Source: a virus
Lineage: Duplodnaviria > Heunggongvirae > Uroviricota > Caudoviricetes
Virus record (IMG/VR): IMGVR_UViG_2917398303_000005
Location: 1 to 29,279 of that record
Length of the DNA: 29,279 nt
Reading direction: 5' to 3' (one strand)
In this document: piece by piece, positions 1 to 29,279 of the stretch
Numbering within the stretch: the stretch's first letter is position 1
How the letters are laid out: the number at the start of each line of letters is the position of its first letter
Notes under the pieces: generated by a model
Told to the model about the DNA's origin: nothing
The model's database searches: none
What the model saw: only the letters and a program-made list of their open reading frames with translations
Program-made: the position numbers and the translations under genes

Positions 1-17
1 ACGCAATTTCAATAAAT

Positions 18-46
18 AAAAAAAGGGCCAGCCAATTGGCCAGCCC
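18..46 (-). terminator. putative intrinsic terminator downstream of int
   Basis: Imperfect GC-rich hairpin at 25-46 (gggccagccaattggccagccc) preceded on the plus strand by an A-run at 18-24, which is a U-run after the hairpin on the minus strand. It lies about 120 bp past the int stop, so it could instead belong to the attL/host junction. Confidence 0.35.
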
Positions 47-172
47 TTCTTAACAGGATGTCGCTTAAGCGAAATCTTAGTTAAGACGCTCCTATTAACA
101 CCCCATAACAAACAAACACTTACCATATAAAACAATTAGTTAATGCAATTTTTAATGCAGTGAATTGCAGCG

Positions 173-1222
173 TTACGCAACCTCTGCCGCCACGTTGTCG
201 CCAATACACAGTGACAACGGATTCAAGGTGACAGCTTGTTCAAGATGGTCAGGAGCAAAGTGCGCATACTTCATTGTTTCACGAATATTTGCGTGACCGA
301 GTATCTTCTGGAGTACAAGGATATTGCCGCCATTCATCATAAAATGCGCACCAAAGGTGTGACGTAAAACGTGCGTTTTCTGCCCTTCAGTCAATTCAAT
401 GTTTGTAAGTTTGAGCATCTTCTTAAAGTCCTGATAGCAGGGCTTGAACATTCTACCCTGACGTTCGGACAACTCGTCATACAGCCATTTAGGAATCGGA
501 ACCGTGCGATTCTTCTTACCTTTGGTTTTGGTGAAAGTCAGCTTGCAGGGGGAAAGTTGGGGACGTGTAAGTCTCTCAGCTTCTCCCCATCGTGCGCCGG
601 TAGCCAGGCACACCTTAACAATCATAGTAAGATTTTCTTTGCCATATTGTTCACAGGCTCGGAACAGCTCAGGGAGCTGAGACAAAGTTAGCCAGGACAT
701 TTCCTTCTCAGCTTCTTTGAACACCCGGATCCCATCTAGCGGATTAGGTAAGCTCCACTCCCCTAAACGTTTTAGCTCATTAAACACCGCTTCAAGATAC
801 TGCTGCTCACGATTGACGGTTATCGGCTTAGCGACCCATTTCGCCGGGTCTTTATGGTATCCATTATCTATCTCGCCACGCAGACGGCGGTCACGGTAAT
901 GCGCCCATTCTTTAGCCGTAAGTCGGGATGCAATCGGGTCACCCAAACCGTTACACACGATTTGAAGTTTTGCCAGCCGTGACTTACTGGCGACTAACGC
1001 CTGCCCGTGCAAATTATGCCAAAGCTGGATAATCTCACTTAAGCGCCTGCGGTCTTCTTTCTTACCGAGCCACGGCTTTTCATCGCTTTCGTTTTTTGTA
1101 AATGACTCGAATGCCTCGGCCTCACCTTTGGTATTGAATTGCCGACGGATACGCCGCCCTTCTCGACCATTTGGATAGAGCTCACATAACCATTTGCCAC
1201 TTTTTTGTTTACTTACAGTCAT
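173..1222 (-). CDS. int: phage integrase, tyrosine site-specific recombinase (P2/186 Int-like)
   Basis: 349-aa ORF. The C-terminal region HVLRHTFGAHF...LGHANIRETMKYAHF fits the tyrosine-recombinase R..HxxR..Y catalytic pattern. It sits at the prophage end, co-oriented with the repressor as in P2/186. Confidence 0.9.
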   Translation of the reverse strand: MTVSKQKSGKWLCELYPNGREGRRIRRQFNTKGEAEAFESFTKNESDEKPWLGKKEDRRRLSEIIQLWHNLHGQALVASKSRLAKLQIVCNGLGDPIASRLTAKEWAHYRDRRLRGEIDNGYHKDPAKWVAKPITVNREQQYLEAVFNELKRLGEWSLPNPLDGIRVFKEAEKEMSWLTLSQLPELFRACEQYGKENLTMIVKVCLATGARWGEAERLTRPQLSPCKLTFTKTKGKKNRTVPIPKWLYDELSERQGRMFKPCYQDFKKMLKLTNIELTEGQKTHVLRHTFGAHFMMNGGNILVLQKILGHANIRETMKYAHFAPDHLEQAVTLNPLSLCIGDNVAAEVA

Positions 1223-1246
1223 TGCGACACCGAGGCTAAAAGAGAG

Positions 1247-1585
1247 TTAATTACAAAGGGCTGTAGCAGCATCAATCAACGGTGAAATTGAAATTTTAAC
1301 ACCGTCAATCTCAGGGTCATCTTTCCATACGTCATCTAAATTAGATCCTTCCATCTTTCCTGATTTAACAGCATCTACTGCCATACCATTCAGTGGATAT
1401 CTATCATCAGTTTTGATGTCATACACAAAAGCATAAGCACGGTTAACACACGATACTTTTGCCTTTTCAAAGGATAGAGGCCACTGGTCGCCATATGCAG
1501 CCCCGTCTATCTCTTTGCTCTTCTCTGCAGCAGCGACACTAAATGAAAGAGTAAAAAGTAGAGTTAAAATAAGTTTACGCTTCAT
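1247..1585 (-). CDS. small secreted protein (signal peptide, two Cys), moron between int and cI
   Basis: 112-aa ORF with N-terminal MKRKLILTLLFTLSFSVAAA, a typical Sec signal peptide with an AxA-like cleavage site. The region is AT-rich by eye compared with the flanking int and cI. It weakly recalls small periplasmic DUF2511/YebY-like proteins from memory only. Confidence 0.6.
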   Translation of the reverse strand: MKRKLILTLLFTLSFSVAAAEKSKEIDGAAYGDQWPLSFEKAKVSCVNRAYAFVYDIKTDDRYPLNGMAVDAVKSGKMEGSNLDDVWKDDPEIDGVKISISPLIDAATALCN

Positions 1586-1611
1586 AAATTCCCTTACCGA
1601 GGCTAATATTT

Positions 1612-2016
1612 TTACTGAATGTTCTTTGTCGTGGCTAAGTGGGTATTAGAGCTAATAGTCACTTTGGATTGTTCCGGTTGCTCTTGACCAGCTTTATCGC
1701 AAGTAGCTCTCGGATTCTCAAGCGCATACCCCATGAAACTAAATTTATTGAGGATTTGAACCGCTTTAGTAGTTTTTAGGTATGCCGTATTTTCTTTATG
1801 TAGCCATACTGGATAGCAAACACCATATACAGCAGTATCATAAATTTCAGGTGTGACCGTTGGCGTATCCAGAACAACAGTAATCACACCCTTACTATCT
1901 TTTATCGATAAAGGCTGCATATCATTCAACGACTTTTTAAGCACAGACAAATTGGATGGCTGAGCATGTACAGCAAAAGAAGTGAGTAACACAAGAGCAA
2001 AAATTGAACGTTTCAT
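1612..2016 (-). CDS. small secreted protein (signal peptide), moron between int and cI
   Basis: 134-aa ORF with N-terminal MKRSIFALVLLTSFAVHAQP signal peptide. AT-rich, and tightly packed between cI (stop 2025) and the next ORF. Confidence 0.6.
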   Translation of the reverse strand: MKRSIFALVLLTSFAVHAQPSNLSVLKKSLNDMQPLSIKDSKGVITVVLDTPTVTPEIYDTAVYGVCYPVWLHKENTAYLKTTKAVQILNKFSFMGYALENPRATCDKAGQEQPEQSKVTISSNTHLATTKNIQ

Positions 2017-2024
2017 AAGTTCCC

Positions 2025-2867
2025 TTATATATGTTTTTCCAAAGTAAAAATTACAGCACCAAAAGGGGTAATGTCTGAAATATTACATTCAAACTCAGCA
2101 GATTTATTTGATAGCCTGACTTTTCCGCCGGGTAGTCGAACTACATCAAAAACATCAAAAGCGCCATCGATATCAATTAACCAGCGGCCATTACCTATAT
2201 TCGAAGCAGAACAGTCGACAAGCCAGGAAGCACCAGCACCGTCAACAAAAATCAACTCCTCAGAGTTAGACGGAATCATTGAAGGGTCAGGTTGCCAACT
2301 TCCTGCATCTTTGAGCTCACCAGACTCAAGGCGAGATTTTTTTATTGTCAGAACGTCGGGATAGCAGACCTCTTTGCTTTGTCTCATTTTCCCCTTGCCG
2401 GTAGCTAACCACTCCAGCGATACGCCAGTATCAAGGGCGCACGTAACAACAACATCACCGGGGAAGAAATCTCTCCTGACCCAAGTACTGATAGTACCAG
2501 AGGAAATATCAAGCAAATCACCAAGCTCTTTTTGCATTGTAAAACCATACGCATCAAGGATACGCCTCAATACAGGTTTTCCACCGCTCGTTAAAATCTC
2601 GTCATAAAGTAACTTCCCTTTCAACGCCGGTGCATCTTGCAAATTCAAACTGGAGATTGTTCCAGTCAGCAACCAATTTAGATCGGCACCAGTATCTAAT
2701 GAGCACTGAATTATCGCTTTTCCGGGAAAGCTATTCCGCTGAACCCACGTACTGACACTATTTGACGGGACGCCAAGCACCTCAGCCAAAGCCTTTTGCG
2801 TGCTGACACCATAGGCCGAACTTATCCGCTCAATCACATCTTGCGTATTCAAATCTTCATCATTCAT
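2025..2867 (-). CDS. cI: CI-type immunity repressor with two tandem phage-CI HTH domains and a possible S24-like C-terminal domain
   Basis: 280-aa ORF. Residues about 8-70 and 98-160 are clear paralogous repeats (…STWVQRNSFPG…DTGADLNWLLTG / …STWVRRDFFPG…DTGVSLEWLATG), resembling the phage CI repressor HTH domain. It is divergent from the rightward early operon and next to int. Confidence 0.8.
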   Translation of the reverse strand: MNDEDLNTQDVIERISSAYGVSTQKALAEVLGVPSNSVSTWVQRNSFPGKAIIQCSLDTGADLNWLLTGTISSLNLQDAPALKGKLLYDEILTSGGKPVLRRILDAYGFTMQKELGDLLDISSGTISTWVRRDFFPGDVVVTCALDTGVSLEWLATGKGKMRQSKEVCYPDVLTIKKSRLESGELKDAGSWQPDPSMIPSNSEELIFVDGAGASWLVDCSASNIGNGRWLIDIDGAFDVFDVVRLPGGKVRLSNKSAEFECNISDITPFGAVIFTLEKHI

Positions 2868-2980
2868 TTATCAATCACTCAAAATCGATTTACACGAACT
2901 CATTTTCGATCTAAAGTGGCATTCATCGACCAAGATGCACACCACTGCACCACATTTCAAACAACAGGAGATAATGCGAT
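2868..2980. promoter_or_regulatory. lysis-lysogeny switch region (operators and face-to-face early/lysogenic promoters expected)
   Basis: 113-bp gap between divergent cI and the cox/apl-like gene. Candidate rightward sigma70 promoter: -35 TTTACA at 2889-2894, 17-bp spacer, -10 TAAAGT at 2912-2917. Palindrome AAATCGATTT at 2882-2891. RBS AGGAG at 2966-2970. Promoter positions are eyeballed, not scored. Confidence 0.45.
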
Positions 2981-3352
2981 ATGTCAGATGCAAAATCAAT
3001 CTCGACGCATGATTCGCAAAACTCACAAAATCAAACTGTGCTGTTAGATCCGGCTCAGTTTGATGCCATCGTTACCGCTATGCTGCCAGCTCTGCAGACA
3101 ATGATCCGCTCCGCTATGTCAGACACAATGACAGTGAAAGACTTTGCCGCCACTCGCGGTGTAAGCGAGCGTCTGGTCTGGCAATGGCTTGATGAGGGAA
3201 TCCTCCTCAAAGCCCCAACTAAAGACTTTTCCAACAAGGAAGAGGCTGGAAAACGAAGCCGCACCCTCGTAAACGTGAAAGCATGGCGCGACAAACTAAC
3301 CCAGCAAGCGATTGATTGTCGCTACATCGACCACCGCATCGCTCTTAACTGA
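2981..3352 (+). CDS. Cox/Apl-like excisionase-regulator (HTH)
   Basis: 123-aa ORF with a strong RBS. First gene of the rightward early operon, with an HTH-like segment MTVKDFAATRGVSERLVWQWLDEG. Position matches 186 apl / P2 cox. An internal in-frame ATG at 3080 would give a 90-aa product closer to Apl in size. Confidence 0.6.
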   Translation: MSDAKSISTHDSQNSQNQTVLLDPAQFDAIVTAMLPALQTMIRSAMSDTMTVKDFAATRGVSERLVWQWLDEGILLKAPTKDFSNKEEAGKRSRTLVNVKAWRDKLTQQAIDCRYIDHRIALN

Positions 3353-3384
3353 ATTTGATTATGCAAGTTAGAGGGAATTTAACC

Positions 3385-3894
3385 ATGTTTGATTTTCAGA
3401 TTTCTAAACATCCTCACTATGACGAAGCGTGCCGGGCTTTTGCGCAGCGTCACAACATGGCGAAGCTGGCCGAGCGTGCGGGTATGAACGTTCAAACGTT
3501 ACGTAACAAGCTCAACCCGGAACAGCCTCACCAATTCACACCGCCTGAATTGTGGCTGCTGACTGACCTGACCGAAGACTCAACCCTCGTTGATGGCTTT
3601 CTGGCGCAGATTCATTGTCTGCCATGCGTGCCGGTTAATGAGCTGGCTAAAGAGAAATTGCAGTCTTATGTGATGCGCGCAATGAGTGAACTCGGCGAAC
3701 TGGCGAGCGGTGCGGTATCAAATGAACGTATGACCTCTGACCGCAAACACAGCATGGTTGAGAGTGTTAATGCAGGCATCCGCATGTTGTCTCTGTCGGC
3801 GCTGGCGTTACAGGCGCGTCTACAGGCTAACCCGGCAATGTCGAGCGTGGTTGATACCATGACCGGCATCGGCGCAACATTTGGTTTGGTATGA
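3385..3894 (+). CDS. cII: phage 186-type CII transcriptional activator (CP76 family)
   Basis: 169 aa from ATG 3385, with RBS GAGGGAA 8 nt upstream. Begins MFDFQISKHPHYDEACRAFAQRHNMAKLAERAGMNVQTLRNKLNPEQPHQF, which matches my recollection of 186 CII almost residue for residue. Confidence 0.8.
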   Translation: MFDFQISKHPHYDEACRAFAQRHNMAKLAERAGMNVQTLRNKLNPEQPHQFTPPELWLLTDLTEDSTLVDGFLAQIHCLPCVPVNELAKEKLQSYVMRAMSELGELASGAVSNERMTSDRKHSMVESVNAGIRMLSLSALALQARLQANPAMSSVVDTMTGIGATFGLV

Positions 3895-3901
3895 GGTGTT
3901 T

Positions 3902-4126
3902 ATGCAGGAAAATGAACCCTCATTCGCATCTCTGCTCGTTAAGCAAAGTCCAGGTATGCATTACGGTCACGGCTGGATCGCGGGTAAAGATGGTAAGCGC
4001 TGGCACCCGTGCCACTCTCAGTCCGAATTATTAAAAGGGCTGAAATCTAAGCAGTCGAAGTCGTCAGGCTTTTTAATTATTCGTATTGTCCACTTTATTA
4101 TTAAAGGGATTAAGCATGTCACGTGA
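3902..4126 (+). CDS. hypothetical early protein (186 fil/dhr position)
   Basis: In-operon ORF, ATG 3902 with RBS TGAGGTG upstream. 74 aa. No motif recognised. Confidence 0.5.
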   Translation: MQENEPSFASLLVKQSPGMHYGHGWIAGKDGKRWHPCHSQSELLKGLKSKQSKSSGFLIIRIVHFIIKGIKHVT

Positions 4127-4316
4127 TGAATTAAGAATTGTTTTAGGAGCCATGATTCCGAATATGGAAGACGGTTTTGAAATTAAAACCCGCGATGGTG
4201 CAATACTTCGCGTTGACCCTGAGTGGGAGTGCTGCAAAGAGTTTAAGGATGGCCTGAAAGCTGAGATTATCAGCCAGTTAAAAAGTAAACCTGCCGTTGT
4301 ATTTGGCTATAGCTAA
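4116..4316 (+). CDS. hypothetical early protein
   Basis: 66 aa from ATG 4116 with RBS AAAGGGA upstream. Overlaps the previous ORF's end, consistent with translational coupling. Confidence 0.5.
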   Translation: MSRDELRIVLGAMIPNMEDGFEIKTRDGAILRVDPEWECCKEFKDGLKAEIISQLKSKPAVVFGYS

Positions 4317-4385
4317 TTAATCACAATTAATTATCTGGCGTAAACCCGCCGGGCATTTTATTGCCCAAAATCAGGAGAGTTAGTT

Positions 4386-4613
4386 ATGCGTAATACCGAA
4401 TCCCGTAGTTTTAATACTGATAGTGATACTCTGGCCGTGCTGCTGACAGATGCCAAAAAAGAAGAACGCAAAGACCGCGCACTCGCCGTTTCAATCCGTC
4501 TTGAGGCGCTGGCTATCCATATCACTAAAGAGGGCATGAACGGCACCGAAGCCGCTGAACTGCTGCGACGTGAAGCCAACCGCTACGAAAACGAATCACA
4601 GGAGCTGCACTAA
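4386..4613 (+). CDS. hypothetical early protein (DUF2732-like, by recollection)
   Basis: 75-aa ORF with RBS AGGAGAG at 4373-4379. Its stop overlaps the next start (ATGA at 4610-4613). Confidence 0.55.
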   Translation: MRNTESRSFNTDSDTLAVLLTDAKKEERKDRALAVSIRLEALAIHITKEGMNGTEAAELLRREANRYENESQELH

Positions 4614-4834
4614 TGGCCGACGCAATGGATTTAGCACAACTGCGCGAGCAGGAAGACCGCGAACGCCACATCAGCAACGCGCGCTGCCGTATTGCAGCGA
4701 CCTCTCCTTTCCTATGCGAAGAATGTGACGCACCAATCAAGGAAGCCCGCCGTGCGGCAATTCAGGGGGTGGCATTTTGCGTGACTTGTCAGCAAATCGC
4801 CGAGCTCAAATCAAAACACTACAGGGGCGTGTAA
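4613..4834 (+). CDS. TraR/DksA-family C4 zinc-finger protein
   Basis: 73 aa with CEECDAPIKEARRAAIQGVAFCVTCQQ, a CxxC-N17-CxxC finger typical of phage TraR/DksA-like proteins found before gene A in P2-like phages. Confidence 0.75.
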   Translation: MADAMDLAQLREQEDRERHISNARCRIAATSPFLCEECDAPIKEARRAAIQGVAFCVTCQQIAELKSKHYRGV

Positions 4835-5239
4835 ATGAGTTTTCGAATCGAAATAGGTGACAAATGGATTATTACTAGCGACCAGTATCAATTTATCCTT
4901 AATGAAAAGAAAGTCGCTCAATCTGGGAAAAAATCTGGCGAGGAATGGCTTGATGCCATCGGATATTACCCAAAAATTGAACAACTTATTTCAGGATTAA
5001 TTCACCGTCATATTCAGAATTCGACCATAACTTCACTTAAAGAGATGGTCGTAGAAATAGAAAAAATGGGCGTATTATTCGCCAATGCTATTGAGAAAAT
5101 GCTCGGTCAATATACTCCTGACTTAAAAATACTGAGTCGTAATCTTTCAGACCCATTCCGTAATCCGAGGCATCTACTAGACCCAGAGAGCGGAGAAATT
5201 CACACGCTGCGGCGTACTCTCCCAATCCATCACAGGTGA
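4835..5239 (+). CDS. hypothetical protein in AT-rich island
   Basis: 134-aa ORF translationally coupled to the previous gene (TAA ATG at 4832-4837, RBS AGGGG upstream). The N-terminal ~85 aa look protein-like; the C-terminal part overlaps a convergent ORF. Confidence 0.5.
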   Translation: MSFRIEIGDKWIITSDQYQFILNEKKVAQSGKKSGEEWLDAIGYYPKIEQLISGLIHRHIQNSTITSLKEMVVEIEKMGVLFANAIEKMLGQYTPDLKILSRNLSDPFRNPRHLLDPESGEIHTLRRTLPIHHR

Positions 5240-5390
5240 GAGCCCTGTAAAAAACATTCTCATTGCAGACAAGGATTTTATATGGAACTCCAGGAATGGA
5301 TTCCTGCTGATTCTCAAACCACGCAGACAGGGCCGAATCATATGGCGGCAGATTCAAACTGTCTTTCATCTTGAATAATTTATGTTGCAT
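5088..5390 (-). CDS. hypothetical protein, convergent and overlapping the previous ORF
   Basis: About 100 aa from ATG 5390 (or GTG 5393), with RBS AAGGTG about 6 nt upstream on the minus strand. The acidic, globular-looking sequence (…KILVCNENVFYRALTCDGLGEYAAACEFLRSLGLVD…) reads more like a real protein than its antisense partner. Confidence 0.4.
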   Translation of the reverse strand: MQHKLFKMKDSLNLPPYDSALSAWFENQQESIPGVPYKILVCNENVFYRALTCDGLGEYAAACEFLRSLGLVDASDYGMGLKDYDSVFLSQEYIDRAFSQ

Positions 5391-5436
5391 CACAGCACCT
5401 TTTTAACACTCAACTTTGTGGGAGGCTACACGACCA

Positions 5437-7710
5437 ATGTTATGGAATCAAAAAGAAAGTCGACAGATGATACATGACGGAGGGGCATTAGATATTACTT
5501 TTGCTTATCCGTGGAATGCTCCACGGTCGGCTATAGCCAGCCCATACCTTACTTACGAGCATCAGCATCGCCGCGACCGTATGTTCGCGGCTTTGCTGCA
5601 TGCGAAAAAGGTGCTTTCTCTCCAGCCCGACTGCGTGCGGTTAGATGTTTATCGCACTGCGGCAGTGCTGGAGCAAAATCAGGGCATTCAACGAGCCAAT
5701 GCCTTTTTGATCAGCTTCTGCAAAAAGGCATTGCCGCGTCTTGAATTGGTCGCAAAAAAATACGAATGCGCGGGCATCAACAGCAAGGTATCAACCTCTG
5801 TTTTTGGAAGTCATTTTGATACCCAGCTTATGCAATATCTGGCCTCACGCATGGTTAATATGGTCGCCCGATATAACCGCCTCCCGGATATGTCGCGCGC
5901 TGATGTTGACCTGTTGGCCGCCGATATTGCTAATTTCATTCGTGGTGAACTTGCCAACATTAATGACCACGGATTCGGCGAGCTTAAAACGCTGTACACC
6001 TGGTATAATCGTGCTGGCTTTATTTCCCTCCAGTTCAACGTTATCCCACCCCATTGGGATCGGGTTGCAAAAAAATATGTCGGCGCGGATGAAATCGCAC
6101 CGGCTATCGCCAAGATGTTTAACGATGGGTGGTGGCGTGGTCGTTTGCGCCGGGTTGCAGCTACATGGCGCGAACACCTGCAAATTGCAGTCGGCAACGT
6201 CAGCAAGAAAAAAAACACCTATGCGAGTAAAAACTGCGTGACTGACTGGCGTGAACAAAAGCGCCGAACTCGTGAATTTCTCAAAGGTCTGGATCTCGAA
6301 GACGAAGACGGCAACCGTATCAGCCTGATTGAAAAATATGATGGCTCAGTTGCTAACCCTGCGATTCGCCGCTGTGAGCTCATGACTCGCATCCGTGGGT
6401 TTGAAAACATCTGTAATGAGCTCGGTTATGTCGGTGAGTTTTACACTCTGACCGCGCCGTCGAAATATCACGCCACGACTAAAGCCGGTTACCGTAACAG
6501 CAAATGGAGCGGTGCCAGCCCGGCTGACACGCAAAACTATCTAACCGGTATCTGGGCGCGTATCCGTGCCAAACTGCATCGGGAAGATGTCCGTATTTTC
6601 GGTATTCGTGTCGCCGAGCCCCATCACGACGGTACTCCACACTGGCACATGCTGATGTTCATGCTGCCGGAAGATGTTGAATATGTTCGCTCCATCGTAC
6701 GTAAATACGCGTGGAAAGAAGACCGCCGCGAACTGAAAAGCGATAAGGCCAAAAAAGCACGTTTCCACGCCGAGTCCATTGACCCGGAGAAAGGCAGCGC
6801 AACCGGCTATGTTGCTAAATACATCTCAAAAAATATCGACGGTTATGCTCTCGATGGTGAAACCGATGATGAAAGTGGTGAACTGCTGAAAGAGACAGCC
6901 CCCGCCGTTTCAGCATGGGCTTCGCGCTGGCACATCCGTCAGTTTCAGTTTATCGGTGGTGCGCCGGTGACGGTTTACCGTGAGTTGCGTCGCCTCGCTG
7001 ATACCGAAACCGCGCACGGACTGAGCGTTGAGTTTGCCGCCGTCCATGATGCCGCCGACGCTGGTGACTGGGCTGGGTATGTTAATGCGCAGGGTGGACC
7101 GTTTGTCCGTCGCGATGATTTACAGGTGCGCACACTGTATGAACCGCGTACCGAGCTTAATCAGTACGGTGAGGAAACGGTATGTATTAAGGGGGTCTAC
7201 GATTCCTCCATAGGTGCAGGGAGCCCGATATTAACCCGACTCACTCAGTGGAAGATTGTTCCGAAGCATGCTGTTGATTTGGCCGTTGACCTTCAGGACG
7301 GCAAAGCCGTCCCTCGGAGTTCTGTCAATAACTGTACGGGAAGCGAAAACGATCCACCGGTACTGGATTTGACAAAGCCCCTGAGTCGACGCGAAAGACG
7401 AGAGCTAACCAACCGACTCAGGAAGCAAAAGCCAGCAGCATGGCGAAAATTCATACACGGAACGGAGGAGCAAAACGCAGCTATAGCGAAAACTATCGAA
7501 GAGATACATCTGACAACCGGCATTAATATCAGCCGGGGCGAAGCTCTGCACTTGATGGCCGGTGGTAAAAGTTGTTTTGATGGTAAATGGCTACGCGGAA
7601 CGGCCAAAGGAGAAATATTTTCCACAGCACCATCGCATGAGGCTAAAGCCAGGAAAATCCTTAATCGTGTTGCTGCGATAGCTGAAGCATCAAAACCAAT
7701 ATCAGACTAA
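5437..7710 (+). CDS. A: replication initiation protein A (rolling-circle HUH endonuclease, P2 gpA-like)
   Basis: About 757 aa from ATG 5437 with RBS GGAGG at 5421-5425. HUH motif TPHWHMLMF and active-site tyrosine motif GYVAKYISKNIDG. Size and position match P2 gpA. Confidence 0.9.
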   Translation: MLWNQKESRQMIHDGGALDITFAYPWNAPRSAIASPYLTYEHQHRRDRMFAALLHAKKVLSLQPDCVRLDVYRTAAVLEQNQGIQRANAFLISFCKKALPRLELVAKKYECAGINSKVSTSVFGSHFDTQLMQYLASRMVNMVARYNRLPDMSRADVDLLAADIANFIRGELANINDHGFGELKTLYTWYNRAGFISLQFNVIPPHWDRVAKKYVGADEIAPAIAKMFNDGWWRGRLRRVAATWREHLQIAVGNVSKKKNTYASKNCVTDWREQKRRTREFLKGLDLEDEDGNRISLIEKYDGSVANPAIRRCELMTRIRGFENICNELGYVGEFYTLTAPSKYHATTKAGYRNSKWSGASPADTQNYLTGIWARIRAKLHREDVRIFGIRVAEPHHDGTPHWHMLMFMLPEDVEYVRSIVRKYAWKEDRRELKSDKAKKARFHAESIDPEKGSATGYVAKYISKNIDGYALDGETDDESGELLKETAPAVSAWASRWHIRQFQFIGGAPVTVYRELRRLADTETAHGLSVEFAAVHDAADAGDWAGYVNAQGGPFVRRDDLQVRTLYEPRTELNQYGEETVCIKGVYDSSIGAGSPILTRLTQWKIVPKHAVDLAVDLQDGKAVPRSSVNNCTGSENDPPVLDLTKPLSRRERRELTNRLRKQKPAAWRKFIHGTEEQNAAIAKTIEEIHLTTGINISRGEALHLMAGGKSCFDGKWLRGTAKGEIFSTAPSHEAKARKILNRVAAIAEASKPISD

Positions 7711-7784
7711 TTTATATCCATATCATGTACATACGACAATCGCCCTATTCGTTTTTTTTCTTCCCATCTTTTACCAATACGTGC

Positions 7785-7804
7785 TACTGTATAAACATAC
7801 AGTA
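7785..7804. promoter_or_regulatory. LexA operator (SOS box) overlapping a candidate promoter
   Basis: TACTGTATAAACATACAGTA is a near-perfect match to the CTGT-N8-ACAG consensus TACTGTATATATATACAGTA. It lies about 20 bp upstream of the RBS/ATG at 7824. A -10-like TATAAA sits inside the box. Confidence 0.75.
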
Positions 7805-7823
7805 ACCCTGTAGGAGGGATTCC

Positions 7824-8006
7824 ATGGTTGACGAACATTTCAGCCGAACGCAGCAAAAGTGGGCTTGTGTGCAATTTATTGCCGAGGTATCTCTGATTGC
7901 AAACTGCAAGCCATCAGACTTAAAGCTCGCGCTCACTCTCATTGCAGACCTAGCAAACAGCGAGAATAACGAAACCGAAGATGATAATTTTTATAAGGCT
8001 GATTAG
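7824..8006 (+). CDS. small SOS-regulated ORF (possible Tum-like antirepressor N-terminal part)
   Basis: 60-aa ORF with RBS AGGAGGG at 7812-7818, directly downstream of the LexA box. It ends at an amber TAG (8004-8006) and is in the same frame as the next ORF. Confidence 0.55.
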   Translation: MVDEHFSRTQQKWACVQFIAEVSLIANCKPSDLKLALTLIADLANSENNETEDDNFYKAD

Positions 8007-8009
8007 ATT

Positions 8010-8240
8010 ATGAGAATCAATATCACGTTGGATAAAGAACAAAAATTAGGGCAACAGATCATTGATGCTTTTCAGAATGAAATAACACATCGAGTACAAT
8101 GCGTTTTTCCTGCAATAAAAGTTAACGTCAAGAAAGGGTCAATGACTAGTGTAGAGGTTATCGGATTCGATAAAGAAGCAGACAAAGAAACATTAAGCGG
8201 CATATTACAAGAGATTTGGGAAGACGATAGCTGGCGTTAA
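8010..8240 (+). CDS. DinI-family protein (DinI-like / Tum C-terminal-like)
   Basis: 76 aa: MRINITLDKEQKLGQQIIDAFQNEITHRVQCVFP…ETLSGILQEIWEDDSWR. This parallels E. coli DinI (MRIEVTIAK…ISEILQETWESADDW) as I recall it. SOS-controlled through the upstream LexA box. Confidence 0.8.
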   Translation: MRINITLDKEQKLGQQIIDAFQNEITHRVQCVFPAIKVNVKKGSMTSVEVIGFDKEADKETLSGILQEIWEDDSWR

Positions 8241-8258
8241 ACATGATAACCGTGTTGG

Positions 8259-8315
8259 CGCAAAAACTAGCTTTTTGCGTCGACGGGGTTGAGTAACGAG
8301 CCCACGAGGCTTTAG
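8259..8315. repeat. repeat unit copy 1: 8-bp-stem hairpin plus conserved 34-mer
   Basis: Hairpin cgcaaaaa/ctagc/tttttgcg at 8259-8279, followed by GACGGGGTTGAGTAACGAGCCCACGAGGCTTTAG at 8282-8315. Matches copy 2 at 8686-8720 at roughly 85% identity by eye. Confidence 0.55.
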
Positions 8316-8439
8316 TCCGGCCTTTCAAAATTTCTCAATGTGCTATTGATGACACGCCAGTGATGAATGAGGCATGACCTGAGAGGGTTTTATAGTGGCG
8401 TTTTGACGGCACTGATTAAAATTCATTGAGGGTGATAAT

Positions 8440-8649
8440 ATGCATCGACTACCAGGTGAAATACCGCAGCACCAGACCAGAAATATTAAGTTAATGGCTA
8501 TCGTTCATCGCCTGCAGCAGATAATGGTCAATGAGAATTTGACACCCGCCGAGCTGGTCGGGTGCGCCGAAATAGTCAGGGATAATTGCGGCAAGCTGGA
8601 TAGCATCAGCAGACCGACAAAATACGCACCTCCACCACGTCGACGATAG
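8440..8649 (+). CDS. hypothetical small protein bracketed by the two repeat units
   Basis: 69-aa ORF with RBS GAGGGTG about 7 nt before ATG 8440. Arg/Pro-rich C-terminus. No recognisable motif. Confidence 0.4.
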   Translation: MHRLPGEIPQHQTRNIKLMAIVHRLQQIMVNENLTPAELVGCAEIVRDNCGKLDSISRPTKYAPPPRRR

Positions 8650-8659
8650 CAAACGTCGT

Positions 8660-8720
8660 CAGCGCTGAAACTCGCTTTCAGTGCTGACGGGGTTGAACAA
8701 CGAGCCCCGCGAGGCGTTAG
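8660..8720. repeat. repeat unit copy 2: 11-bp-stem hairpin plus conserved 35-mer
   Basis: Hairpin cagcgctgaaa/ctcgc/tttcagtgctg at 8660-8686, followed by GACGGGGTTGAACAACGAGCCCCGCGAGGCGTTAG at 8686-8720. It lies between convergent orf69 and orf143 and overlaps the orf143 stop. Confidence 0.55.
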
Positions 8721-9148
8721 CTGGTTACCAGATTGACACCGAGGGTAAGCAGGTTTGTCACCGCACCGGCAATCACTCCCGGCGTCCCGTCTTTCACTGC
8801 ACTGATAATCTTATCGCCCATTGTTTCATTACCGCCGAGCGCCTCGGGCTTTTTGTTAAGCACGGCGAGTGCTTTCTCGGTCAGGCGCACATCATAAAAA
8901 TAGGTCTGGTGGTCTGTTCCGTACTGGATGTAGCCGTTTTCACTGAGAAAAGTGAATGTACCCTCAACCACACTACGCAACTGATTCAGTGCGTTCATTT
9001 CTGGTGAGTTAAGTTGTTCAAAGTAGTCATCAGGTAGCGCGGCGTTAAATTTTTCGTAAGTAATGACCTGTGGCACCGGGAAGTTATCCCATAACACCGC
9101 AAAAACTTCCGCCGTCTGCTGGTTAAATAATTCGAGGTTTTTGGACAT
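8717..9148 (-). CDS. hypothetical accessory protein, reverse-oriented cargo gene at the P2 tin/old position
   Basis: 143-aa ORF with RBS AAGGGA about 8 nt upstream on the minus strand. Soluble-looking N-terminal ~110 aa plus a Gly-rich hydrophobic C-terminal tail (GTPGVIAGAVTNLLTLGVNLV). Opposite in orientation to the flanking genes. Confidence 0.6.
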   Translation of the reverse strand: MSKNLELFNQQTAEVFAVLWDNFPVPQVITYEKFNAALPDDYFEQLNSPEMNALNQLRSVVEGTFTFLSENGYIQYGTDHQTYFYDVRLTEKALAVLNKKPEALGGNETMGDKIISAVKDGTPGVIAGAVTNLLTLGVNLVTS

Positions 9149-9206
9149 GCATAATTCCCTTTCATCGATAGACCCGTTTGCCGATTGGGCAAAAAAGCTG
9201 ACTGTA

Positions 9207-9338
9207 ATGGCATCGAATAACGACCTGAGTTCTCGCGAGGTGGAAAGCTACACCGCAAAAATGGTCGACCAAGCCAGTAAAGATGAGCTTACGGTCGTTA
9301 TAAAACACCTGTTAAACCACATCAGAATGCACAAATAA
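9207..9338 (+). CDS. possible small ORF divergent from orf143
   Basis: In-frame ATGs at 9147 and 9207 within the 9063-9338 ORF; no convincing RBS. The 9147 start would overlap the orf143 start codon back to back. Protein from 9207: MASNNDLSSREVESYTAKMVDQASKDELTVVIKHLLNHIRMHK. Confidence 0.3.
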   Translation: MASNNDLSSREVESYTAKMVDQASKDELTVVIKHLLNHIRMHK

Positions 9339-9664
9339 AAGGATCTATATCAATATGTTATCTCTCGTTTATGAAAATCCGTGGACGACGATTTTTCTGC
9401 TGATTGTTGCCAGTATGTGCCTCAATAGTGTTATTGGCGCATTGCGCGGCCAGTAATCGCGACAAAACCAGACCCAAACCGGCACCCTGAATGCCGGTTT
9501 TTTTATGCCATTTTCCCGCGATTTCCCCGTTTTTTAGCCGTGCATGCAACAGGTGCATGGTTTTGCATGCGTCGGGGTTGCCCGTTCTGGTCGTGCGCCG
9601 CCAGTGCTGGCGCGGATTCAGAGTGGTCATGCAACTGCATTAAAACCGACCCATAAAGCGGGCA

Positions 9665-9683
9665 GGCGTGGCGGGGAAAGCAT
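9665..9683. other. cos site, 19-nt cohesive-end sequence (186-type)
   Basis: GGCGTGGCGGGGAAAGCAT matches my recollection of the phage 186 cohesive end (P2: GGCGAGGCGGGGAAAGCAC). It is where cos is expected, between the accessory locus and portal gene Q. Confidence 0.55.
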
Positions 9684-9822
9684 TGCGCGCCAGCGGTGGT
9701 GCGTAATAATAAAAATTATCCTCTGAGCGCGTCGTGATGGCGCTGTAGTGGATGCTGTCGGCTCGTTGGTGGTCTGGTGTGGCCGTGCGCGTGTGGTGCG
9801 TCTGAGGAGTGATGATAGCGGG

Positions 9823-9849
9823 GTATGAAAAAGCCGCCATGCTGGCGGC
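9823..9849 (-). terminator. intrinsic terminator after Q (minus strand)
   Basis: Perfect 7-bp GC-rich stem gccgcca/tgc/tggcggc at 9833-9849, followed on the minus strand by UUUUU (plus-strand A-run 9828-9832), right after the Q stop at 9860-9862. Confidence 0.6.
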
Positions 9850-9859
9850 TTGAGGGGGA

Positions 9860-10906
9860 TTATTCCGGGTTGTCTAGGGTGTACTCTTTGAATCTGATGA
9901 CCTCCATGCCGAGCCAGTCGTTTACCTCCCTGAACCTGTCCTGCAGGGGTGACAGCTCATTACGAACGAATACCTTTGCTACCTTCTCAACGTCACCGAG
10001 TGAACCGATATTCTCGGGCTTGCCGCCCATGAGCTGGAACGGTACGCGGTGCGCGTCCATCAGGTCGGCGGCACTGGCTTTCTTGATGTTGAAAAAGTCA
10101 TCCTTTGTGGCTACCTCGCTTAGTGGCACGATTTTGATGCCGTCCGGTTTTCCACCAGGAGCGTAGAAAAACAGGTTCTTAAAGTTGCCGAGCCCTTTTG
10201 AGTTGCGCATCGCCTCGCGCAGCGATTCGACGTCGGTCGCGCTCTGTGCCGGGTCGGTCACATACATGATGTAACCTGCATGCGCGCCGTTCTGGTAATA
10301 CTTGCGGCGGAACAGTGTCGCGGATTCATTCAGCCAGGCGGAATTAAGCGCGCTGAGATATTCGGGCAGACCGTAAATCTCCTGATTAATATCGGGCTCC
10401 AGCAGGTGAAACACGGTATTAGGGGCGAACTCGTGAGGCTGAGTGAAGTTTTCCACAAACCAGAAAATCGAATCGTCGACCCCGCGGCGGGTGTATTTGG
10501 CCGGTGAAGCCAGTAGCTTGATTAACCGGCCGGTGACGCTGTGGCGCTGCTCAAGAAAGGCGTTGCCGAATACCAGATAGTCGAGCGCAAAGCGGCTGAA
10601 ATCCTGACGTGACAGAAGCGGGTGTGGAATGTAGGTGCTCGCGAGCACGTTGCGTTTAACGTAAATCGGCGAGCTGTGATGTACGGCAGAGCGAAGGCTC
10701 TTTGCCAGTCCGGAAAAGCTGACCGGCGGCTCGTACCATTTGCCGTTACTGATGCACTCAACGTAATCCAAAATATCGCGCTTATCGAGTACCGGCACAG
10801 GCTCACCGAAGGTGAACGCTGTCGTTTTTGGTGGTGCGCTGGCGGTTAGTTGTTGTGGCTTGCTGGCCTTCTGCGCAGCGGCTTTACGGGATTTTTGTTT
10901 ACCCAT
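9860..10906 (-). CDS. Q: portal protein (P2 gpQ-like)
   Basis: 348 aa. MGKQKSRKAAAQKASKPQQLTASAPPKTTAFTFGEPVPVLDKRDILDYVEC… closely parallels P2 gpQ in sequence and size. Adjacent to cos and co-oriented with terminase. Confidence 0.9.
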   Translation of the reverse strand: MGKQKSRKAAAQKASKPQQLTASAPPKTTAFTFGEPVPVLDKRDILDYVECISNGKWYEPPVSFSGLAKSLRSAVHHSSPIYVKRNVLASTYIPHPLLSRQDFSRFALDYLVFGNAFLEQRHSVTGRLIKLLASPAKYTRRGVDDSIFWFVENFTQPHEFAPNTVFHLLEPDINQEIYGLPEYLSALNSAWLNESATLFRRKYYQNGAHAGYIMYVTDPAQSATDVESLREAMRNSKGLGNFKNLFFYAPGGKPDGIKIVPLSEVATKDDFFNIKKASAADLMDAHRVPFQLMGGKPENIGSLGDVEKVAKVFVRNELSPLQDRFREVNDWLGMEVIRFKEYTLDNPE

Positions 10907-10907
10907 T

Positions 10908-12676
10908 TTAGTTGAACTCCAGAATAGATTTAGGCTGCATGCCGCTACCGGCGGAAAGTGGTTCGTTTAACAGGGCGTGCATGGTCGCCCATGCGATATC
11001 GGCGTGACTGGCTTCCTCGGTGCGACTGGCCTCATAGGTGGCGCTGCGCCCGCTGCTGGTCATGGTTTTGCGGATGGACATAAACGACTGCGTGACGTCG
11101 GTCGCCCCGGCGTCATACTCCAGACAGCCACGGCGAATAGTGTCTTTTGCCTTGAGCACCATCGCGGTTTTCATTTCAGGCGTGTAACGGATGCCGCGTG
11201 CCGCCGGGTAGAATGAGCGCACCAACTGGAAAACGCCGAGGCCGAGCCGGTTGCGTCAATGCCGATGTATTCGACGTTGTATTTCTCGGTCAGCTTGCGG
11301 ATGCCCTCAGCCTGCGCGGCAAAGTCCATGCCTTTCCACTGATGACGCTCCAGCATGCGGAACTTGCCACCCGAGACCACCGGCGGCGCGAGCACGACGC
11401 ACCCGGCACAGTCGCCAGTATGTGACGGGTCGTAGCCAATCCAGACCGGGCGTGAGCCGAAAGGATGGTCGGCGAACGGGGCAAAGTCCTCCCATTCTTC
11501 CATCACGTCGACCATGCAGCGCTGTAGTTCCTCGAACGGGAATACCGACGCTTTATCGTCGACAAACTCGCACATAAACAGGTTTTTAAAGTCCTCATCA
11601 CTGTTTTCGCGTTTGAGCTGGTCGAGGTCGAACAGGGTACAGCCACCGGCAAGGGCGTCCTCAATGGTGACAATCTGCCGCCACTGTCCATCGTCGCAGA
11701 GCTGACCACCGGCGAGCGCGTTGTGACTGATGTCGATTTCGATGCGGTCTGCAATACGGCTGCGCCCCTTGTTGAACAGCTCACCAGACCAGAAGGGGTA
11801 AGCGCCGTGCGCCAGCGTGGACGGTGTCGAACAGTAGGTTGAGCGCAGGTGCTTCTGCGAGGCCATGCCCGACGCGACTTTGCGCAGCTTCTGAAAATTC
11901 GGGATCCAGAATATTTCATCGACATACAGGTCGCCGTTATGGCTCTGCGCGGTGTTGGAATTGGTACCGAGAAAAATCAGCTTTGCGCCGTTGTTGCCGA
12001 TGACAATCGGGTCGCCGGTCAGGTCGACGTCGACCAGCCGCGCAAACTGGATGATGTACTCGCGGAACACGTAAGCCTGCGTTTTACTGGCCGACAAAAA
12101 TATCTGGTTGTGGCCGGTCTTGAGCGCGCGCAGCAGCGCCTCGCGGGAGAAATAGAACGTCGCGCCAATCTGGCGGGATTTGAGAATATCGCGAATACGG
12201 TGCGCCAGCCCTGCGCGGTACCACTGCAACTGGTACTCGAAAGACTGGTCGAAAAATAGTTCCTCCAGTTTCTCGATAGCCTCGTCGCTGAAAAAGTTCT
12301 TTTTCGGCTTTTTACGCTCGCCTTTGTTGCGGTTGGCGACATTGGGGTTTAGGTCGACCTCGTTGCCGGTCTGGCTGTAGCGGTTAACGCGCGCCAGTCG
12401 CTCAATCTGCCGCCCGAGCAGGTCAATTTCTTTGAAATCGCCGCCTGACTTTTGCGGCTTGGCGATGAGATGAATCAGGCGCGCCTCAAGGCTGCTTTCG
12501 ACGCGGGAAATCGGTGCGATACCGTCCCAGCCGTCGCGCTGCTTCCAGCTCTGCACGGTCGGGCGCTTGACCTGCAGCATTTCGGCAATCTGTGGCACGG
12601 AAAAGCCCTGCCAGTAAAGCAGCGATGCCTGCCGTCGCGGGTCATGCAACAAGGTTGTATCGGTGGAAATGGTCAT
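10908..12676 (-). pseudogene. P: terminase large (ATPase) subunit, P2 gpP-like, interrupted by a 1-nt frameshift near 11240-11250 (or a sequencing error)
   Basis: A 501-aa ORF (11171-12676) and a 105-aa ORF (10908-11225, VRSFYPAARGIRYTPEMKTAMVLKAKD…) are in different frames and together give about 589 aa (P2 gpP is about 590 aa). After …YIGIDATG the first frame turns into an unconvincing SASAFSSWCAHSTRRHAASVTRLK tail, while the second reads LGLGVFQLVRSFYP…. Confidence 0.7.
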
Positions 12677-12841
12677 TGATGCCTCGCCGTAGTGGATTCA
12701 GGGCAAGGCTACTTAATGGCCGTCAGTGATTCGCTAAGGTGCTGTTGTGTGGGCGGTTGTCCAGTCGTCATTGGTGGTCTGGCGTGTCCTGAGTCTGGAA
12801 ACTGGCGGTGACCAGTAACCCCAACCTCAGGACTCCTGACA
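12677..12841. promoter_or_regulatory. divergent late promoter region (P/Q leftward, O-N-M-L rightward)
   Basis: 165-bp gap between divergent P and O, as in P2 where Ogr-dependent late promoters sit here. I could not find a convincing TGT-N12-ACA activator site by eye. Confidence 0.4.
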
Positions 12842-13696
12842 ATGGCAAAAAAAGTCTCAAAATTCTTTCGCATCGGCGTCGAGGGTGACACCTGCGACGG
12901 CCGCATTATCAGCGGTAACGATATTCAGGAAATGGCCGAATCGTTTGACCCTCGTGTCTACGGTTGCCGCATTAACCTTGAACATATTCGCGGTCTCTTC
13001 CCCGATGGTGACTTCAAACGTTTAGGCGATGTGGTTGAGCTGAAAGCCGAGAAAATTGACGACGATTCTGCGCTTAACGGCAAATGGGCGTTGTTCGCCA
13101 GAATCACCCCGACCGATGACCTGATTGCGATGAATAAAAAATTGCAGAAGGTCTACACCTCAATGGAAATTCAGCCGAATTTTGCCAATACCGGCAAATG
13201 CTACCTCGTCGGCCTTGCGGTCACCGATGACCCGGCGAGCCTCGGCACTGAATACCTCGAATTCTGCCGCAACGCGAAGCACAACCCGCTGCAGCGCTTT
13301 AAGGCCAACCCTGAAAACGTCTTTTCCGCCGCCACGCTGGCCGAGCTGGAATTTGAAGACGTTCCCGACACGGTGCTCAACAGCCTGGCCGATAAGGTGA
13401 AAGCCATTTTCAGCCGTAAGCAGGTCAGCGACGATGCGCGCCTGAATGATGTGCATGAAGCGGTGACCACCGTCAGCGAACATGTGCAGACCAACCTGAC
13501 AAAACAGGACGAGCGCCTTTCCGCTATGGAAACCGCGTTTGCCTCCTTCAAACAGGAGCTGACCGGCAAGGTTGACGAAACCAGCCAGGCATTTTCCGCC
13601 CTGAAAGCCACCCTCGACAAAACAGAAAGTTTCAGCCAGCCGCGACGCACGAAAGCCAGCGGCGGTGGTGGCGATGAGCTGCTGACTGACTGCTGA
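12842..13696 (+). CDS. O: capsid scaffolding protein (P2 gpO-like)
   Basis: 284 aa. MAKKVSKFFRIGVEGDTCDGRIISG…TGKCYLVGLAVTDDPASLGTEYLEF… is collinear with P2 gpO. Confidence 0.9.
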   Translation: MAKKVSKFFRIGVEGDTCDGRIISGNDIQEMAESFDPRVYGCRINLEHIRGLFPDGDFKRLGDVVELKAEKIDDDSALNGKWALFARITPTDDLIAMNKKLQKVYTSMEIQPNFANTGKCYLVGLAVTDDPASLGTEYLEFCRNAKHNPLQRFKANPENVFSAATLAELEFEDVPDTVLNSLADKVKAIFSRKQVSDDARLNDVHEAVTTVSEHVQTNLTKQDERLSAMETAFASFKQELTGKVDETSQAFSALKATLDKTESFSQPRRTKASGGGGDELLTDC

Positions 13697-13771
13697 TAAA
13701 CCGCAGACCGAAACCGGGCGGTAACCCCGCCCAATGCTGTGACTAACCGATTAATTCAAACAGGAAATACT

Positions 13772-14839
13772 ATGCGTCAGGAAACCCGTTTTAAGTTCAA
13801 TGCCTATCTGACCCAGCTCGCCAAACTGAACGGCATCAGCGTTGATGATGTCAGCAAGAAATTCACCGTTGAGCCGTCCGTCACGCAAACGCTGATGAAC
13901 ACCGTGCAGGCGTCATCCGCATTTCTGCAGATGATTAACATTCTGCCGGTCGCAGAAATGAAGGGCGAGAAAATCGGCGTCGGTGTGACCGGCACCATCG
14001 CCAGCACGACCGACACATCAGGTGACAAGGAGCGCCAGACCGCAGATTTCACCGCGCTTGAGTCCAACAAGTACGAGTGCAACCAGATTAACTTTGACTT
14101 CCACCTGACCTATAAACGCCTCGACCTGTGGGCGCGTTTCCAGGACTTCCAGCGCCGTATTCGCGACGCCATTGTCCAGCGCCAGGCGCTCGATTTCATC
14201 ATGGCCGGGTTCAACGGTACCACCCGTGCTGACACCTCAGACCGCAGCAAAAACCCGATGCTGCAGGATGTGGCCGTCGGCTGGCTGCAGAAGTACCGCA
14301 ACGAAGCCCCGGCGCGCGTGATGAGCAAAATCACCGCTGAGGGCGGTAGCGTTATTTCTGACGTGATTCGCGTCGGTAAGAATGGCGACTATGAGAACCT
14401 CGACGCACTGGTGATGGACGGTACCAACACCCTGATTGACGAGATTTATCAGGATGACCCGAAACTCGTTGCTATCGTTGGCCGTAAGCTGCTGGCCGAC
14501 AAATATTTCCCGCTGGTGAACAAGCAGCAGGAAAACACCGAGTCGCTCGCGGCGGATATCATCATCAGCCAGAAGCGCATCGGCAACCTGCCTGCCGTGC
14601 GTGTGCCGTATTTCCCGGCGAATGCGGTATTCGTGACCACGCTGGAAAACCTCTCTGTCTACTTCATGGATGAGAGCCATCGCCGCAGCATTGATGAGAA
14701 CCCGAAAAAAGACCGTGTGGAAAACTACGAGTCGATGAACATCGACTATGTGGTCGAGGCGTATGCCGCCGGGTGCCTGCTGGAAAATATCACCCTGGGC
14801 GATTTCACCGCACCTGCAGCAACGGAAAGCGGAGCCTAA
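13772..14839 (+). CDS. N: major capsid protein (P2 gpN-like)
   Basis: 355 aa from ATG 13772. MRQETRFKFNAYLTQLAKLNGI… matches the P2 gpN N-terminus. The ORF-track start at 13739 is an upstream GTG. Confidence 0.9.
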   Translation: MRQETRFKFNAYLTQLAKLNGISVDDVSKKFTVEPSVTQTLMNTVQASSAFLQMINILPVAEMKGEKIGVGVTGTIASTTDTSGDKERQTADFTALESNKYECNQINFDFHLTYKRLDLWARFQDFQRRIRDAIVQRQALDFIMAGFNGTTRADTSDRSKNPMLQDVAVGWLQKYRNEAPARVMSKITAEGGSVISDVIRVGKNGDYENLDALVMDGTNTLIDEIYQDDPKLVAIVGRKLLADKYFPLVNKQQENTESLAADIIISQKRIGNLPAVRVPYFPANAVFVTTLENLSVYFMDESHRRSIDENPKKDRVENYESMNIDYVVEAYAAGCLLENITLGDFTAPAATESGA

Positions 14840-14842
14840 ACC

Positions 14843-15592
14843 ATGACGAGCCCCGCACAGCGTCACATGATGCGGGTCTCGGCCTCTCAAGCCGCGCAGC
14901 GGGAAAAAGCCCCGCTGCGCCACGCAACCGCCTATGAGCAGATGCTGGTTAAGCTGGCCGATGACCGCCGCACGTTAAAAAACATCCGTTCAAACGAACG
15001 TAAAGCCGAGAAAAAGCGCGAGCTGCTGCCGTTCTATGCGCCGTGGGTCGCCGGTGTGCTGGCTGATGGTCGTGGTGCGCAGGATGACATTGTTATGAGC
15101 GTCATGCTGTGGCGTCTCGATGCCGGTGATATCGCTGGCGCGCTGGAAATTGCCCCCTACGCGCTGAAATACGGCCTCACCTCAGACCATCGTCGCACCA
15201 CGCCTTACATGCTGGTTGAGGAGGTGGCGCTTGCGGCACTGCGCCTGCGCGATGCCGGTGAGCCTGTCGACCTCGTATTACTGTTGACCACCCTCAGCCT
15301 GACCGACGGCGCTGACGTTCCCGATATGGTGCGCGCTCGACTGCATAAGGTGACCGGCCTGACCCTGCGCGATGCCGGTCAGAGCGCCGAAGCGCTGACA
15401 CAGTTTCAGCGCGCGATGCAGCTCGACCGCAATGCCGGTGTGCGCAAAGAGATTGAGCGACTGGAGCGCGCATTGAAGCCAAAGCCAGAGGCAGCACCCC
15501 GTAAAACGACTAAACCGCGCACGCGCAAACCTGCCAACAAACCGGCGGCAAAGCGCGGGCGTCCACCAAAGGCGGTAAAAACCGCCGGTTAA
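14843..15592 (+). CDS. M: terminase small/endonuclease subunit (P2 gpM-like)
   Basis: 249 aa. MTSPAQRHMMRVSA… with a basic C-terminus KPRTRKPANKPAAKRGRPPK, collinear with P2 gpM. Confidence 0.9.
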   Translation: MTSPAQRHMMRVSASQAAQREKAPLRHATAYEQMLVKLADDRRTLKNIRSNERKAEKKRELLPFYAPWVAGVLADGRGAQDDIVMSVMLWRLDAGDIAGALEIAPYALKYGLTSDHRRTTPYMLVEEVALAALRLRDAGEPVDLVLLLTTLSLTDGADVPDMVRARLHKVTGLTLRDAGQSAEALTQFQRAMQLDRNAGVRKEIERLERALKPKPEAAPRKTTKPRTRKPANKPAAKRGRPPKAVKTAG

Positions 15593-15685
15593 CTGAACGC
15601 TCCCCGAGCCGGGCGGCACGCCGGTCAAAGCGGGTTTTGCCCCTGACAGCGACCGGCGTCCACCGCCCAACCTAATGAGGTTGTC

Positions 15686-16195
15686 ATGACAACAGTAATA
15701 CTGAATCAGCCCGACGAACCGCAGGACATACCGGGCGTGGTGATTCCCGCACCGGAAACGGGCGACGCAGTGATTAAAAACACGTTCTTTTTCCCTGATG
15801 TGGATCCGAAGCGGGTGCGCGAACTGATGCGCCTTGAGCAGACGGTTTCCGATGCGCGCCTGCGCAACGCCATCAAGACCGGCATGGCAGAAACCAATGC
15901 GGAGCTTTACGACTACCGGCTGCGCCAGATTGCCGCAGGGTTTAAGACACTGGCCGACGTGCCTGACGCCGAGGAAATCGACGGCGAGAATGTGCGAGTT
16001 TTCCACTACCTCAGCGCCGTGACGGCGATGGCGACAGCCACCCTGTATGAGCGTTATCGCGGGGTTGAGGCCACGGGCAAGGGTGACAAAAAAGCCGACA
16101 GCGTCGAAACCACCATTGATGACCTGTGGCGGGATATGCGCTGGTCGGTCTCGCGTCTGCAGGACAAGCCGCGCTGCATCGTGGGTCAGCTCTGA
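15686..16195 (+). CDS. L: head completion/stabilization protein (P2 gpL-like)
   Basis: 169 aa, matching P2 gpL in size and synteny. Its stop overlaps the X start (TGATG at 16193-16197). Confidence 0.85.
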   Translation: MTTVILNQPDEPQDIPGVVIPAPETGDAVIKNTFFFPDVDPKRVRELMRLEQTVSDARLRNAIKTGMAETNAELYDYRLRQIAAGFKTLADVPDAEEIDGENVRVFHYLSAVTAMATATLYERYRGVEATGKGDKKADSVETTIDDLWRDMRWSVSRLQDKPRCIVGQL

Positions 16196-16398
16196 TGAAA
16201 GTCTACGCGATGCAGGGCGACACCCTCGACGCGCTTTGCGCCCGGTATTACGGGCGCACTGAGGGCGTGGTCGAGACGGTGCTGCAGGCTAATCCCGGTG
16301 TGTCTGAGCTGGGCGTCATTCTGCCGCATGGCACGGCGATTGACCTGCCCGACGTGGCATCGTCACCCGTAACAGAAACTATCAACCTTTGGGAGTAA
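16195..16398 (+). CDS. X: tail protein X (LysM-like)
   Basis: 67 aa from ATG 16195: MKVYAMQGDTLDALCARYYGRTEGVVETVLQANPGVSELGVILPHGTAIDLPDV. The ORF-track 90-aa version is an upstream extension. Confidence 0.8.
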   Translation: MKVYAMQGDTLDALCARYYGRTEGVVETVLQANPGVSELGVILPHGTAIDLPDVASSPVTETINLWE

Positions 16399-16401
16399 AC
16401 C

Positions 16402-16698
16402 ATGACAGAAGGGGAAAAAGGCGTCCTGTCACTGTTTGTGATTGGCGTGATGATTGTTGTCGGAAAAGTGCTGGCGGGTGGTGAGCCCATTACCCCGCGC
16501 CTGTTTATCGGCCGCATGCTGCTCGGCGGTTTTGTTTCAATGGTCGCCGGTGTTGTTCTGGTGCAGTTTCCAGATATGTCACTGCCTGCCGTTTGTGGGA
16601 TTGGATCCATGCTCGGCATTGCAGGTTATCAGGTGGTGGAAATCGCCATTCAGCGCCGCTTTAAGTCACAACAGGGGGATAGCGATGCCGGTCATTAA
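16402..16698 (+). CDS. Y: holin (P2 gpY-like)
   Basis: 98 aa with hydrophobic transmembrane segments (LSLFVIGVMIVVGKVLAGG…GGFVSMVAGVVLVQF) and a charged C-terminus. Directly upstream of the endolysin. Confidence 0.7.
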   Translation: MTEGEKGVLSLFVIGVMIVVGKVLAGGEPITPRLFIGRMLLGGFVSMVAGVVLVQFPDMSLPAVCGIGSMLGIAGYQVVEIAIQRRFKSQQGDSDAGH

Positions 16699-17182
16699 TA
16701 CTCACCAGAATATCGCCGCGTTTCTGGACATGCTGGCCTATTCCGAAGGGACGGCGACGCATCCGCTGACGAAAAATCGTGGTTACGACGTCATTGTCAC
16801 TGGCCTTGATGGCAAGCCGGAAATTTTCACCGACTACACCGACCACCCTTTCGCACATGGCAGACCAGCGAAAGTGTTTAATCGACGCGGCGAAAAATCC
16901 ACGGCATCAGGGCGTTACCAGCAGCTTTATCTCTACTGGCCGCACTATCAGAAACAACTCGCATTGCCTGATTTCAGCCCGTTGTCGCAGGACAAACTTG
17001 CGATTCAGTTAATCCGCGAGCGCGGTGCCATTGAGGATATTAAGGCGGGGCGTATTGAGCGGGCAATTTCACGGTGCCGCAATATCTGGGCGTCGTTACC
17101 GGGTGCCGGTTACGGCCAACGTGAGCACAGCCTCGACAAACTGGTCACCGTATGGCGCACCGCTGGCGGGGTAATGGCATGA
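16685..17182 (+). CDS. K: endolysin, lambda R-like lytic transglycosylase (P2 gpK-like)
   Basis: 165 aa from ATG 16685. …FLDMLAYSEGTATHP…GYDVIVTG…FTDY…HP…GRYQ…DFSP…IQLIRERGA…RCRNIWASLPGAGYGQREH parallels lambda R. The ORF-track 242-aa version is an upstream extension overlapping the holin. Confidence 0.85.
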   Translation: MPVINTHQNIAAFLDMLAYSEGTATHPLTKNRGYDVIVTGLDGKPEIFTDYTDHPFAHGRPAKVFNRRGEKSTASGRYQQLYLYWPHYQKQLALPDFSPLSQDKLAIQLIRERGAIEDIKAGRIERAISRCRNIWASLPGAGYGQREHSLDKLVTVWRTAGGVMA

Positions 17183-17592
17183 AAATCCTAATTACACTTC
17201 TGGTGCTGGCTGTGCTCGGGATGTTGTGGTTGCGCCATGAGAACGGCAATTTATCCCGCTCCTTTGAGACAGCAAACCGCGTCGCGAGCGAACAAAAGAC
17301 GACGATTGGCATGCTGAAAAATCAGCTCAGTGTTGCCGGACAGCTTGCCAGACGTAATGAATCTGCGCAGGTGGCACTGCGTGAACAGCTCGCAAAGGCC
17401 AGCGAGGAAGCCAGCCGCCGTGAGCAGACAATAACGAGGTTACTTAATGAAAATGAAGCCTTTCGCCGCTGGTATAACGCTGCTCTGCCTGACGTTGTGC
17501 GTCGGCTGCACACCCGCACCGCCTGCGCCAGTGCCGGTGATTGTGGTCAACGGATGCCCGAGGGTGAGCCTTTGCCCGATGCCGGGAAGTGA
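17179..17592 (+). CDS. lysB: i-spanin (Rz-like, P2 lysB-like)
   Basis: Starts MKILITLLVLAVLGMLWL (N-terminal transmembrane segment) followed by a coiled-coil-like Q/E/R-rich region. Immediately after the endolysin. Confidence 0.7.
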   Translation: MKILITLLVLAVLGMLWLRHENGNLSRSFETANRVASEQKTTIGMLKNQLSVAGQLARRNESAQVALREQLAKASEEASRREQTITRLLNENEAFRRWYNAALPDVVRRLHTRTACASAGDCGQRMPEGEPLPDAGK

Positions 17593-17737
17593 CCCGAAAA
17601 CCAATGGCGACCTGAGCGCGGATATCCGCCGTCTTGAGGGCGCGCTGACCGCCTGCGCGCTGCAGGTCAAAACCGTCAAACACTGTCAGGATGAACTCGA
17701 TGCAGAAGCACAAAAGCCTGCGCAAAGCGCTGATTAA
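17447..17737 (+). CDS. lysC: o-spanin lipoprotein (Rz1-like, P2 lysC-like), overlapping lysB in another frame
   Basis: MKMKPFAAGITLLCLTLCVGC: signal peptide with a lipobox-like LCVGC, then a Pro-rich stretch PAPPAPVPV. It starts inside lysB and runs past its stop, the P2 lysB/lysC arrangement. Confidence 0.65.
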   Translation: MKMKPFAAGITLLCLTLCVGCTPAPPAPVPVIVVNGCPRVSLCPMPGSDPKTNGDLSADIRRLEGALTACALQVKTVKHCQDELDAEAQKPAQSAD

Positions 17738-18167
17738 CGCCGTGCCGCAGCTCAGGAATAACCCCGATATGCTGCGCCTGTTTGCTGACAACGGCCATAC
17801 CGATTCCCGGCTGGCGAGCTCGCTGTCGTTCGAAAAGGTGTATGTGCTTAACGTGGTGGTGACCGACTTCACCGGCGACCTCGATTTGATATTCGTGCCA
17901 GTGCAGGCGTGGCTGCGTGAACATCAGCCGGACATTATGACCACCAACGACGGGCGTGAGAAAGGATTCACCTGGATGATTGATATCAATAACGACGATT
18001 CGCTCGATATCAGTATCAGCCTGAGACTCACCGAGCGCACGCTCGTCAAAGAGGTCGACGGTGCGCTGCATGTCAGCTATGCCCCTGAACCGCCGCTGCC
18101 AGAGCCGGTGGCGCGCCCGGTCGGGCTGTACGTTAACGGCGAACTGGTGAGTAAGTGGGATGAGTGA
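17700..18167 (+). CDS. R: tail completion protein R (P2 gpR-like)
   Basis: 155 aa from ATG 17700 (in frame with the ORF-track start 17691). …NPDMLRLFADNG…SLSFEKVYVLNVVVTDFTGDLDLIFVPVQAWLREHQPDIMTT… matches P2 gpR. Confidence 0.8.
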   Translation: MQKHKSLRKALINAVPQLRNNPDMLRLFADNGHTDSRLASSLSFEKVYVLNVVVTDFTGDLDLIFVPVQAWLREHQPDIMTTNDGREKGFTWMIDINNDDSLDISISLRLTERTLVKEVDGALHVSYAPEPPLPEPVARPVGLYVNGELVSKWDE

Positions 18168-18609
18168 GTTAACCGCACTGCAGGAACGTCTTGCCGGTCT
18201 GATTGCCAGCCTGTCACCGGCGGCGCGTCGGCAAATGGCGGCTGAGATTGCGAAAAAGTTGCGTACCAGTCAGCAACAGCGCATCAAGCGCCAGCAGGCA
18301 CCCGACGGCACCCCGTATGCGGCACGAAAGCGCCAGCCGGTGCGGAGCAAGAAAGGTCGGATTAAACGTGAAATGTTCGCCAAACTGCGCACCAGTCGCT
18401 TTATGAAAGCCAAAGGCAGCGACAGTGCGGCGGTGGTGGAGTTTACCGGCAAGGTGCAGCGCATGGCGCGGGTGCATCAGTACGGGCTCAAAGACAGACC
18501 AAACCGCAACAGCCGGGATGTGCAGTACGAGGCGCGCCCGTTACTCGGTTTCACCCGCGACGATGAGCAGATGATTGAAGACGTCATTATCAGGCACCTC
18601 GGCAAATAA
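18160..18609 (+). CDS. S: tail completion / virion morphogenesis protein S (P2 gpS-like)
   Basis: 149 aa, synteny R-S-V; P2 gpS is about 150 aa. Confidence 0.85.
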   Translation: MSELTALQERLAGLIASLSPAARRQMAAEIAKKLRTSQQQRIKRQQAPDGTPYAARKRQPVRSKKGRIKREMFAKLRTSRFMKAKGSDSAAVVEFTGKVQRMARVHQYGLKDRPNRNSRDVQYEARPLLGFTRDDEQMIEDVIIRHLGK

Positions 18610-18677
18610 ATATTGTGTGAACCACCACCGGAGCCGCGCGAATTGGCGCGACTCCAGACCAGAGGCATCCTTGCACT

Positions 18678-19313
18678 ATGAATACGTTATCCACGATACA
18701 GGAGCTCGCGCGCGCGATTCGCAACCTCATCCGCTCAGGTGTGGTGACTGAGGTTGATACCGTGCAGGGGCTGTGCCGCGTACAAAGCGGCGGGATCCAG
18801 ACTACATGGCTGAACTGGCTGACCACCCGCGCCGGTCGTTCGCGGACTTGGTGGGCTCCCTCGGTCGGTGAGCAGGTTCTGCTGCTGGCAATCGGTGGCG
18901 AGCTCGATACTGCTTTCGTGCTGCCGGGTATTTTCTCCGACGATAACCCCGCCCCGTCTGCCTCGGCGGATGCGTGGCATGTGGTTTTCCCTGATGGTGC
19001 GGTCATTGAGTACGAACCCGAGACCGGCGCGCTGACGGTCAGCGGCATCAAAACTGCCGACGTGACGGCATCGAAGTCCATCACCGCAACCGTGCCGCTG
19101 GTACTGGTGAAAGCCTCGACCAGTATCACCCTCGACACCCCTGAGGTGATTTGCACCAATAAGCTGACGACGGCGACGCTTGAGGTGCAAAAGGGCGGCA
19201 CGATGAAAGGCAATGTCGAACATTCCGGCGGGTCACTGTCGTCTAATGGCAAGGTACTCCACCTCCATAAACACCCCGGCGACAGCGGCGGGACAACGGG
19301 TGCGCCGATATGA
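18678..19313 (+). CDS. V: baseplate spike/assembly protein V (P2 gpV-like)
   Basis: 211 aa, the same size as P2 gpV, in conserved position. Confidence 0.85.
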   Translation: MNTLSTIQELARAIRNLIRSGVVTEVDTVQGLCRVQSGGIQTTWLNWLTTRAGRSRTWWAPSVGEQVLLLAIGGELDTAFVLPGIFSDDNPAPSASADAWHVVFPDGAVIEYEPETGALTVSGIKTADVTASKSITATVPLVLVKASTSITLDTPEVICTNKLTTATLEVQKGGTMKGNVEHSGGSLSSNGKVLHLHKHPGDSGGTTGAPI

Positions 19314-19657
19314 CAGCGCGTTATCAGGGTATGAACCGAAATACCGGCCTCGGCATCAGCGATACCGAGCATATCAGCCAGAGCATGCGCGACATTCTGC
19401 TGACGCCGGTCGGCTCGCGGGTGATGCGTCGTGAATATGGCTCGCTTCTGTCGGCGCTGATTGATATGCCGCAAAACCCGGCGCTCAGGCTGCAAATTAT
19501 GGTGGCGTGCTATTCGGCTATCCAGAAGTGGGAGCCGCGCATCAGGCTTACCGCCATCAGCTTTGAGACCGGCGACGCTGGCGAGATGTATGTCGATATT
19601 ACCGGGATACGCACTGATACAGGTGCGTCAGTTTCAACCACTGTTTCACTGAGTTAA
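19310..19657 (+). CDS. W: baseplate protein W (P2 gpW-like)
   Basis: 115 aa, matching P2 gpW in size. Start overlaps the V stop (ATGA). Confidence 0.85.
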   Translation: MTARYQGMNRNTGLGISDTEHISQSMRDILLTPVGSRVMRREYGSLLSALIDMPQNPALRLQIMVACYSAIQKWEPRIRLTAISFETGDAGEMYVDITGIRTDTGASVSTTVSLS

Positions 19658-19663
19658 ATCACT

Positions 19664-20572
19664 ATGGCAACCGTTGACCTGAGTCAGTTACCCGTTCCCG
19701 ACGTGGTTGAGGAACTGGACTATGAAACCATCCTTGCGGAACGCATCGCGACGCTGATTTCGCTTTATCCCGAAGACCAGCAGGAGGCCATTGCCCGGAC
19801 GCTCGCTCTTGAGTCAGAGCCGATTGTTAAGCTGTTGCAGGAAAACGCCTACCGTGAAGTTATCTGGCGTCAGCGGGTGAACGAAGCCGCGCAGGCGGTG
19901 ACGCTGGCCTACTCCGCCGGTAACGACCTCGACGTCGTAGCCGGAAACAATAATACCGAACGCCTGACCATCACCCCGGTGGATGACACCACCATCCCGC
20001 CGACACCTGCCGTTATGGAGTCTGATACCGACCTGCGACTGCGCACGCAACAGGCATTTGAGGGATTGAGCGTGGCGGGTCCGGTCGGTGCATATGAGTA
20101 TCACGGTCGCAGCGCCGACGGGCGGGTCGCTGACGTTTCGGTCGCCAGCCCGTCGCCAGCCTGCGTGACGATTACCGTGCTATCGCGTGAGGGTGACGGC
20201 ACTGCCAGCCCTGAGCTACTGGCGATTGTTGATAAAGCTCTGAACGCCGAAGATGTGCGCCCGGTGGCTGACCGGGTGACCGTCCAGTCAGCCGAGATTG
20301 TGCCGTACCAGATTGACGCGACGATCTACGTTTACCCCGGCCCCGAATCTGAACCCATCAGGCAGGCGTCAGAGCAGAAGCTGCAGAGCTACATCAGCGC
20401 GCAGCACCGCCTCGGGCGAGATATTCGCCTGTCAGCCATTTATGCAGCGCTGCATGTTGAGGGAGTGCAGCGTGTCGAACTGGCATCACCACAGGCCGAC
20501 ATTGTGCTGAGTAAGTCGCAGGCGTCGAACTGCACCGAGTACCAGATAACTACCGGGGGCTCGGATGAGTGA
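19664..20572 (+). CDS. J: baseplate protein J (P2 gpJ-like)
   Basis: 302 aa, matching P2 gpJ in size. Synteny W-J-I. Confidence 0.85.
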   Translation: MATVDLSQLPVPDVVEELDYETILAERIATLISLYPEDQQEAIARTLALESEPIVKLLQENAYREVIWRQRVNEAAQAVTLAYSAGNDLDVVAGNNNTERLTITPVDDTTIPPTPAVMESDTDLRLRTQQAFEGLSVAGPVGAYEYHGRSADGRVADVSVASPSPACVTITVLSREGDGTASPELLAIVDKALNAEDVRPVADRVTVQSAEIVPYQIDATIYVYPGPESEPIRQASEQKLQSYISAQHRLGRDIRLSAIYAALHVEGVQRVELASPQADIVLSKSQASNCTEYQITTGGSDE

Positions 20573-21173
20573 TCGGCTGTTACCCGTTGGCTCGTCGCCG
20601 CTGGAAGTTGCCGCCGCTGCTGCACTCTCTGAGATTCAGCGCGTGCCGGTACCGTTGCGCACCCTGTGGAACTGGCGTACTTGCCCGGTAAACCTGCTGC
20701 CGTATCTGGCGTGGGCGCTATCGGTCGACAGGTGGGATGAGAAGTGGCCGGAGGCGACAAAGCGCAGCGTCTGCGCGTCCTCGTTTTTCGTCCATCAGCA
20801 CAAAGGCACCATCAGCGCATTGCGTCGGGTCGTCGAGCCGCTCGGCTTTCTGATTGAAGTGCGCGAGTGGTGGCAACTCGACGAGGAGCCAGGCACATTC
20901 CGCCTCGTTGTTGGCGTACTCGACAGCGGCATCACTGACGAAATGTATCAGGAGCTTGAGCGCCTGATTGAAGACGCCAAACCGGCAAGTCGCCACCTGA
21001 CCGGGCTGGCTATCAGTCTGAGCTCGACCGGCGAACTGTATGTCGGCGCGGGATGCTATCACGGCGAAGCGCTGACTGTTTACCCCTACACCCCCGAGGA
21101 GATTGTCGTCGGCGGTGAATATTACCCGGCCTCGGCCATCCATTTGATTGATAACCTGAGAGTGAACGCATGA
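20565..21173 (+). CDS. I: baseplate/tail protein I (P2 gpI-like)
   Basis: 202 aa. Overlaps J and H at both ends, as typical. Confidence 0.85.
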   Translation: MSDRLLPVGSSPLEVAAAAALSEIQRVPVPLRTLWNWRTCPVNLLPYLAWALSVDRWDEKWPEATKRSVCASSFFVHQHKGTISALRRVVEPLGFLIEVREWWQLDEEPGTFRLVVGVLDSGITDEMYQELERLIEDAKPASRHLTGLAISLSSTGELYVGAGCYHGEALTVYPYTPEEIVVGGEYYPASAIHLIDNLRVNA

Positions 21174-22186
21174 CCGCAAAATATTTTGCCATTCTGACCA
21201 ATCAGGGCGCGGCGCGGCTGGCGAACGCGGCGGCACTTGGTACCAGACTCAACCTGACGCAAATGGCCGTCGGTGATGCGAATGGTACGCTGCCGACCCC
21301 TGACCCGGCGCAGACAAAGCTCATTAACCAGAAGCGCATTGCGCCGCTGAACCTTCTGACTGTTGACCCGGCCAATACCAGCCAGATTATCGCGGAGCAG
21401 ATTATTCCCGAGAATGAGGGCGGTTTCTGGATCCGAGAGATTGGTCTCTACGATGACGACGGTATTCTAATTGCCGTAGCGAACTGCCCGGAGACCTACA
21501 AGCCGCAACTGCAGGAGGGAAGCGGCCGCACGCAGACCATTCGCATGATTCTGATTGTGTCGAACACATCGGCAATTACCCTTAAAATCGACCCATCGGT
21601 CGTGCTGGCAACGCGTCAGTATGTTGACGACAAGATTATCGAGGTGAAAGCCTATGCTGATGACCTGATGGCAACACATCTCGCTACTGCCGACCCACAT
21701 TCGCAGTACCTAAAAGCGGCGGATATTGATAAATATATTCCGGTTGGCTTTCCGCTACCGTGGCCACAGGCAACGCTGCCGGTCGGCTGGCTGAAATGCA
21801 ATGGAGCAGCTTTTGATAAGGTGAAATATCCAAAGCTGGCAGTTGTCTATCCGACAGGAGTATTGCCTGATTTGCGTGCTGAATTTCTCCGCGGCTGGGA
21901 TGACGGGCGCGGCGTTGATGGCGGACGTTCATTACTCAGTTCTCAAGGGGATGCAATCCGCAATATCACGGGTAGTTTGGGATTTATTACGATGGTAGGG
22001 AATAGCGTTGCTGACGGGGTATTCACCATCGGTGGGGCGCAGAACATAGTAAATTTAGGCATTGATGGAAATCCGACGACATTAGCCCAATTCGCTTTTT
22101 TTAACGCTGCAAATGCGGGCGTACCCGTGGCAGCAGAAAACCGCCCACGAAATATTGCGTTTAATTATATTGTGAGGGCTGCATGA
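21170..22186 (+). CDS. H: tail fiber protein H (short form: P2-H-like N-terminus plus short C-terminal receptor-binding region)
   Basis: 338 aa. The N-terminal ~160 aa (…QMAVGDANGTLP…GGFWIREIGLYDDDGILIAVAN…YKP…EGSGR…IRMILIVS…) are P2 gpH-like. The C-terminus …RPRNIAFNYIVRAA is a typical tail-fiber ending. Much shorter than P2 gpH (669 aa). Confidence 0.8.
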   Translation: MTAKYFAILTNQGAARLANAAALGTRLNLTQMAVGDANGTLPTPDPAQTKLINQKRIAPLNLLTVDPANTSQIIAEQIIPENEGGFWIREIGLYDDDGILIAVANCPETYKPQLQEGSGRTQTIRMILIVSNTSAITLKIDPSVVLATRQYVDDKIIEVKAYADDLMATHLATADPHSQYLKAADIDKYIPVGFPLPWPQATLPVGWLKCNGAAFDKVKYPKLAVVYPTGVLPDLRAEFLRGWDDGRGVDGGRSLLSSQGDAIRNITGSLGFITMVGNSVADGVFTIGGAQNIVNLGIDGNPTTLAQFAFFNAANAGVPVAAENRPRNIAFNYIVRAA

Positions 22187-22782
22187 TGGCTAAAGCGACA
22201 CTGAATAAGAACGGCATTGCCACAAAAGCCGGAGACATGACAGTTTATAACTACCACGGTGACACCCGTGAATATCTGGCTTCCTCAGTAGAGTTTCTGG
22301 CTGCGGGTGTCGGAATTCCGGCTAACTCATGCATAGATGCGCCGGTCGAAGAAAAAGACGGTTTTGTTGTGTGTCGTACGGTCAGTCTTGGCGAATGGGA
22401 GTATGTGAGAGACCACCGAGGCGAAACAGCATATGACATGGAAACTGGCCAGCCTGTTAAGATTACCGAGCTAGGTGATTATCCTCCGGGTATGACCACA
22501 ATCGAACCATTAACACCTTATGACCGCTGGAATGGTAACGCATGGATTACCGATAAGGACGCTCAAAAAGATGATCAGATTGCTGATGCAGAAAAGAAGA
22601 GAATCGAATTTCTGGCCAAGGCGAAAAACACTATTAGTCTCTGGCAGACGGAGCTGCAGCTTGGAATTATCGGGGATGCTGACAAAGCAAGCCTCATTGC
22701 GTGGATGAAATACATTCAGGCGCTGAACGCAGTCGACACTTCCACGGCACCGGATATCGAGTGGCCGGTTAAACCGGAGTAA
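22183..22782 (+). CDS. G: tail fiber assembly chaperone G (Tfa)
   Basis: 199 aa directly after H. Start overlaps the H stop. Confidence 0.8.
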   Translation: MMAKATLNKNGIATKAGDMTVYNYHGDTREYLASSVEFLAAGVGIPANSCIDAPVEEKDGFVVCRTVSLGEWEYVRDHRGETAYDMETGQPVKITELGDYPPGMTTIEPLTPYDRWNGNAWITDKDAQKDDQIADAEKKRIEFLAKAKNTISLWQTELQLGIIGDADKASLIAWMKYIQALNAVDTSTAPDIEWPVKPE

Positions 22783-22786
22783 TGCA

Positions 22787-22810
22787 GGCGGGCTGATGCC
22801 CGTCTTTTTT
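22787..22810 (+). terminator. intrinsic terminator after G
   Basis: 7-bp stem ggcgggc/tgat/gcccgtc at 22787-22804, followed by TTTTTT at 22805-22810. Confidence 0.65.
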
Positions 22811-22912
22811 ATGATTTGTTTATGTGCCATCGCCTAGCCATCGCCGACAAATAGCCCCTCACTAGACCAGCCAGGACAATAACACTCGCCCACTAACCAC
22901 GGAGTTAACCGG

Positions 22913-24091
22913 ATGAGTGATTTTCACCACGGCGTGCAGGTGCTTGAGATTAACGACGGCACCCGCGTCATATCCACTGTTGCAACCGCAATCATCGGCA
23001 TGGTCTGCACGGCCAGCGATGCGGATGCGGCAACCTTTCCCCTCAACGAGCCGGTACTGATTACCAATGTGCAGAGCGCCATTGCGAAAGCCGGAAAAAA
23101 AGGCACGCTGGCCGCGTCCCTGCAGGCCATCGCCGACCAGTCAAAACCTGTCACCGTTGTCGTGCGCGTTGCCGAAGGCTCTGGCGATGACGCCGAAGCA
23201 CAGACTATTTCTAACATTATCGGCGGCACGGATGAAAACGGTAAATACACCGGTATAAAAGCGCTGTTAACTGCCGAAGCGGTAACCGGCGTTAAGCCGC
23301 GCATTCTAGGCGTGCCGGGTCTCGATACCAAAGAGGTTGCAGTCGCACTTGCTTCGGTCTGTATCAACCTGCGCGCGTTTGGCTATGTCAGCGCATGGGG
23401 CTGTAAGACCATTTCCGAAGCGATGGCCTATCGCGAGAATTTCAGTCAGCGTGAGCTGATGGTCATCTGGCCTGATTTCCTTGCATGGGACACCACCACG
23501 AACGCCACCGCAACGGCCTACGCTACTGCGCGCGCACTCGGCCTGCGTGCTTACATCGACAAGACTGTTGGCTGGCACAAAACTTTGTCTAACGTCGGCG
23601 TGCAGGGTGTTACCGGCATCAGCGCATCAGTTTTTTGGGATTTGCAGGCATCCGGCACCGATGCTGATCTGCTCAACGAGGCAGGGGTCACGACACTGGT
23701 GCGTAAGGATGGCTTCCGCTTCTGGGGTAACCGCACCTGCTCTGATGACCCGCTATTCCTGTTTGAGAACTACACCCGCACCGCACAGGTGCTGGCTGAC
23801 ACGATGGCTGAGGCACACATGTGGGCGGTCGACAAACCCATTACACCGACACTCATTCGTGACATTGTCGACGGCATTAACGCCAAATTCCGCGAACTGA
23901 AATCTAACGGCTACATCGTGGACGGCGAATGCTGGTTCGACGAGGAATCGAACGACAAGGAAATCCTCAAGGCCGGGAAATTGTATATCGACTACGACTA
24001 TACGCCGGTTCCACCACTGGAAAGCCTGACCCTGCGACAGCGTATCACCGATAAATATCTGGTGAATCTGGCCGAATCGGTCAACAGCTAA
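22913..24091 (+). CDS. FI: contractile tail sheath protein (P2 gpFI-like)
   Basis: 392 aa (P2 FI is about 396 aa). Synteny FI-FII-E-T-U-D. Confidence 0.9.
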   Translation: MSDFHHGVQVLEINDGTRVISTVATAIIGMVCTASDADAATFPLNEPVLITNVQSAIAKAGKKGTLAASLQAIADQSKPVTVVVRVAEGSGDDAEAQTISNIIGGTDENGKYTGIKALLTAEAVTGVKPRILGVPGLDTKEVAVALASVCINLRAFGYVSAWGCKTISEAMAYRENFSQRELMVIWPDFLAWDTTTNATATAYATARALGLRAYIDKTVGWHKTLSNVGVQGVTGISASVFWDLQASGTDADLLNEAGVTTLVRKDGFRFWGNRTCSDDPLFLFENYTRTAQVLADTMAEAHMWAVDKPITPTLIRDIVDGINAKFRELKSNGYIVDGECWFDEESNDKEILKAGKLYIDYDYTPVPPLESLTLRQRITDKYLVNLAESVNS

Positions 24092-24106
24092 GGAGCCTGA
24101 AACTAC

Positions 24107-24625
24107 ATGGCACTACCCCGCAAACTCAAATATCTGAACATGTTCAACGATGGCCTCAGCTACATGGGCGTTGTTGAATCCGTGACGCTGCCGAAGCTGA
24201 CCCGCAAGCTCGAAAACTATCGCGGCGGCGGTATGAATGGCGCGGCGGCGATTGACCTCGGTCTCGACGATGATGCGTTAACCGTCGAATGGTCTGTCGG
24301 TGGCCTGCCCGATGTGGCGCTGTGGGCGCAATACGCCGCGCCGGGTGCTGACGCCGTGCCGCTGCGTTTTGCTGGCTCTTACCAGCGCGACGACACTGGC
24401 GAAATCATCGCGGTCGAGGTGGCCATGCGTGGCCGTCATAAAGAAATCGACGGCGGCGAGAATAAGCAGGGTGAAAACACCTCGACCAAACTGTCGACCG
24501 TTTGCACCTACTACCGCCTCACGATTGATGGTAGCGACGTCATCGAAATCGACACCGTCAACATGGTCGAGAAGGTGAACGGCGTCGACCGTCTGGAACA
24601 GCACCGCCGCGCAATCGGGCTGTAA
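24107..24625 (+). CDS. FII: tail tube protein (P2 gpFII-like)
   Basis: 172 aa, P2 FII-like in size and position, with RBS AGGAG upstream. Confidence 0.9.
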   Translation: MALPRKLKYLNMFNDGLSYMGVVESVTLPKLTRKLENYRGGGMNGAAAIDLGLDDDALTVEWSVGGLPDVALWAQYAAPGADAVPLRFAGSYQRDDTGEIIAVEVAMRGRHKEIDGGENKQGENTSTKLSTVCTYYRLTIDGSDVIEIDTVNMVEKVNGVDRLEQHRRAIGL

Positions 24626-24632
24626 ATCCCTG

Positions 24633-24663
24633 ACCGGTCAGTGCTACTGGCCGGTTATTAATT
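24633..24663 (+). terminator. possible attenuator/terminator hairpin between FII and E
   Basis: 9-bp stem (one G-U pair) accggtcag/tgcta/ctggccggt at 24633-24655, followed by the T-rich tail tattaatt. Confidence 0.4.
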
Positions 24664-24688
24664 CCCTTTCAGAGCAGAGAAAAACATC

Positions 24689-25024
24689 ATGGCAAAAGCA
24701 CCACGTAAAACCGCTGAATTTGTTGATACGGCTGGCAATGAAATTGACACCGTAAACCCGTACGTCGTGACTCTCGACAAGCCGATTAAGCGTGCCGGTC
24801 AGACGATTGATAAAGTCACACTGATTGAGCCGAACGCAGGTACCCTGCGCGGTGTCAGTCTGGCAGCGGTGGCGCAGTCCGAAGTCGATGCGCTGATTAA
24901 AGTGCTGCCCCGCATGACCTATCCCGCCCTCACGGCGCAGGAGCTTACCGCGATGAACCTGCCCGATATGCTGTCGCTGGCCGCTAAGGTGATTGGTTTT
25001 TTGTCACCGGCTTCGGCGGAATAG
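24689..25024 (+). CDS. E: tail assembly chaperone E (P2 gpE-like)
   Basis: 111-aa ORF between the tube and tape-measure genes. Contains a slippery run near its 3' end. Confidence 0.8.
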   Translation: MAKAPRKTAEFVDTAGNEIDTVNPYVVTLDKPIKRAGQTIDKVTLIEPNAGTLRGVSLAAVAQSEVDALIKVLPRMTYPALTAQELTAMNLPDMLSLAAKVIGFLSPASAE

Positions 25025-25176
25025 ATTTCCCGCCCGACCTGTCGACCGATGACCTGATGGCGGATATAGCGGTGATATTCCACTGGTCGCCATCAGAGCT
25101 CTATTCCCTGAGCCTGACCGAGCTCATCACATGGCGCGAAAAGGCGCTGCAGCGTAGCGGAAACCACAATGAGTAA
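24689..25176 (+). CDS. E+E': tail assembly chaperone E+E' made by programmed -1 ribosomal frameshift
   Basis: Slippery heptamer TTTTTTG at 24997-25003 near the end of E. The -1 frame stays open for about 57 more codons (…FVTGFGGIDFPPDLSTDDLMADIAVIFHWSPSELYSLSLTELITWREKALQRSGNHNE) to TAA at 25174-25176, overlapping the T start. Same arrangement as P2 E/E+E' and lambda G/GT. Confidence 0.65.
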
Positions 25177-27613
25177 TAACCTGAGGCTTGAGGTTTTGCT
25201 GAAAGCGGTCGACCAGGCGACCCGACCGCTTAAATCCATTCAGGCTGAGAGTAAAGCCCTGACGGCGGATATTCGCGACACACAAAAAGGGCTGCGTGAC
25301 CTTAACGGGCAGGCAGCAAAAATTGACGGCTTTCGTAAGGCCAGTGCACAACTGGCCGTAACGGGACAGTCGCTTGAAAAAGCGAAGCGTGAAGCCGAGG
25401 AGCTTGCTACCCAATTTAAAAACACCGAGCGACCAACTCGTGCGCAGGCGCAGGTGCTTGAATCGGCAAAGCGTGCGGCTGATGGTCTGCAGGTTAAATA
25501 CAACAGCCTTACCGAGTCGATAAAACGTCAGCAACGCGAGCTGGGTGCGGCGGGAATTAATACCCGCAACCTTGCCAATGACGAGCGAGGATTAAAAAGT
25601 CGCATAAGTGAAACGACGGCGCAGCTTAACCGCCAGCGCGAGGCACTGGCGCGCGTCAGTGCACAGCAGACGAAATTAGTCCGGGTGAAAGAGCGATATA
25701 AATCAGGCAAGGAGCTTGCCGGTAACATGGCCGCTGCAGGTGCCGCCGGGGTCGGTATCGCGACAGCGGGAACGATGGCCGGGGTTAAATTACTGATGCC
25801 CGGTTATGACTTTGCGCAGAAAAATTCCGAACTACAGGCTGTGCTCGGAGTCGATAAACAGTCGCCTGAAATGCAGGCTCTAAGCAAACAGGCGCGCCAG
25901 CTCGGCGATAATTCCGCAGCCTCTGCCGACGATGCCGCAGGTGCTCAGATCATTATCGCAAAAGCAGGTGGTGATGTGGCCGCAATTCAGGCGGCCACAC
26001 CTGTCACGCTGAACATGGCTCTTGCGAACCGTCAAACGATGGAAGAGAACGCGAAGCTGCTTCTCGGTACCAAAAACGCATTCCAACTTTCAAATGATAA
26101 GGTTGCTCATATTGGCGATGTATTGTCAGCGACAATAAATAAATCAGCTACTGACTTTCAGGGGTTAAGTGATGCCATGACTTATCTGGCTCCTGTAGCC
26201 AAGACGGCGGGAGTGAGCCTTGAAGAGGCAGCAGCAATTACCGGTGTGCTGCATGACAACACCATTACCGGCTCAATGGCCGGTACAGGTGGTACCGCTG
26301 TTGTTAGTCGACTTCAGGCTCCAACCGGAAAGGCATGGACGGCACTTAAAGAGCTGGGCGTAAAAACCTCTGACAGTAAAGGAAATATGCGCCCCATCTT
26401 TACTATTCTGAAAGAAATTCAGACAAGTTTTGATAAGCATAAGCTCGGTAATGCGCAGCAGGGGGAATACCTTAAAACGATTTTCGGAGAGGAAGCGCTG
26501 AAATCGTCAAACGTGTTACTCGCTGCTGCTGCCAGTGGCAAGCTCGACGAACTAACTGCAACGCTGAAAACCTCGAACGGAAAAACGGCGGAACTCGTTA
26601 AAATTATGCAGGATAACCTCGGTGGCGACTTTAAAGAGTTTCAGTCTGCCTATGAGGCCGTCGGTACCGACCTCTATGACCAGCAAGATAGCTCATTGCG
26701 TCAGCTAACTCAGACAGCAACACGGTATGTGCTAAAACTTGATGACTGGATCAAAGACAACAAGGAGTTAGCGGAAACTATCGGCATCATCGCCGGTGGT
26801 GCGCTGGCGCTGATTGGTATCATCGGCGGCATTGGTCTCGTTGCGTGGCCGGTTGTCATGGGGATTAATGCCATTATCGCCGCTGCTGGCGTGCTGGGTA
26901 CGGTCTTTACTGTCGTCGGTAGTGCCATTGCGACAGCGCTCGGTGCGATTACCTGGCCGATAGTGGCCGTCGGTGCGGCGATTGTTGCGGGGGCGCTACT
27001 CATCCGTAAATATTGGGAGCCCATCAGCGCATTTTTCTCGGGAGTGATTGAGGGCATCATGAGTGCCTTTGCCCCAGTCGGGGAAATGTTCGCCCCGCTG
27101 GCACCCATCTTTGATGGCCTCGGTGAGAAGCTGCGCGGCGTCTGGCAATGGTTTAGAGACCTGATTGCACCGGTCAAGGCCACGCAGGAGACGCTCGATA
27201 GCTGCAAAAATGTTGGCGTCATATTTGGTCAGGCACTGGCCTCTGCCTTGATGGCTCCGCTCAATGTTTTTAACAAGCTGCGCAGCGGTGTCGACTGGCT
27301 TCTCGAAAAGCTCGGCATCATCAACAAAGAGTCGGACAGCCTCGACCAGACCGCCGCCAAAACCAATGCCGCCACACAGGGTAATTCCTATATCCCGGCA
27401 ACCAGCACATATGGCGGCTATCAGGCTTATCAGCCAGTTACCGCACCGGCGGGGCGCTCTTACATTGACCAGAGCAAAAGCGAATACAACATCAATCTGC
27501 CGGGAGGTGTTGCGCCGGGGCATCAGCTTGACAGACAACTACGCGACACGCTCGAACAGATTGAGCGCGATAAACGCGCCCGCCAGCGTGCCAACATGAC
27601 CCACGACTATTGA
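25169..27613 (+). CDS. T: tail tape measure protein (P2 gpT-like)
   Basis: 814 aa, Ala/Gly-rich with coiled-coil N-terminal parts and a hydrophobic central block (…IGIIAGGALALIGIIGGIGLVAWPVVMGINAIIAAAGVLG…). Follows the E/E' frameshift chaperone. Confidence 0.9.
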   Translation: MSNNLRLEVLLKAVDQATRPLKSIQAESKALTADIRDTQKGLRDLNGQAAKIDGFRKASAQLAVTGQSLEKAKREAEELATQFKNTERPTRAQAQVLESAKRAADGLQVKYNSLTESIKRQQRELGAAGINTRNLANDERGLKSRISETTAQLNRQREALARVSAQQTKLVRVKERYKSGKELAGNMAAAGAAGVGIATAGTMAGVKLLMPGYDFAQKNSELQAVLGVDKQSPEMQALSKQARQLGDNSAASADDAAGAQIIIAKAGGDVAAIQAATPVTLNMALANRQTMEENAKLLLGTKNAFQLSNDKVAHIGDVLSATINKSATDFQGLSDAMTYLAPVAKTAGVSLEEAAAITGVLHDNTITGSMAGTGGTAVVSRLQAPTGKAWTALKELGVKTSDSKGNMRPIFTILKEIQTSFDKHKLGNAQQGEYLKTIFGEEALKSSNVLLAAAASGKLDELTATLKTSNGKTAELVKIMQDNLGGDFKEFQSAYEAVGTDLYDQQDSSLRQLTQTATRYVLKLDDWIKDNKELAETIGIIAGGALALIGIIGGIGLVAWPVVMGINAIIAAAGVLGTVFTVVGSAIATALGAITWPIVAVGAAIVAGALLIRKYWEPISAFFSGVIEGIMSAFAPVGEMFAPLAPIFDGLGEKLRGVWQWFRDLIAPVKATQETLDSCKNVGVIFGQALASALMAPLNVFNKLRSGVDWLLEKLGIINKESDSLDQTAAKTNAATQGNSYIPATSTYGGYQAYQPVTAPAGRSYIDQSKSEYNINLPGGVAPGHQLDRQLRDTLEQIERDKRARQRANMTHDY

Positions 27614-27626
27614 GGGGGATTAAACG

Positions 27627-28112
27627 ATGATGCTTGCTCTCGGAATGTTTGTGTTTGAACTTCGCACCCTACCTTATCAGTCGATGCAACACTCGAAAGA
27701 TTACCGCTGGGTATCTAATGACCGGGTCGGTAAGCCGCCTGCGTATCAGTTTCTTGGTGAGGGGGAAACATCTCGCCAGCTTGCCGGTACGCTTTACCCT
27801 GCAATTACCGGCGGTTGGATCTCCCTCAAGGCTGTCGAGGTGATGGCTAACGAGGGCAGAGCATGGCCGCTGATAGAGGGAACCGGCAACATTCTCGGGA
27901 TGTATATCGTCGACAGAGTATCGACCACGCACACTGAGTTTTTCAGCGACGGTGCAGCCAGAAAGATTGATTTCACTCTTTCGCTTAAACGGGTCGACGA
28001 ATCACTGACGGCGATGTTTGGCGACCTGAATAAACAGGCCAGTGAGCTTCTCGGCTCTGCCGGAAATGTGGCCGATAAGCTGCAGGGTTCGCTCGGAGGA
28101 CTTACAGCATGA
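27627..28112 (+). CDS. U: tail protein U (P2 gpU-like)
   Basis: 161 aa (P2 gpU is about 159 aa). Its stop overlaps the D start. Confidence 0.85.
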   Translation: MMLALGMFVFELRTLPYQSMQHSKDYRWVSNDRVGKPPAYQFLGEGETSRQLAGTLYPAITGGWISLKAVEVMANEGRAWPLIEGTGNILGMYIVDRVSTTHTEFFSDGAARKIDFTLSLKRVDESLTAMFGDLNKQASELLGSAGNVADKLQGSLGGLTA

Positions 28113-29279
28113 TTACGGGCATGACCATTGACGCCAGTGCCAGCCTTGCACCGGCATTTATGCTGACGCTGAACAGCCAGGACATTACCAGCAATTTTAG
28201 TGACCGGCTGATTTCTCTTTCCATGACCGACAACCGGGGCTTTGAAGCTGACCAGCTCGACATTGAGCTCGACGACTCTGACGGCAAAGTCGAATTACCC
28301 CTGCGCGGGGCAGTGCTGACGTTGTGGCTTGGCTGGCAGGGTTCGGCACTTCTGAATAAGGGTGATTTCACGGTCGATGAGATTGAGCACCGGGGCGCGC
28401 CTGATACCCTGACCATCCGTGCACGCAGTGCAGACTTTCGCGGTTCGCTCAATTCCAGGCGTGAAGAATCATGGCATGACACCACCCTCGACGAACTGGT
28501 CAGCACCATTGCGAAACGCAACAAACTGACGGCCAGCGTAGCGGATGCACTAAAAAAAAATCCCAGTATCGCATATCGACCAGTCGCAGGAGTCCGACTC
28601 GGTATTTCTGACCCGACTGGCTGACCGAAACGGAGCTGCGGTATCAGTGAAAGCGGGGAAACTGCTGTTTATGAAAGCGGGGAGCGCGACGACGGTCAGC
28701 GGTAAGCCAATTCCGCAAATGACGTTGACCCGTAGCGACGGTGACCGTCATCAGTTTGCTATCGCTGACCGTGGGGCTTATACCGGCGTAACCGCTAAAT
28801 GGTTGCACACTAAAGACCCGAAGCCGCAAAAGCAGAAAGTTACGCTGAAACGACAGCCAAAAGAGAAACACCTGCGCGCACTGGAACACCCGAAAGCAAA
28901 GCCGGTCAGCAAAAAGACAAAGGCCAAAAAAGAGCAGGAAGCACGCGAGGGTGAGTACATGACCGGTGAAGCCGATAACGTGCTGGCGCTTACGACGGTC
29001 TACGCATCAAAGGCACAGGCGATGCGCGCCGCTCAGGCTAAGTGGGATAAGCTGCAACGAGGTGTTGCCGAGTTTTCAATTACGCTGGCGCTCGGTCGCG
29101 CTGATTTATTTCCCGAGACGCCAGTGCGCGTATCAGGCTTTAAGCGCGTCATAGACGAGCAATCTTGGTTAATCAGTAAGGTAACTCACAATCTGAATAA
29201 TAATGGCTTCACGACGGGGCTAGAGCTTGAGGTTCAGCTTTCGGAAGTAGAGTACAGTTCAGAGGAAGATAGAGATTGA
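28109..29279 (+). pseudogene. D: tail protein D (P2 gpD-like), frame broken at an A9 homopolymer (28552-28560), or a sequencing error
   Basis: ORFs 28109-28624 and 28647-29279 together give about 390 codons (P2 gpD is about 387 aa). The downstream frame is already open and gpD-like upstream of its ATG (IPVSHIDQSQESDSVFLTRLADRNGAAVSVKAGKLLF…). The frames switch at the A9 run; one A fewer would restore a continuous ORF. Confidence 0.7.

Follow-up and report, generated by a model that had tools for sequence, protein, structure and literature searches.

The immunity repressor CI encoded in the window (the whole 29,279-nt stretch of DNA that was analysed) is a PSP3-type repressor of the 186 family, and this assignment is secure; it should not cleave itself and is predicted to be controlled by Tum. 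The explanation that best accommodates the whole body of observations, to which a probability of about 0.6 is given, is that of a 186-type CI that has acquired an extra HTH domain, is induced by Tum and has two heads with different jobs. By analogy with 186 and PSP3, CI oligomers would repress the early promoter pR via three phased operators; upon cleavage of LexA, again by analogy, TumA would be made, bind CI and take it off the DNA, leaving CI uncleaved. The N-terminal head (HTH1) would vary together with the pR operators from one immunity type to the next and thereby confer immunity specificity, and the near-invariant inner head (HTH2) would read a constant palindrome, YTTGCA-N2-4-TGCAAR. 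Copies of this palindrome inside cI (FL-like) and in the gap between the apl-like gene and cII (FR-like) would correspond in position to the flanking operators of 186, which loop onto its CI wheel. Because HTH2 and the C-terminal domain (CTD) are constant, one conserved TumA could serve many immunity types.

Parts of this explanation differ in strength. The division of labour as such, in which HTH1 would deal with variable pR operators and HTH2 with constant flanking operators, has about even odds. The fuller picture of a 'two-key' repressor is a matter on which we would bet neither way: it would have two heads for two operator classes, with the N-terminal head and pR co-evolving and a frozen inner head holding the looping operators (one of them in the DNA encoding the linker), would allow one TumA to act on many immunities and would have arisen more than once. 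Four features are new here: HTH2 is near-invariant despite saturated synonymous sites; HTH1 and the pR operators vary together; a constant palindrome is located at the positions of FL and FR of 186; and in single-HTH relatives with the same recognition helix, this palindrome seems to serve as the pR operator. For cooperative repression through the wrapping and looping of DNA, the 186 CI switch is used as a reference system, and a natural relative of 186 appears here to split the recognition of the promoter and of the flanking sites between two heads. The CI of the window would allow the uncoupling of looping operators, immunity specificity and antirepressor control to be tested, and a split-head repressor would help to account for the emergence of heteroimmune phages whose switch has not been rebuilt in its entirety.

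Domain architecture of the repressor

A Pfam scan of the whole protein returned two stretches matching PF07022 (Phage_CI_repr, E 1.2e-53) and one matching PF16452 (Phage_CI_C, residues 175-272, E 2e-20), so that both families by which a 186-type CI is recognized are present, the former in two copies (Table 1). When the parts were scanned separately, residues 1-80 matched PF07022 at positions 10-69 (E 1.2e-24, 86.8 bits for a cutoff of 22), residues 91-164 matched it at positions 99-162 (E 8.8e-29, far above the 22-bit cutoff) and residues 165-280 matched PF16452 (E 2.7e-21). The two HTH domains align without gaps and share 29 of 59 residues (49%, E 5e-23), hence they are true paralogues and not the product of low-complexity similarity. 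The tandem of paralogous HTH domains noticed in the sequence-only reading is thereby confirmed, and so is its statement that one such domain is typical of the CI family, since 186 CI, the best-studied relative, and most family clusters at 50% identity are single-HTH proteins.

Residues 98-273 align to residues 9-182 of 186 CI (2fjr, E 1.2e-22). Given that this match covers nearly the whole of 186 CI, HTH1 (approximately residues 1-80) is the added domain; on this alignment, HTH2 together with the CTD is the counterpart of a complete 186 CI, to which an N-terminal HTH has been joined. The hallmark HTH residues Q112, S127, W129 and R132, common to HTH1 and 186, are kept in HTH2. An AlphaFold model of the CI monomer, built with 33 sequences, has a mean pLDDT of 77 and displays three domains with disordered linkers at residues 72-83 and 164-170; its pTM is 0.40, and the inter-domain geometry is therefore without confidence. 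The only paper found to comment on PSP3 CI (PMC3448106) credits it with 'a longer C-terminal domain' in comparison with 186 CI and not with a second HTH, a description that is corrected here: what is added is the second HTH. No account of a two-HTH CI architecture was found in the literature.

Table 1. Features of the repressor gene, its control region and the tum module, in window coordinates
Feature	Position	Strand	Residues or sequence	Remarks
cI	2025..2867	(-)	280 aa	PSP3-type immunity repressor with two PF07022 HTH domains and PF16452 CTD; ATG ORF, Pfam
HTH1	2661..2840	(-)	residues 10-69	Extra, variable HTH (Pfam); predicted reader of type-specific pR operators
Inter-HTH linker	2574..2660	(-)	residues 70-98	Coding DNA holds the FL-like palindrome
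HTH2	2382..2573	(-)	residues 99-162	Positional equivalent of the 186 CI N-terminal domain; near-invariant
C-terminal domain	2052..2345	(-)	residues 175-272	186-CI-type oligomerisation domain; S24-like fold without Ser/Lys dyad, as predicted
FL-like palindrome	2636..2649		CTTGCAAATTCAAA	Inside cI, codons 73-78
Extra palindrome copy	2840..2853		CTTGCGTATTCAAA	cI codons 5-10; seen only in the immunity type of the window
Candidate pR operator s1	2877..2889		ACTCAAAATCGAT	Overlaps -35; one of two exact 13-mers 21 bp apart
pR-like early lytic promoter	2889..2917	(+)	TTTACA-17-TAAAGT	-35 conserved in relatives
Candidate pR operator s2	2898..2910		ACTCATTTTCGAT	Between -35 and -10; matches ATCG-N6-CGAT palindrome of related immunity types
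Third TCGA-core site	2920..2933		ATTCATCGACCAAG	Approximately at pR +1; 20 bp from s2
Weak pL candidate	2999-2971	(-)	TTGATT-17-CATTAT	Proposed by analogy alone
apl/cox-position gene	2981..3352	(+)	123 aa	First gene of lytic operon; stop 3350-3352
FR-like palindrome	3354..3367		TTTGATTATGCAAG	Follows the apl-like stop codon (3350-3352) and precedes the cII ATG (3385)
cII	3385..3894	(+)		PF06892
LexA box	7787..7802	(+)	CTGTATAAACATACAG	Perfect; upstream of tumA
tumA	7824..8006	(+)	60 aa	Antirepressor homologue; 96.7% identical to PSP3 TumA
tumB	8010..8240	(+)		DinI-like, PF06183

Genomic setting and occurrence of the two-HTH form

By its sequence, the window belongs to the 186 group (Eganvirus) among the P2-like prophages and is PSP3-like; along most of its length, its DNA is 85-93% identical to that of vB_EcoM-613R3, Midge, RCIP0057, SEN1, SW9 and PSP3. 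A contig of Escherichia sp. E1V33 is 99.3% identical to it in DNA (38 mismatches in 5,367 nt), and the CI of that record differs by a single residue (V130I); CI identity is 89% to phage Midge and 74.5% to PSP3. The genes are arranged in the order int, DUF2511, an extra ORF and cI, followed divergently by the apl-position gene, cII, fil, others, replication gene A, tumA and tumB. Thus cI is located between int and the divergent early operon (apl-position gene, cII), as is a 186-type CI. The protein encoded at the apl/cox position had no match in a Pfam scan.

The best 120 clusters at 90% identity are two-HTH proteins without exception (120/120; 267-287 aa), annotated 'phage repressor protein CI' and found in Escherichia, Klebsiella, Enterobacter, Salmonella, Citrobacter, Cronobacter, Pantoea, Kosakonia and other hosts. 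The combination that characterizes the PSP3-type subfamily (two PF07022 plus PF16452 within 276-294 aa) is found in the CI of the window. IMG/VR contains 322 stretches matching the two-HTH CI, and among 5,426 complete genomes of E. coli, 47 have a near full-length match to cI DNA. When clustered at 50% identity, the family includes about eight clusters of 285-294 aa, with identities down to 42-44%, and single-HTH proteins of 187-215 aa account for approximately 70 of the top 150 clusters, their alignment being confined to residues 92-278. As judged from these database sequences, the two-HTH form is normal in the PSP3-type subfamily (hundreds of clusters) and a minority in the wider 186 CI family. 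The doubts attached to the earlier reading are answered in different ways: the idea that searches might find a single HTH is contradicted by the two Pfam matches, and the idea that the tandem might be the ordinary form is true of the subfamily but not of the wider family.

Unequal constraint on the two HTH domains

Across the 120 clusters, HTH2 is near-invariant and its recognition helix (S122-SGTISTW(V/I)RR-132) is 100% conserved; HTH1 is variable, chiefly in helices 2 and 3. By a count of positions, 45 of the 62 in HTH2 are invariant. Substitution levels were compared in 48 loci and phages, where pS is approximately 0.75 in every CI domain (HTH1 0.76, HTH2 0.74), that is, saturated, and pN amounts to 0.26 in HTH1, 0.11 in HTH2 and 0.34 in the CTD. 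Since synonymous sites are saturated and equally so in all domains, the conservation of HTH2 reflects selection and not recent ancestry. HTH1, with a pN/pS of 0.34 at saturated pS, is under purifying selection. The loci compared here and below are phylogenetically related, so that locus counts overstate their independence.

A constant palindrome at FL/FR-like positions

The 29 kb contain exactly three copies of CTTGCNNNNTCAAA, every one of them within 2636-3367. These are the perfect matches to the pattern CTTGC-N4-TCAAA (2636-2649, 2840-2853 and 3354-3367), which was derived post hoc and for which about 0.06 matches would be expected from base counts. The FL-like copy is located 262 bp and the FR-like copy 456 bp from s2, the latter at the same gene boundary as the FR annotated in the 186 record. 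The distance of the FL-like copy from pR (~260 bp) is comparable with that of 186 FL.

A scan for the core YTTG-N6-CAAR (at most one mismatch, 15-nt bins) over 119 unique related loci retrieved an FL-like copy in 70 and an FR-like copy in 73, across 12 HTH1 types and over a background of 0.014 per bin per locus. The FL-like site is missing in one immunity type (VLGVPSNSISTW, 12 loci), and the Serratia and Rahnella loci are without a clear FR-like site. Among unique loci whose linker peptide reads GE(L/F)AxA, GCA encodes the first Ala in 71/71 and the second in 59/71, although GCA makes up 26% of Ala codons overall, and the Leu codon is CTT in 47/48. Such fixation of synonymous codons shows that the FL-like site is conserved as DNA, beyond what conservation of the protein would bring about; in the window itself, the linker peptide differs (SLNLQD) and the palindrome motif is still kept.

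The strongest argument linking HTH2 to this palindrome comes from single-HTH CIs (cluster P0131; IMG/VR loci L130-L160), which share with the CI of the window a PF16452-type CTD, the palindrome AACTTGCAnnTGCAAGTT and, as their own recognition helix, the SSGTISTWVRR of HTH2. The divergent promoter upstream of their cI (TTGACA-17-TAGATT, in 31 IMG/VR loci) has AACTTGCATTTGCAAGTT or a one-base variant of it as its entire 17-bp spacer, and this sequence is found essentially nowhere else in those 31 loci. These CIs differ from that of the window in having one HTH, and the palindrome is their predicted pR operator instead of a flanking site. Since single-HTH CIs with the same helix carry AACTTGCATTTGCAAGTT as pR spacer, HTH2 is predicted to read the palindrome; in other words, the comparison suggests that an HTH2-type head recognizes YTTGCA..TGCAAR. 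Single-HTH loci of the P0142 type contain the left half of the palindrome only (TTTGCA), which is weak support at best, and P0135, also a single-HTH group, has no close relatives in IMG/VR.

The invariance of HTH2 over its whole surface (45/62 positions) exceeds the needs of a recognition helix, and TumA, just as conserved, is found in strict co-occurrence with two-HTH CI. Both facts would suit a reading in which HTH1 is the sole DNA reader and HTH2 a protein-interaction module (a dock for TumA and/or a spacer or dimer contact), the palindromes being bound by another factor or unrelated to CI. This reading is unlikely, though it deserves more weight than any other competitor. All four hallmark residues of HTH2 are kept, in the single-HTH relatives the same helix has to be the one that works on DNA and the promoter spacer is the palindrome of the FL/FR positions, and the fixation of synonymous codons marks the FL-like site as a DNA element; besides, reading DNA and contacting proteins are not exclusive roles.

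Two other sequences were considered and set aside. The TGCAC-N5-TGCAC repeats (2936-2950), examined as a target of HTH2, were judged likelier to be sites of the Apl-position protein. The 9-mer CATCGACCA (2923-2931 and 3324-3332), examined as FR, belongs to a stretch that is identical in all immunity types and lies within conserved apl-like coding sequence.

The early promoter and its putative type-specific operators

The 13-mer ACTCAwwwTCGAT is present in exactly two copies in the window, starting at 2877 and 2898, and the pR sites of the window are direct repeats and not palindromes. TCGA cores are found at 2885, 2906 and 2926, and their spacing of 21 and 20 bp, a figure read from the sequence, agrees with the two-helical-turn spacing of the three pR operators of 186 (PMC3675496). 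Distal copies of the 13-mer were sought as well, and none was above chance. A scan with the sigma-70 consensus did not find pL.

Five phages have the same 90 nt at the apl-proximal end of the intergenic region, and their cI-proximal part falls into three types. When 128 loci were sorted by the sequence of their HTH1 helix, the interval from -10 to -35 proved to be conserved within each HTH1 type and specific to it, and is often perfectly palindromic (ATCGCAAATGCGAT, TCGCAAAATGCGA, TCACAAATGTG, ATGCCGCATTATGCGGCAT and ATCCATATGGAT); for several immunity types, a perfect palindrome of 12-19 bp makes up the pR operator. Because HTH2 is the same throughout while the pR operators differ by HTH1 type, HTH1 is the likely reader of the pR operators. 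Its covariation with these operators between immunity types suggests that it sets immunity specificity. The unusual operator geometry anticipated from the duplication has thus been found in part: the duplication does accompany an unusual arrangement (variable pR operators, constant FL/FR-like sites), but not the one that was imagined.

A composite operator, in which both HTH domains of one chain would occupy adjacent pR half-sites and form an intramolecular pseudo-dimer like a single-chain repressor, appears distinctly improbable. It would account for the asymmetric direct repeats at pR in the window (ACTCA-www-TCGAT twice) and for an ATCG core that is common to many immunity types while the other half varies. 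However, the perfect 12-19 bp palindromes of several types fit two copies of the same HTH, and the ATCG core is missing in divergent loci having the same HTH2 helix (L038 and L048) and overlaps the -10 hexamer, itself a constraint. In addition, the single-HTH relatives tie the HTH2-type helix to YTTGCA..TGCAAR and not to ATCG.

Origin and retention of the extra HTH

HTH1 is approximately 47-49% identical to HTH2 versus 53-56% to some single-HTH N-terminal domains, and it may stem either from an internal duplication or from the fusion of a further CI head. Further long members of the family have two HTH domains (P0137, P0190, P0194, P0211 and P0268), with a mutual identity of about 70% by eye; these pairs are far more alike than the pair described here, which indicates separate duplications. 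A derivation of the inter-HTH linker from the ancestral upstream region was also considered and rejected, DNA similarity being absent apart from the palindrome itself. Parsimony alone would speak for the extra HTH being a neutral or decaying leftover of duplication without separate function, but this is very hard to reconcile with purifying selection on HTH1 (pN/pS 0.34, pS saturated), its retention in lineages down to 42% identity, its covariation with operators and the more recent HTH duplications that other branches of the family have of their own.

The C-terminal domain and SOS induction

The sequence-only reading had seen, in the strings PSM (195-197), ELIFVDGAG (204-212) and GGKVRL (247-252), a loose resemblance to the catalytic Ser and Lys context of LexA/S24 autoproteases, with RecA cleavage of CI as a possible second route to SOS induction next to a LexA-controlled Tum. 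The resemblance holds for the fold. The CTD of the AlphaFold model superposes best on the CTD of 186 CI (2fkd; TM 0.86, rmsd 1.7), and the CTDs of LexA, lambda CI and UmuD' are recovered by Foldseek, more weakly than 2fkd (E 9e-6 to 1e-2, probability 1.0). It does not extend to the catalytic context. CI has no Pfam match to Peptidase_S24 (PF00717) even at E<=1, and an alignment of a profile of 85 family CTDs to LexA and UmuD places an 8-residue deletion of the CI family where LexA has the loop G-M-S119-M-K-D-I-G. In the column of the catalytic Lys (LexA K156, UmuD K97) stand Phe240 in the CI of the window, a position occupied by F or Y in 100% of the 120 clusters, and Arg152 in 186. The strings themselves pair with non-catalytic LexA positions: 'DPSM' with D-P-S-L (101-104), S196 corresponding to LexA S103, and 'GGK249' with G162-N-K164, K249 corresponding to LexA K164. 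As for the Ala-Gly cleavage site, A188-G189 pairs with LexA E95-G96, so that the site has no positional equivalent. What CI shares with LexA, lambda CI and UmuD is therefore a beta-rich CTD fold, a D-P-S-hydrophobic motif before the core and a G-x-K turn.

[quoted passage not shown] According to alignment and model, the CTD is a LexA-like fold minus both catalytic residues, and CI should not be RecA-cleavable, which corrects a tempting mis-annotation. A working Ser/Lys autoprotease, making CI cleavable with the help of RecA on top of its control by Tum, might draw on the likeness of the fold and on the conservation of S196 (90%) and K249 (98%) in the family, but it has hardly any chance of being right given the unmatched S24 profile, the deleted Ser loop, the lost Lys column, the non-catalytic positions of S196 and K249, the presence of Ala or Thr at the S196 position in roughly 10% of the clusters, and the induction by Tum of a 186 CI without canonical active site.

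Since CI is not expected to be RecA-cleavable, Tum is left as the single predicted SOS route and the second route falls away. The Tum-like module under LexA control is indeed present, with its LexA box, tumA and DinI-like tumB (Table 1). In PSP3, the antirepressor is reported to be encoded by the upstream half of the split tum (PMC3121763, there as a cited personal communication). TumA homologues are found in exactly the 10 phage records with a two-HTH CI. EtG, the Yersinia (MHG) phages and 186, whose genomes are otherwise shared (with approximately 92% DNA identity to the rest of the window for EtG and the MHG phages), combine a single-HTH CI with a fused Tum of the 186 type. In IMG/VR, 62 of the 65 two-HTH loci with enough flank contain TumA. 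At least four HTH1 types are found with one and the same TumA sequence, hence TumA would have to act on a constant part of CI. Its pairwise distances correlate with those of the CTD (0.69) and HTH2 (0.62) and less with those of HTH1 (0.36), values that do not discriminate between CTD and HTH2; the part to which TumA docks may be either of these two.

Comparison with 186 and the PSP3 group

Coliphage 186 (CI structures 2FJR and 2FKD) and the window have in common PF07022 and PF16452, the position of the gene between int and apl/cII and an S24-like fold without the catalytic dyad; a two-turn spacing of the pR operators, sites at the FL and FR positions and SOS induction through a LexA-controlled Tum are features of 186 that the sequence predicts for the window as well. 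[quoted passage not shown] The CI of the window differs from that of 186 by an additional HTH, about 90 residues long, at the N-terminus. The predicted flanking sites of the window belong to another sequence class than its pR operators and are constant across immunity types; its Tum is split into TumA and the DinI-like TumB, and its Apl-position protein is unrelated to Apl.

The same two-HTH architecture, at 67-89% identity, is found in PSP3 CI (AAN08403) and in SEN1, SW9, SI22, Midge, RCIP0057 and vB_EcoM-613R3, which also share with the window the neighbouring genes, tumA/tumB and an identical HTH2. Midge is of the same HTH1 and pR operator type as the window, whereas PSP3 and SW9 are of different types, and the window phage is therefore presumably heteroimmune with these two.

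Recurrence and variation of the CI-type HTH domain

Several other branches of the CI family (proteins P0137, P0190, P0194, P0211, P0268 and P0215) carry tandem HTH duplications of their own, in which the paired copies are, as judged by eye, ~70% alike, and one 525-aa protein contains six HTH repeats. Duplication of the CI-type HTH domain appears to be recurrent in the family. At the level of single residues, the CI of the window and that of the near-identical contig of Escherichia sp. E1V33 differ solely by V130I (cI codon 130, window 2478-2480). This residue falls within the recognition helix of HTH2, the inner HTH domain, and this V/I exchange is the sole common polymorphism of the position across the family.

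In the IMG/VR loci L130-L160, a single-HTH cI with an HTH2-type helix lies at the extreme end of contigs that are mostly ~13-17 kb long, where it is adjoined by a 91-aa divergent gene and also by a 73-aa ORF that is rich in Cys and contains zinc-finger-like CxxC motifs. These loci may represent small prophage-like or satellite elements.

ORFs and repeats around cI and downstream of tumB

The features located in these regions are listed below; the products of the three individual ORFs found no match in Pfam.

Positions of ORFs, repeats and the variable region in the window
Feature	Position	Strand	Remarks
134-aa ORF	1612-2016	-	between cI and DUF2511 gene; N-terminus signal-peptide-like
Direct repeat TGCAC-N5-TGCAC	2936-2950		between pR and presumed pL
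apl/cox-position gene	2981-3352	+	123 aa
Inverted repeat, 12 nt, ATCAAACTGTGC / GCTCAGTTTGAT	3030-3041 / 3053-3064		inside apl-like gene
Variable region	8300-9800		several ORFs; between tumB and portal gene
143-aa ORF	8717-9148	-	within variable region

Gene-order comparison with four phages, PSP3, Midge, SW9 and 613R3, shows that the DUF2511 gene comes immediately after cI in all of them, so that the 134-aa ORF resembles a 'moron', a cargo gene inserted between the two. Past tumB, the variable region is not common to the window and PSP3.

As for the apl/cox-position gene, the PSP3 homologue of its product was termed a singleton in 2011 (PMC3448106), and the Midge record names the homologue 'transcriptional repressor Cox' and gives a DNA-binding protein as its HHpred match. 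The direct repeat may be an array of sites for the Apl-position protein; conservation of a related form, TGCA-N6-GTGCAT, extends to the loci that diverge most (L040 and L048). The arms of the inverted repeat are 92% complementary and separated by 11 nt.

What the first reader, a model, noticed from the sequence alone, without database searches (positions are those of the whole stretch)
4835..5393. AT-rich island before gene A containing two convergent ORFs that overlap by about 150 bp
A 134-aa forward ORF, translationally coupled to the TraR-like gene, and a roughly 100-aa reverse ORF with its own good RBS overlap across 5088-5239. The segment is AT-rich by eye. Either only one is real (the reverse ORF's sequence looks more protein-like across the overlap than the forward ORF's tail), or this is a compact sense/antisense pair. 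Antisense-overlapping gene pairs in prophage early regions are an arrangement seen in toxin-antitoxin and exclusion modules.
Basis: seen in the sequence. Interest (0 to 1): 0.5.

Follow-up and report, generated by a model that had tools for sequence, protein, structure and literature searches.

The report
Conserved tail-to-tail overlapping phage gene pair
In a 186/P2-like prophage, a small unknown gene sits backwards just before the replication gene, and the gene ahead of it reads about 50 codons into its far end on the other strand; related phages keep this overlap, so it is a rare case of one DNA stretch coding on both strands.

Summary
A forward ORF (4835-5239) and a reverse ORF (5088-5390/5393) converge and share 152 nt in a stretch of 40% G+C (window mean 53%).

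Both are real genes:
- **Forward gene:** residues 1-88 are a DUF5405 / P2 orf83-type protein. Residues 89-134 are an extra tail read from the antisense strand of the reverse gene.
- **Reverse gene:** an acidic 100-aa protein (phrog_19905) with a confident predicted fold. It matches no known structure or defence family.

In this one genome the open forward frame could be chance (P about 0.25-0.4). Comparison with relatives says otherwise:
- In 18 of 19 related lineages, including clades only 31-39% identical and a Vibrio phage, a forward ORF runs 77-170 nt into the reverse gene, whatever gene supplies its N-terminus.
- Forward-frame stops in the overlap: 2 seen against 23 expected, both in the one lineage whose forward ORF is interrupted.
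- Reverse codons 60-72 (5175-5213) show suppressed synonymous change (scan P = 1e-4).
- dNN/dNS for the tail is 0.62 against 0.97 in the control half.

This is a conserved antiparallel overlapping gene pair within the early/replication gene block. I found no support for a toxin-antitoxin or exclusion role. The function of both parts is unknown, and expression of neither strand was tested.

The parts
4613..4834 (+). TraR/DksA-like zinc-finger gene (context). Its TAA stop abuts the forward gene's ATG.
   Evidence: Pfam zf-dskA_traR E 9.5e-9 and phrog_54 E 5e-27. Sequence GTGTAAATG.
4835..5098 (+). Forward gene, family-defining part: DUF5405 / P2 orf83-like domain (aa 1-88).
   Evidence: Pfam PF17399 62.5 bits (cut-off 21.6), aa 5-88 against profile 1-86/88. 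phrog_154 E 9e-35. About 300 homologues, typically 89-93 aa, whose similarity ends near aa 88.
5099..5239 (+). Forward gene tail: 46 extra codons plus TGA (5237-5239), read from the antisense strand of the reverse gene. Basic (pI about 10) and predicted disordered.
   Evidence: Outside every family profile. pLDDT below 50 for aa 93-134. Only two protein clusters carry the 134-aa DUF5405+tail form. Frame kept open in relatives. pI.
5088..5390 (-). Reverse gene: 100-aa acidic (pI 4.5) soluble alpha/beta protein, phrog_19905 family, function unknown. The mechanical ORF start is GTG 5393, one codon upstream.
   Evidence: phrog_19905 E 2e-33. 14 homologues at 62-89% identity and distant ones at 31-42%. 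AF2 pLDDT 85, pTM 0.78. dNN/dSN 0.17-0.27. No fold or family match.
5088..5239 (.). The 152-nt antiparallel (3'-to-3') overlap. Register: forward codon position 1 faces reverse position 1, forward 2 faces reverse 3, forward 3 faces reverse 2.
   Evidence: Coordinates; register derived from those coordinates. Forward-frame stops in the homologous stretch: 2 seen against 23.1 expected over 16 sequences.
5175..5213 (.). Patch of suppressed synonymous variation in the reverse gene (codons 60-72), which is the forward tail motif LLDPE(S/T)GEIHTLRR (aa 114-127).
   Evidence: V60 GTT, F65 TTT, S68 TCT, L69 CTG and V72 GTA are nearly invariant. Scan permutation P = 1e-4. The only outliers at F65, S68 and V72 are in L028, the lineage with a broken forward ORF. 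No conserved RNA structure.
5237..5239 (+). Forward stop codon, created by reverse codons 51|52 ([L/I]-T of the YRA[LI]TC motif). All lineages of the window's own clade with an open forward frame keep it at the same position.
   Evidence: Codon 51 is CTC/CTT/ATC/ATT in every lineage of this clade with an open forward frame, and CTG (no stop) only in L028.
5396..5401 (-). Shine-Dalgarno-like AAGGTG of the reverse gene, 5 nt before ATG 5390.
   Evidence: Read from the sequence. Conserved as AAAAGGT[AG]CTGTGATG in the closest relatives.
5423..5451 (-). Candidate weak promoter of the reverse gene (TTGATT - 17 nt - TAGCCT), lying across gene A's ribosome-binding site and ATG on the other strand. 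Low confidence.
   Evidence: Found by eye in the alignment. It did not reach the threshold of the promoter scan. Conservation here may simply reflect gene A's start region.
5437..7710 (+). Replication gene A (context). Probable start is ATG 5437 with GGGAGG at 5420-5425; the mechanical ORF starts at TTG 5416.
   Evidence: ORF list. Annotated as replication endonuclease in related phages. Phage_GPA Pfam hits on homologues in related loci.

Best explanation
**What it is.** The segment holds a conserved tail-to-tail overlapping gene pair between the early genes and replication gene A of a 186/P2-like prophage.

**Reverse gene (5088-5390).** It is a genuine but uncharacterised accessory gene for an acidic 100-aa alpha/beta protein. 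It sits directly upstream of gene A and faces against the neighbouring early genes.

**Forward gene.** The gene just upstream is here a DUF5405/orf83-type gene. It has no stop of its own, so ribosomes read on for 46 codons through the antisense strand of the reverse gene's 3' half. They stop at a TGA that the reverse protein's conserved [L/I]-T dipeptide creates.

**Origin of the tail.** The tail is an overprinted, basic, probably disordered extension. The reverse frame is the older, strongly constrained frame. The forward frame is kept open by selection (stop avoidance, including rare ATA Ile codons). In the window's own clade a short motif (LLDPE[ST]GEIH) also constrains the reverse gene's synonymous sites.

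**How it probably works (inferred, not shown).** Gene A is taken here to be transcribed with the early genes, as in 186 (my own knowledge, not tested). On that assumption:
- The two genes are transcribed convergently, so their expression should oppose each other. Early lytic transcription runs over and silences the reverse gene. The reverse transcript is antisense to the early mRNA just ahead of gene A.
- Keeping the first 150 nt of that antisense stretch translated may protect the early mRNA from polarity or antisense-triggered decay on its way to gene A, or may supply a needed C-terminal tail.
For: **Shown: both genes are real.**
- Forward aa 1-88 matches DUF5405 at 62.5 bits, and no in-frame stop occurs before 5237.
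- The reverse gene matches phrog_19905 at E 2e-33, has homologues down to 31-35% identity, and gives an AF2 model with pLDDT 85.

**Shown: the arrangement is conserved.**
- The layout is gene A, then the reverse gene on the opposite strand, then a forward ORF overlapping its 3' end.
- It is seen in 18 of 19 lineages examined: Escherichia, Siccibacter, Serratia and Erwinia prophages and metagenomic contigs (146-170 nt overlap), a distant clade (116-167 nt) and a Vibrio phage (77 nt).

**Shown: the same tail frame follows different N-terminal parts.**
- These are DUF5405, full Dam methylase, Dam remnants, a 218-aa protein and a family of 61-87-aa small ORFs.
- All the small ORFs have an SD plus ATG.
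- Their non-overlapping part shows pN 0.27-0.37 against pS 0.38-0.84.

**Shown: forward-frame stops are depleted in the overlap.**
- Overlap: 2 seen against 23.1 expected. Control half of the same gene: 31 seen against 42.7 expected.
- The conditional binomial test gives P = 1e-4, or 1.3e-3 with one sequence per lineage.
- At Ile-Asn junctions the rare ATA codon is used, and it is the only Ile codon that avoids a forward stop.

**Shown: selection on the tail.**
- A synonymous-constraint patch at reverse codons 60-72 has scan P = 1e-4.
- dNN/dNS is 0.62 in the overlap against 0.97 in the control half.
- L028 is a natural control. Another gene has replaced its upstream ORF, the tail frame carries two stops, and L028 alone has changed the otherwise fixed synonymous sites (F65, S68, V72, L51).
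Against: - In this genome alone the open frame is not unusual (P 0.25-0.41).
- The dNN/dNS confidence interval reaches 1.08.
- Outside the 13-codon patch, the overlap shows normal synonymous variation.
- The tail motif is absent from the distant clade, and tail length varies from 77 to 170 nt. Any peptide-level function is therefore clade-specific or loosely specified.
- The tail is predicted disordered, although from a shallow alignment.
- The lineages are related, so the P-values overstate independence.
- L028 is a single counter-lineage.
- No promoter or terminator for the reverse gene passed the scans.
- No expression data exist for either strand.
- The proposed regulatory logic (convergent interference, anti-polarity) and the assumption that gene A shares the early transcript are inference only.
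Confidence: 0.6

Rival explanations
1. Only the reverse gene matters in the overlap. When the reverse gene lodged next to gene A, the upstream gene lost its own stop. It now reads through until the first unavoidable stop, and the tail is translated junk with no selected role.
For: - Typical DUF5405 proteins end at 89-93 aa.
- The tail is disordered and hydrophilic.
- The open frame has P 0.25-0.41 in this genome.
- Most overlap codons show ordinary synonymous variation.
- The tail sequence is not conserved in the distant clade, and its length varies.
- One lineage (L028) does without it.
Against: - Stop depletion in the overlap (2 against 23 expected) contrasts with a normal rate in the control half.
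- Rare ATA codons are used exactly where any other Ile codon would make a stop.
- At least 4-5 different upstream genes are joined in frame to the tail.
- There is a synonymous-constraint patch.
- That constraint relaxes only in the lineage where the frame is broken.
Confidence: 0.2
2. The conserved nucleotides in the overlap (5175-5213) are a cis-acting DNA or RNA element, such as a protein-binding site, a processing site or an antisense-pairing core. The open forward frame is a side effect of that constraint.
For: - The constraint is sharply local, about 39 nt.
- The peptide motif is absent from the distant clade.
- Convergent transcripts would form double-stranded RNA here (inference).
Against: - There is no conserved RNA secondary structure and no covariation, and no Rfam match or repeat.
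- The element would not explain stop avoidance across the other 37 overlap codons.
- It would also not explain the in-frame joins to many N-termini.
- The constraint is lost together with the forward ORF in L028.
Confidence: 0.1
3. The pair is a toxin-antitoxin or superinfection-exclusion module. One product or its antisense RNA would neutralise the other.
For: - The layout is convergent and antisense, sits in a prophage, and is AT-rich like acquired cargo.
- An acidic folded protein faces a basic tail, which would allow a neutralising interaction. This is speculation.
- The reverse gene is rare and patchily distributed.
Against: - No hit in PADLOC, Pfam, NCBIfam or PDB, and no fold match.
- No hydrophobic small toxin is present.
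- The forward partner's main domain is interchangeable.
- The locus is not in the known P2 defence hotspot.
- The reverse gene keeps a fixed position next to gene A across deep divergence, which looks like a replication-module accessory rather than mobile defence cargo.
Confidence: 0.07
4. The reverse ORF is a non-coding shadow of the forward gene.
For: Some gene callers omit it, for example in L031.
Against: - Half of it lies outside any forward ORF.
- The protein family is conserved to 31-35% identity, including in a Vibrio phage.
- dNN/dSN is 0.17-0.27.
- The predicted fold is confident.
- The SD and ATG are conserved.
Confidence: 0.01

Closest known systems
Overprinted overlapping genes of viruses and the few antiparallel overlapping gene pairs described in bacteria (e.g. 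laoB antisense to a CadC-like regulator in E. coli O157:H7, PMC5810103; overview PMC6195259; sceptical survey bioRxiv 10.1101/724807)
   Same: Both strands of one DNA stretch carry protein-coding frames. One frame is old, structured and strongly constrained (the reverse gene). The other is young-looking, disordered and weakly constrained (the forward tail). Annotation pipelines usually call only one of the two.
   Different: Only the last 46-55 codons of each gene overlap, tail to tail, rather than one gene lying inside another. The overlap persists across deeply diverged phages. The overprinted piece behaves as a portable C-terminal extension joined to several unrelated N-terminal domains. 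Support here is comparative only, with no expression data.
P2 orf83 / DUF5405 (PF17399) genes upstream of gene A in P2/186-like phages
   Same: Forward aa 1-88 belong to this family. The gene keeps the usual place after the TraR/DksA-like gene and before gene A.
   Different: Ordinary members are 89-93 aa and end next to or overlapping gene A's start in the two phages read here (Midge, EtG). This one carries a 46-aa antisense-encoded tail, and a reverse gene separates it from gene A.
Lambda oop RNA, antisense to the 3' end of cII, and the face-to-face pR/pL promoters of phage 186 (transcriptional interference). Recalled from my own knowledge, not tested here.
   Same: Convergent transcription overlaps the 3' end of an early gene in a temperate phage, so expression of the two sides could oppose each other.
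   Different: The antisense partner here is a conserved 100-aa protein gene, not a short non-coding RNA or a promoter pair. No transcript, promoter or RNase III dependence has been shown.
P2 accessory/exclusion genes (old, tin) and the defence hotspot of P2-like prophages between gpA and gpQ (PMC9122126)
   Same: A rare, patchily distributed, AT-rich accessory gene in a P2-like prophage. If it has its own promoter, it could be expressed independently of the lytic operons.
   Different: It lies upstream of gene A, within the block of early genes, not in the gpA-gpQ hotspot. It matches no PADLOC model. Its position is fixed relative to gene A in all lineages seen.

Membership tests
DUF5405 (PF17399), P2 orf83-like | Match to the Pfam profile above the gathering score | tested here: met
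   62.5 bits against a cut-off of 21.6; aa 5-88 cover profile 1-86/88.
DUF5405 (PF17399), P2 orf83-like | Single-domain protein of about 90 aa that ends with the domain | tested here: not met
   Homologues are 89-93 aa. This one is 134 aa with a 46-aa tail outside the profile, and only two clusters share that form.
phrog_19905 (phage protein family, unknown function) | Full-length match to the family profile | tested here: met
   E 2e-33; aa 8-96 against profile 4-94/94.
Antiparallel overlapping (dual-coding) gene pair | Both reading frames intact across the overlap in diverged relatives, beyond chance | tested here: met
   Forward frame open in 18 of 19 lineages. Stops: 2 seen against 23.1 expected, with 31 against 42.7 in the control half. 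P = 1e-4 to 1.3e-3.
Antiparallel overlapping (dual-coding) gene pair | Purifying selection on both frames within the overlap | tested here: inconclusive
   Reverse frame is clear (dNN/dSN 0.17). Forward frame has dNN/dNS 0.62 with a 95% CI of 0.37-1.08, against 0.97 in the control. A local synonymous-constraint patch is significant.
Antiparallel overlapping (dual-coding) gene pair | Both products expressed (transcript and protein) | not testable with these tools
   No RNA-seq, Ribo-seq or proteomic data are available. SD plus start codons are present for both genes.
Type II toxin-antitoxin module | Two adjacent co-directional small genes in one operon, with toxin and antitoxin from known families | tested here: not met
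   The genes are convergent. No TA or defence family hit in Pfam, PADLOC or NCBIfam. No fold match.
Type I toxin-antitoxin module | Small (under 60 aa) hydrophobic membrane toxin controlled by an overlapping antisense RNA | tested here: not met
   The products are 100 and 134 aa and hydrophilic, with maximum 19-residue Kyte-Doolittle means of 0.74 and 0.92. The existence of an antisense RNA could not be tested.
P2-like prophage defence hotspot cargo (gpA-gpQ locus) | Located between replication gene A and the portal gene Q | tested here: not met
   The reverse gene is upstream of gene A. The hotspot is defined as gpA-gpQ in PMC9122126.
P2 Ogr/186 B-activated late gene | TGT-N12-ACA dyad upstream of the promoter | tested here: not met
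   Only two matches in the window, at 9937 and 10245 near the portal gene; none near 5390-5520.

The most novel reading that the evidence does not exclude
The overlap may be a working device rather than a tolerated accident. Under this reading the reverse protein and the antisense-encoded basic tail form a previously undescribed control module for the replication initiator A. Two routes are possible. In one, the acidic reverse protein binds the basic tail of whatever protein carries it. In the other, convergent transcription together with obligatory translation of the first 150 nt sets how much early mRNA reaches gene A. Either way, the reverse gene would act as a lysogeny-side brake or safety catch on phage replication. 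The portable tail would then be a rare documented case of an overprinted antisense peptide kept under selection across genera.
Probability: 0.15. Interest if true: 0.75.

Novelty: new variant of a known kind. Interest (0 to 1): 0.52.

Why it matters
- **Rare kind of overlap.** Long antiparallel overlaps between protein-coding genes are rare and disputed in prokaryotes and their phages. Most proposed cases rest on one genome. This pair is supported by comparison across many diverged phages, it includes a natural loss-of-frame control, and one reverse-silent point mutation (C5148A) can test it.
- **Uncharacterised protein beside the replication initiator.** The work flags a small protein family with a confident fold but no structural relative. 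It always sits immediately upstream of gene A in a subset of P2/186-like phages.
- **Annotation gap.** Standard gene callers usually report only one member of the pair. The 61-87-aa forward ORFs are missing from the gene calls of several of the related loci read here.

Tried and rejected
**Searches that found nothing**
- E. coli complete genomes, near-identity search: no match.
- Phage GenBank collection, tblastn with the reverse protein: only one Vibrio phage. With distant family members: the same phage or nothing.
- PDB sequence profile search: E 0.63 only.
- PADLOC and NCBIfam: no hit for either protein.
- The search for related loci with the distant-homologue alignment failed for lack of a conserved block. 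P0139 gave no locus.

**Ideas rejected**
- Profile hits to three 2,200-2,600-aa proteins fall in MBG/Ig-type repeat proteins. I treated them as non-informative.
- Conserved RNA structure in the constrained patch: none, at -1.0 kcal/mol with no covariation. No Rfam family and no meaningful repeats.
- Long-range pairing of gene A's ribosome-binding site with the translated tail region, which would give translational coupling at a distance. The predicted partners differ from lineage to lineage, so I dropped it.
- Promoter and terminator scan: nothing convincing for the reverse gene. No Ogr-type late-promoter dyad nearby.

**Left unresolved**
- Homology of the small ORFs' N-terminal helix to the C-terminal half of DUF5405 is only suggestive. 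The hhalign hit is driven by the shared tail, and the small ORFs have no Pfam hit.
Full report
**Setting**

The window is the left arm of a 186/P2-like (Peduoviridae) prophage. The genes in order are:
- integrase (173-1222, -)
- a DUF2511 gene and an ORF with no family match
- a CI-type repressor (2025-2867, -)
- an Apl/Cox-position ORF
- CII/CP76 (3355-3894)
- small early ORFs, DUF2732 (4386-4613) and a TraR/DksA-like zinc finger (4613-4834)
- the segment in question
- replication gene A (about 5437-7710)
- a DinI-like gene
- the portal gene

Related phages (Escherichia phage Midge, Klebsiella RCIP0057, Erwinia EtG) share the flanking genes at 81-87% nucleotide identity. They carry different genes in the slot between the TraR-like gene and gene A. 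The nearest relative found is a prophage in Escherichia sp. E1V33, at 98-99% protein identity across this segment. No complete E. coli genome has the segment.

**Checking the observation**

- **ORFs.** The two ORFs are at 4835-5239 (+, 134 aa) and 5088-5393 (-, 101 aa) and share 152 nt.
- **Reverse start.** Homologues begin at MQHK, so the reverse gene most likely starts at ATG 5390 and is 100 aa.
- **Coupling.** The forward ATG abuts the TraR-like TAA. The reverse gene has AAGGTG 5 nt upstream of its ATG, conserved in its closest relatives.
- **AT-richness.** The segment is 40.3% G+C against 53.0% for the window, in the lowest 3% of windows of that size.
- **Chance.** Taken alone, the overlap is not remarkable. 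Given the reverse protein's sequence and local codon usage, the forward frame would stay open over those 50 codons with probability 0.25-0.41.

**Are both genes real?**

*Forward ORF.*
- Residues 5-88 match Pfam DUF5405 at 62.5 bits (cut-off 21.6). They also match phrog_154 and phrog_33705.
- About 300 homologues were found. Nearly all are 89-93 aa and lose similarity to the window protein at about residue 88.
- Residues 89-134 are therefore an extension, and no in-frame stop occurs before 5237. If the DUF5405 gene is translated, the tail is translated too.

*Reverse ORF.*
- It matches phrog_19905 over its whole length at E 2e-33.
- It has 14 homologues at 62-89% identity. An exhaustive profile search of 1.84 billion cluster representatives found only 20 family representatives, mostly 84-117-aa single-domain proteins at 31-42% identity.
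- Its AF2 model is confident (pLDDT 85, pTM 0.78), with an alpha/beta arrangement of five strands and three main helices.
- The protein is acidic (pI 4.5) and soluble.
- Within the reverse gene, changes that alter its protein are five-fold rarer than silent ones (dNN/dSN 0.17-0.27).

So the reverse ORF is not a shadow ORF.

**The arrangement in relatives**

I collected the reverse gene with its flanks from species-representative genomes, IMG/VR, metagenomes and assembled read sets. This gave 19 distinct lineages.
- **Reverse gene position.** Wherever the contig reaches that far, the reverse gene lies immediately upstream of gene A on the opposite strand.
- **Forward overlap.** In 18 of the 19 lineages a forward ORF runs into its 3' end. 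The overlap is 146-170 nt in the window's own clade, 116-167 nt in a clade whose reverse protein is only 31-39% identical (L032-L035), and 77 nt in Vibrio phage 10N.286.45.B12_PE001, where GenBank annotates both overlapping genes.
- **What feeds the tail frame differs between lineages.** It is DUF5405 in the window and L031, and a full-length Dam methylase in L017-L019 and L008. It is N-terminal Dam remnants in L010, L011 and P0157-P0165, and a 218-aa protein in L007. It is other short ORFs in L006, L012, P0158 and P0162. Most often it is a family of 75-87-aa ORFs with a conserved N-terminal helix (...LAxAVIKHSxKTSPxEAIxELKxL...).
- **The small ORFs look translated.** All have an SD plus ATG. 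Their non-overlapping part shows protein-level conservation, with pN 0.27-0.37 against pS 0.38-0.84 for lineages in register.
- **Public gene calls.** They usually report only one gene of the pair and occasionally both.

**Is the open forward frame more than chance?**

In this register a forward stop arises when a reverse codon ending in TT, CT or TC is followed by a codon starting with A. I computed the expected number of such stops from each reverse protein sequence and the family's codon usage. The half of the gene that no forward ORF covers served as control.
- **Control half:** 31 stops seen against 42.7 expected.
- **Overlapped half:** 2 seen against 23.1 expected, both in a single lineage.
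- **Test:** a conditional binomial test gives P = 1e-4 for 16 sequences, and 1.3e-3 with one sequence per lineage.
- **Per-lineage probabilities** of an open frame range from 0.03 to 0.59.
- **Rare codons:** the lineages that were read whose reverse protein has Ile-Asn at codons 94-95 and whose forward frame is open (L012, L015) use the rare ATA there. ATA is the only Ile codon that avoids a forward stop. L028, the one Ile-Asn lineage with a closed frame, has a forward stop at that junction.
- **Conserved stop:** the forward stop itself is conserved. Reverse codon 51 is CTC, CTT, ATC or ATT in every lineage of the window's own clade with an open forward frame.
- **Later additions:** the three lineages fetched later (L037-L039) also have open frames.

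**Is the tail peptide under selection?**

An OLGenie-style count compared changes that alter both proteins with changes that alter only the reverse protein.
- dNN/dNS is 0.62 in the overlap (bootstrap 95% CI 0.37-1.08). It is 0.97 (0.73-1.35) in the control half.
- The signal is concentrated. Reverse codons 60-72 (window 5175-5213, forward motif LLDPE[ST]GEIHTLRR) keep near-invariant synonymous codons: V GTT, F TTT, L CTC, S TCT, L CTG, V GTA. A scan-permutation test gives P = 1e-4.
- The rest of the overlap varies freely at the reverse gene's silent sites.
- No conserved RNA structure explains the patch.

The exception, L028, is informative. An unrelated hydrophobic 80-aa ORF has replaced its upstream gene and ends before the reverse gene. 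The tail frame there has two stops. L028 alone departs from the fixed codons at F65, S68, V72 and L51.

Several points cut against a sequence-specific tail function:
- the motif is not shared by the distant clade
- tail length varies between clades
- the AF2 model of the forward protein is poor, with the tail below pLDDT 50

**Interpretation**

*Shown.*
- Both genes are real, and they overlap tail to tail.
- The overlap is old, and the forward frame across it is maintained by selection.
- The reverse frame is the older, structured and strongly constrained one. The forward tail looks like an overprinted, basic, disordered C-terminal extension that recombination has attached to several different upstream genes.

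*Inferred.*
- I take gene A to be part of the early transcript, as in 186 (my own knowledge, not tested here). On that assumption, early transcription towards A must cross the reverse gene in antisense.
- The reverse gene's start region lies back to back with gene A's ribosome-binding site. A weak candidate promoter, TTGATT-17-TAGCCT at 5423-5451 (-), was seen only by eye.
- The two genes are then expected to be expressed antagonistically. The selected feature may be continued translation of the early mRNA into the antisense stretch, which would protect against polarity or antisense-triggered decay. Alternatively, a loosely specified C-terminal tail may be what is selected.
- I could not test expression, so these mechanistic steps remain hypotheses.

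**What it is not**
- There is no evidence for a toxin-antitoxin or exclusion system: no family or fold match, no hydrophobic toxin, a convergent rather than operonic layout, and an interchangeable forward partner.
- It lies outside the described P2 defence hotspot between gpA and gpQ.
- No Ogr-type late-promoter dyad is nearby.
- The idea that tail translation unmasks gene A's ribosome-binding site through long-range pairing failed, because the predicted partners differ among lineages.

**Limits**
- The lineages are related, so the P-values overstate independence.
- The alignments are short (about 100 codons, 12-19 sequences).
- L028 is a single natural control.
- No transcript or protein data exist.
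- The function of the reverse protein is unknown.

**Verdict**

The toxin-antitoxin or exclusion reading is not. The finding is a conserved antiparallel overlapping gene pair next to the replication initiator of a subset of P2/186-like phages. It is moderately interesting and directly testable with one reverse-silent point mutation (C5148A).

Noticed in passing
window 2025-2867 (-): The CI-type repressor ORF is 280 aa. It has two Phage_CI_repr helix-turn-helix stretches plus weak Xre/YdaS-like N-terminal matches. The CI of related loci (L031, L034) is about 192 aa. This may be an N-terminal HTH duplication or an over-long ORF call.
   Followed up: no
window 1247-1585 (-) and 1612-2016 (-): A DUF2511 gene and a 134-aa ORF with no Pfam match sit between the integrase and the repressor. 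They look like cargo at the int-cI junction.
   Followed up: no
L006, L010, L011, L017 (region between the reverse gene and gene A): In these relatives gene A starts about 140 nt from the reverse gene's start. The stretch homologous to the window's A N-terminus (EATRPMLWNQKES) is a separate 43-53-aa ORF overlapping A's start. The start of gene A is therefore remodelled in this clade.
   Followed up: partly
L025-L027, L030, L031, L036, L004: Public gene calls report only one gene of the overlapping pair in most loci. L025-L027 and L030 lack the 79-80-aa forward ORF, and L031 lacks the reverse gene. L036 and GenBank PQ189330 call both.
   Followed up: yes
L017 and L018 (POVV01000086.1): One metagenomic contig carries two copies of the module about 30 kb apart, with identical reverse proteins. 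This suggests two related or tandem prophages.
   Followed up: no
L008, L016, L024 (Candidatus Erwinia dacicola and matching contigs): The reverse gene is 5'-truncated to 66 aa with a foreign N-terminus, while the Dam-tail fusion ORF across its 3' half is intact. This may be a decaying prophage copy.
   Followed up: no
window 9937-9954 and 10245-10262 (+): The only two TGT-N12-ACA dyads in the window (P2 Ogr/186 B-type late-promoter signature) lie by the portal gene, where late promoters are expected.
   Followed up: no
window 8010-8240 (+): A DinI-like 76-aa gene lies downstream of gene A (Pfam DinI E 2e-18). This is the region where 186-type phages carry SOS-linked induction functions (the 186 comparison is from my own knowledge).
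   Followed up: no
P0140, P0144, P0148 (2,200-2,600-aa proteins): The reverse-protein profile weakly matches repeated segments of giant MBG/Ig-repeat surface proteins (E 1.8e-9 to 4e-4). This is probably a generic small beta-rich module resemblance and not informative about function.
   Followed up: partly

Follow-up and report, generated by a model that had tools for sequence, protein, structure and literature searches.

A known counterpart of the locus considered here is the tum gene of phage 186, the product of which binds the CI repressor, blocks its binding to the operators and is needed for induction of the prophage by UV or mitomycin (Shearwin et al. 1998, as cited in PMC3121763). Lemire et al. 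(2011; PMC3121763) describe 186 Tum as looking like an antirepressor fused to DinI, and report that in both Fels-2 and PSP3 the tum gene is split by a stop codon; the antirepressor activity in PSP3 is there attributed, by way of a personal communication, to the upstream gene of the pair. The GenBank record of PSP3 (AY135486, Eganvirus PsP3) annotates the two genes as tumA, encoding 60 aa and "similar to 5' end 186 tum; UV induction of prophage", and tumB, encoding 77 aa and "similar to dinI and 3' end of 186 tum". The record of 186, for its part, lists an internal-start product, Tum95.5, that "modulates SOS induction". The Eganvirus paper PMC11126057 contains nothing on tum. The two-part tumA/tumB arrangement is already known, both in the literature (PMC3121763) and in GenBank.

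The stretch of viral DNA analysed here, referred to as the window and 29,279 nt in length, is a prophage of the P2 family, of the 186/PSP3 (Eganvirus-like) type; its principal features are collected in Table 1. Directly downstream of replication gene A, and starting with a LexA box that begins 75 nt past the end of that gene, lies a unit of two ORFs, which we call tumA and tumB after their PSP3 counterparts. We conclude, with a probability of about 85%, that this region is an intact and natural two-gene SOS induction module of the PSP3/186 type, consisting of the predicted antirepressor TumA and a separate DinI-like protein, TumB. The original prediction was correct in its description of the layout: a near-consensus SOS box some 20 bp upstream of a two-ORF unit (the interval from the end of the box to the tumA start codon is 19 nt), and a 60-aa ORF and a DinI-like ORF that share one frame with only TAG-ATT between them.

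Table 1. Coordinates of features in the window
Feature	Position	Strand	Remarks
int	173-1222		
cI	2025-2867	-	Pfam PF07022 (two stretches) and PF16452
CII gene (CP76 family)	3355-3894		
Replication gene A	5416-7710		
Putative -35, TTCCCA	7761-7766	+	Aligned to the annotated -35 of 186 p95, TTCACA; by homology only
LexA (SOS) box, TACTGTATAAACATACAGTA	7785-7804	+	Two mismatches to the 20-mer consensus
Putative -10, TACTGT	7785-7790	+	Within the LexA box; same hexamer as the annotated -10 of 186 p95
Shine-Dalgarno sequence of tumA, AGGAGG	7812-7817	+	Read from the sequence; 6 nt 5' of the ATG
tumA	7824-8006	+	60 aa, TAG at 8004-8006; predicted antirepressor of the prophage CI
Weak Shine-Dalgarno-like AAGG of tumB	7995-7998	+	In the last codons of tumA, 11 nt 5' of the ATG; putative function
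Junction TAG-ATT	8004-8009	+	Between tumA and tumB; ATT at 8007-8009
tumB	8010-8240	+	76 aa, DinI family; same frame as tumA
Long hairpin	8247-8291	+	Just 3' of tumB; lacks a U-run, role as terminator uncertain
Portal, terminase, capsid and tail genes	3' of the tum region		

The LexA box, TACTGTATAAACATACAGTA, is the sole sequence in the 29-kb window to match the consensus with three or fewer mismatches (0.00 expected, from 100 shuffles), and the core pattern CTGT-N8-ACAG likewise occurs once, at the box (0.29 expected). Each of 28 related loci has CTGT-N8-ACAG at a distance of 35–46 nt 5' of the homologous start codon, and the columns of the box are invariant in an alignment with PSP3, 186 and representatives of five genera; the GG-rich block at the Shine-Dalgarno position of tumA is also kept in the alignment of relatives. 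The putative promoter hexamers are separated by a spacer of 18 nt, equal to that of 186 p95, which is a LexA-repressed promoter with the box lying over its -10, as in the window; indeed, the -10 of p95 likewise forms the opening 6 nt of the LexA site. The hexamers of this p95-like promoter are weak, and it was not flagged by a consensus promoter/terminator scan of 7650–8750. A LexA box that overlaps the promoter and directly follows gene A is one of the features of a 186/PSP3-type Tum module, and the window has it.

TumA is identical to PSP3 TumA at 58 of 60 residues, and its relationship to 186 Tum, although more remote, is apparent at the level of sequence profiles. It matches phrog_1993 (E 1.8e-31), a family that is also matched by residues 1–61 of 186 Tum (E 1e-22), and when two families, that of TumA and that of the N-terminal part of 186 Tum, are aligned with hhalign, residues 16–49 of the former fall on residues 14–47 of the latter, in register (probability 83%, E 8.5e-6). 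BLASTP gave no alignment between the 60-aa ORF and 186 Tum, and the homology to the Tum N-terminus therefore rests on profile methods, by which TumA is remotely homologous to the N-terminal part of Tum. The original prediction had allowed that the 60-aa ORF might prove to be unrelated to the Tum N-terminus, and the hhalign and phrog_1993 matches speak against this. Sequence searches with TumA of Pfam, NCBIfam and the PDB returned nothing meaningful, and phrog_1993 carries no functional annotation in PHROGs. An AlphaFold2 model of TumA is a two-helix hairpin (mean pLDDT 67). The change G3D was considered as a damaging substitution in TumA and rejected, since position 3 is variable in the family.

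Homologues of TumA form 207 clusters spread across many genera, including Escherichia, Salmonella, Klebsiella, Citrobacter, Cronobacter, Enterobacter, Yokenella, Kluyvera, Kosakonia, Pluralibacter, Atlantibacter, Buttiauxella and Phytobacter. A length of 60–61 aa is seen in 103 of the 120 homologue clusters listed; the longer ones are gene-caller artefacts, in which an upstream start reads across the LexA box, and they have the same FYKAD/E ending. Among the clusters listed, no DinI domain was found.

The second ORF is DinI-like, as had been claimed. TumB matches the Pfam DinI family PF06183 over profile positions 2–62 of 63 (E 2.2e-18; 66.8 bits versus a cut-off of 24.2), phrog_189, annotated as 'RecA filament binding protein DinI' (E 1e-29), and the structure of Escherichia coli DinI, 1GHH (E 4.6e-9). 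Its identity is 64% to residues 71–146 of 186 Tum and 45% to PSP3 TumB, which bears out the suggestion that the unit is Tum-like with a DinI-like C-terminal part. The tumB ATG (MRINITLDK) aligns exactly with the annotated GTG start of Tum95.5 (V71, VKVNITLDK). Moreover, a ribosome-binding site is annotated at the place equivalent to that of the putative tumB site in the record of phage Midge, and AAGG or GAGG is found there in relatives. In 186 tum (locus L002, 1813–1828), a perfect AAGGAGG lies 5 nt 5' of the internal GTG; because Tum95.5 keeps an AAGGAGG of its own, the fused 186 gene behaves as two translation units. Ser46 of TumB, which had been considered as a damaging residue, was rejected as such, being common to the main E. 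coli TumB cluster. Beyond tumB, the RNA fold of 8236–8345, which includes the long hairpin, has a free energy of −32.8 kcal/mol (z −2.09), and the scan of 7650–8750 called no terminator; in 186, the equivalent place is occupied by a partial terminator, t95a.

TumB is also where the resemblance to PSP3 breaks off. The DNA is about 93% identical to PSP3 up to a point near 8056, inside tumB, after which similarity stops. As TumB is 186-like and the similarity to PSP3 ends at about 8056, modules have been exchanged within the conserved MRINITLDKEQK start of tumB, and the window is, to judge from these comparisons, a mosaic in which a PSP3-type tumA is joined to a 186-type DinI module. Phage vB_EcoM-613R3 and 27 E. 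coli genomes share this combination.

The one-codon, in-frame junction between tumA and tumB admits several readings, of which one, put forward in the original prediction as a sign of decay, is that a 186-type fused tum has recently been broken by an amber mutation, leaving a pseudogene module in a non-inducible prophage. The translation of 7824–8240 through the stop is indeed collinear with 186 Tum (47% identity over 135 residues), and the terminase gene P and tail gene D of the same prophage are frameshifted. Against this stands the occurrence, in intact relatives, of two separate ORFs with the stop between them, an outcome that the original prediction had itself named as refuting. A survey by script covered 28 genomic loci, which come from no fewer than 12 genera of enterobacteria; in 27 of them the TumA ORF is 58–61 aa long, with its stop at one alignment position and written as TAG, TAA or TGA, and the exception (L031) has a premature stop and a TumA ORF of 37 aa. 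The split pair is carried by seven distinct isolated phages, namely, PSP3, Midge (from fresh water, on E. coli 4s), SEN1, SW9, SI22, RCIP0057 and vB_EcoM-613R3; of 5426 complete E. coli genomes, 80 have a match to the region, and in every record listed the RefSeq annotation has each ORF as a gene, one as 'hypothetical protein' and the other as 'DinI-like family protein'. A search with the artificial read-through protein found no fused TumA-type protein, returning 186-type fusions of 146 aa and TumB-type proteins of 76 aa only. Similarly, an exhaustive HMMER search, in which the TumA profile was run against 1.84 billion representatives, gave 36 matches, 33 of which are 33–87 aa in length, and 186 Tum was not among them at E ≤ 0.001; the remaining three are of 109, 137 and 931 aa, the first two being without a DinI-like tail and the last being matched in seven short stretches. 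Furthermore, selection on tumA is not relaxed: the median pairwise dN/dS is 0.10, falling to 0.03 in the core (residues 10–44), at a dS that is near saturation between genera, such that tumA is under strong purifying selection, with the acidic tail (residues 45–56) being variable (dN/dS 0.36). Additionally, TumA genes mostly stand without a DinI gene behind them, a DinI-like gene following in only 8 of the 28 loci (among them L004–L007, L013, where it is apparently frameshifted, L024 and L028). We therefore give a recent amber break almost no credence: the TAG between tumA and tumB is natural and not a lesion, and the stop codon ending tumA is ancient. It was the other suggestion of the original prediction, a deliberate two-part arrangement, that proved right, such an arrangement being annotated in PSP3 and occurring naturally across phages and loci.

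A natural stop might still be a leaky one, with read-through, or an amber-suppressor host, yielding a TumA-TumB fusion that resembles 186 Tum and serves as the active, or as an additional, regulator. Consistent with this, 186 makes both a fusion and a separate DinI-like product, and a junction of one codon that leaves both genes in frame is shared by the window, L004–L007, the PSP3-type phages and even the divergent L013: TAG-ATT-ATG recurs in PSP3, L004, L005 and L007, whereas L006 has TAG-TTT and L013 has TAA-GCG before the ATG. However, whereas the PSP3-like group and L013 have 3 nt between the genes, L024 has 5 nt and L028 has 16 nt, and the genes of these last two loci are out of frame; because the gap varies, the shared frame is a trait of one junction lineage and not a rule. 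Nor is the identity of the stop constant, and since TumA mostly lacks a DinI gene downstream it must be able to work alone. The predicted RNA structure across the junction is no better than that of shuffled sequences (z −0.94). We consider a leaky stop quite improbable. A more restricted proposal, that the in-frame junction of the PSP3-type lineage and of the Atlantibacter locus L013 has been selected for slight read-through, with the fusion tethering the antirepressor to RecA filaments, is, in our estimation, a shade more doubtful still; if true, the split phages would make TumA, TumB and the fusion side by side, three products in all, in parallel with 186 and its several forms of Tum. A different kind of doubt concerns not the junction but the target, for the 60-aa protein might not act on the CI of its own prophage, serving instead as a trans factor for another prophage or in some other SOS function, with the DinI-like gene as a stand-alone neighbour that shares its promoter. 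The lack of Pfam, NCBIfam and PDB matches and of a function in PHROGs leaves room for this, trans-acting antirepressors are documented in Salmonella (PMC3121763), and the TumA core (residues 10–44) is almost invariant across genera, yet the CI proteins of the same loci fall to 42–47% identity. Set against these points are the profile homology of TumA to the N-terminal half of the experimentally characterized 186 Tum, an identical genomic position and promoter, the attribution of UV induction and antirepressor activity to tumA in the PSP3 record and in PMC3121763, and the presence of a 186/PSP3-family CI in all 23 of the TumA loci (of 28) for which the immunity region lies inside the fetched DNA. 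An action away from the resident CI is thus unlikely, albeit less so than the readings that turn on the stop codon.

The preferred reading, of an intact two-gene module directed at the resident repressor, calls for a cognate CI, and the same element encodes one that belongs to the 186/PSP3 family. This protein, of 280 aa, comprises two tandem Phage_CI_repr HTH domains followed by CI_C, and is 74% identical to the CI of PSP3 and 31% identical to that of 186; it is presumably the target of TumA. The CI of PSP3 (285 aa) has the same double-HTH form, and that of 186 (192 aa) has one HTH domain. Across the surveyed loci, the long form of CI is seen in 19 of 23, and those of L011, L012, L030 and L031 look to be single-HTH proteins.

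From the literature and from homology we infer the following sequence of events. In the lysogen, host LexA would occupy the box over the -10 of the p95-type promoter and hold the operon off. On DNA damage, RecA would become active and LexA would cleave itself, such that tumA and tumB are transcribed. TumA, probably a two-helix protein, would then bind CI and stop it from binding its operators, with consequent derepression of the lytic promoter. TumB would be translated from its own ATG, 3 nt past the tumA stop, possibly aided by ribosomes that terminate at tumA, and most likely binds RecA filaments, tuning the SOS signal and with it induction, rather than acting on CI. Coupled re-initiation, or translational coupling more generally, is plausible but unsupported, because there is no significant structure at the junction.

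The wider context of the module is that of a P2-type element. The closest genome locus, that of Escherichia sp. E1V33 (L004), is 98.4% identical over window positions 1–9839 and has only three differences between 7700 and 8300. Where the similarity is interrupted (9839–9860 in the window versus 10015–11162 in L004), L004 has about 1.1 kb more, including a 334-aa ORF on the minus strand; this extra DNA lies between the accessory region and the portal gene and constitutes an indel at a P2-type variable hotspot. Two small ORFs on the minus strand (1247–1585 and 1612–2016) fill the interval between int and cI; they have signal-peptide-like N-termini, one belongs to DUF2511 and the other has no family, and they are probably accessory (moron) genes expressed in lysogeny. 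At the same position, PSP3 has a DUF2511-like gene, gp28, alone. On the far side of the tum operon, and convergent with it, is a 143-aa ORF (8717–9148, minus strand) that matches phrog_2266. Midge also has a minus-strand gene at this place, just 3' of its DinI-like gene, which is annotated as a putative transcriptional regulator and is said in the record to have HHpred similarity to the T7 5.5/5.7 fusion protein; it resembles the ORF at 8717–9148 by position. In the commonest Salmonella TumA cluster, P0050 (L043–L045), no DinI gene comes after tumA; its place is taken by HEPN_RiboL-PSP and GmrSD_N genes, encoded on the other strand, which look like defence genes in a P2 hotspot.

The frameshifts mentioned above lie among the late genes. 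The gene for the large terminase subunit, P (10908–12676, minus strand), has one base missing at about 11246 relative to L004, such that it is read as ORFs of 501 and 105 aa, whereas L004 has an intact ORF of 589 aa. Tail gene D (28109–29279) changes frame at around 28554–28564 relative to PSP3 gp26 (389 aa), with residues 1–152 of gp26 matched in one frame and residues 149–386 in another. The frameshift in P is either a real inactivation or a sequencing error. In the original prediction, other lesions were taken together with the stop as suggesting a non-inducible or decaying prophage; lesions of this sort are present in P and D, but they have no bearing on the tum module, where no sign of decay is seen. 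Unless the frameshifts are errors of sequencing, the prophage is defective in making particles, independently of the tum module. With an SOS trigger that looks intact and two late genes that are frameshifted, DNA damage may derepress the early genes without giving rise to particles.

Since the arrangement has been described before, little of this is new, and the value of the analysis is one of annotation. The 60-aa 'hypothetical protein' that RefSeq places beside a 'DinI-like family protein' is, by prediction, the LexA-controlled antirepressor TumA; this applies to many prophages of Enterobacteriaceae, in which the stop codon of tumA is no lesion. A modest general addition comes from the comparative data and concerns the modular character of the system, as set out below.

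Comparison with known systems places the window closest to PSP3, with which it shares the position after gene A, the LexA box, the TAG-ATT-ATG junction leading into a DinI-like gene and the long, double-HTH CI; the 69-aa ORF downstream of tumB also resembles orf37 of PSP3, whereas in 186 it is orf97 that lies downstream of tum. Phage 186 differs, moreover, in having a single continuous Tum ORF of 146 aa, with a linker 12 residues longer, where the window has the split form of PSP3. E. coli DinI (1GHH) aligns with TumB end to end, including the C-terminal acidic helix, ILQE.WE..D.W; TumB falls below the NCBIfam equivalog cut-off (57 versus 111 bits), and by this measure it is best described as a phage paralogue and not as the chromosomal dinI. 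The dinI-gfoA/gftA operons of Gifsy-1, -2 and -3 (described in PMC3121763) offer a further parallel: they are LexA-controlled and encode a small antirepressor and a DinI homologue as two genes, but in these operons dinI comes first, other families supply both antirepressor and repressor, and the phages are lambdoid rather than P2-like. The N-terminal module of the 186 type also occurs as a stand-alone gene, of 63–67 aa and with no DinI gene after it. Overall, the antirepressor and DinI modules behave as independent and exchangeable units, which are fused in 186, adjacent in PSP3 and in the window, and represented by TumA alone in most relatives.

Follow-up and report, generated by a model that had tools for sequence, protein, structure and literature searches.

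A conserved, folded ~70-base element of P2/186-like phages beside the gpA-cos cargo region

Introduction

The RNase III hairpins of phage T7 and the sib site of lambda are long hairpins that, in an early phage transcript, follow a stop codon and precede the next ribosome-binding site. At these sites the hairpin is left as the 3' end and determines how stable the message upstream is, and processing can alter how the downstream gene is translated. Lambdoid phages have 'boundary' or 'linker' sequences, which are short, weakly conserved and of no demonstrated fold, at the gene boundaries where mosaic junctions cluster; these are reportedly treated in the module theory of Susskind and Botstein and in Clark et al. 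2001. The attC sites of integrons act as a folded single strand at the 3' end of an ORF and combine a conserved base (AAC...GTT) with a variable, compensated stem; exchange occurs at G/TT. The PeSL (promoter-early stem-loop) cassettes of T4-type phages are short, conserved intergenic motifs, numerous in each genome, that flank small accessory ORFs in plastic regions and pair a strong sigma-70 promoter with a terminating stem-loop (Arbiol et al. 2010, PMC2839356; Comeau et al. 2014, PMC4122927). DinR of Klebsiella, considered here by its published description, is a precedent for a functional RNA in the 3' end of an SOS-controlled dinI gene; it derives from chromosomal dinI, has the terminator of that gene as its end and base-pairs at the ftsZ ribosome-binding site (PMC10907235).

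The gpA-cos region of P2-like phages is among the best-known reservoirs of anti-phage defence genes, and its rapid turnover is a question. Cargo exchange through the cos ends plus a second homologous exchange has been speculated upon (Rousset et al. 2022, PMC9122126). Two repeats in a prophage of this kind are described here as copies of a previously undescribed, strongly conserved element of ~70 bases in P2/186-like phages. The element would give a concrete identity to the second anchor of cargo exchange, and it offers a precise landmark for delimiting hotspots as well as a natural docking site for engineered cargo swaps. The element is, in addition, a candidate for a new family of structured RNAs; its support from covariation is unusually good, and the operon that holds it is under SOS control.

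Genomic setting of the repeats

The window is the whole 29,279-nt stretch of DNA that was analysed, a 186/PSP3-like prophage of the P2 family (Table 1). Its rightward operon runs in the order LexA box, tumA, dinI/tumB, unit 1, orf69 and unit 2, followed by cargo, a t95b-like terminator and cos. The SOS operon that carries both units starts from the LexA box, p95/LexA being annotated at the matching position in the GenBank record of phage 186, and the tumA-like ORF is its first gene. Relatives of the DinI-like gene are annotated as TumB (in PSP3) and as 'DinI'. The intrinsic terminator, 756 nt after unit 2, is the true end of the rightward operon.

The preliminary description held that the two units bracket the 69-aa ORF and that the second abuts the stop of the reverse-oriented orf143, and both statements agree with the ORF list: the TAA stop of orf143 (8717-8719) falls inside the TTAG tail of unit 2 as the complement of its TTA. 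The pairing of the 69-aa ORF with the element recurs in PSP3, Wphi and many IMG/VR contigs.

Table 1. Coordinates of features in the window
Feature	Position	Strand	Basis or remark
ori motif of gpA	7313-7328		sole good match to nick motif CTCGGAGTNCTGTCAA in scan
LexA box TACTGTATAAACATACAGTA	7785..7804	+	read directly from sequence; same place as phage 186 p95 promoter
tumA-like ORF, 60 aa	7824..8006	+	ORF list; PHROG 1993, E=2e-31; synteny with PSP3 tumA
DinI-like gene (tumB-like, 76 aa)	8010..8240	+	Pfam DinI PF06183, E=2e-18
Unit 1	8248..8315	+	slightly diverged copy; covariance model 63.1 bits
Unit 1, P1	8248-8290		arms 8248-8266/8272-8290, loop 8267-8271
Unit 1, linker	8291-8296		GAGTAA
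Unit 1, mini-hairpin	8297-8308		CGAGC-CC-ACGAG
Unit 1, tail	8309-8315		GCTTTAG
69-aa ORF (PSP3 gp37-like, PHROG 11386)	8440..8649	+	between both units
Unit 2	8652..8720	+	consensus form; covariance model 88.9 bits
Unit 2, P1	8652-8694		arms 8652-8670/8676-8694, loop CTCGC 8671-8675
Unit 2, linker	8695-8700		GAACAA
Unit 2, mini-hairpin	8701-8713		CGAGC-CCC-GCGAG
Unit 2, tail	8714-8720		GCGTTAG
orf143 (PHROG 2266, function not known)	8717..9148	-	first cargo gene, convergent
Intrinsic terminator, equivalent of 186 t95b	9476..9510	+	terminator scan; 186 annotation and sequence; cross-locus comparison
cos cohesive-end sequence GGCGTGGCGGGGAAAGCAT	9665..9683	+	sequence; right border of cargo region
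Portal gene Q	9860-10906	-	after cos

Anatomy of the two units

The two hairpin-plus-35-mer repeats of the preliminary description exist where it placed them. A repeat search returned a direct repeat of 46 nt (8258-8303 and 8662-8707; 78% identical, spacing 404 nt), the core GACGGGGTTGANNAACGAGCCC occurs exactly twice at up to 3 mismatches (and never in 100 shuffles), and a covariance model built from relatives scores both units. Run on the window, the model matched nothing beyond the two units except their reverse strands, at no more than 17 bits, and the repeat, core and covariance-model searches found no third similar unit elsewhere in the window.

Each unit runs from AAC, 7 nt past the TAA stop of the DinI-like gene in unit 1 and 2 nt past the TAG stop of the 69-aa ORF in unit 2, to TTAG. 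The consensus unit (~69 nt) consists of: (i) a hairpin of 19 positions per arm (P1), (ii) the linker GAACAA, (iii) a mini-hairpin CGAGC-NNN-GCGAG, and (iv) the tail GCGUUAG, of which the linker and the tail are invariant in the consensus. The 35-mer of the preliminary description also holds a second, small hairpin; its 5-nt loop stands, whereas the stems of 8 and 11 bp give way to 19 positions per arm in each hairpin. The remark that no U-run follows either hairpin was borne out, as the sequence after P1 is GGTTGAAC or GGTTGAGT, with no T-run, and neither hairpin is called by the terminator scan. Folding of both strands, which had been suggested as a check, gave the more negative z-score on the sense strand in each case (unit 1, z=-3.4 sense versus -0.2 antisense; unit 2, z=-4.3 versus -1.75).

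Distribution among P2-like phages

P2-like phages of Escherichia, Salmonella, Klebsiella, Yersinia and Erwinia yielded more than 150 distinct copies of the element. It was located in 98 phage records, among them 186, PSP3, Wphi, SopEPhi (a prophage of SL1344; copy at about 9255-9323 of AY319521), EtG and phages of Klebsiella and Yersinia, and in 120 IMG/VR contigs. The proposed search of related prophages finds the motif again at this boundary in well over a hundred phages of the group. Among E. coli genomes, 506 of 5426 carry it, in 1-2 copies each (median 1). A pattern scan of genome contigs was too loose, most of its 120 matches being chance hits in unrelated bacteria; the 7 that were real are all in Enterobacteriaceae where identified. 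Canonical P2, Fels-2, P4 and phiCTX are without the element, which is therefore dispensable.

The position of the element is constant. Each of the 110 located copies is found 0.4-2.2 kb past replication gene A (gpA) and on its strand. The copies precede the cargo hotspot and cos, and in 93 cases the portal gene Q was located downstream of the copy. This position is kept even in phages whose gpA is only ~36% identical. The upstream neighbours belong to at least six unrelated families (DinI, gp37-like, 186 Orf97, TumA-like and others), and the element starts 1-8 nt past the stop codon for most of them and ~20-25 nt past it for two others. No phage has more than two copies, and no cargo gene contains one.

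The element is not described in Rousset 2022 (PMC9122126), in the 2026 NAR or Commun Biol surveys of P2, or in the literature reached by motif-string searches. A cmscan of 7000-10500 against Rfam 15 at E<=10 gave nothing that overlaps 8248-8315 or 8652-8720. Conserved borders of the tin-old region may be treated in Nilsson et al. 2004 (Mol Biol Evol 21:1) and Odegrip et al. 2006.

This distribution bears on the two deflating explanations that the preliminary description had raised, a local duplication without conserved structure and a host REP-type element of common occurrence; none of the outcomes that it named as refuting was observed. A duplication could indeed have produced two direct copies at a spacing of 404 nt. 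Nevertheless, hundreds of copies occupy the same site in diverged phages, and compensatory changes keep the structure; with 1-2 copies per genome, and every examined copy inside a P2-like prophage (one such prophage being integrated in an IncC plasmid), the pattern is also not that of a host REP element. Both explanations are almost certainly wrong.

Structure conservation and the folded strand

P1 comprises 17 pairs, with 90-92% of cells paired and changes on both sides at 12 of the 17. None of 500 shuffles reaches the observed score, and slid controls are 28-48% paired. The mini-hairpin takes several forms, namely a tandem G·A form (CGAGC/GCGAG), CUCGC/GCGAG and CCCGC/GCGGG, with loops of 2-5 nt. 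Across the copies G·U outnumbers A·C by ~9:1 (159:17 and 177:19), so the sense strand is the folding strand; at some pairs G·U is the most frequent state. A stretch of 30 nt is invariant even where no gene follows, as in 186 and in unit 2 of the window. Taken as a whole, the element is a selected, folded sense-strand sequence and not a by-product of recombination.

Compensatory changes and the strand-specific wobble bias also weigh against the idea that the element is bound as double-stranded DNA by a protein of phage or host, as part of an extended cos/terminase region, say, or as the operator of a regulator, since they call for a folded single strand and not a duplex palindrome. The idea draws on the invariant 30-nt tail, which shares GCGAGGCG with the P2 cohesive end, and on the proximity of the element to cos (165-211 nt) in cargo-less phages. 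Yet kilobases of cargo are tolerated between the element and cos, canonical P2 packages its DNA without the element, and the tail keeps GCGAGGCG in phages whose cos is of the 186 type (GGCGTGGCG), with no co-variation between the two. A duplex-binding site is thus very improbable.

Further base pairing was considered within the element. A pseudoknot between the P1 loop (CUCGC) and GCGAG fits some copies, but the loop varies freely (CUGGU, CUUGA, UUUAA and others) while GCGAG is fixed, and the pairing is not supported. A closing helix AACGCC/GGCGUU, present in the minimum free energy fold of unit 2, is impossible in copies of the AACC type, and the invariant tail gives no covariation for it. 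A terminator on the antisense strand was rejected as well, as A·C mismatches weaken the hairpin there and the U-tract is poor. Stop-codon read-through, recoding or bypass was also rejected: the stops vary (TAA, TAG, TGA), some are in tandem, and there is no conserved extension.

Mosaic junctions and cargo exchange

The preliminary description had suggested that direct repeats at module boundaries could be recombination scars. The boundary half of that proposal is directly supported, because homology breakpoints cluster at both edges of the element: at +30/+31, directly after TTAG, in 177 of 243 pairs, and at -39 to -42, the base of the hairpin, in 83 of 119. In the window, homology with P2, Wphi and PSP3 ends at ~8720-8725, and FSLSP004 and Midge are homologous from 8651 on. 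The term scar does not fit a sequence that is folded and selected on its sense strand. Sequence comparison indicates that the element marks the left border of the gpA-cos cargo hotspot.

The PeSL of T4-type phages offer a parallel in genome organisation, as the element, too, is a conserved motif that flanks accessory ORFs with mosaic junctions at the motif. For both, recombination at the motif, whether between copies or between genomes, would shuffle modules, and two direct copies could loop out a gene. The element differs from PeSL in its 1-2 copies, the lack of a U-tract, the transcript that reads through it in 186, and the invariant 30-nt tail with a second hairpin; a scan of both units and their surroundings gave no promoter-like site and no terminator signature. 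The lambdoid boundary and linker sequences resemble the element in being short, conserved and placed at gene boundaries with clustered mosaic junctions, but the element forms a structure of 70 nt that covaries strongly and has an invariant 30-mer.

A dedicated recombination site, at which an attC-like folded strand captures and excises ORF cassettes and cargo by means of a recombinase, would account for several of these features. The element follows ORFs as the 3' end of a cassette does, its base (AAC...GTT) is conserved while the remainder of the hairpin varies, GTTGAAC agrees with GTTRRRY of the attC core, its edges are where junctions fall, and phages with and without the orf69-like cassette both exist, single copies being mostly of the 'second-copy' arm type. 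The details are otherwise. The breakpoints fall at the outer edges (-40, +30) and not at G/TT, and the sequence on the 5' side of AAC (AGCGAAC, GCAAAAC, TGATAAC) is neither RYYYAAC nor complementary to GAAC, such that only AAC and GTT pair and the flanking core halves are not complementary as in attC. Moreover, 25 nt past GTT are invariant, an extension that an attC-type exchange would not keep. There are never more than two copies and none in cargo genes. The sole recombinase seen in the region is the phage integrase (173-1222), at the other end, and no integron-type integrase was seen. Homologous recombination within a conserved patch of 70 nt already accounts for the junctions, and the data examined give no sign of a dedicated site-specific recombination system. 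An attC-like role is therefore quite unlikely.

A Chi-like sequence (GCTGGCGG) is found in some hairpins and is not conserved across copies; it is a lead only.

Transcription and the proposed role of the element

In the GenBank annotation of 186, the p95 transcript passes the element and ends at t95b, 23 nt beyond, with partial termination at t95a; this transcript end comes from 186 and not from the present prophage. The read-through to t95b implies that, in 186, the element is transcribed and is not itself the terminator. The spacing between element and cos is 165-211 nt in cargo-less relatives (30 of 81 loci) and larger where cargo is present. A hairpin-U7 terminator follows the element by ~22 nt in 22 of the 81 loci (208-211 nt from cos), and 8 (165 nt from cos) are without a separate terminator. 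In most phages 0.1 to >1.7 kb of cargo lies between the element and the terminator, and conservation is equal.

The 22 loci with an adjacent terminator favour reading the element as part of a trans-acting, Hfq-type sRNA of ~125 nt, whose seed for a conserved host mRNA would be the invariant linker or tail. Seeds and Hfq sites typically show invariant single strands between hairpins, together with A-R-N motifs, and the element has such segments and a GAACAAC that resembles an A-R-N motif. LexA controls the operon, in which a DinI gene ends just before unit 1. The element resembles DinR (PMC10907235) in placing a putative functional RNA segment in the 3' part of an SOS-induced transcript of the dinI family, a likeness and a precedent for this reading. 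By contrast with DinR, the element is phage-borne, is mostly not beside a terminator and also follows unrelated genes. Unit 1 is internal to the operon, and cargo separates the element from the terminator in most phages, the window included, with the element equally conserved. Complementarity to ftsZ, suggested by analogy to DinR and DicF, was examined with RNAduplex on the E. coli translation start (-60 to +40) and did not exceed shuffled controls (a fraction of 0.18-0.62 of the shuffles was at least as good). An sRNA of this kind is unlikely.

In 31 copies an ATG stands 2-3 nt after TTAG, which places the GAGG of the tail 8-9 nt upstream of the start. The genes that begin there belong to two unrelated families, PHROG 2100 and a UmuD-like protein. 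In these copies the GAGG, by its position, serves as the ribosome-binding site.

These observations are best, if tentatively, accommodated by an RNA module, specific to P2/186-like phages of Enterobacterales, that acts in cis from the 3'UTR or between the cistrons of an SOS/early operon and that also provides a patch for cargo exchange; this combined reading is favoured here with somewhat less than even confidence. P1, directly behind the stop codon, would be a barrier at the 3' end of the upstream cistron, a site of its processing, or both. A conserved host factor may bind the mini-hairpin and the invariant single-stranded linker and tail, and the Shine-Dalgarno sequence of the tail (GAGG) could serve whichever gene comes next. 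The element is the only constant sequence between variable genes, and it is proposed on this account as a crossover point for homologous recombination. Recombination at the element would swap small accessory genes and gpA-cos cargo, and where two direct copies are present, as in the window, the orf69 cassette between them could be lost or gained.

P1 sits past a stop codon and ahead of the following ribosome-binding site, as the T7 RNase III hairpins and lambda sib do. At ~19 positions, with 1-2 non-canonical pairs, its length is borderline for the roughly two helical turns of double-stranded RNA of an RNase III site; P1 has 1-2 mismatches and is without the internal loop of the T7 sites, and neither the T7 nor the lambda sites have anything like the invariant single-stranded linker and tail. 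A simple role as stabiliser or ribosome-binding site leaves unexplained the 30 nt that are invariant where no gene follows.

A competitor to an RNA is a signal in single-stranded DNA. The folded strand is also the strand nicked and displaced by gpA during rolling-circle replication, so strand bias alone cannot separate RNA from single-stranded DNA. On the displaced strand the element could be a loading site for P2 B, DnaB or primase, or a secondary site for gpA, an HUH nickase. It lies 0.9-1.3 kb 3' of the ori motif, its orientation is always that of gpA (110/110), and the invariant tail is compatible with a conserved host replication protein. Many enzymes of single-stranded DNA recognise a hairpin base with an invariant 3' single-stranded tail, an arrangement that the element shares. 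Canonical P2 and Fels-2 nonetheless replicate without it, the distance from ori varies (~0.6 to 2.4 kb), the tail is without an invariant CTG primase start site, and the nick motif CTCGGAGTNCTGTCAA is found only at the ori motif and not within the element. In addition, RNA tolerates G·U more easily than DNA tolerates G·T, and some pairs are G·U more often than anything else; the tail also serves as a ribosome-binding site in 31 copies. A replication signal is thus doubtful, and action as RNA is preferred. A direct resemblance to the gpA origin was rejected, as the element and the ori region share no more than a 7-mer, and the likeness of the element's reverse strand to that region lies partly in the variable NNN. 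The sequences show the conservation, the fold and its strand, the fixed position, the junctions at the edges, the use of the ribosome-binding site and the dispensability of the element; RNA as the active form, a stabilising or processing role and a host partner are what we infer.

A bolder version of the RNA or DNA models would make the element a new class of phage nucleic-acid signal: the invariant 30-mer of the two-hairpin module would recruit a conserved host machine and, as a universal socket, actively promote the uptake and swapping of defence cargo in the gpA-cos region of P2-like phages. This version has a small probability; if true, it would supply a mechanism of hotspot turnover in place of a passive homology patch. 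Candidates for such a machine are RNA polymerase, a chaperone or nuclease of RNA, and an enzyme of single-stranded DNA that acts on the strand displaced in rolling-circle replication.

Several short look-alikes occur within the element, including boxA, ops (GGCGGTAG versus GGCGTTAG), IHF and sigma-54 sites; they are partial or unconserved, and we take them to be leads only.

Two copies of the element in a P2-family prophage

The two repeat copies of the preliminary description are borne out as a 46-nt direct repeat of 78% identity (8258-8303 and 8662-8707), and the core motif is found two times and no more in the window, against none in 100 shuffles. Both hairpins stand, while the stems of 8 and 11 bp first ascribed to them do not: each spans 19 positions per arm around a 5-nt loop. 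The hairpin of unit 1 starts with AAC 7 nt past the stop of the DinI gene and that of unit 2 with AAC 2 nt past the stop of orf69, a gp37-like ORF of 69 aa; both end in GTT. The sense-strand RNA folds much better than shuffled sequence (z=-3.4 for unit 1, -4.3 for unit 2), which is not true of the antisense strand (z=-0.2 and -1.75). As noted earlier, neither hairpin has a U-tract, and both are passed over by the terminator scan. An intrinsic terminator is also rejected, as the annotated p95 transcript of phage 186 runs past the element and stops at t95b. The reported contact with orf143 is likewise seen: its stop codon is the reverse-strand reading of the TTA within the final four bases of unit 2.

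As a prophage, the window belongs to the P2 family and is of the 186/PSP3 type. It is probably SOS-inducible like 186 and PSP3, because a perfect LexA box (TACTGTATAAACATACAGTA) precedes tumA. In BLAST searches against phage records, PSP3, SEN1 and one E. coli phage match throughout the region, and the matches of P2 and Wphi are confined to the 69-aa ORF and the second repeat.

Features of the window
Feature	Position	Strand	Remark
Integrase	173-1222	-	
Replication gene A	5416-7710		origin nick motif inside at 7313-7328
LexA box	7785-7804		perfect; in front of tumA
tumA-like ORF	7824-8006		
DinI-family gene	8010-8240		Pfam E=2e-18
Unit 1	8248-8315		
orf69	8440-8649	+	
Unit 2	8652-8720		
orf143	8717-9148	-	convergent; PHROG 2266; function unknown
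PHROG 2454 gene	9063-9338	+	function unknown
33-aa ORF	9355-9456	+	
Intrinsic terminator, t95b-like	9476-9510		terminator scan
TGCATG repeats	9540-9575		
cos sequence	9665-9683		186-type
Portal gene Q	9860-10906	-	

Architecture and fold

From 5' to 3', the element comprises a long hairpin (P1), an invariant GAACAA linker, a mini-hairpin (CGAGC-NNN-GCGAG) with a hypervariable loop of 2 to 5 nt, and an invariant GCGUUAG tail. The base of P1 (AAC, then G or C ... G-GUU) hardly varies, unlike the rest of its stem. Support for the P1 helix is strong: pairing holds in 90-92% of cells, two-sided changes occur at 12 of 17 pairs, the covariation score is reached by none of 500 shuffles, and pairing is only 28-48% in a control in which the 3' partner is slid by one to three columns. 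For the mini-hairpin, support comes from a specific replacement pattern, in which U-A/C-G (CUCGC/GCGAG) or, in one lineage, C-G/C-G with both strands changed (CCCGC/GCGGG) takes the place of the two non-canonical G·A/A·G pairs at its centre. The wobble bias is strand-specific, with G·U exceeding A·C by 159:17 and 177:19 in the two alignments; thus, the folded strand is the sense strand.

The invariant GCGAGGCG (window 8709-8716) extends from the 3' arm of the mini-hairpin into the first bases of the tail and exactly matches nt 2-9 of the P2 cohesive end GGCGAGGCGGGGAAAGCAC (P2 cos, L244 6576-6594). The two do not co-vary, since the cos of the window reads GGCGTGGCG, and the identity may be a coincidence.

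Distribution

Matches to the 78-nt unit occur in 98 records of phages of Escherichia, Salmonella, Klebsiella, Yersinia and Erwinia; 186, PSP3, Wphi and SopEPhi are among them. An exact-pattern scan of IMG/VR finds at least 120 contigs, with 102 distinct element sequences among the matches listed. A second sample was collected by way of the DinI protein instead of the motif; about 70 of its 77 loci carry the element, and the variants from it are unbiased. By covariance model, each locus has one or two copies and the window exactly two. One or two copies occur in 506 of 5426 E. coli genomes (a P2-type portal gene is found in 2622), and the plasmid matches are a P2-like prophage within an IncC plasmid. 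The common host REP-type repeat raised in the preliminary description as a competing identity is thus rejected. The element is not essential, as it is absent from canonical P2, Fels-2, P4 and phiCTX; Fels-2 nonetheless has a DinI gene.

The element has no match in Rfam, and no description of it was found in the P2-phage papers searched, which include Rousset et al. (PMC9122126) and the 2026 NAR and Commun Biol surveys; older work on the P2 tin-old region may name conserved borders. As a candidate new family of structured RNA, the element is well supported.

One metagenomic contig (L048, IMG/VR 3300011853_000021) has two DinI-element-85-aa-ORF modules in inverted orientation 2.4 kb apart (3854-3937, minus; 6230-6313, plus), reflecting either a rearrangement or an assembly chimera.

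Genomic position and neighbours

In all 110 contigs in which the genes can be located, the element lies 0.4-2.2 kb past the end of gpA and on its strand; it is upstream of the oppositely oriented portal gene in 93 cases. The position also holds in a large group with gpA only about 36% identical to that of the window; thus, the 30-nt 3' half of the element is far better conserved than the surrounding proteins. Upstream neighbours include DinI/TumB, the gp37-like ORF, 186 Orf97, a TumA-like protein and at least two other families. For most of them the stop codon ends 1-8 nt short of the hairpin; for two (TumA-like and one other) the distance is about 20-25 nt.

The downstream neighbour is more variable than the upstream one. 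An ATG lies 2-3 nt past TTAG in 31 copies, which makes the invariant GAGG a Shine-Dalgarno sequence with standard spacing; the genes that start in this way are of two unrelated families, PHROG 2100 and a UmuD-like protein. Judged from these sequences, the tail is demonstrably used as a ribosome-binding site. At other loci, a convergent cargo gene ends within or beside the tail, as in the window.

The PHROG 2100 proteins form a conserved family of 85-93 aa (MGSKDxNYQVVYRG...GGGFWLGRTYD; e.g., loci L016, L010 and L027) of unknown function and without a Pfam match; in the copies seen, they always start 2-3 nt past the element. In 186-type genomes (phage 186, L001 1704-1735), the slot just behind tum/dinI is taken by the partial terminator t95a in place of the element, which is found behind orf97. 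The t95a and unit 1 (8248-8315) share the end GGGGTTG and are alternative occupants of one position.

Cargo border and mosaic junctions

A cargo-less arrangement occurs in 30 of 81 related loci, with the element end 165-211 nt from cos. Of these, 22 have the 208-211 nt spacing of 186, with the operon terminator t95b about 22 nt past the element, and 8 have a 165-nt spacing in which the element directly joins the cos-proximal region with no separate terminator. From these loci and the varied downstream neighbours, it follows that cargo enters to the right of the element and ahead of the terminator/cos block. In the gpA-cos hotspot of Rousset et al. (PMC9122126), the left border is the element, which thereby fixes one limit of a much-studied defence hotspot.

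The suspected placement at module boundaries agrees with mosaic junctions on both edges. Pairs of loci similar upstream and unrelated downstream lose homology at base 1 or 2 past TTAG (177/243); in pairs with the reverse pattern, the break falls where the hairpin begins, at its first bases (83/119). In the window, homology with P2, Wphi and PSP3 stops at 8720-8725, that with FSLSP004 and Midge starts at 8651-8652, and further genomes begin to match at 8278-8284. A recombination role follows from these data with no need of a special enzyme, since homologous exchange can take place in a 70-nt patch held constant by selection between variable modules, with cos and the terminator as a second homology patch. 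A dedicated site-specific recombination site is very unlikely. Behaviour like that of attC is rejected, as junctions are at the outer edges, core halves are unpaired and cargo genes have no copy.

Two configurations are found, DinI-element-gp37-element and DinI-element. Single copies mostly have the second-copy arm type, as expected if direct copies recombine with loss of the ORF between them. In two cargo-less loci (L078 and L289), the first 20 nt past the element (CTGGTTACCAGATTGACACC, the 3' end of orf143; window 8721-8740) are joined to the terminator; these loci therefore lost cargo by imprecise internal deletion and not by exchange at the element edge.

Proposed function

The features point to a single-stranded, sense-strand function, because changes are compensatory, G·U is tolerated, tandem G·A is exchanged for Watson-Crick pairs, and the element has a stop codon on one side and a ribosome-binding site on the other. 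A signal in single-stranded DNA, on the strand that is displaced from the gpA nick, is an improbable rival. A cis-acting RNA module is tentatively favoured, because the element is within a LexA-controlled or early transcript and its tail is demonstrably used in ribosome binding. To the upstream cistron, P1 would be a processing site or 3' barrier, a role likened to that of the intercistronic RNase III hairpins of T7, while a conserved host factor would bind the invariant linker and tail, which would supply a ribosome-binding site to any downstream gene. The proposed mechanism of this module does not account for the invariance of the 30-mer even without a following gene, nor for an element that is invariant yet dispensable. 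In the cargo-less arrangement, a 3'-derived trans-acting sRNA is suggested by analogy with Klebsiella DinR (PMC10907235); it is unlikely, and ftsZ, the sole target tested, was negative.

The element belongs to a known kind, the conserved structured boundary or regulatory elements of phage plastic regions. Its closest functional analogue is the PeSL cassette of T4-type phages, in which conserved intergenic stem-loop motifs flank accessory ORFs and mediate modular shuffling (PMC2839356). The element likewise flanks accessory ORFs, with modular shuffling; unlike PeSL, it is without the promoter and terminator that define those cassettes, is present in one or two copies per genome and has a two-hairpin architecture of its own.

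Cargo and cos-proximal observations

The PHROG 2454 and PHROG 2266 cargo genes of the window are divergently arranged, and neither matches PADLOC defence models. The 33-aa ORF is strongly hydrophobic (MLSLVYENPWTTIFLLIVASMCLNSVIGALRGQ), has no PHROG match and ends about 20 nt 5' of the t95b-like terminator; its 3' end and spacer are repeated in many related loci, whether or not these have other cargo. The ORF may encode a small membrane peptide or be a toxin-like gene. The TGCATG repeats (GTGCATGCAACAGGTGCATGGTTTTGCATGCG) between the terminator and cos are kept in 186 and P2, lie immediately 3' of the element in one large phage group, and may be terminase-binding repeats.

Follow-up and report, generated by a model that had tools for sequence, protein, structure and literature searches.

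The window, by which we mean the whole stretch of 29,279 nucleotides of DNA from a 186/P2-like prophage analysed here, carries a mobile two-gene cassette in the interval between replication gene A and cos. One gene encodes an acidic winged-helix protein of 143 aa and runs antisense within an SOS operon; the other encodes a protein of 63 aa, runs with the operon, and overlaps the first at the start codon. Our best, and tentative, interpretation is that the lysogen makes a protein for exclusion or for blocking assembly, and that the second gene supplies its antidote in the lytic phase. The features on which the argument draws are as follows.

5416-7710 (+): replication endonuclease gene A, 764 aa, bounding the hotspot on the left; homologous regions carry the annotation replication endonuclease
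7785-7804 (no strand): LexA box TACTGTATAAACATACAGTA at the p95-type SOS promoter, a perfect match
7824-8006 (+): 60-aa ORF that opens the SOS operon, phrog_1993 (E 1.8e-31), at the position of PSP3 tumA
8010-8240 (+): DinI-like (TumB-like) protein, PF06183 DinI (E 2.2e-18), phrog_189
8258-8303 (+): hairpin and conserved 3' box, first copy of direct repeat D1, from a repeat search
8440-8649 (+): 69-aa ORF of unknown function, full-length match to phrog_11386 (E 5.7e-45)
8662-8707 (+): hairpin and box, second copy of D1, 78% identical to the first, abutting the 3' end of the 143-aa gene
8717-9148 (-): 143-aa gene, candidate lysogeny-expressed effector, phrog_2266, antisense within the SOS operon
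9147-9338 (+): 63-aa three-helix partner, candidate counter-factor, phrog_2454, sense with the SOS operon
9355-9456 (+): ORF of a 33-aa hydrophobic (single-TM-like) peptide, last gene before the terminator
9476-9500 (+): intrinsic terminator with a 9-bp stem and T-run, homologue of 186 t95b, with whose annotated sequence it aligns
9665-9683 (no strand): cos cohesive end GGCGTGGCGGGGAAAGCAT, from the linear records of 186, PSP3 and SEN1
9860-10906 (-): portal protein Q, 348 aa, bounding the hotspot on the right; homologous loci carry the annotation phage portal protein

The two genes and their operon

The 143-aa gene is real. As the original prediction stated, it is a reverse-oriented ORF with its own ribosome-binding site: in the ORF list of the window it opens with an ATG, and the Shine-Dalgarno sequence AAGGGA lies 5-6 nt upstream. 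The protein matches phrog_2266 over its full length (residues 1-142 against profile positions 1-143 of 144, E 4e-60), and distant relatives from Pseudomonas, lambdoid and P2-like phages match the same profile at E 1e-32 to 1e-40. Close homologues form 72 clusters, and an exhaustive profile search extends the family to at least 752 clusters at 50% identity. The partner aligns end to end with phrog_2454 (1-63 against 1-64 of 64, E 2.7e-39), and homologues of 192-195 nt are annotated in RefSeq and GenBank records. Judged by these matches, both predicted genes lie far beyond chance. Because all 63 residues align, the partner starts at the ATG at 9147; the small divergent ORF foreseen earlier is thus a gene, beginning at what had been the alternative start and not at 9207.

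The operon around the pair can be delimited from known elements. The LexA box is the only site in the window that fits CTGT-N8-ACAG with 0 mismatches, and in phage 186 the corresponding position is occupied by p95 with a LexA site. The PSP3 region that matches the beginning of the operon is annotated tumA and tumB. At the other end, the t95b homologue marks the end of the p95 SOS transcript. On this evidence the operon is of the LexA-controlled p95/tum type, extending from 7773 to the t95b-like terminator at 9500, and the LexA box and the terminator frame the antisense 143-aa gene together with its sense partner. Two further small genes of the operon recur elsewhere. The 69-aa ORF is annotated in SW9, E66 and CX21. 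At least 25 loci, SW9, CX21 and O157:H7 FRIK944 among them, have a conserved 33-aa peptide that varies by conservative substitutions; it is also annotated in Klebsiella phage ST147-VIM1phi7.1. The first D1 copy is a candidate weak terminator or cassette junction. Beyond the operon, cos is located by three linear phage records (186, PSP3 and SEN1), all of which stop at query position 1965, corresponding to 9664 in the window.

Scans of six local proteins against Pfam, NCBIfam and PADLOC gave no match for the 143-aa protein or its partner. With PADLOC-DB v2 there were 0 matches at E<=1 for the six proteins and likewise 0 for 46 members of the phrog_2266 family. The earlier remark that no family could be recognised therefore holds for Pfam, NCBIfam and PADLOC and fails for the PHROGs, where the family exists as phrog_2266. 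The PHROG entry is of unknown function, no annotated function was found for members of the family, and a literature search by accession or PHROG id gave no match. The 143-aa gene goes unmentioned in the BTP5 transcriptome paper. Two suggested identities were set aside. A likeness to T7 gp5.5/gp5.7, recorded in a GenBank note for Midge (HHpred 91%), was not reproduced by hhalign (0.2% and 1.1%), a weak test with single-sequence templates; the overlapping exclusion genes of Fc02 lie at a different locus.

An accessory cassette in the gpA-gpQ hotspot

The gpA-gpQ hotspot of P2-like prophages is documented for anti-phage cargo (Rousset et al. 2022, PMC9122126). The 143-aa gene lies where it had been placed, adjacent to cos, with gene A on one side and portal gene Q on the other. 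It is present in 10 of 50,697 phage records and in about 94 of 5,426 E. coli genomes, and is therefore accessory. When the locus was compared across related prophages its occupancy proved variable, and the gene is absent from 186 and PSP3; neither the 143-aa gene nor the partner is core. The cargo beside the 143-aa gene also changes, from HTH and RT genes in O157:H7 and Klebsiella to a Lactamase_B/ComEC-like gene in strain 144 and tum/DinI in the window.

Two homologues, WP_000042038 and WP_001752367, are listed as 'hypothetical' in Table S5 of the hotspot survey (Rousset et al. 2022, PMC9122126). The survey catalogues them under that label only and did not include them among its tested systems, and no catalogued defence family in PADLOC-DB v2 is matched, so that the description of the locus as an undescribed defence candidate still applies. 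We also considered whether the window locus could be the validated three-gene P2 system with 'no clear domain' (PMC9122126), and rejected this, as the protein strings are absent from the tested-system tables.

The slot itself, between tum or gene A and t95b/cos, is shared with 186 Orf97 and P2 Old/Tin. Old and Tin exclude other phages (PMC9122126), and the 186 record carries the annotation that plasmid expression of Orf97 blocks 186 infection. In contrast to the 143-aa protein, Old and Tin are either large enzymes or poisons of ssDNA-binding protein, while Orf97, with 243 aa and encoded on the sense strand of the p95 operon, is unrelated to it. None of the three has an overlapping counter-gene such as that of the window pair.

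An acidic winged-helix protein

AlphaFold2 models the 143-aa protein with high confidence (pTM 0.84) as a winged-helix domain followed by a C-terminal helical hairpin. Its net charge is -8, and acidity is a property of the whole family, in which 97% of 143 phrog_2266 members are net negative (median -6). The fold is shared with MarR/PadR/Rrf2-like wHTH regulators, whereas a family-level sequence signature is absent from the 143-aa protein: no Pfam HTH family reached threshold, and sequence searches of the PDB, whether started from the protein alone or from the profile of its family, gave weak MarR and YjcQ matches at best (profile E ~0.1). Unlike MarR/PadR-type and kleisin/KITE-type winged helices, the protein is acidic, without a basic recognition helix, and carries the additional C-terminal hairpin.

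Taken together, the fold and the acidic family profile suggest that the protein binds other proteins rather than DNA. Its winged helix could also belong to a transcription factor that represses or activates the partner and 33-aa genes or another phage or host promoter. Such a protein would serve as an accessory lysis-lysogeny regulator, with the partner as its target or anti-repressor. Given the acidity and the lack of a basic recognition helix, we consider this rather unlikely.

The original prediction described a soluble N-terminal domain with a Gly-rich hydrophobic tail, which is accurate for the window sequence, and suggested a membrane-acting effector on this basis. The tail, GVIAGAVTNLLTLGVNLVT, is strongly conserved in the enterobacterial clade, and its best 19-residue Kyte-Doolittle mean (KD19; residues 124-142) is 1.57, a borderline value just below the usual threshold of 1.6. 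Pseudomonas homologues share the slot between tail chaperone and tape-measure gene with the membrane Sie moron gp15 of HK97. Elsewhere in the family, however, the tail has a different character. In most of 46 distant phrog_2266 members, the last 35 aa carry 4-11 charged residues and the equivalent helix, itself charged, has a KD19 of 0.8-1.3, so that conservation of the hydrophobic tail as a transmembrane anchor is unlikely. In the AlphaFold2 model, residues 110-142 form the helical hairpin with pLDDT 87-94, and we read this hairpin as part of the compact predicted fold. If the locus has a membrane component, the 33-aa peptide would be the better candidate. A membrane-anchored abortive-infection or superinfection-exclusion effector that acts through the Gly-rich hydrophobic C-terminal tail is thus highly improbable.

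Overlapping start codons and antisense orientation

The ATGs of the 143-aa gene and its partner overlap by 2 nt in the CATG at 9146-9149. The same arrangement recurs widely in the family, in loci that are phylogenetically non-independent: the partner ATG stands at offset +1 from the effector start in 43 of 43 related enterobacterial loci (IMG/VR), and among 78 distant loci there are 50 in which the same CATG opens a 66-89-aa ORF that belongs to another family, phrog_25421. The two ATGs also overlap in strain 144. Sense-strand ORFs that overlap phrog_2266 start codons are 63-89 aa long overall, and for comparison, any opposite-strand ORF is found at that place in only 18.8% of other ORFs. Homology between the enterobacterial partner (phrog_2454) and the widespread partner family (phrog_25421) is not detectable. 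About a third of phrog_2266 loci are without a recognisable partner, and the presence of a partner shows no association with gene orientation (Fisher p = 0.5).

The family occurs in P2-like, lambdoid and Mu-like phages of Gammaproteobacteria and Betaproteobacteria, with prophages of Salmonella, E. coli including O157:H7, Klebsiella, Enterobacter and Pseudomonas among its hosts. Its genes sit at terL gpA/portal, at Q/endolysin, after gpD or gpV, and at lysis genes/Nu1-cos. Antisense orientation to the lytic operon is usual across P2-like, lambdoid and other phages, and in 59 of 71 phrog_2266 loci, again not independent of one another, the effector is convergent with its downstream neighbour. 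Roughly 17% of the loci are co-directional with their neighbours; in Pseudomonas Mu-like prophages, for example, the gene is flanked by those for the tail chaperone and the tape measure and runs in the sense direction. Antisense morons as such are common in prophages and have many functions. Many phrog_2266 genes adjoin packaging genes, at cos/portal in the window and at Nu1/cos or terL-gpW-portal elsewhere, which makes a packaging target conceivable.

This distribution also bears on the possibility that the 143-aa protein is an anti-defence or host-takeover protein. As a small acidic inhibitor, and possibly a DNA mimic, it would then act on a host factor of immunity or repair, and the partner would be an unrelated gene of the SOS operon. 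To be small, acidic and accessory is typical of Ocr, gp5.9 and Acr-type inhibitors, and the 143-aa protein is all three, its acidity being family-wide. In Pseudomonas Mu-like prophages the gene is co-oriented with late genes, and in 186-like phages it sits in an operon that deals with RecA/LexA (tum, DinI). The prevailing antisense orientation, however, favours expression in the prophage over expression during infection, when anti-defence is needed. Moreover, the recurrent start-codon overlap argues for a functional coupling of effector and partner, and the modelled winged helix is compact, without the elongated shape of a DNA mimic. An anti-defence role is therefore improbable.

The partner is predicted to form three helices (AlphaFold2, pLDDT 79). 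In SW9 and CX21 it is kept, although the 143-aa gene is internally deleted so that its first 19 and last 3 codons remain; the second D1 copy is also kept and adjoins the deletion scar. Retention of the partner after loss of the effector is behaviour that would be expected of an antidote gene. The partner had been proposed as a possible regulator. Its orientation with the SOS operon (with the late operon in other phages) and its persistence when the 143-aa gene is deleted speak against this, and it looks more like a lytic-phase counter-factor.

The same deletions weigh on a reading of the locus as a lysogenic-conversion or addiction module. Here, the winged-helix protein would modulate the host, or the pair would be a toxin-antitoxin-like cassette in which the 33-aa peptide or the partner is toxic and the antisense gene restrains it. 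Since the two genes overlap head to head, the 5' regions of their mRNAs would be antisense to each other, as is known from SOS-linked type I toxin-antitoxin loci. The partner is followed by the conserved 33-aa hydrophobic peptide, and the operon is LexA-controlled. Non-defence cargo, such as partition systems, fills about a quarter of P2-like hotspots (PMC9122126). Nevertheless, SW9, a viable phage, and CX21 have lost the 143-aa gene and keep both partner and peptide, so that this gene is no essential antidote to them. The winged-helix family is also widespread without either small gene, and there were 0 toxin-antitoxin matches in PADLOC or NCBIfam. We regard a module of this kind as distinctly unlikely.

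Comparison with self-immune prophage defences

To our knowledge, only a handful of self-immune prophage defences are known (Tai/Ati, Tab/anti-Tab, TerI and BstA), each of them found phage by phage. In layout, the window pair matches self-immune prophage defences generally, and in particular Tai/Ati, Tab/anti-Tab and TerI, for which the arrangement has been established by experiment.

The closest parallels are with phage phi80, in which taiEcA (orf63) and atiEcA (orf64), named for tail assembly inhibition, form part of a non-contiguous operon next to cos and lie head to head with a 20-nt overlap (He et al. 2024, PMC11364771). Tai blocks the assembly of tails by infecting phages and is bound by Ati. 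Like the window pair as interpreted here, Tai/Ati combines a defence gene directed against the lytic operon with an adjacent sense counter-gene whose 5' end overlaps it, and lies beside cos, upstream of the packaging module. Both pairs are morons found in many phages, including in cos-proximal hotspots, and in both, the defence gene (in the window pair, the candidate effector) can be lost with the counter-gene kept; phi80 mutants without ati escaped through inactivation of tai (PMC11364771). The proteins show no detectable relationship in sequence. Using single-sequence templates, hhalign gave probabilities of 0.45% for the 143-aa protein against orf63 (TaiEcA) and 0.18% for the 63-aa partner against orf64 (AtiEcA). 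The phi80 proteins belong to PHROGs 5483/20632 and the window pair to 2266/2454, TaiEcA has 204 aa, as opposed to the 143-aa winged-helix protein, and Tai/Ati is embedded in the Q late operon, whereas the window pair lies in a LexA-controlled p95 SOS operon.

In Pseudomonas phage JBD26, Tab/anti-Tab are gp31/gp30 (Patel et al. 2024, PMC10884400). Tab is a small prophage protein whose gene has a promoter of its own and runs opposite to the late (terminase) operon in which it lies, and anti-Tab, the product of the adjacent sense-strand gene, binds and neutralises Tab in the phage's own lytic cycle (PMC10884400). The window shares this combination of a small opposite-strand gene in a lytic operon with an adjacent small sense gene. 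However, tab and atab, of 83 aa each, overlap tail to tail and the window pair head to head; the genomic locations differ, as do the PHROGs (phrog_14530/13614 for Tab/anti-Tab), and the sequences are unrelated, the hhalign probability of the 143-aa protein against Tab being 0.29%. Tab homologues are confined to close relatives of JBD26, whereas phrog_2266 extends over at least 752 clusters.

Prophage defences with cognate self-immunity also include TerI/anti-TerI (TERi) of Listeria phage phi10403S (bioRxiv 10.1101/2025.02.27.640495) and BstA/aba of Salmonella BTP1, both of which block a late step while lysis proceeds. Compared by description, they differ from the window pair in host and protein. 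In BstA, self-immunity is conferred by a DNA element, not a protein.

Proposed mechanism and implications

From this architecture we infer the timing of expression, a neutralisation between proteins, an anti-phage phenotype and a target. In the prophage state, the 143-aa acidic winged-helix protein would be made from its own promoter, its gene opposing the lytic-phase transcription unit. A search of the partner ORF for a sigma-70 promoter that could serve the gene yielded no convincing consensus. The protein would act through binding another protein rather than DNA, and the likeliest target may be a virion-assembly or DNA-packaging component of the incoming phage, which would then yield no infectious progeny. 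Upon prophage induction, the transcript from the SOS promoter (from a late promoter in other phages) would cross the 143-aa gene in antisense and damp its expression. The same lytic transcript would yield the 63-aa partner, which could neutralise effector already made, so that the phage's own lytic cycle would be spared.

A more general proposal is possible but somewhat more doubtful. In this model, phrog_2266 and its overlapping partner (phrog_2454 in Enterobacteria, phrog_25421 elsewhere) would form an unrecognised, widespread prophage late-block immunity with self-immunity. The acidic winged-helix protein would bind a packaging or assembly protein of the invader, the antidote would be made only on lytic read-through, and the CATG would enforce either-or expression.

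If our interpretation of the pair is false, the conserved overlapping-start architecture still needs explaining. If it is true, it would add to the self-immune defences a family that is unrelated to them in sequence and far more widespread. It would also provide a genomic signature for finding more such systems, namely a small antisense gene in a lytic operon together with a sense ORF that shares its start codon. Recurrent 'hypothetical' genes of the catalogued P2 hotspot would be explained, and partner-only phages such as SW9 would be carriers of a ready-made counter-defence.

The gene pair and its surroundings

The prophage is 186-like, and in its right arm the slot between replication gene A and portal gene Q contains the following features.

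Features of the slot (window coordinates)
5416-7710: replication gene A, left of the SOS region
7785-7804: perfect LexA box TACTGTATAAACATACAGTA, the sole zero-mismatch site in the window
60-aa ORF: phrog_1993, counterpart of tumA in the split tumA/tumB of PSP3
76-aa DinI-like gene: PF06183, counterpart of PSP3 tumB
8258-8303: hairpin-plus-box copy 1, hairpin at 8258-8280
69-aa ORF: phrog_11386, between the two hairpin-plus-box copies
8662-8707: hairpin-plus-box copy 2, 78% identical to copy 1
8717..9148, minus strand: 143-aa ORF, ATG start, AAGGGA upstream
From ATG 9147, plus strand: 63-aa partner ORF, phrog_2454 match end to end (E 2.7e-39)
9355-9456, plus strand: 33-aa hydrophobic peptide ORF, conserved in relatives
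9476-9500: strong intrinsic terminator, aligning with annotated 186 t95b
9665-9683: cos cohesive end; window 9664 is where the linear records of 186, PSP3 and SEN1 stop
9860-10906: portal gene Q, right of cos

The predicted 143-aa reverse gene with its own ribosome-binding site was confirmed. The small divergent ORF proved genuine as well, but the end-to-end phrog_2454 alignment places its start at 9147, originally offered as an alternative, rather than at 9207. Homologues of the partner are annotated at 63-64 aa in public records. The start codons of both genes share the tetranucleotide CATG (9146-9149), so that the ribosome-binding site of each gene lies inside the other. The 143-aa protein had been assigned to no family; this holds for Pfam, NCBIfam and PADLOC, which returned no match, but not for PHROG, where the match to phrog_2266 covers it from end to end (E 4e-60). 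The pair belongs to phrog_2266 and phrog_2454, which are PHROGs without known function, and to the class of P2 hotspot cargo.

In phage 186, the p95 SOS transcript is annotated as beginning with tum and ending at t95b, with the partial terminator t95a and orf97 in between. By this layout, the 143-aa gene lies backwards within a p95-type SOS unit, in which the partner and the 33-aa peptide are oriented forward; we infer that transcription actually reads through along this unit. Its start (7773-8240) comprises a p95-type SOS promoter with the perfect LexA box, followed by a Tum split into the 60-aa ORF and the 76-aa DinI-like protein. The same split is found in PSP3, whereas Tum of 186 is one 146-aa protein.

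The 69-aa ORF cassette is bracketed by a 46-nt direct repeat (8258-8303 and 8662-8707), each copy consisting of a GC hairpin and then GACGGGGTTGA..AACGAGCCC. Copy 2 directly adjoins the 143-aa gene at its 3' end and is kept beside a deletion scar in SW9 and CX21. The repeat is not homologous to 186 t95a and may act as a weak terminator in both directions or as a junction where cassettes are exchanged by recombination. A 90-aa ORF (9358-9630, minus strand) has an odd composition and lies opposite the 33-aa ORF, cos-proximal sequence and the t95b-like terminator. It is listed as hypothetical in phage Midge (CPTMidge_047), with a shorter version in RefSeq E. coli records, and is probably a spurious gene call.

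Conservation of the arrangement

With a cutoff of E<=1e-3, an exhaustive profile search for phrog_2266 gave 752 clusters (at 50% identity), of which 139 also passed E<=1e-10; almost all are 125-160 aa long and match from end to end. No member has a Pfam or PADLOC assignment, and all members tested fall into phrog_2266.

Genomic contexts of the phrog_2266 family
Pseudomonas and Stutzerimonas Mu-like prophages: between tail chaperone and tape-measure gene
Shewanella lambdoid prophage: upstream of lysis genes
Lambda-like phage: between Rz and Nu1/cos
P2-like phage: after gpD
IMG/VR contigs: terminase gpA-portal; Q-endolysin; after gpV or gpD; near the sheath gene

At 59 of 71 loci the family gene converges with a large gene on its 3' side and is therefore usually antisense to a lytic operon. 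A 63-66-aa partner occurs at offset +1 in 43/43 enterobacterial IMG/VR loci, and a 66-89-aa ORF starts at the same CATG (or an abutting CATATG) in 50/78 distant loci, although the loci counted are not independent samples. As a control, of the remaining long ORFs at these loci, 18.8% have any opposite-strand ATG-ORF of at least 45 aa within 12 nt. The distant partners form one mutually homologous family, phrog_25421 (motif Q-L-x-G-x-M-D-W-V-R-A-R-x-Y-W...L-A-E-A-L, with a C-terminal Cys cluster in some members), which has no detectable relationship to the enterobacterial partner. The conserved feature is the arrangement rather than any single partner sequence. About one third of family loci have no recognisable partner, and partner presence does not correlate with gene orientation across loci.

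Among the related loci retrieved for comparison (L-numbers, with locus-relative coordinates), L072, L074, L076, L096, L107 and L121 carry phrog_25421 partners upstream of the family gene. Many such partners end Cys-rich (e.g. PRCQCHCCRHC or WTCPVCGRK), which suggests a small zinc-binding or redox-sensitive tail; the enterobacterial partner has no such tail. In the lambda-like contigs L112, L128 and L131, between terL and portal, the family gene and a gpW-like head-tail joining gene (MSFTQKHL...RLYHGGKG) are arranged head to head, and a dedicated partner is lacking; these phages either tolerate the protein or use an unrecognised antidote. Shewanella members have, in place of a head-to-head partner, a conserved same-strand ORF of ~106-115 aa after the family gene (L013 7126-8823, L018 8001-8819), which may be an alternative partner type; one Shewanella genome encodes a DUF2726 protein upstream.

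Accessory status and variable neighbours

Comparison of relatives bore out the proposal that the 143-aa gene is accessory and not core. Of 50,697 phage records, only 10 gave a tblastn match to the protein, these being Midge, FSLSP004 and prophage-derived Klebsiella phages; the gene is missing from PSP3, and in 186 the slot holds orf97 instead. The pair region is present in 94 of 5,426 complete E. coli genomes (megablast), with both genes at >=80% coverage in 56 of the 94. In SW9 and E. coli CX21, a ~365-bp internal deletion has removed all of the 143-aa gene except codons 1-19 and the final 3 codons with the stop, while the partner and the 33-aa ORF are intact. The gene is thus dispensable for a viable phage and outlived by its partner. 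This deletion speaks against a non-defence moron or a toxin-antitoxin-like module with the 33-aa peptide, which we consider rather unlikely.

The cassette is invariably the final unit ahead of cos, and the cargo on its other side varies: HTH and reverse transcriptase genes in O157:H7 FRIK944 and Klebsiella ST147-VIM1phi7.1, a metallo-beta-lactamase/ComEC-like gene in strain 144, and tum/DinI in E. coli E66, as in the window. Strain 144 has a diverged, unannotated partner at the overlapping ATG. In Rousset et al. (PMC9122126) these proteins appear only as 'hypothetical' parts of hotspot arrangements, outside the tested systems. The cassette directly adjoins the HTH and reverse transcriptase genes (L007 2619-3855 in FRIK944, L002 4571-5807 in ST147-VIM1phi7.1); the transcriptase is RVT_1 in Rousset Table S5, and read-through from its operon would be antisense to the 143-aa gene and sense to the partner. 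E66 (NZ_CM173951.1, L004 5091-6670), with the same right arm, has extra cargo between the cos region and portal, encoding a 249-aa hypothetical protein and a P-loop NTPase family protein; cos separates this cargo from the cassette.

Fold, charge and the C-terminal tail

The AlphaFold2 model of the 143-aa protein (26-sequence alignment; pLDDT 90.1, pTM 0.84) confidently predicts a winged helix and, C-terminal to it, a helical hairpin (H3-22, E27-30, H31-34, H49-70, E74-78, E83-89, H91-98, H110-120, H123-142). The protein is acidic (net -8, pI 4.46), and 97% of 143 distinct family members are net negative (median -6), which speaks for binding to other proteins and against a DNA-binding regulator of the classical type. 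Regulation of the divergent genes by a winged-helix protein would suit the fold and the gene arrangement, but is unlikely in view of this acidity, a distribution independent of the partner and the absence of any conserved target. An acidic inhibitor serving anti-defence or host takeover is harder to reconcile with the antisense orientation, and we judge it quite unlikely. The regulator (wHTH) label in the Midge record is based solely on the fold, and its HHpred link to T7 gp5.5/5.7 could not be reproduced. The 63-aa partner is predicted to form a three-helix bundle (pLDDT 79), for which a fold search gave no informative match.

A membrane mechanism through the C-terminal tail, as in the original prediction, has to be revised. 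In enterobacterial members the segment GVIAGAVTNLLTLGVNLVT shows strong conservation, and it reaches a Kyte-Doolittle mean of 1.57, but the equivalent helix is amphipathic and charged in most distant relatives. A conserved membrane anchor is therefore improbable, and a membrane effector very unlikely. The 33-aa peptide MLSLVYENPWTTIFLLIVASMCLNSVIGALRGQ, encoded between the partner and the t95b-like terminator and beyond the originally predicted module, is hydrophobic and single-TM-like, with conservative substitutions across at least 25 related loci, including phages without the 143-aa gene. It is the better candidate for any membrane activity at the locus.

Resemblance to self-immune prophage defences

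The cassette shares three elements of its layout with experimentally established prophage defences with cognate self-immunity: a small gene antisense within a lytic or SOS operon, presumably with its own promoter, an adjacent small gene on the sense strand, and a place beside packaging functions or cos. In phi80, taiEcA (orf63) interrupts the Q-dependent late operon, to which atiEcA (orf64) belongs, an arrangement termed a 'non-contiguous operon'; lysogens produce Tai, which stops tail assembly of invaders, Ati is a lytic-cycle product that counteracts Tai, and mutants without ati survive through tai inactivation (PMC11364771). The phi80 record (JX871397; L153 3366-4191) places orf63 (204 aa) on the minus strand and orf64 (76 aa) on the plus strand in a head-to-head arrangement with a 20-nt overlap, within a few hundred bases of cos; it annotates orf64 as 'putative Fur-regulated protein'. 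Such 5'-end overlap may be a general hallmark of defence/antidote pairs. Listeria TerI/anti-TerI follows the same scheme with terminase as target (bioRxiv 10.1101/2025.02.27.640495). Tai/Ati and Tab/anti-Tab resemble the cassette in genetic design; however, it falls outside both families (hhalign probability <1%, distinct PHROGs).

On the strength of this matching layout, we tentatively propose that the 143-aa protein would be an exclusion factor expressed in lysogeny and acting by protein binding, and the 63-aa protein its antidote in the lytic phase, here SOS-induced. Antisense read-through and the common start region would further favour expression of one gene or the other, not both. The SW9-type deletion, with the effector gone and the antidote retained, fits this proposal, as does orf97, another infection-blocking gene, in the same slot of 186. 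Timing, binding, phenotype and target are all inferred, and we place the proposal as a whole somewhat below an even chance.

Taken together, a candidate undescribed defence or exclusion module remains a reasonable but unproven description of the locus, in which the role of the partner, first seen as a possible regulator, needs revision. Chief among the new findings is that this pair exemplifies a two-gene cassette that is both widespread and conserved, and that shares its layout with a type of prophage immunity recognised only recently.

Follow-up and report, generated by a model that had tools for sequence, protein, structure and literature searches.

A large-terminase gene in two reading frames in a 186-like prophage of Escherichia cryptic clade II: probably a base-calling or assembly artefact

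The large-terminase gene and its missing base

Does a prophage whose large-terminase gene is spread over two reading frames really carry a broken terminase, or does the break belong to the deposited sequence and not to the organism? This question is raised by a stretch of 29,279 nucleotides (IMG/VR record IMGVR_UViG_2917398303_000005), the whole of which was analyzed and is called the window hereafter. An earlier note on this DNA, made from its letters alone, had described a terminase gene split into frames of 501 and 105 amino acids, and both frames are indeed present on the minus strand (Table 1). It had also stated that the frames can be joined only by an indel lying between 11171 and about 11257. 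Since the upstream frame ends at a TGA and the downstream frame is itself closed by another TGA (Table 1), the joining indel must fall within positions 11174-11255, in agreement with this estimate.

When the DNA was aligned with that of phages 186, Midge, EtG and GCS667 and of one E. coli prophage, each of them pointed to a single missing base at window position 11246, and a prophage of another strain with 99.97% identity gives the same position. On the plus strand, the sequence GAGGCCGG becomes GAGCCGG or, seen over a longer, G/C-rich distance, CCGAGGCCGG of the relatives becomes CCGAGCCGG in the window (CCGAG-CCGG). In gene orientation, the change is GGCCTC to GGCTC at codon 477 of 589. The suggestion of one base missing near 11240-11250 in a G/C-rich context was thus borne out. 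Using tblastn, the Midge terminase matches the window in two frames with 99-100% identity, residues 1-477 at 12676-11246 and residues 478-589 at 11246-10911, and putting back one G at the lesion yields a protein of 589 residues. The break had been located about 90 codons before the C-terminus; this holds for the premature stop, which lies 88 codons before it, but not for the lesion itself, which lies 112 codons before it. Altogether, the split is a real property of the deposited sequence and no chance pattern. Whether the organism carries it is a separate question.

Table 1. Features of the window discussed in the text (positions are those of the window).
Feature	Position	Strand	Remarks
Portal gene (P2 Q homologue)	9860..10906	-	Intact, directly downstream of the terminase gene; tblastn
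Large-terminase gene (P2 gpP / 186 Orf12 homologue)	10908..12676	-	1770 nt / 589 aa once one base is restored
Upstream 501-aa frame	11171..12676	-	Residues 1-476 authentic, then about 25 out-of-frame residues; stop TGA 11171-11173
Downstream frame with the authentic C-terminal 112 residues	10908..11255	-	Open up to TGA 11256-11258
105-aa ORF within the downstream frame	10908-11225	-	Start TTG 11225
Site of the single missing base	11245..11247		Plus strand GAG-CC against GAGGCC in all relatives (GG to G); DNA alignments
F282C substitution, terminase ATPase domain	11832	-	TYFSTPS to TYCSTPS; derived in the window
Seven substitutions relative to the E4736 copy	3214, 5318, 8148, 11832, 15648, 17190, 29249		
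Tail chaperone E/E'	24689-25024		Slippery T6G 24997-25003; conserved P2-type programmed -1 frameshift, a genuine two-frame gene
Tail/baseplate-hub gene D	28109..29279	+	Split into 171 aa and 210 aa where a homopolymer has gained one base (+1); tblastn, two frames
A9 run in gene D	28552..28560	+	A8 in sister strain E4736 and in the same-reads reassembly; G+A7 in 186 and Midge

To judge from its domains, length, identity and synteny, the repaired gene encodes a standard large terminase of the P2 gpP / 186 Orf12 family. The repaired protein matches the Pfam families Terminase_5 (residues 12-68), Terminase_6N (164-386) and Terminase_6C (413-571), with E-values from 2e-26 to 4e-59, which correspond to the gpP-type HTH, the ATPase and the RNase H-like nuclease, respectively. 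It thus shares with P2 gpP and 186 Orf12 (Peduoviridae; the closest relatives belong to the genus Eganvirus) the length of 589 residues, the three Pfam domains and the gene order, with the portal gene immediately downstream and a divergent scaffold gene upstream (12842-13696, plus strand). The repaired terminase is 99-100% identical to Midge TerL, and the DNA is 96-97% identical to that of Eganvirus phages of Yersinia and Escherichia. By contrast, the window differs from this family by the base missing at codon 477 and by F282C at an otherwise invariant residue, so that the single continuous ORF of about 589-590 residues, a trait of the gpP family, is absent from the sequence as deposited and is obtained only by restoring one base. 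Phages 186, Midge and EtG have in addition a 248-aa terminase-like ORF between the terminase and portal genes, whereas the window, like P2, is without one. This extra ORF (2144-2890 of their loci) has 37% identity to the ATPase region of the terminase.

The break falls directly after the conserved YIGIDATG strand, inside the RNase H-like nuclease domain. Out of the 155 positions of the Terminase_6C profile (Pfam), the 501-aa product retains 1-66, and positions 73-154 are held by the 105-aa frame. From what is established about large terminases, packaging would fail with a product truncated so as to lose most of its nuclease fold and its C-terminus. The opinion of the earlier note that a genuine lesion would abolish DNA packaging is therefore sound, as the break bisects the nuclease domain.

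Relatives with a single frame and the search for the deletion allele

The possibility that intact relatives have the same two-frame structure was not borne out, since they have a single ORF: each of the annotated relatives examined carries one CDS of 1770 nt. The terminase query was covered over at least 80% of its length in all 112 phage records and in 1,549 of 5,426 complete E. coli genomes, 1,573 of which gave any match. Exact and degenerate scans for the deletion allele returned 0 matches in the GTDB species representatives, IMG/VR and the JGI metagenomes; as a positive control, the degenerate pattern of the intact allele was found in 104 IMG/VR stretches. Look-ups of the exact 501-aa product and of the 171-aa fragment of D, aimed at other assemblies with the same lesions, found nothing on record, in agreement with a pseudogene annotation of both genes in the source assembly (PDIB, see below). 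Likewise, a look-up of the 88-aa C-terminal ORF of the terminase turned up no further independent case of the 1-nt deletion. Most of its matches are unrelated prophage remnants; besides these, it recovered the Logan contig from the strain of the window itself and one prophage in which a different deletion, of 4 nt, is present. The latter, from Logan SRR31579166, is 93% identical and has lost GTGT at the equivalent of window positions 11233-11236, 10 nt from the lesion considered here, which gives frames of 500 and 88 residues and the same premature stop as in the window.

The P2/186-like prophage remnants found by means of this 88-aa ORF carry large deletions. Three independent ones share their right end, at TA(C) of GAATACATCGG (window about 11267-11269), 23 nt from the lesion, with S, the tail tube and the sheath as left partners, and three further deletion events end within 12 nt around CCGTTACACG (window 11186-11197). 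The remnant junctions read G(T/A)TAC-A. The three junctions that end at 11269 are absent from the 5,426 complete E. coli genomes, and 80 of the 80 IMG/VR loci examined are intact upstream of window 11269. Breakpoints may recur within the 100 nt surrounding the lesion in P2/186-like remnants, the remnant look-up being itself biased toward this region.

One would also wonder whether the two frames could be functional, either through a programmed -1 ribosomal frameshift or as two separate polypeptides. Such frameshifting is known in this phage family, for a true case, the P2-type tail chaperone gene E/E', lies in the window itself and is, like the terminase, one gene across two overlapping frames; nothing in this is specific to the terminase. 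Unlike the terminase split, E/E' has a slippery T6G and is conserved in all relatives. By inspection of all frames, no slippery heptamer of the form X XXY YYZ occurs in the 82-nt overlap (11174-11255), and the relatives all have one continuous ORF of 1770 nt while being otherwise identical in local sequence. Moreover, the break falls between strands of the RNase H-like fold and divides it. A programmed frameshift or a conserved split terminase was thus rejected on the single ORF of 104 IMG/VR loci and 1,549 E. coli genomes and the lack of a slippery site, and we regard a functional split as extremely improbable.

Source assembly, sister strain and reassemblies

The window is a 186-like prophage (Peduoviridae, Eganvirus-type) extending from the integrase gene (minus strand, 173-1222) as far as the stop codon of D, a tail gene, at 29279, and tblastn with the Midge proteins finds the full gene set in its usual order. 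Positions 1-11222 and 17627-29279 are 100% identical to contig PDIB01000036.1 (GCA_004745285.1) of Escherichia cryptic clade II strain E4694. Exact matches to the portal, gpU and integrase proteins led to this contig, and the portal gene also served to find near-identical prophages. The window stops exactly at the stop codon of D and the source contig continues with the Ogr/B late activator (11729-11947 of the locus), then with host rplS; the window is therefore not the whole prophage. The PDIB record lacks gene calls over both the terminase and D, as would be expected if they had been annotated as pseudogenes. No frameshifts were seen in the flanking host genes over about 19 kb. The E4694 assembly was made from Ion Torrent reads only (single-end, 35-400 nt, 50x) with MIRA and SPAdes (PMC6639607).

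In the sister strain E4736 (PDHX; 100x), sequenced in the same project, this prophage is inserted at the attachment site that it occupies in E4694, between an OmpA-family gene and rplS, and there the terminase of 589 aa and the D of 389 aa are both intact. The two copies differ by 7 substitutions and 2 indels in 29.3 kb. The substitution pattern is one-sided and strand-asymmetric: the window has the derived state in all 6 of the 6 substitutions with outgroup information, and 5 of the 7 are G>A on the plus strand. One of them is F282C; F282 is invariant in E4736, 186, Midge, EtG, GCS667, an E. coli prophage, P2, phiCTX and HP1, an invariance that spans P2-like phages of E. coli, Pseudomonas and Haemophilus. 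Over about 8.8 kb of one flank, the chromosomes of E4694 and E4736 differ by about 101 substitutions, and over about 10 kb of the other flank by 41; the similarity of the two prophages exceeds that of the surrounding chromosome about 50-fold. Because the prophages are so much more alike than their surroundings, this comparison of sequences points to a very recent horizontal spread of an active phage between the two lineages, at a time when its terminase and D would have been working.

A Logan reassembly of run SRR6148338 shows zero substitutions over about 40 kb relative to the window and its host flanks, the host flanks of E4736 differ by about 0.4-1.2%, and only two runs of the accession range of SRR6148338 carry this prophage. 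From these sequence comparisons, SRR6148338 is almost certainly the read set of E4694. Its reassembly contains F282C and keeps the terminase deletion, but has A8, and hence an intact D, where the deposited sequence has A9. It also contains added deletions, at 8303 (CCC to CC), at 12387 (AA to A, inside the terminase gene) and at a host site (GGGAGGCCTT to GGGAGCCTT). In the Logan reassembly of the E4736 run, AAGGCCTCCC has become AAGGCTCCC, on the opposite arm of the same host hairpin. Thus, in both Ion Torrent runs the Logan reassemblies have lost one base of GGCC, in opposite arms of the host pheL/pheA attenuator hairpin, a GC-rich structure of 10 bp (L036 about 17617-17631, L035 about 17617) in which the assemblies of the depositors retain GGCC.

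Overall, pairwise comparison over about 69 kb shows assemblies of the same reads to be discordant at 5 sites, all of them short homopolymers. Exactly the terminase change, GAGGCC to GAGCC (GGCCTC to GGCTC), accounts for 2 of these 5 discordances, although the 29.3-kb window contains only 16 such hexamers. These reads are thus prone to errors in short homopolymers, and the context of the terminase lesion fails elsewhere in them. Per kb, error-type indels in the E4694 reads equal or exceed in frequency the real indels that one would expect alongside 7 substitutions. At the terminase site, the E4736 assembly and its Logan reassembly both read GAGGCC; coming from a different strain, they are an indirect replicate of the E4694 run.

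Similar uncertainty attaches to the second frameshift, in the essential gene D, as one assembly of these reads speaks against it. Removal of one A from the A9 run gives a D of 389 aa. Long homopolymer runs tend to be under-called by Ion Torrent, so that a true A9 in D is also possible. An A-run of this length permits transcriptional slippage, which could partly restore D if A9 were real.

Error or genuine lesion

The earlier note had left two choices, a genuine lesion or an assembly error, and the evidence favors the error over the lesion. We think it probable that the split of the terminase gene is a base-calling or assembly artefact, because the sequence comes from an Ion Torrent draft with a homopolymer frameshift in D, because assemblers disagree over these reads at sites that include GAGGCC to GAGCC and because the sister copy is intact. 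One G of the GG in GAGGCC would have been under-called in most reads of the E4694 run, as a 'high-frequency indel'; the consensus would then lack one base at 11246, the 589-aa gene would show as frames of 501 and 105 residues, and the terminase of the prophage would be intact in the actual organism. Such indels occur about once per 1-2 kb of reference with the Ion Torrent PGM (Bragg et al. 2013, PMC3623719). Their commonest forms are deletions of C/G or insertions of A/T, 82% of the strand-asymmetric ones lie in homopolymers of length 2-3, and they are run-specific and a named cause of assembly frameshifts (PMC3623719). They can be separated from real polymorphism only with a replicate run (PMC3623719). 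The terminase lesion has the same traits, being a single C/G deletion in a 2-mer, absent from the run of the sister strain and resulting in an assembly frameshift, and similar errors are demonstrably present nearby in both runs. The lesion in D, an A insertion in a long A-run, also fits this description.

On the other hand, both assemblers agree at the terminase site, unlike at the other error sites. Since the MIRA/SPAdes and the Logan k-mer assemblies both contain the deletion, it is probably the majority state in the reads. The motif match between the terminase and host errors is suggestive but not conclusive. The host hairpin with the shared motif is stable (-11.9 kcal/mol, z = -5.4); a hairpin as the cause of error at the terminase site finds no such structure there (z = +1.4). 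Because the matching host errors lie in the arms of a hairpin and the terminase error does not, coincidence could account in part for the common motif. We infer that the terminase site probably belongs among the short-homopolymer errors of these reads.

The main alternative is that the E4694 prophage has truly lost this one nucleotide, so that the terminase would be cut after residue 476 in its nuclease domain and cos cleavage and packaging would fail. Supporting this idea, the deletion recurs in an independent reassembly of what are apparently the same reads. That reassembly overturns the D frameshift, so that the terminase lesion is better backed by reads than that of D, and the four other short-homopolymer deletions of the Logan contigs were corrected by the pipeline of the depositors, which recovered the full-length sequence, while the terminase deletion was kept. 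F282C affects an invariant residue of the same gene. All the polarised substitutions are derived in the window copy, which suggests that it has resided for longer or under weaker constraint; in a lysogen, selection does not act on the genes of a silent prophage, and drift in this state would give such a copy. About 0.3-1 real indels would be expected alongside 7 substitutions, and the different frameshift of the SRR31579166 prophage, 10 nt away, indicates that real lesions do arise here. Against a genuine lesion stand the platform and its error profile (Ion Torrent; PMC6639607, PMC3623719) and the fact that the change is of the exact error class, in the very sequence context, that fails elsewhere in these runs. 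In addition, the near-identical sister copy in E4736 is intact, the deletion allele occurs in none of the independent data sets scanned, and the roughly 50-fold greater similarity of prophage than of chromosome implies a phage that was infectious very recently. The agreement of the assemblers counts several-fold for a real lesion, and the match in error class and context counts by a similar or larger factor for the artefact. We therefore hold a genuine deletion to be rather unlikely.

In its fuller form, this alternative describes a 186-like prophage that became defective only recently, perhaps also with a second real hit in D and a damaging F282C, and we regard it as equally unlikely. If real, the frameshift would affect an essential late gene in a 186-like prophage that is complete in other respects, and would resemble the early decay of prophages toward a cryptic or defective state through point lesions in genes of morphogenesis. 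The difference is that the prophage is otherwise fully intact and near-identical to a copy in a chromosomally diverged strain, which argues for very recent activity rather than long decay. That the E4694 prophage was very recently inactivated by up to three hits, namely F282C and the -1 change in the terminase and the +1 change in the A-run of D, seems to us more doubtful still. If true, the prophage would have been caught just as its domestication was beginning, its arrival by infection being so recent that only 7 substitutions separate it from an intact copy in a host whose chromosome is about 1% diverged.

Neither the artefact nor the genuine lesion would be novel, the one being a documented error class of the platform and the other a commonplace point lesion that inactivates a late gene of a prophage, and the terminase split carries very little biological weight. 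If it is an artefact, frameshifts in an Ion Torrent-only draft, such as those of the terminase and D here, are no ground for calling a prophage defective, and the omission of both proteins by PGAP from the PDIB protein set is misleading. If it is real, it would be an ordinary step of early prophage decay in one environmental isolate of Escherichia clade II.

Follow-up and report, generated by a model that had tools for sequence, protein, structure and literature searches.

A nine-adenine tract at a frame break in tail gene D of a 186-like prophage from Escherichia cryptic clade II: a probable homopolymer miscount

We analyzed a window of 29,279 bases (the whole stretch of DNA under study). By its gene content it is a nearly complete prophage of the P2 family, 186/PSP3 type (Eganvirus). 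The genes run in the order integrase, CI, early genes, replication gene A, portal, terminase, head, lysis, baseplate, fibre, sheath, tube, E/E', tape measure, U and D. In the gene order given by tblastn, D closes the late tail operon, preceded by the tape measure and gpU and followed by ogr/B. The last base of the window, 29279, is also the last base of the D stop codon; next come the late activator gene ogr/B and then host rplS (positions 11729-11947 and 12092-12439 of the source contig), and Ogr_Delta was called just past the window end in that contig. On the integrase side the host flank starts with an OmpA-family gene and a GGDEF gene, and the prophage sits between these genes and the rplS-trmD-rimM-rpsP operon. 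Near the integrase end, flanked by the CI repressor gene and a gene of the DUF2511/YebY family, lies an ORF of 134 amino acids (1612-2016, minus strand). Pfam gave no match to it and tblastn no counterpart in phage Midge, but it was also called in the related prophages (L082-L085). It may be cargo expressed during lysogeny.

The right-hand end of the window contains the following features.

27627..28112, plus strand: gene U homologue (PF06995), intact, directly upstream of D
28109..28558, plus strand: gene D codons 1-150 in the native frame (homologue of P2 gpD, the baseplate hub); the ATG overlaps the gene U stop (ATGA)
28552..28560, plus strand: A9 homopolymer, made up of the last base of the Leu148 codon (CTA), the codons of Lys149 and Lys150, and a surplus A; in relatives the tract is 8 positions long (G+A7 or A8)
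28559..28624, plus strand: out-of-frame tail if A9 is taken literally, 21 codons (NPSIAYRPVAGVRLGISDPTG), then TGA
28560..29279, plus strand: gene D codons 151-389 and stop, read in the +1 frame; by itself this fragment scores 70.1 bits against Pfam PF05954 (Phage_GPD)

In the deposited sequence, positions 28552-28560 of the plus strand are nine consecutive A's, and the tract reads CTA AAA AAA AAT C. When gpD of phage Midge was compared with the window by tblastn, residues 1-152 aligned in frame 2 (28109-28564) and residues 149-386 in frame 3 (28554-29267). The two pieces join, and the frame breaks, inside the A9 tract, as the preliminary description had claimed. As deposited, the ORF encodes 171 amino acids (28109-28624), namely 150 native residues followed by 21 out-of-frame residues and TGA, while the remainder of D lies in the +1 frame, which stays open as far as its stop at 29277-29279, where the window ends. 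Removal of one A yields an uninterrupted protein of 389 amino acids (390 codons with the stop), in agreement with the earlier estimate of about 390 codons; the single uninterrupted ORF of about 387 to 389 codons expected of the gene is thus absent as deposited and present with one A removed. Alignment with phages 186, EtG and PSP3 and with an E. coli prophage likewise placed one extra base in the window, within the tract. The gene D tract is the only A9 or T9 run in the 29,279-base window. However, at least one A9 arose in 41 of 100 dinucleotide-preserving shuffles of the window, and the A9 alone is statistically unremarkable.

The assignment of the gene as tail gene D was borne out. The repaired protein matched PF05954 (Phage_GPD) at 92.4 bits against a cut-off of 30.1; the C-terminal fragment alone passed the same cut-off, and the N-terminal fragment alone gave no match in the Pfam scan, the profile covering mostly the later residues. 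At the nucleotide level, gene D shares about 90% identity with its counterparts in 186, PSP3, EtG, Midge and many E. coli prophages. In these relatives D is a single ORF of 388 to 389 codons.

We then compared tract length among related prophages. The tract reads CTG AAA AAA ATC in 186 and in the E. coli prophage, CTA AAA AAA ATC in EtG, and CTG AAA CAA ATC (GAAACAAAT), with an internal C, in PSP3. Over all 68 loci fetched, 53 carried G+A7, 14 carried A8 and one carried A9. All 67 related loci were in frame, and A9 occurred only in the source assembly. To find the source contig and near-identical prophages, we used the gene U homologue as an anchor. An exact look-up of the gpU protein returned ten places with an adjoining D. 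Nine of them had A8 with identical tract flanks and an intact D of 389 amino acids; the tenth had A9 and no D gene called. The truncated product of 171 amino acids had no record in any assembly of the collection searched. Two degenerate-pattern scans of IMG/VR (25 and 57 stretches) and one of GTDB representative genomes (2 stretches), with patterns that permitted tract lengths of +0 to +3, found normal lengths in every match; the source genome lies outside these collections.

The length of a homopolymer in Ion Torrent sequencing is inferred from signal amplitude, and long runs are miscounted. The window is 100% identical to contig PDIB01000036.1 (GCA_004745285.1) of Escherichia cryptic clade II strain E4694, with 11,653 bases compared at the A9 locus, and no D gene is called in that contig. 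PDIB00000000, the assembly of strain E4694, was produced from Ion Torrent single-end reads of 35-400 nt at 50x with MIRA and SPAdes (PMC6639607); the reads are under SRX3260358. The source platform is therefore flow-based, the kind on which homopolymer miscounts are expected. In Ion Torrent bacterial assemblies, the main errors are frameshifting homopolymer indels, with adenine worst hit and runs of up to 9 involved (PMC12046094), and consensus errors are 77% deletions against 11.7% insertions (PMC12046094). The lengths at which counting fails cover runs of 8 to 9, and strand-specific deletions have also been described.

A second assembly was available as Logan SRR6148338, in which two contigs together cover nearly the whole window and both host flanks. 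Compared with the NCBI assembly of E4694 across about 40 kb, it showed no substitutions and differed by four indels of one base, each in a homopolymer.

Window 8301: CCC/CC (NCBI E4694/Logan)
Window 12386: AA/A
Host terminator hairpin: GG/G
Gene D: A9/A8

The sister strain E4736 (PDHX) is set apart from E4694 by 41 substitutions across a 21-kb locus and by 103 across a second locus of 20.5 kb. Because SRR6148338 shows none, it is E4694 or a clone of it, and it probably derives from the same read set as the E4694 assembly, the link from run to strain being made by sequence identity alone. The gene D tract is A9 in the NCBI assembly and A8 in Logan, and its length is thus irreproducible between assemblies of one strain: a single-base change in a long homopolymer is not repeated by the second assembly. 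At the other three discrepant sites Logan is in error, each time by a deletion, and E4736 agrees with NCBI E4694. Because the Logan assembly is prone to deletions, its A8 could itself be an undercall of a true A9.

Some further homopolymer sites were recorded in the same comparisons. Logan SRR6053163 matched E4736 with no substitutions and one single-base deletion. Against NCBI, the two Logan re-assemblies (SRR6148338 and SRR6053163) together lose a single homopolymer base about once per 10 kb (window 8301 and 12386; L084 17631; L083 17617), and one Logan deletion adds a further break to the terminase gene of the Logan contig. Two more 8-base A or T runs occur in the window, one inside replication gene A (6208-6215, plus strand) and one just after it (7752-7759, minus strand). 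Both were called identically in all assemblies, which indicates that 8-mers are not always miscounted. In the host flank between tyrA and pheA (L084 16415, outside the window), E4694 has an intergenic T5 where E4736, SRR6053163 and SRR22121090 have T6. The T5 is common to both E4694 assemblies and represents a strain-specific single-base deletion of uncertain reality.

The prophage contains a second frameshift, in the large terminase gene.

10908..12676, minus strand: large terminase (homologue of P2 gpP), frameshifted; one G/C missing at 11245/11246, GGCCGAGGCC becoming GGCCGA-GCC

Terminase residues 1-477 and 478-589 lie in different frames, and the NCBI and Logan assemblies of E4694 share the lesion. 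In E4736 and SRR22121090 the lesion is absent and the terminase is intact at 589 amino acids. Either the mutation is real, or the Ion Torrent platform has made a systematic deletion error here. If it is real, the prophage is defective, with DNA packaging lost and selection relaxed, and a real mutation in D becomes more plausible for that reason. If it is an error, it is a further sign of the indel problem of the assembly.

Taken with the platform of the source assembly, the uniqueness of A9, the disagreement between the two assemblies and the identity of the repaired D protein with that of E4736 and of SRR6148338, these comparisons make it quite probable that A9 is an artefact, a one-base overcall of homopolymer length in the Ion Torrent consensus of E4694. 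Sequencing error had been raised as one possibility in the preliminary description, and with an Ion Torrent source, A8 in Logan and 67 related loci in frame it is now the best-supported explanation. We infer that the DNA carries A8 rather than A9. The true sequence would then read CTA AAA AAA ATC (Leu-Lys-Lys-Ile) within an intact gene D of 389 codons, which supplies the baseplate hub in a P2-family prophage of the 186/PSP3 kind. In this lineage the usual A7 was lengthened to A8 by a synonymous CTG-to-CTA change, which brings the tract to a length that flow-based sequencing no longer counts reliably, and the ninth A would have entered the consensus of the E4694 draft as an overcall. It counts for this reading that in all relatives the ancestral, in-frame state is A8 and that a frameshift at a specific site is rare in a prophage otherwise intact and near-identical to its neighbours: leaving aside the two indels, only 7 substitutions in about 26 kb separate the E4694 prophage from that of E4736. 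It counts against it that A9 is an insertion while Ion Torrent errors are mostly deletions, that the Logan assembly with A8 carries three other single-base deletions in about 40 kb, that the window's two other 8-base A or T runs are called alike by all assemblies, and that the terminase frameshift is reproduced by both assemblies.

Alternatively, A9 could be a real slipped-strand insertion, from A8 to A9, that inactivated D in a decaying or already defective prophage, an ordinary pseudogenising event without function at a hotspot of mutation. The deposited consensus does give A9, and the terminase of the same prophage is frameshifted in the two E4694 assemblies and not in E4736 or SRR22121090, which fits a defective element under relaxed selection; moreover, with Ion Torrent errors favouring deletions and Logan prone to them, the Logan A8 could be the wrong call. 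On the other hand, A9 is confined to one Ion Torrent assembly, a change in tract length was found in 0 of 67 related loci, all other genes compared with phage Midge align in a single frame, the substitutions that separate the prophage from the E4736 copy are only seven, and the platform may have produced the terminase lesion, too, as a systematic error. We consider a real inactivating insertion unlikely. If A9 and the terminase frameshift were both real, the element would merely be a defective copy of a common 186-like prophage, an everyday event. Much less likely still, and in our judgment close to negligible, is that A9 is real and serves as an expression device, either a reversible phase-variation switch operated by replication slippage or a leaky allele giving low, tunable gpD. 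Nine A or T is the length at which significant transcriptional slippage occurs in many bacteria, and Thermus dnaX uses A9 (PMC1088944); in Citrobacter rodentium, slippage on A11 rescues tssM1, which belongs to a machine resembling a phage tail (PMC4256274). The shift needed here, one A fewer or +1, would be mechanistically possible at the tract. If A9 were real, RNA polymerase might slip on it, or tRNA-Lys might slide +1 on AAA_A, so that full-length gpD would be made at a reduced level and the gene would be leaky, not dead, much as tssM1 of the Citrobacter type VI secretion system is rescued at the transcriptional level; this too we regard as highly improbable. Were it the case, replication slippage back to A8 could re-activate D.

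However, the out-of-frame arrangement is unconserved, and the relatives are all in frame with a mostly interrupted or shorter tract (CTG AAA AAA, or GAAACAAAT in PSP3). Polymorphic tract length in close relatives, as phase variation would show, was not seen among the 68 loci, 67 of which are in frame; the sole deviant is the Ion Torrent source assembly. Nor is a long uninterrupted tract kept by selection, with G+A7 in 53 of the 68 loci and A8 reached through the synonymous CTG-to-CTA change in a minority. Conserved out-of-frame ORF parts, as recoding would leave, were not found among the annotated or called homologues, which are all single ORFs of 388 to 389 amino acids. In addition, as a structural protein gpD is required in stoichiometric amounts, which makes a benefit of low or switched expression not obvious, and the existence of A9 itself is doubtful. 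Of the earlier interpretation, the anatomy and the suspicion of sequencing error stand. The reversible on/off switch is unsupported, given a tract length that is constant among relatives and tracts that are mostly interrupted and shorter; a real slipped-strand mutation is unlikely and would be an ordinary inactivation.

Two other arrangements were considered and rejected. A naturally split D with internal restart would have to use the first start in the downstream frame, a GTG at 28647, with the loss of about 30 residues, and no relative is so arranged. Ribosomal frameshifting by -1 on A_AAA_AAA would go in the wrong direction, since the downstream frame is +1.

As a probable artefact, the A9 tract is an ordinary finding, and its use lies in quality control. 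Homopolymer frameshifts in Ion Torrent, 454 and early nanopore drafts can mimic pseudogenes, phase-variable loci and recoding sites, and a check of the platform together with near-identical relatives settles most such cases fast. Phage biology would gain only under the unlikely reading of leaky expression.

Gene D resembles D of P2 and 186 (PF05954) in its nucleotide identity of about 90% to the 186-type genes, in the order tape measure-U-D-ogr/B and in the 389-amino-acid repaired product, and it differs in that the deposited ORF is broken by an extra A after codon 150, which occurs in no relative. For comparison, a genuine homopolymer recoding site occurs in the same late operon, the programmed -1 ribosomal frameshift of P2 E/E+E', which produces the tail assembly chaperone. 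In the window its slippery heptamer, T_TTT_TTG, lies at 24997-25003 on the plus strand at the end of gene E, intact and annotated in 186 and Midge; the E' frame (25003-25176) is open for 57 codons, to 25173, and overlaps the start of the tape measure at 25169. This heptamer is the one genuine conserved recoding signal in the operon. Its site is family-wide and yields two needed products, whereas the D tract keeps the frame in all relatives, where it codes a plain Lys-Lys. Poly-A slippage rescue, as in Thermus dnaX (A9), C. rodentium tssM1 (A11) and IS elements, shares with the tract a run of at least nine A's in a coding region at a frame junction. In those systems, however, the out-of-frame state is conserved or experimentally shown, while here it is unique to one error-prone assembly. 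The case differs from most Ion Torrent homopolymer errors in being an insertion, deletions being the commonest there, and in being known from assemblies rather than from reads; it resembles them in the documented platform, in the single base concerned within a long A run, and in assemblies of one strain that differ by homopolymer indels only.
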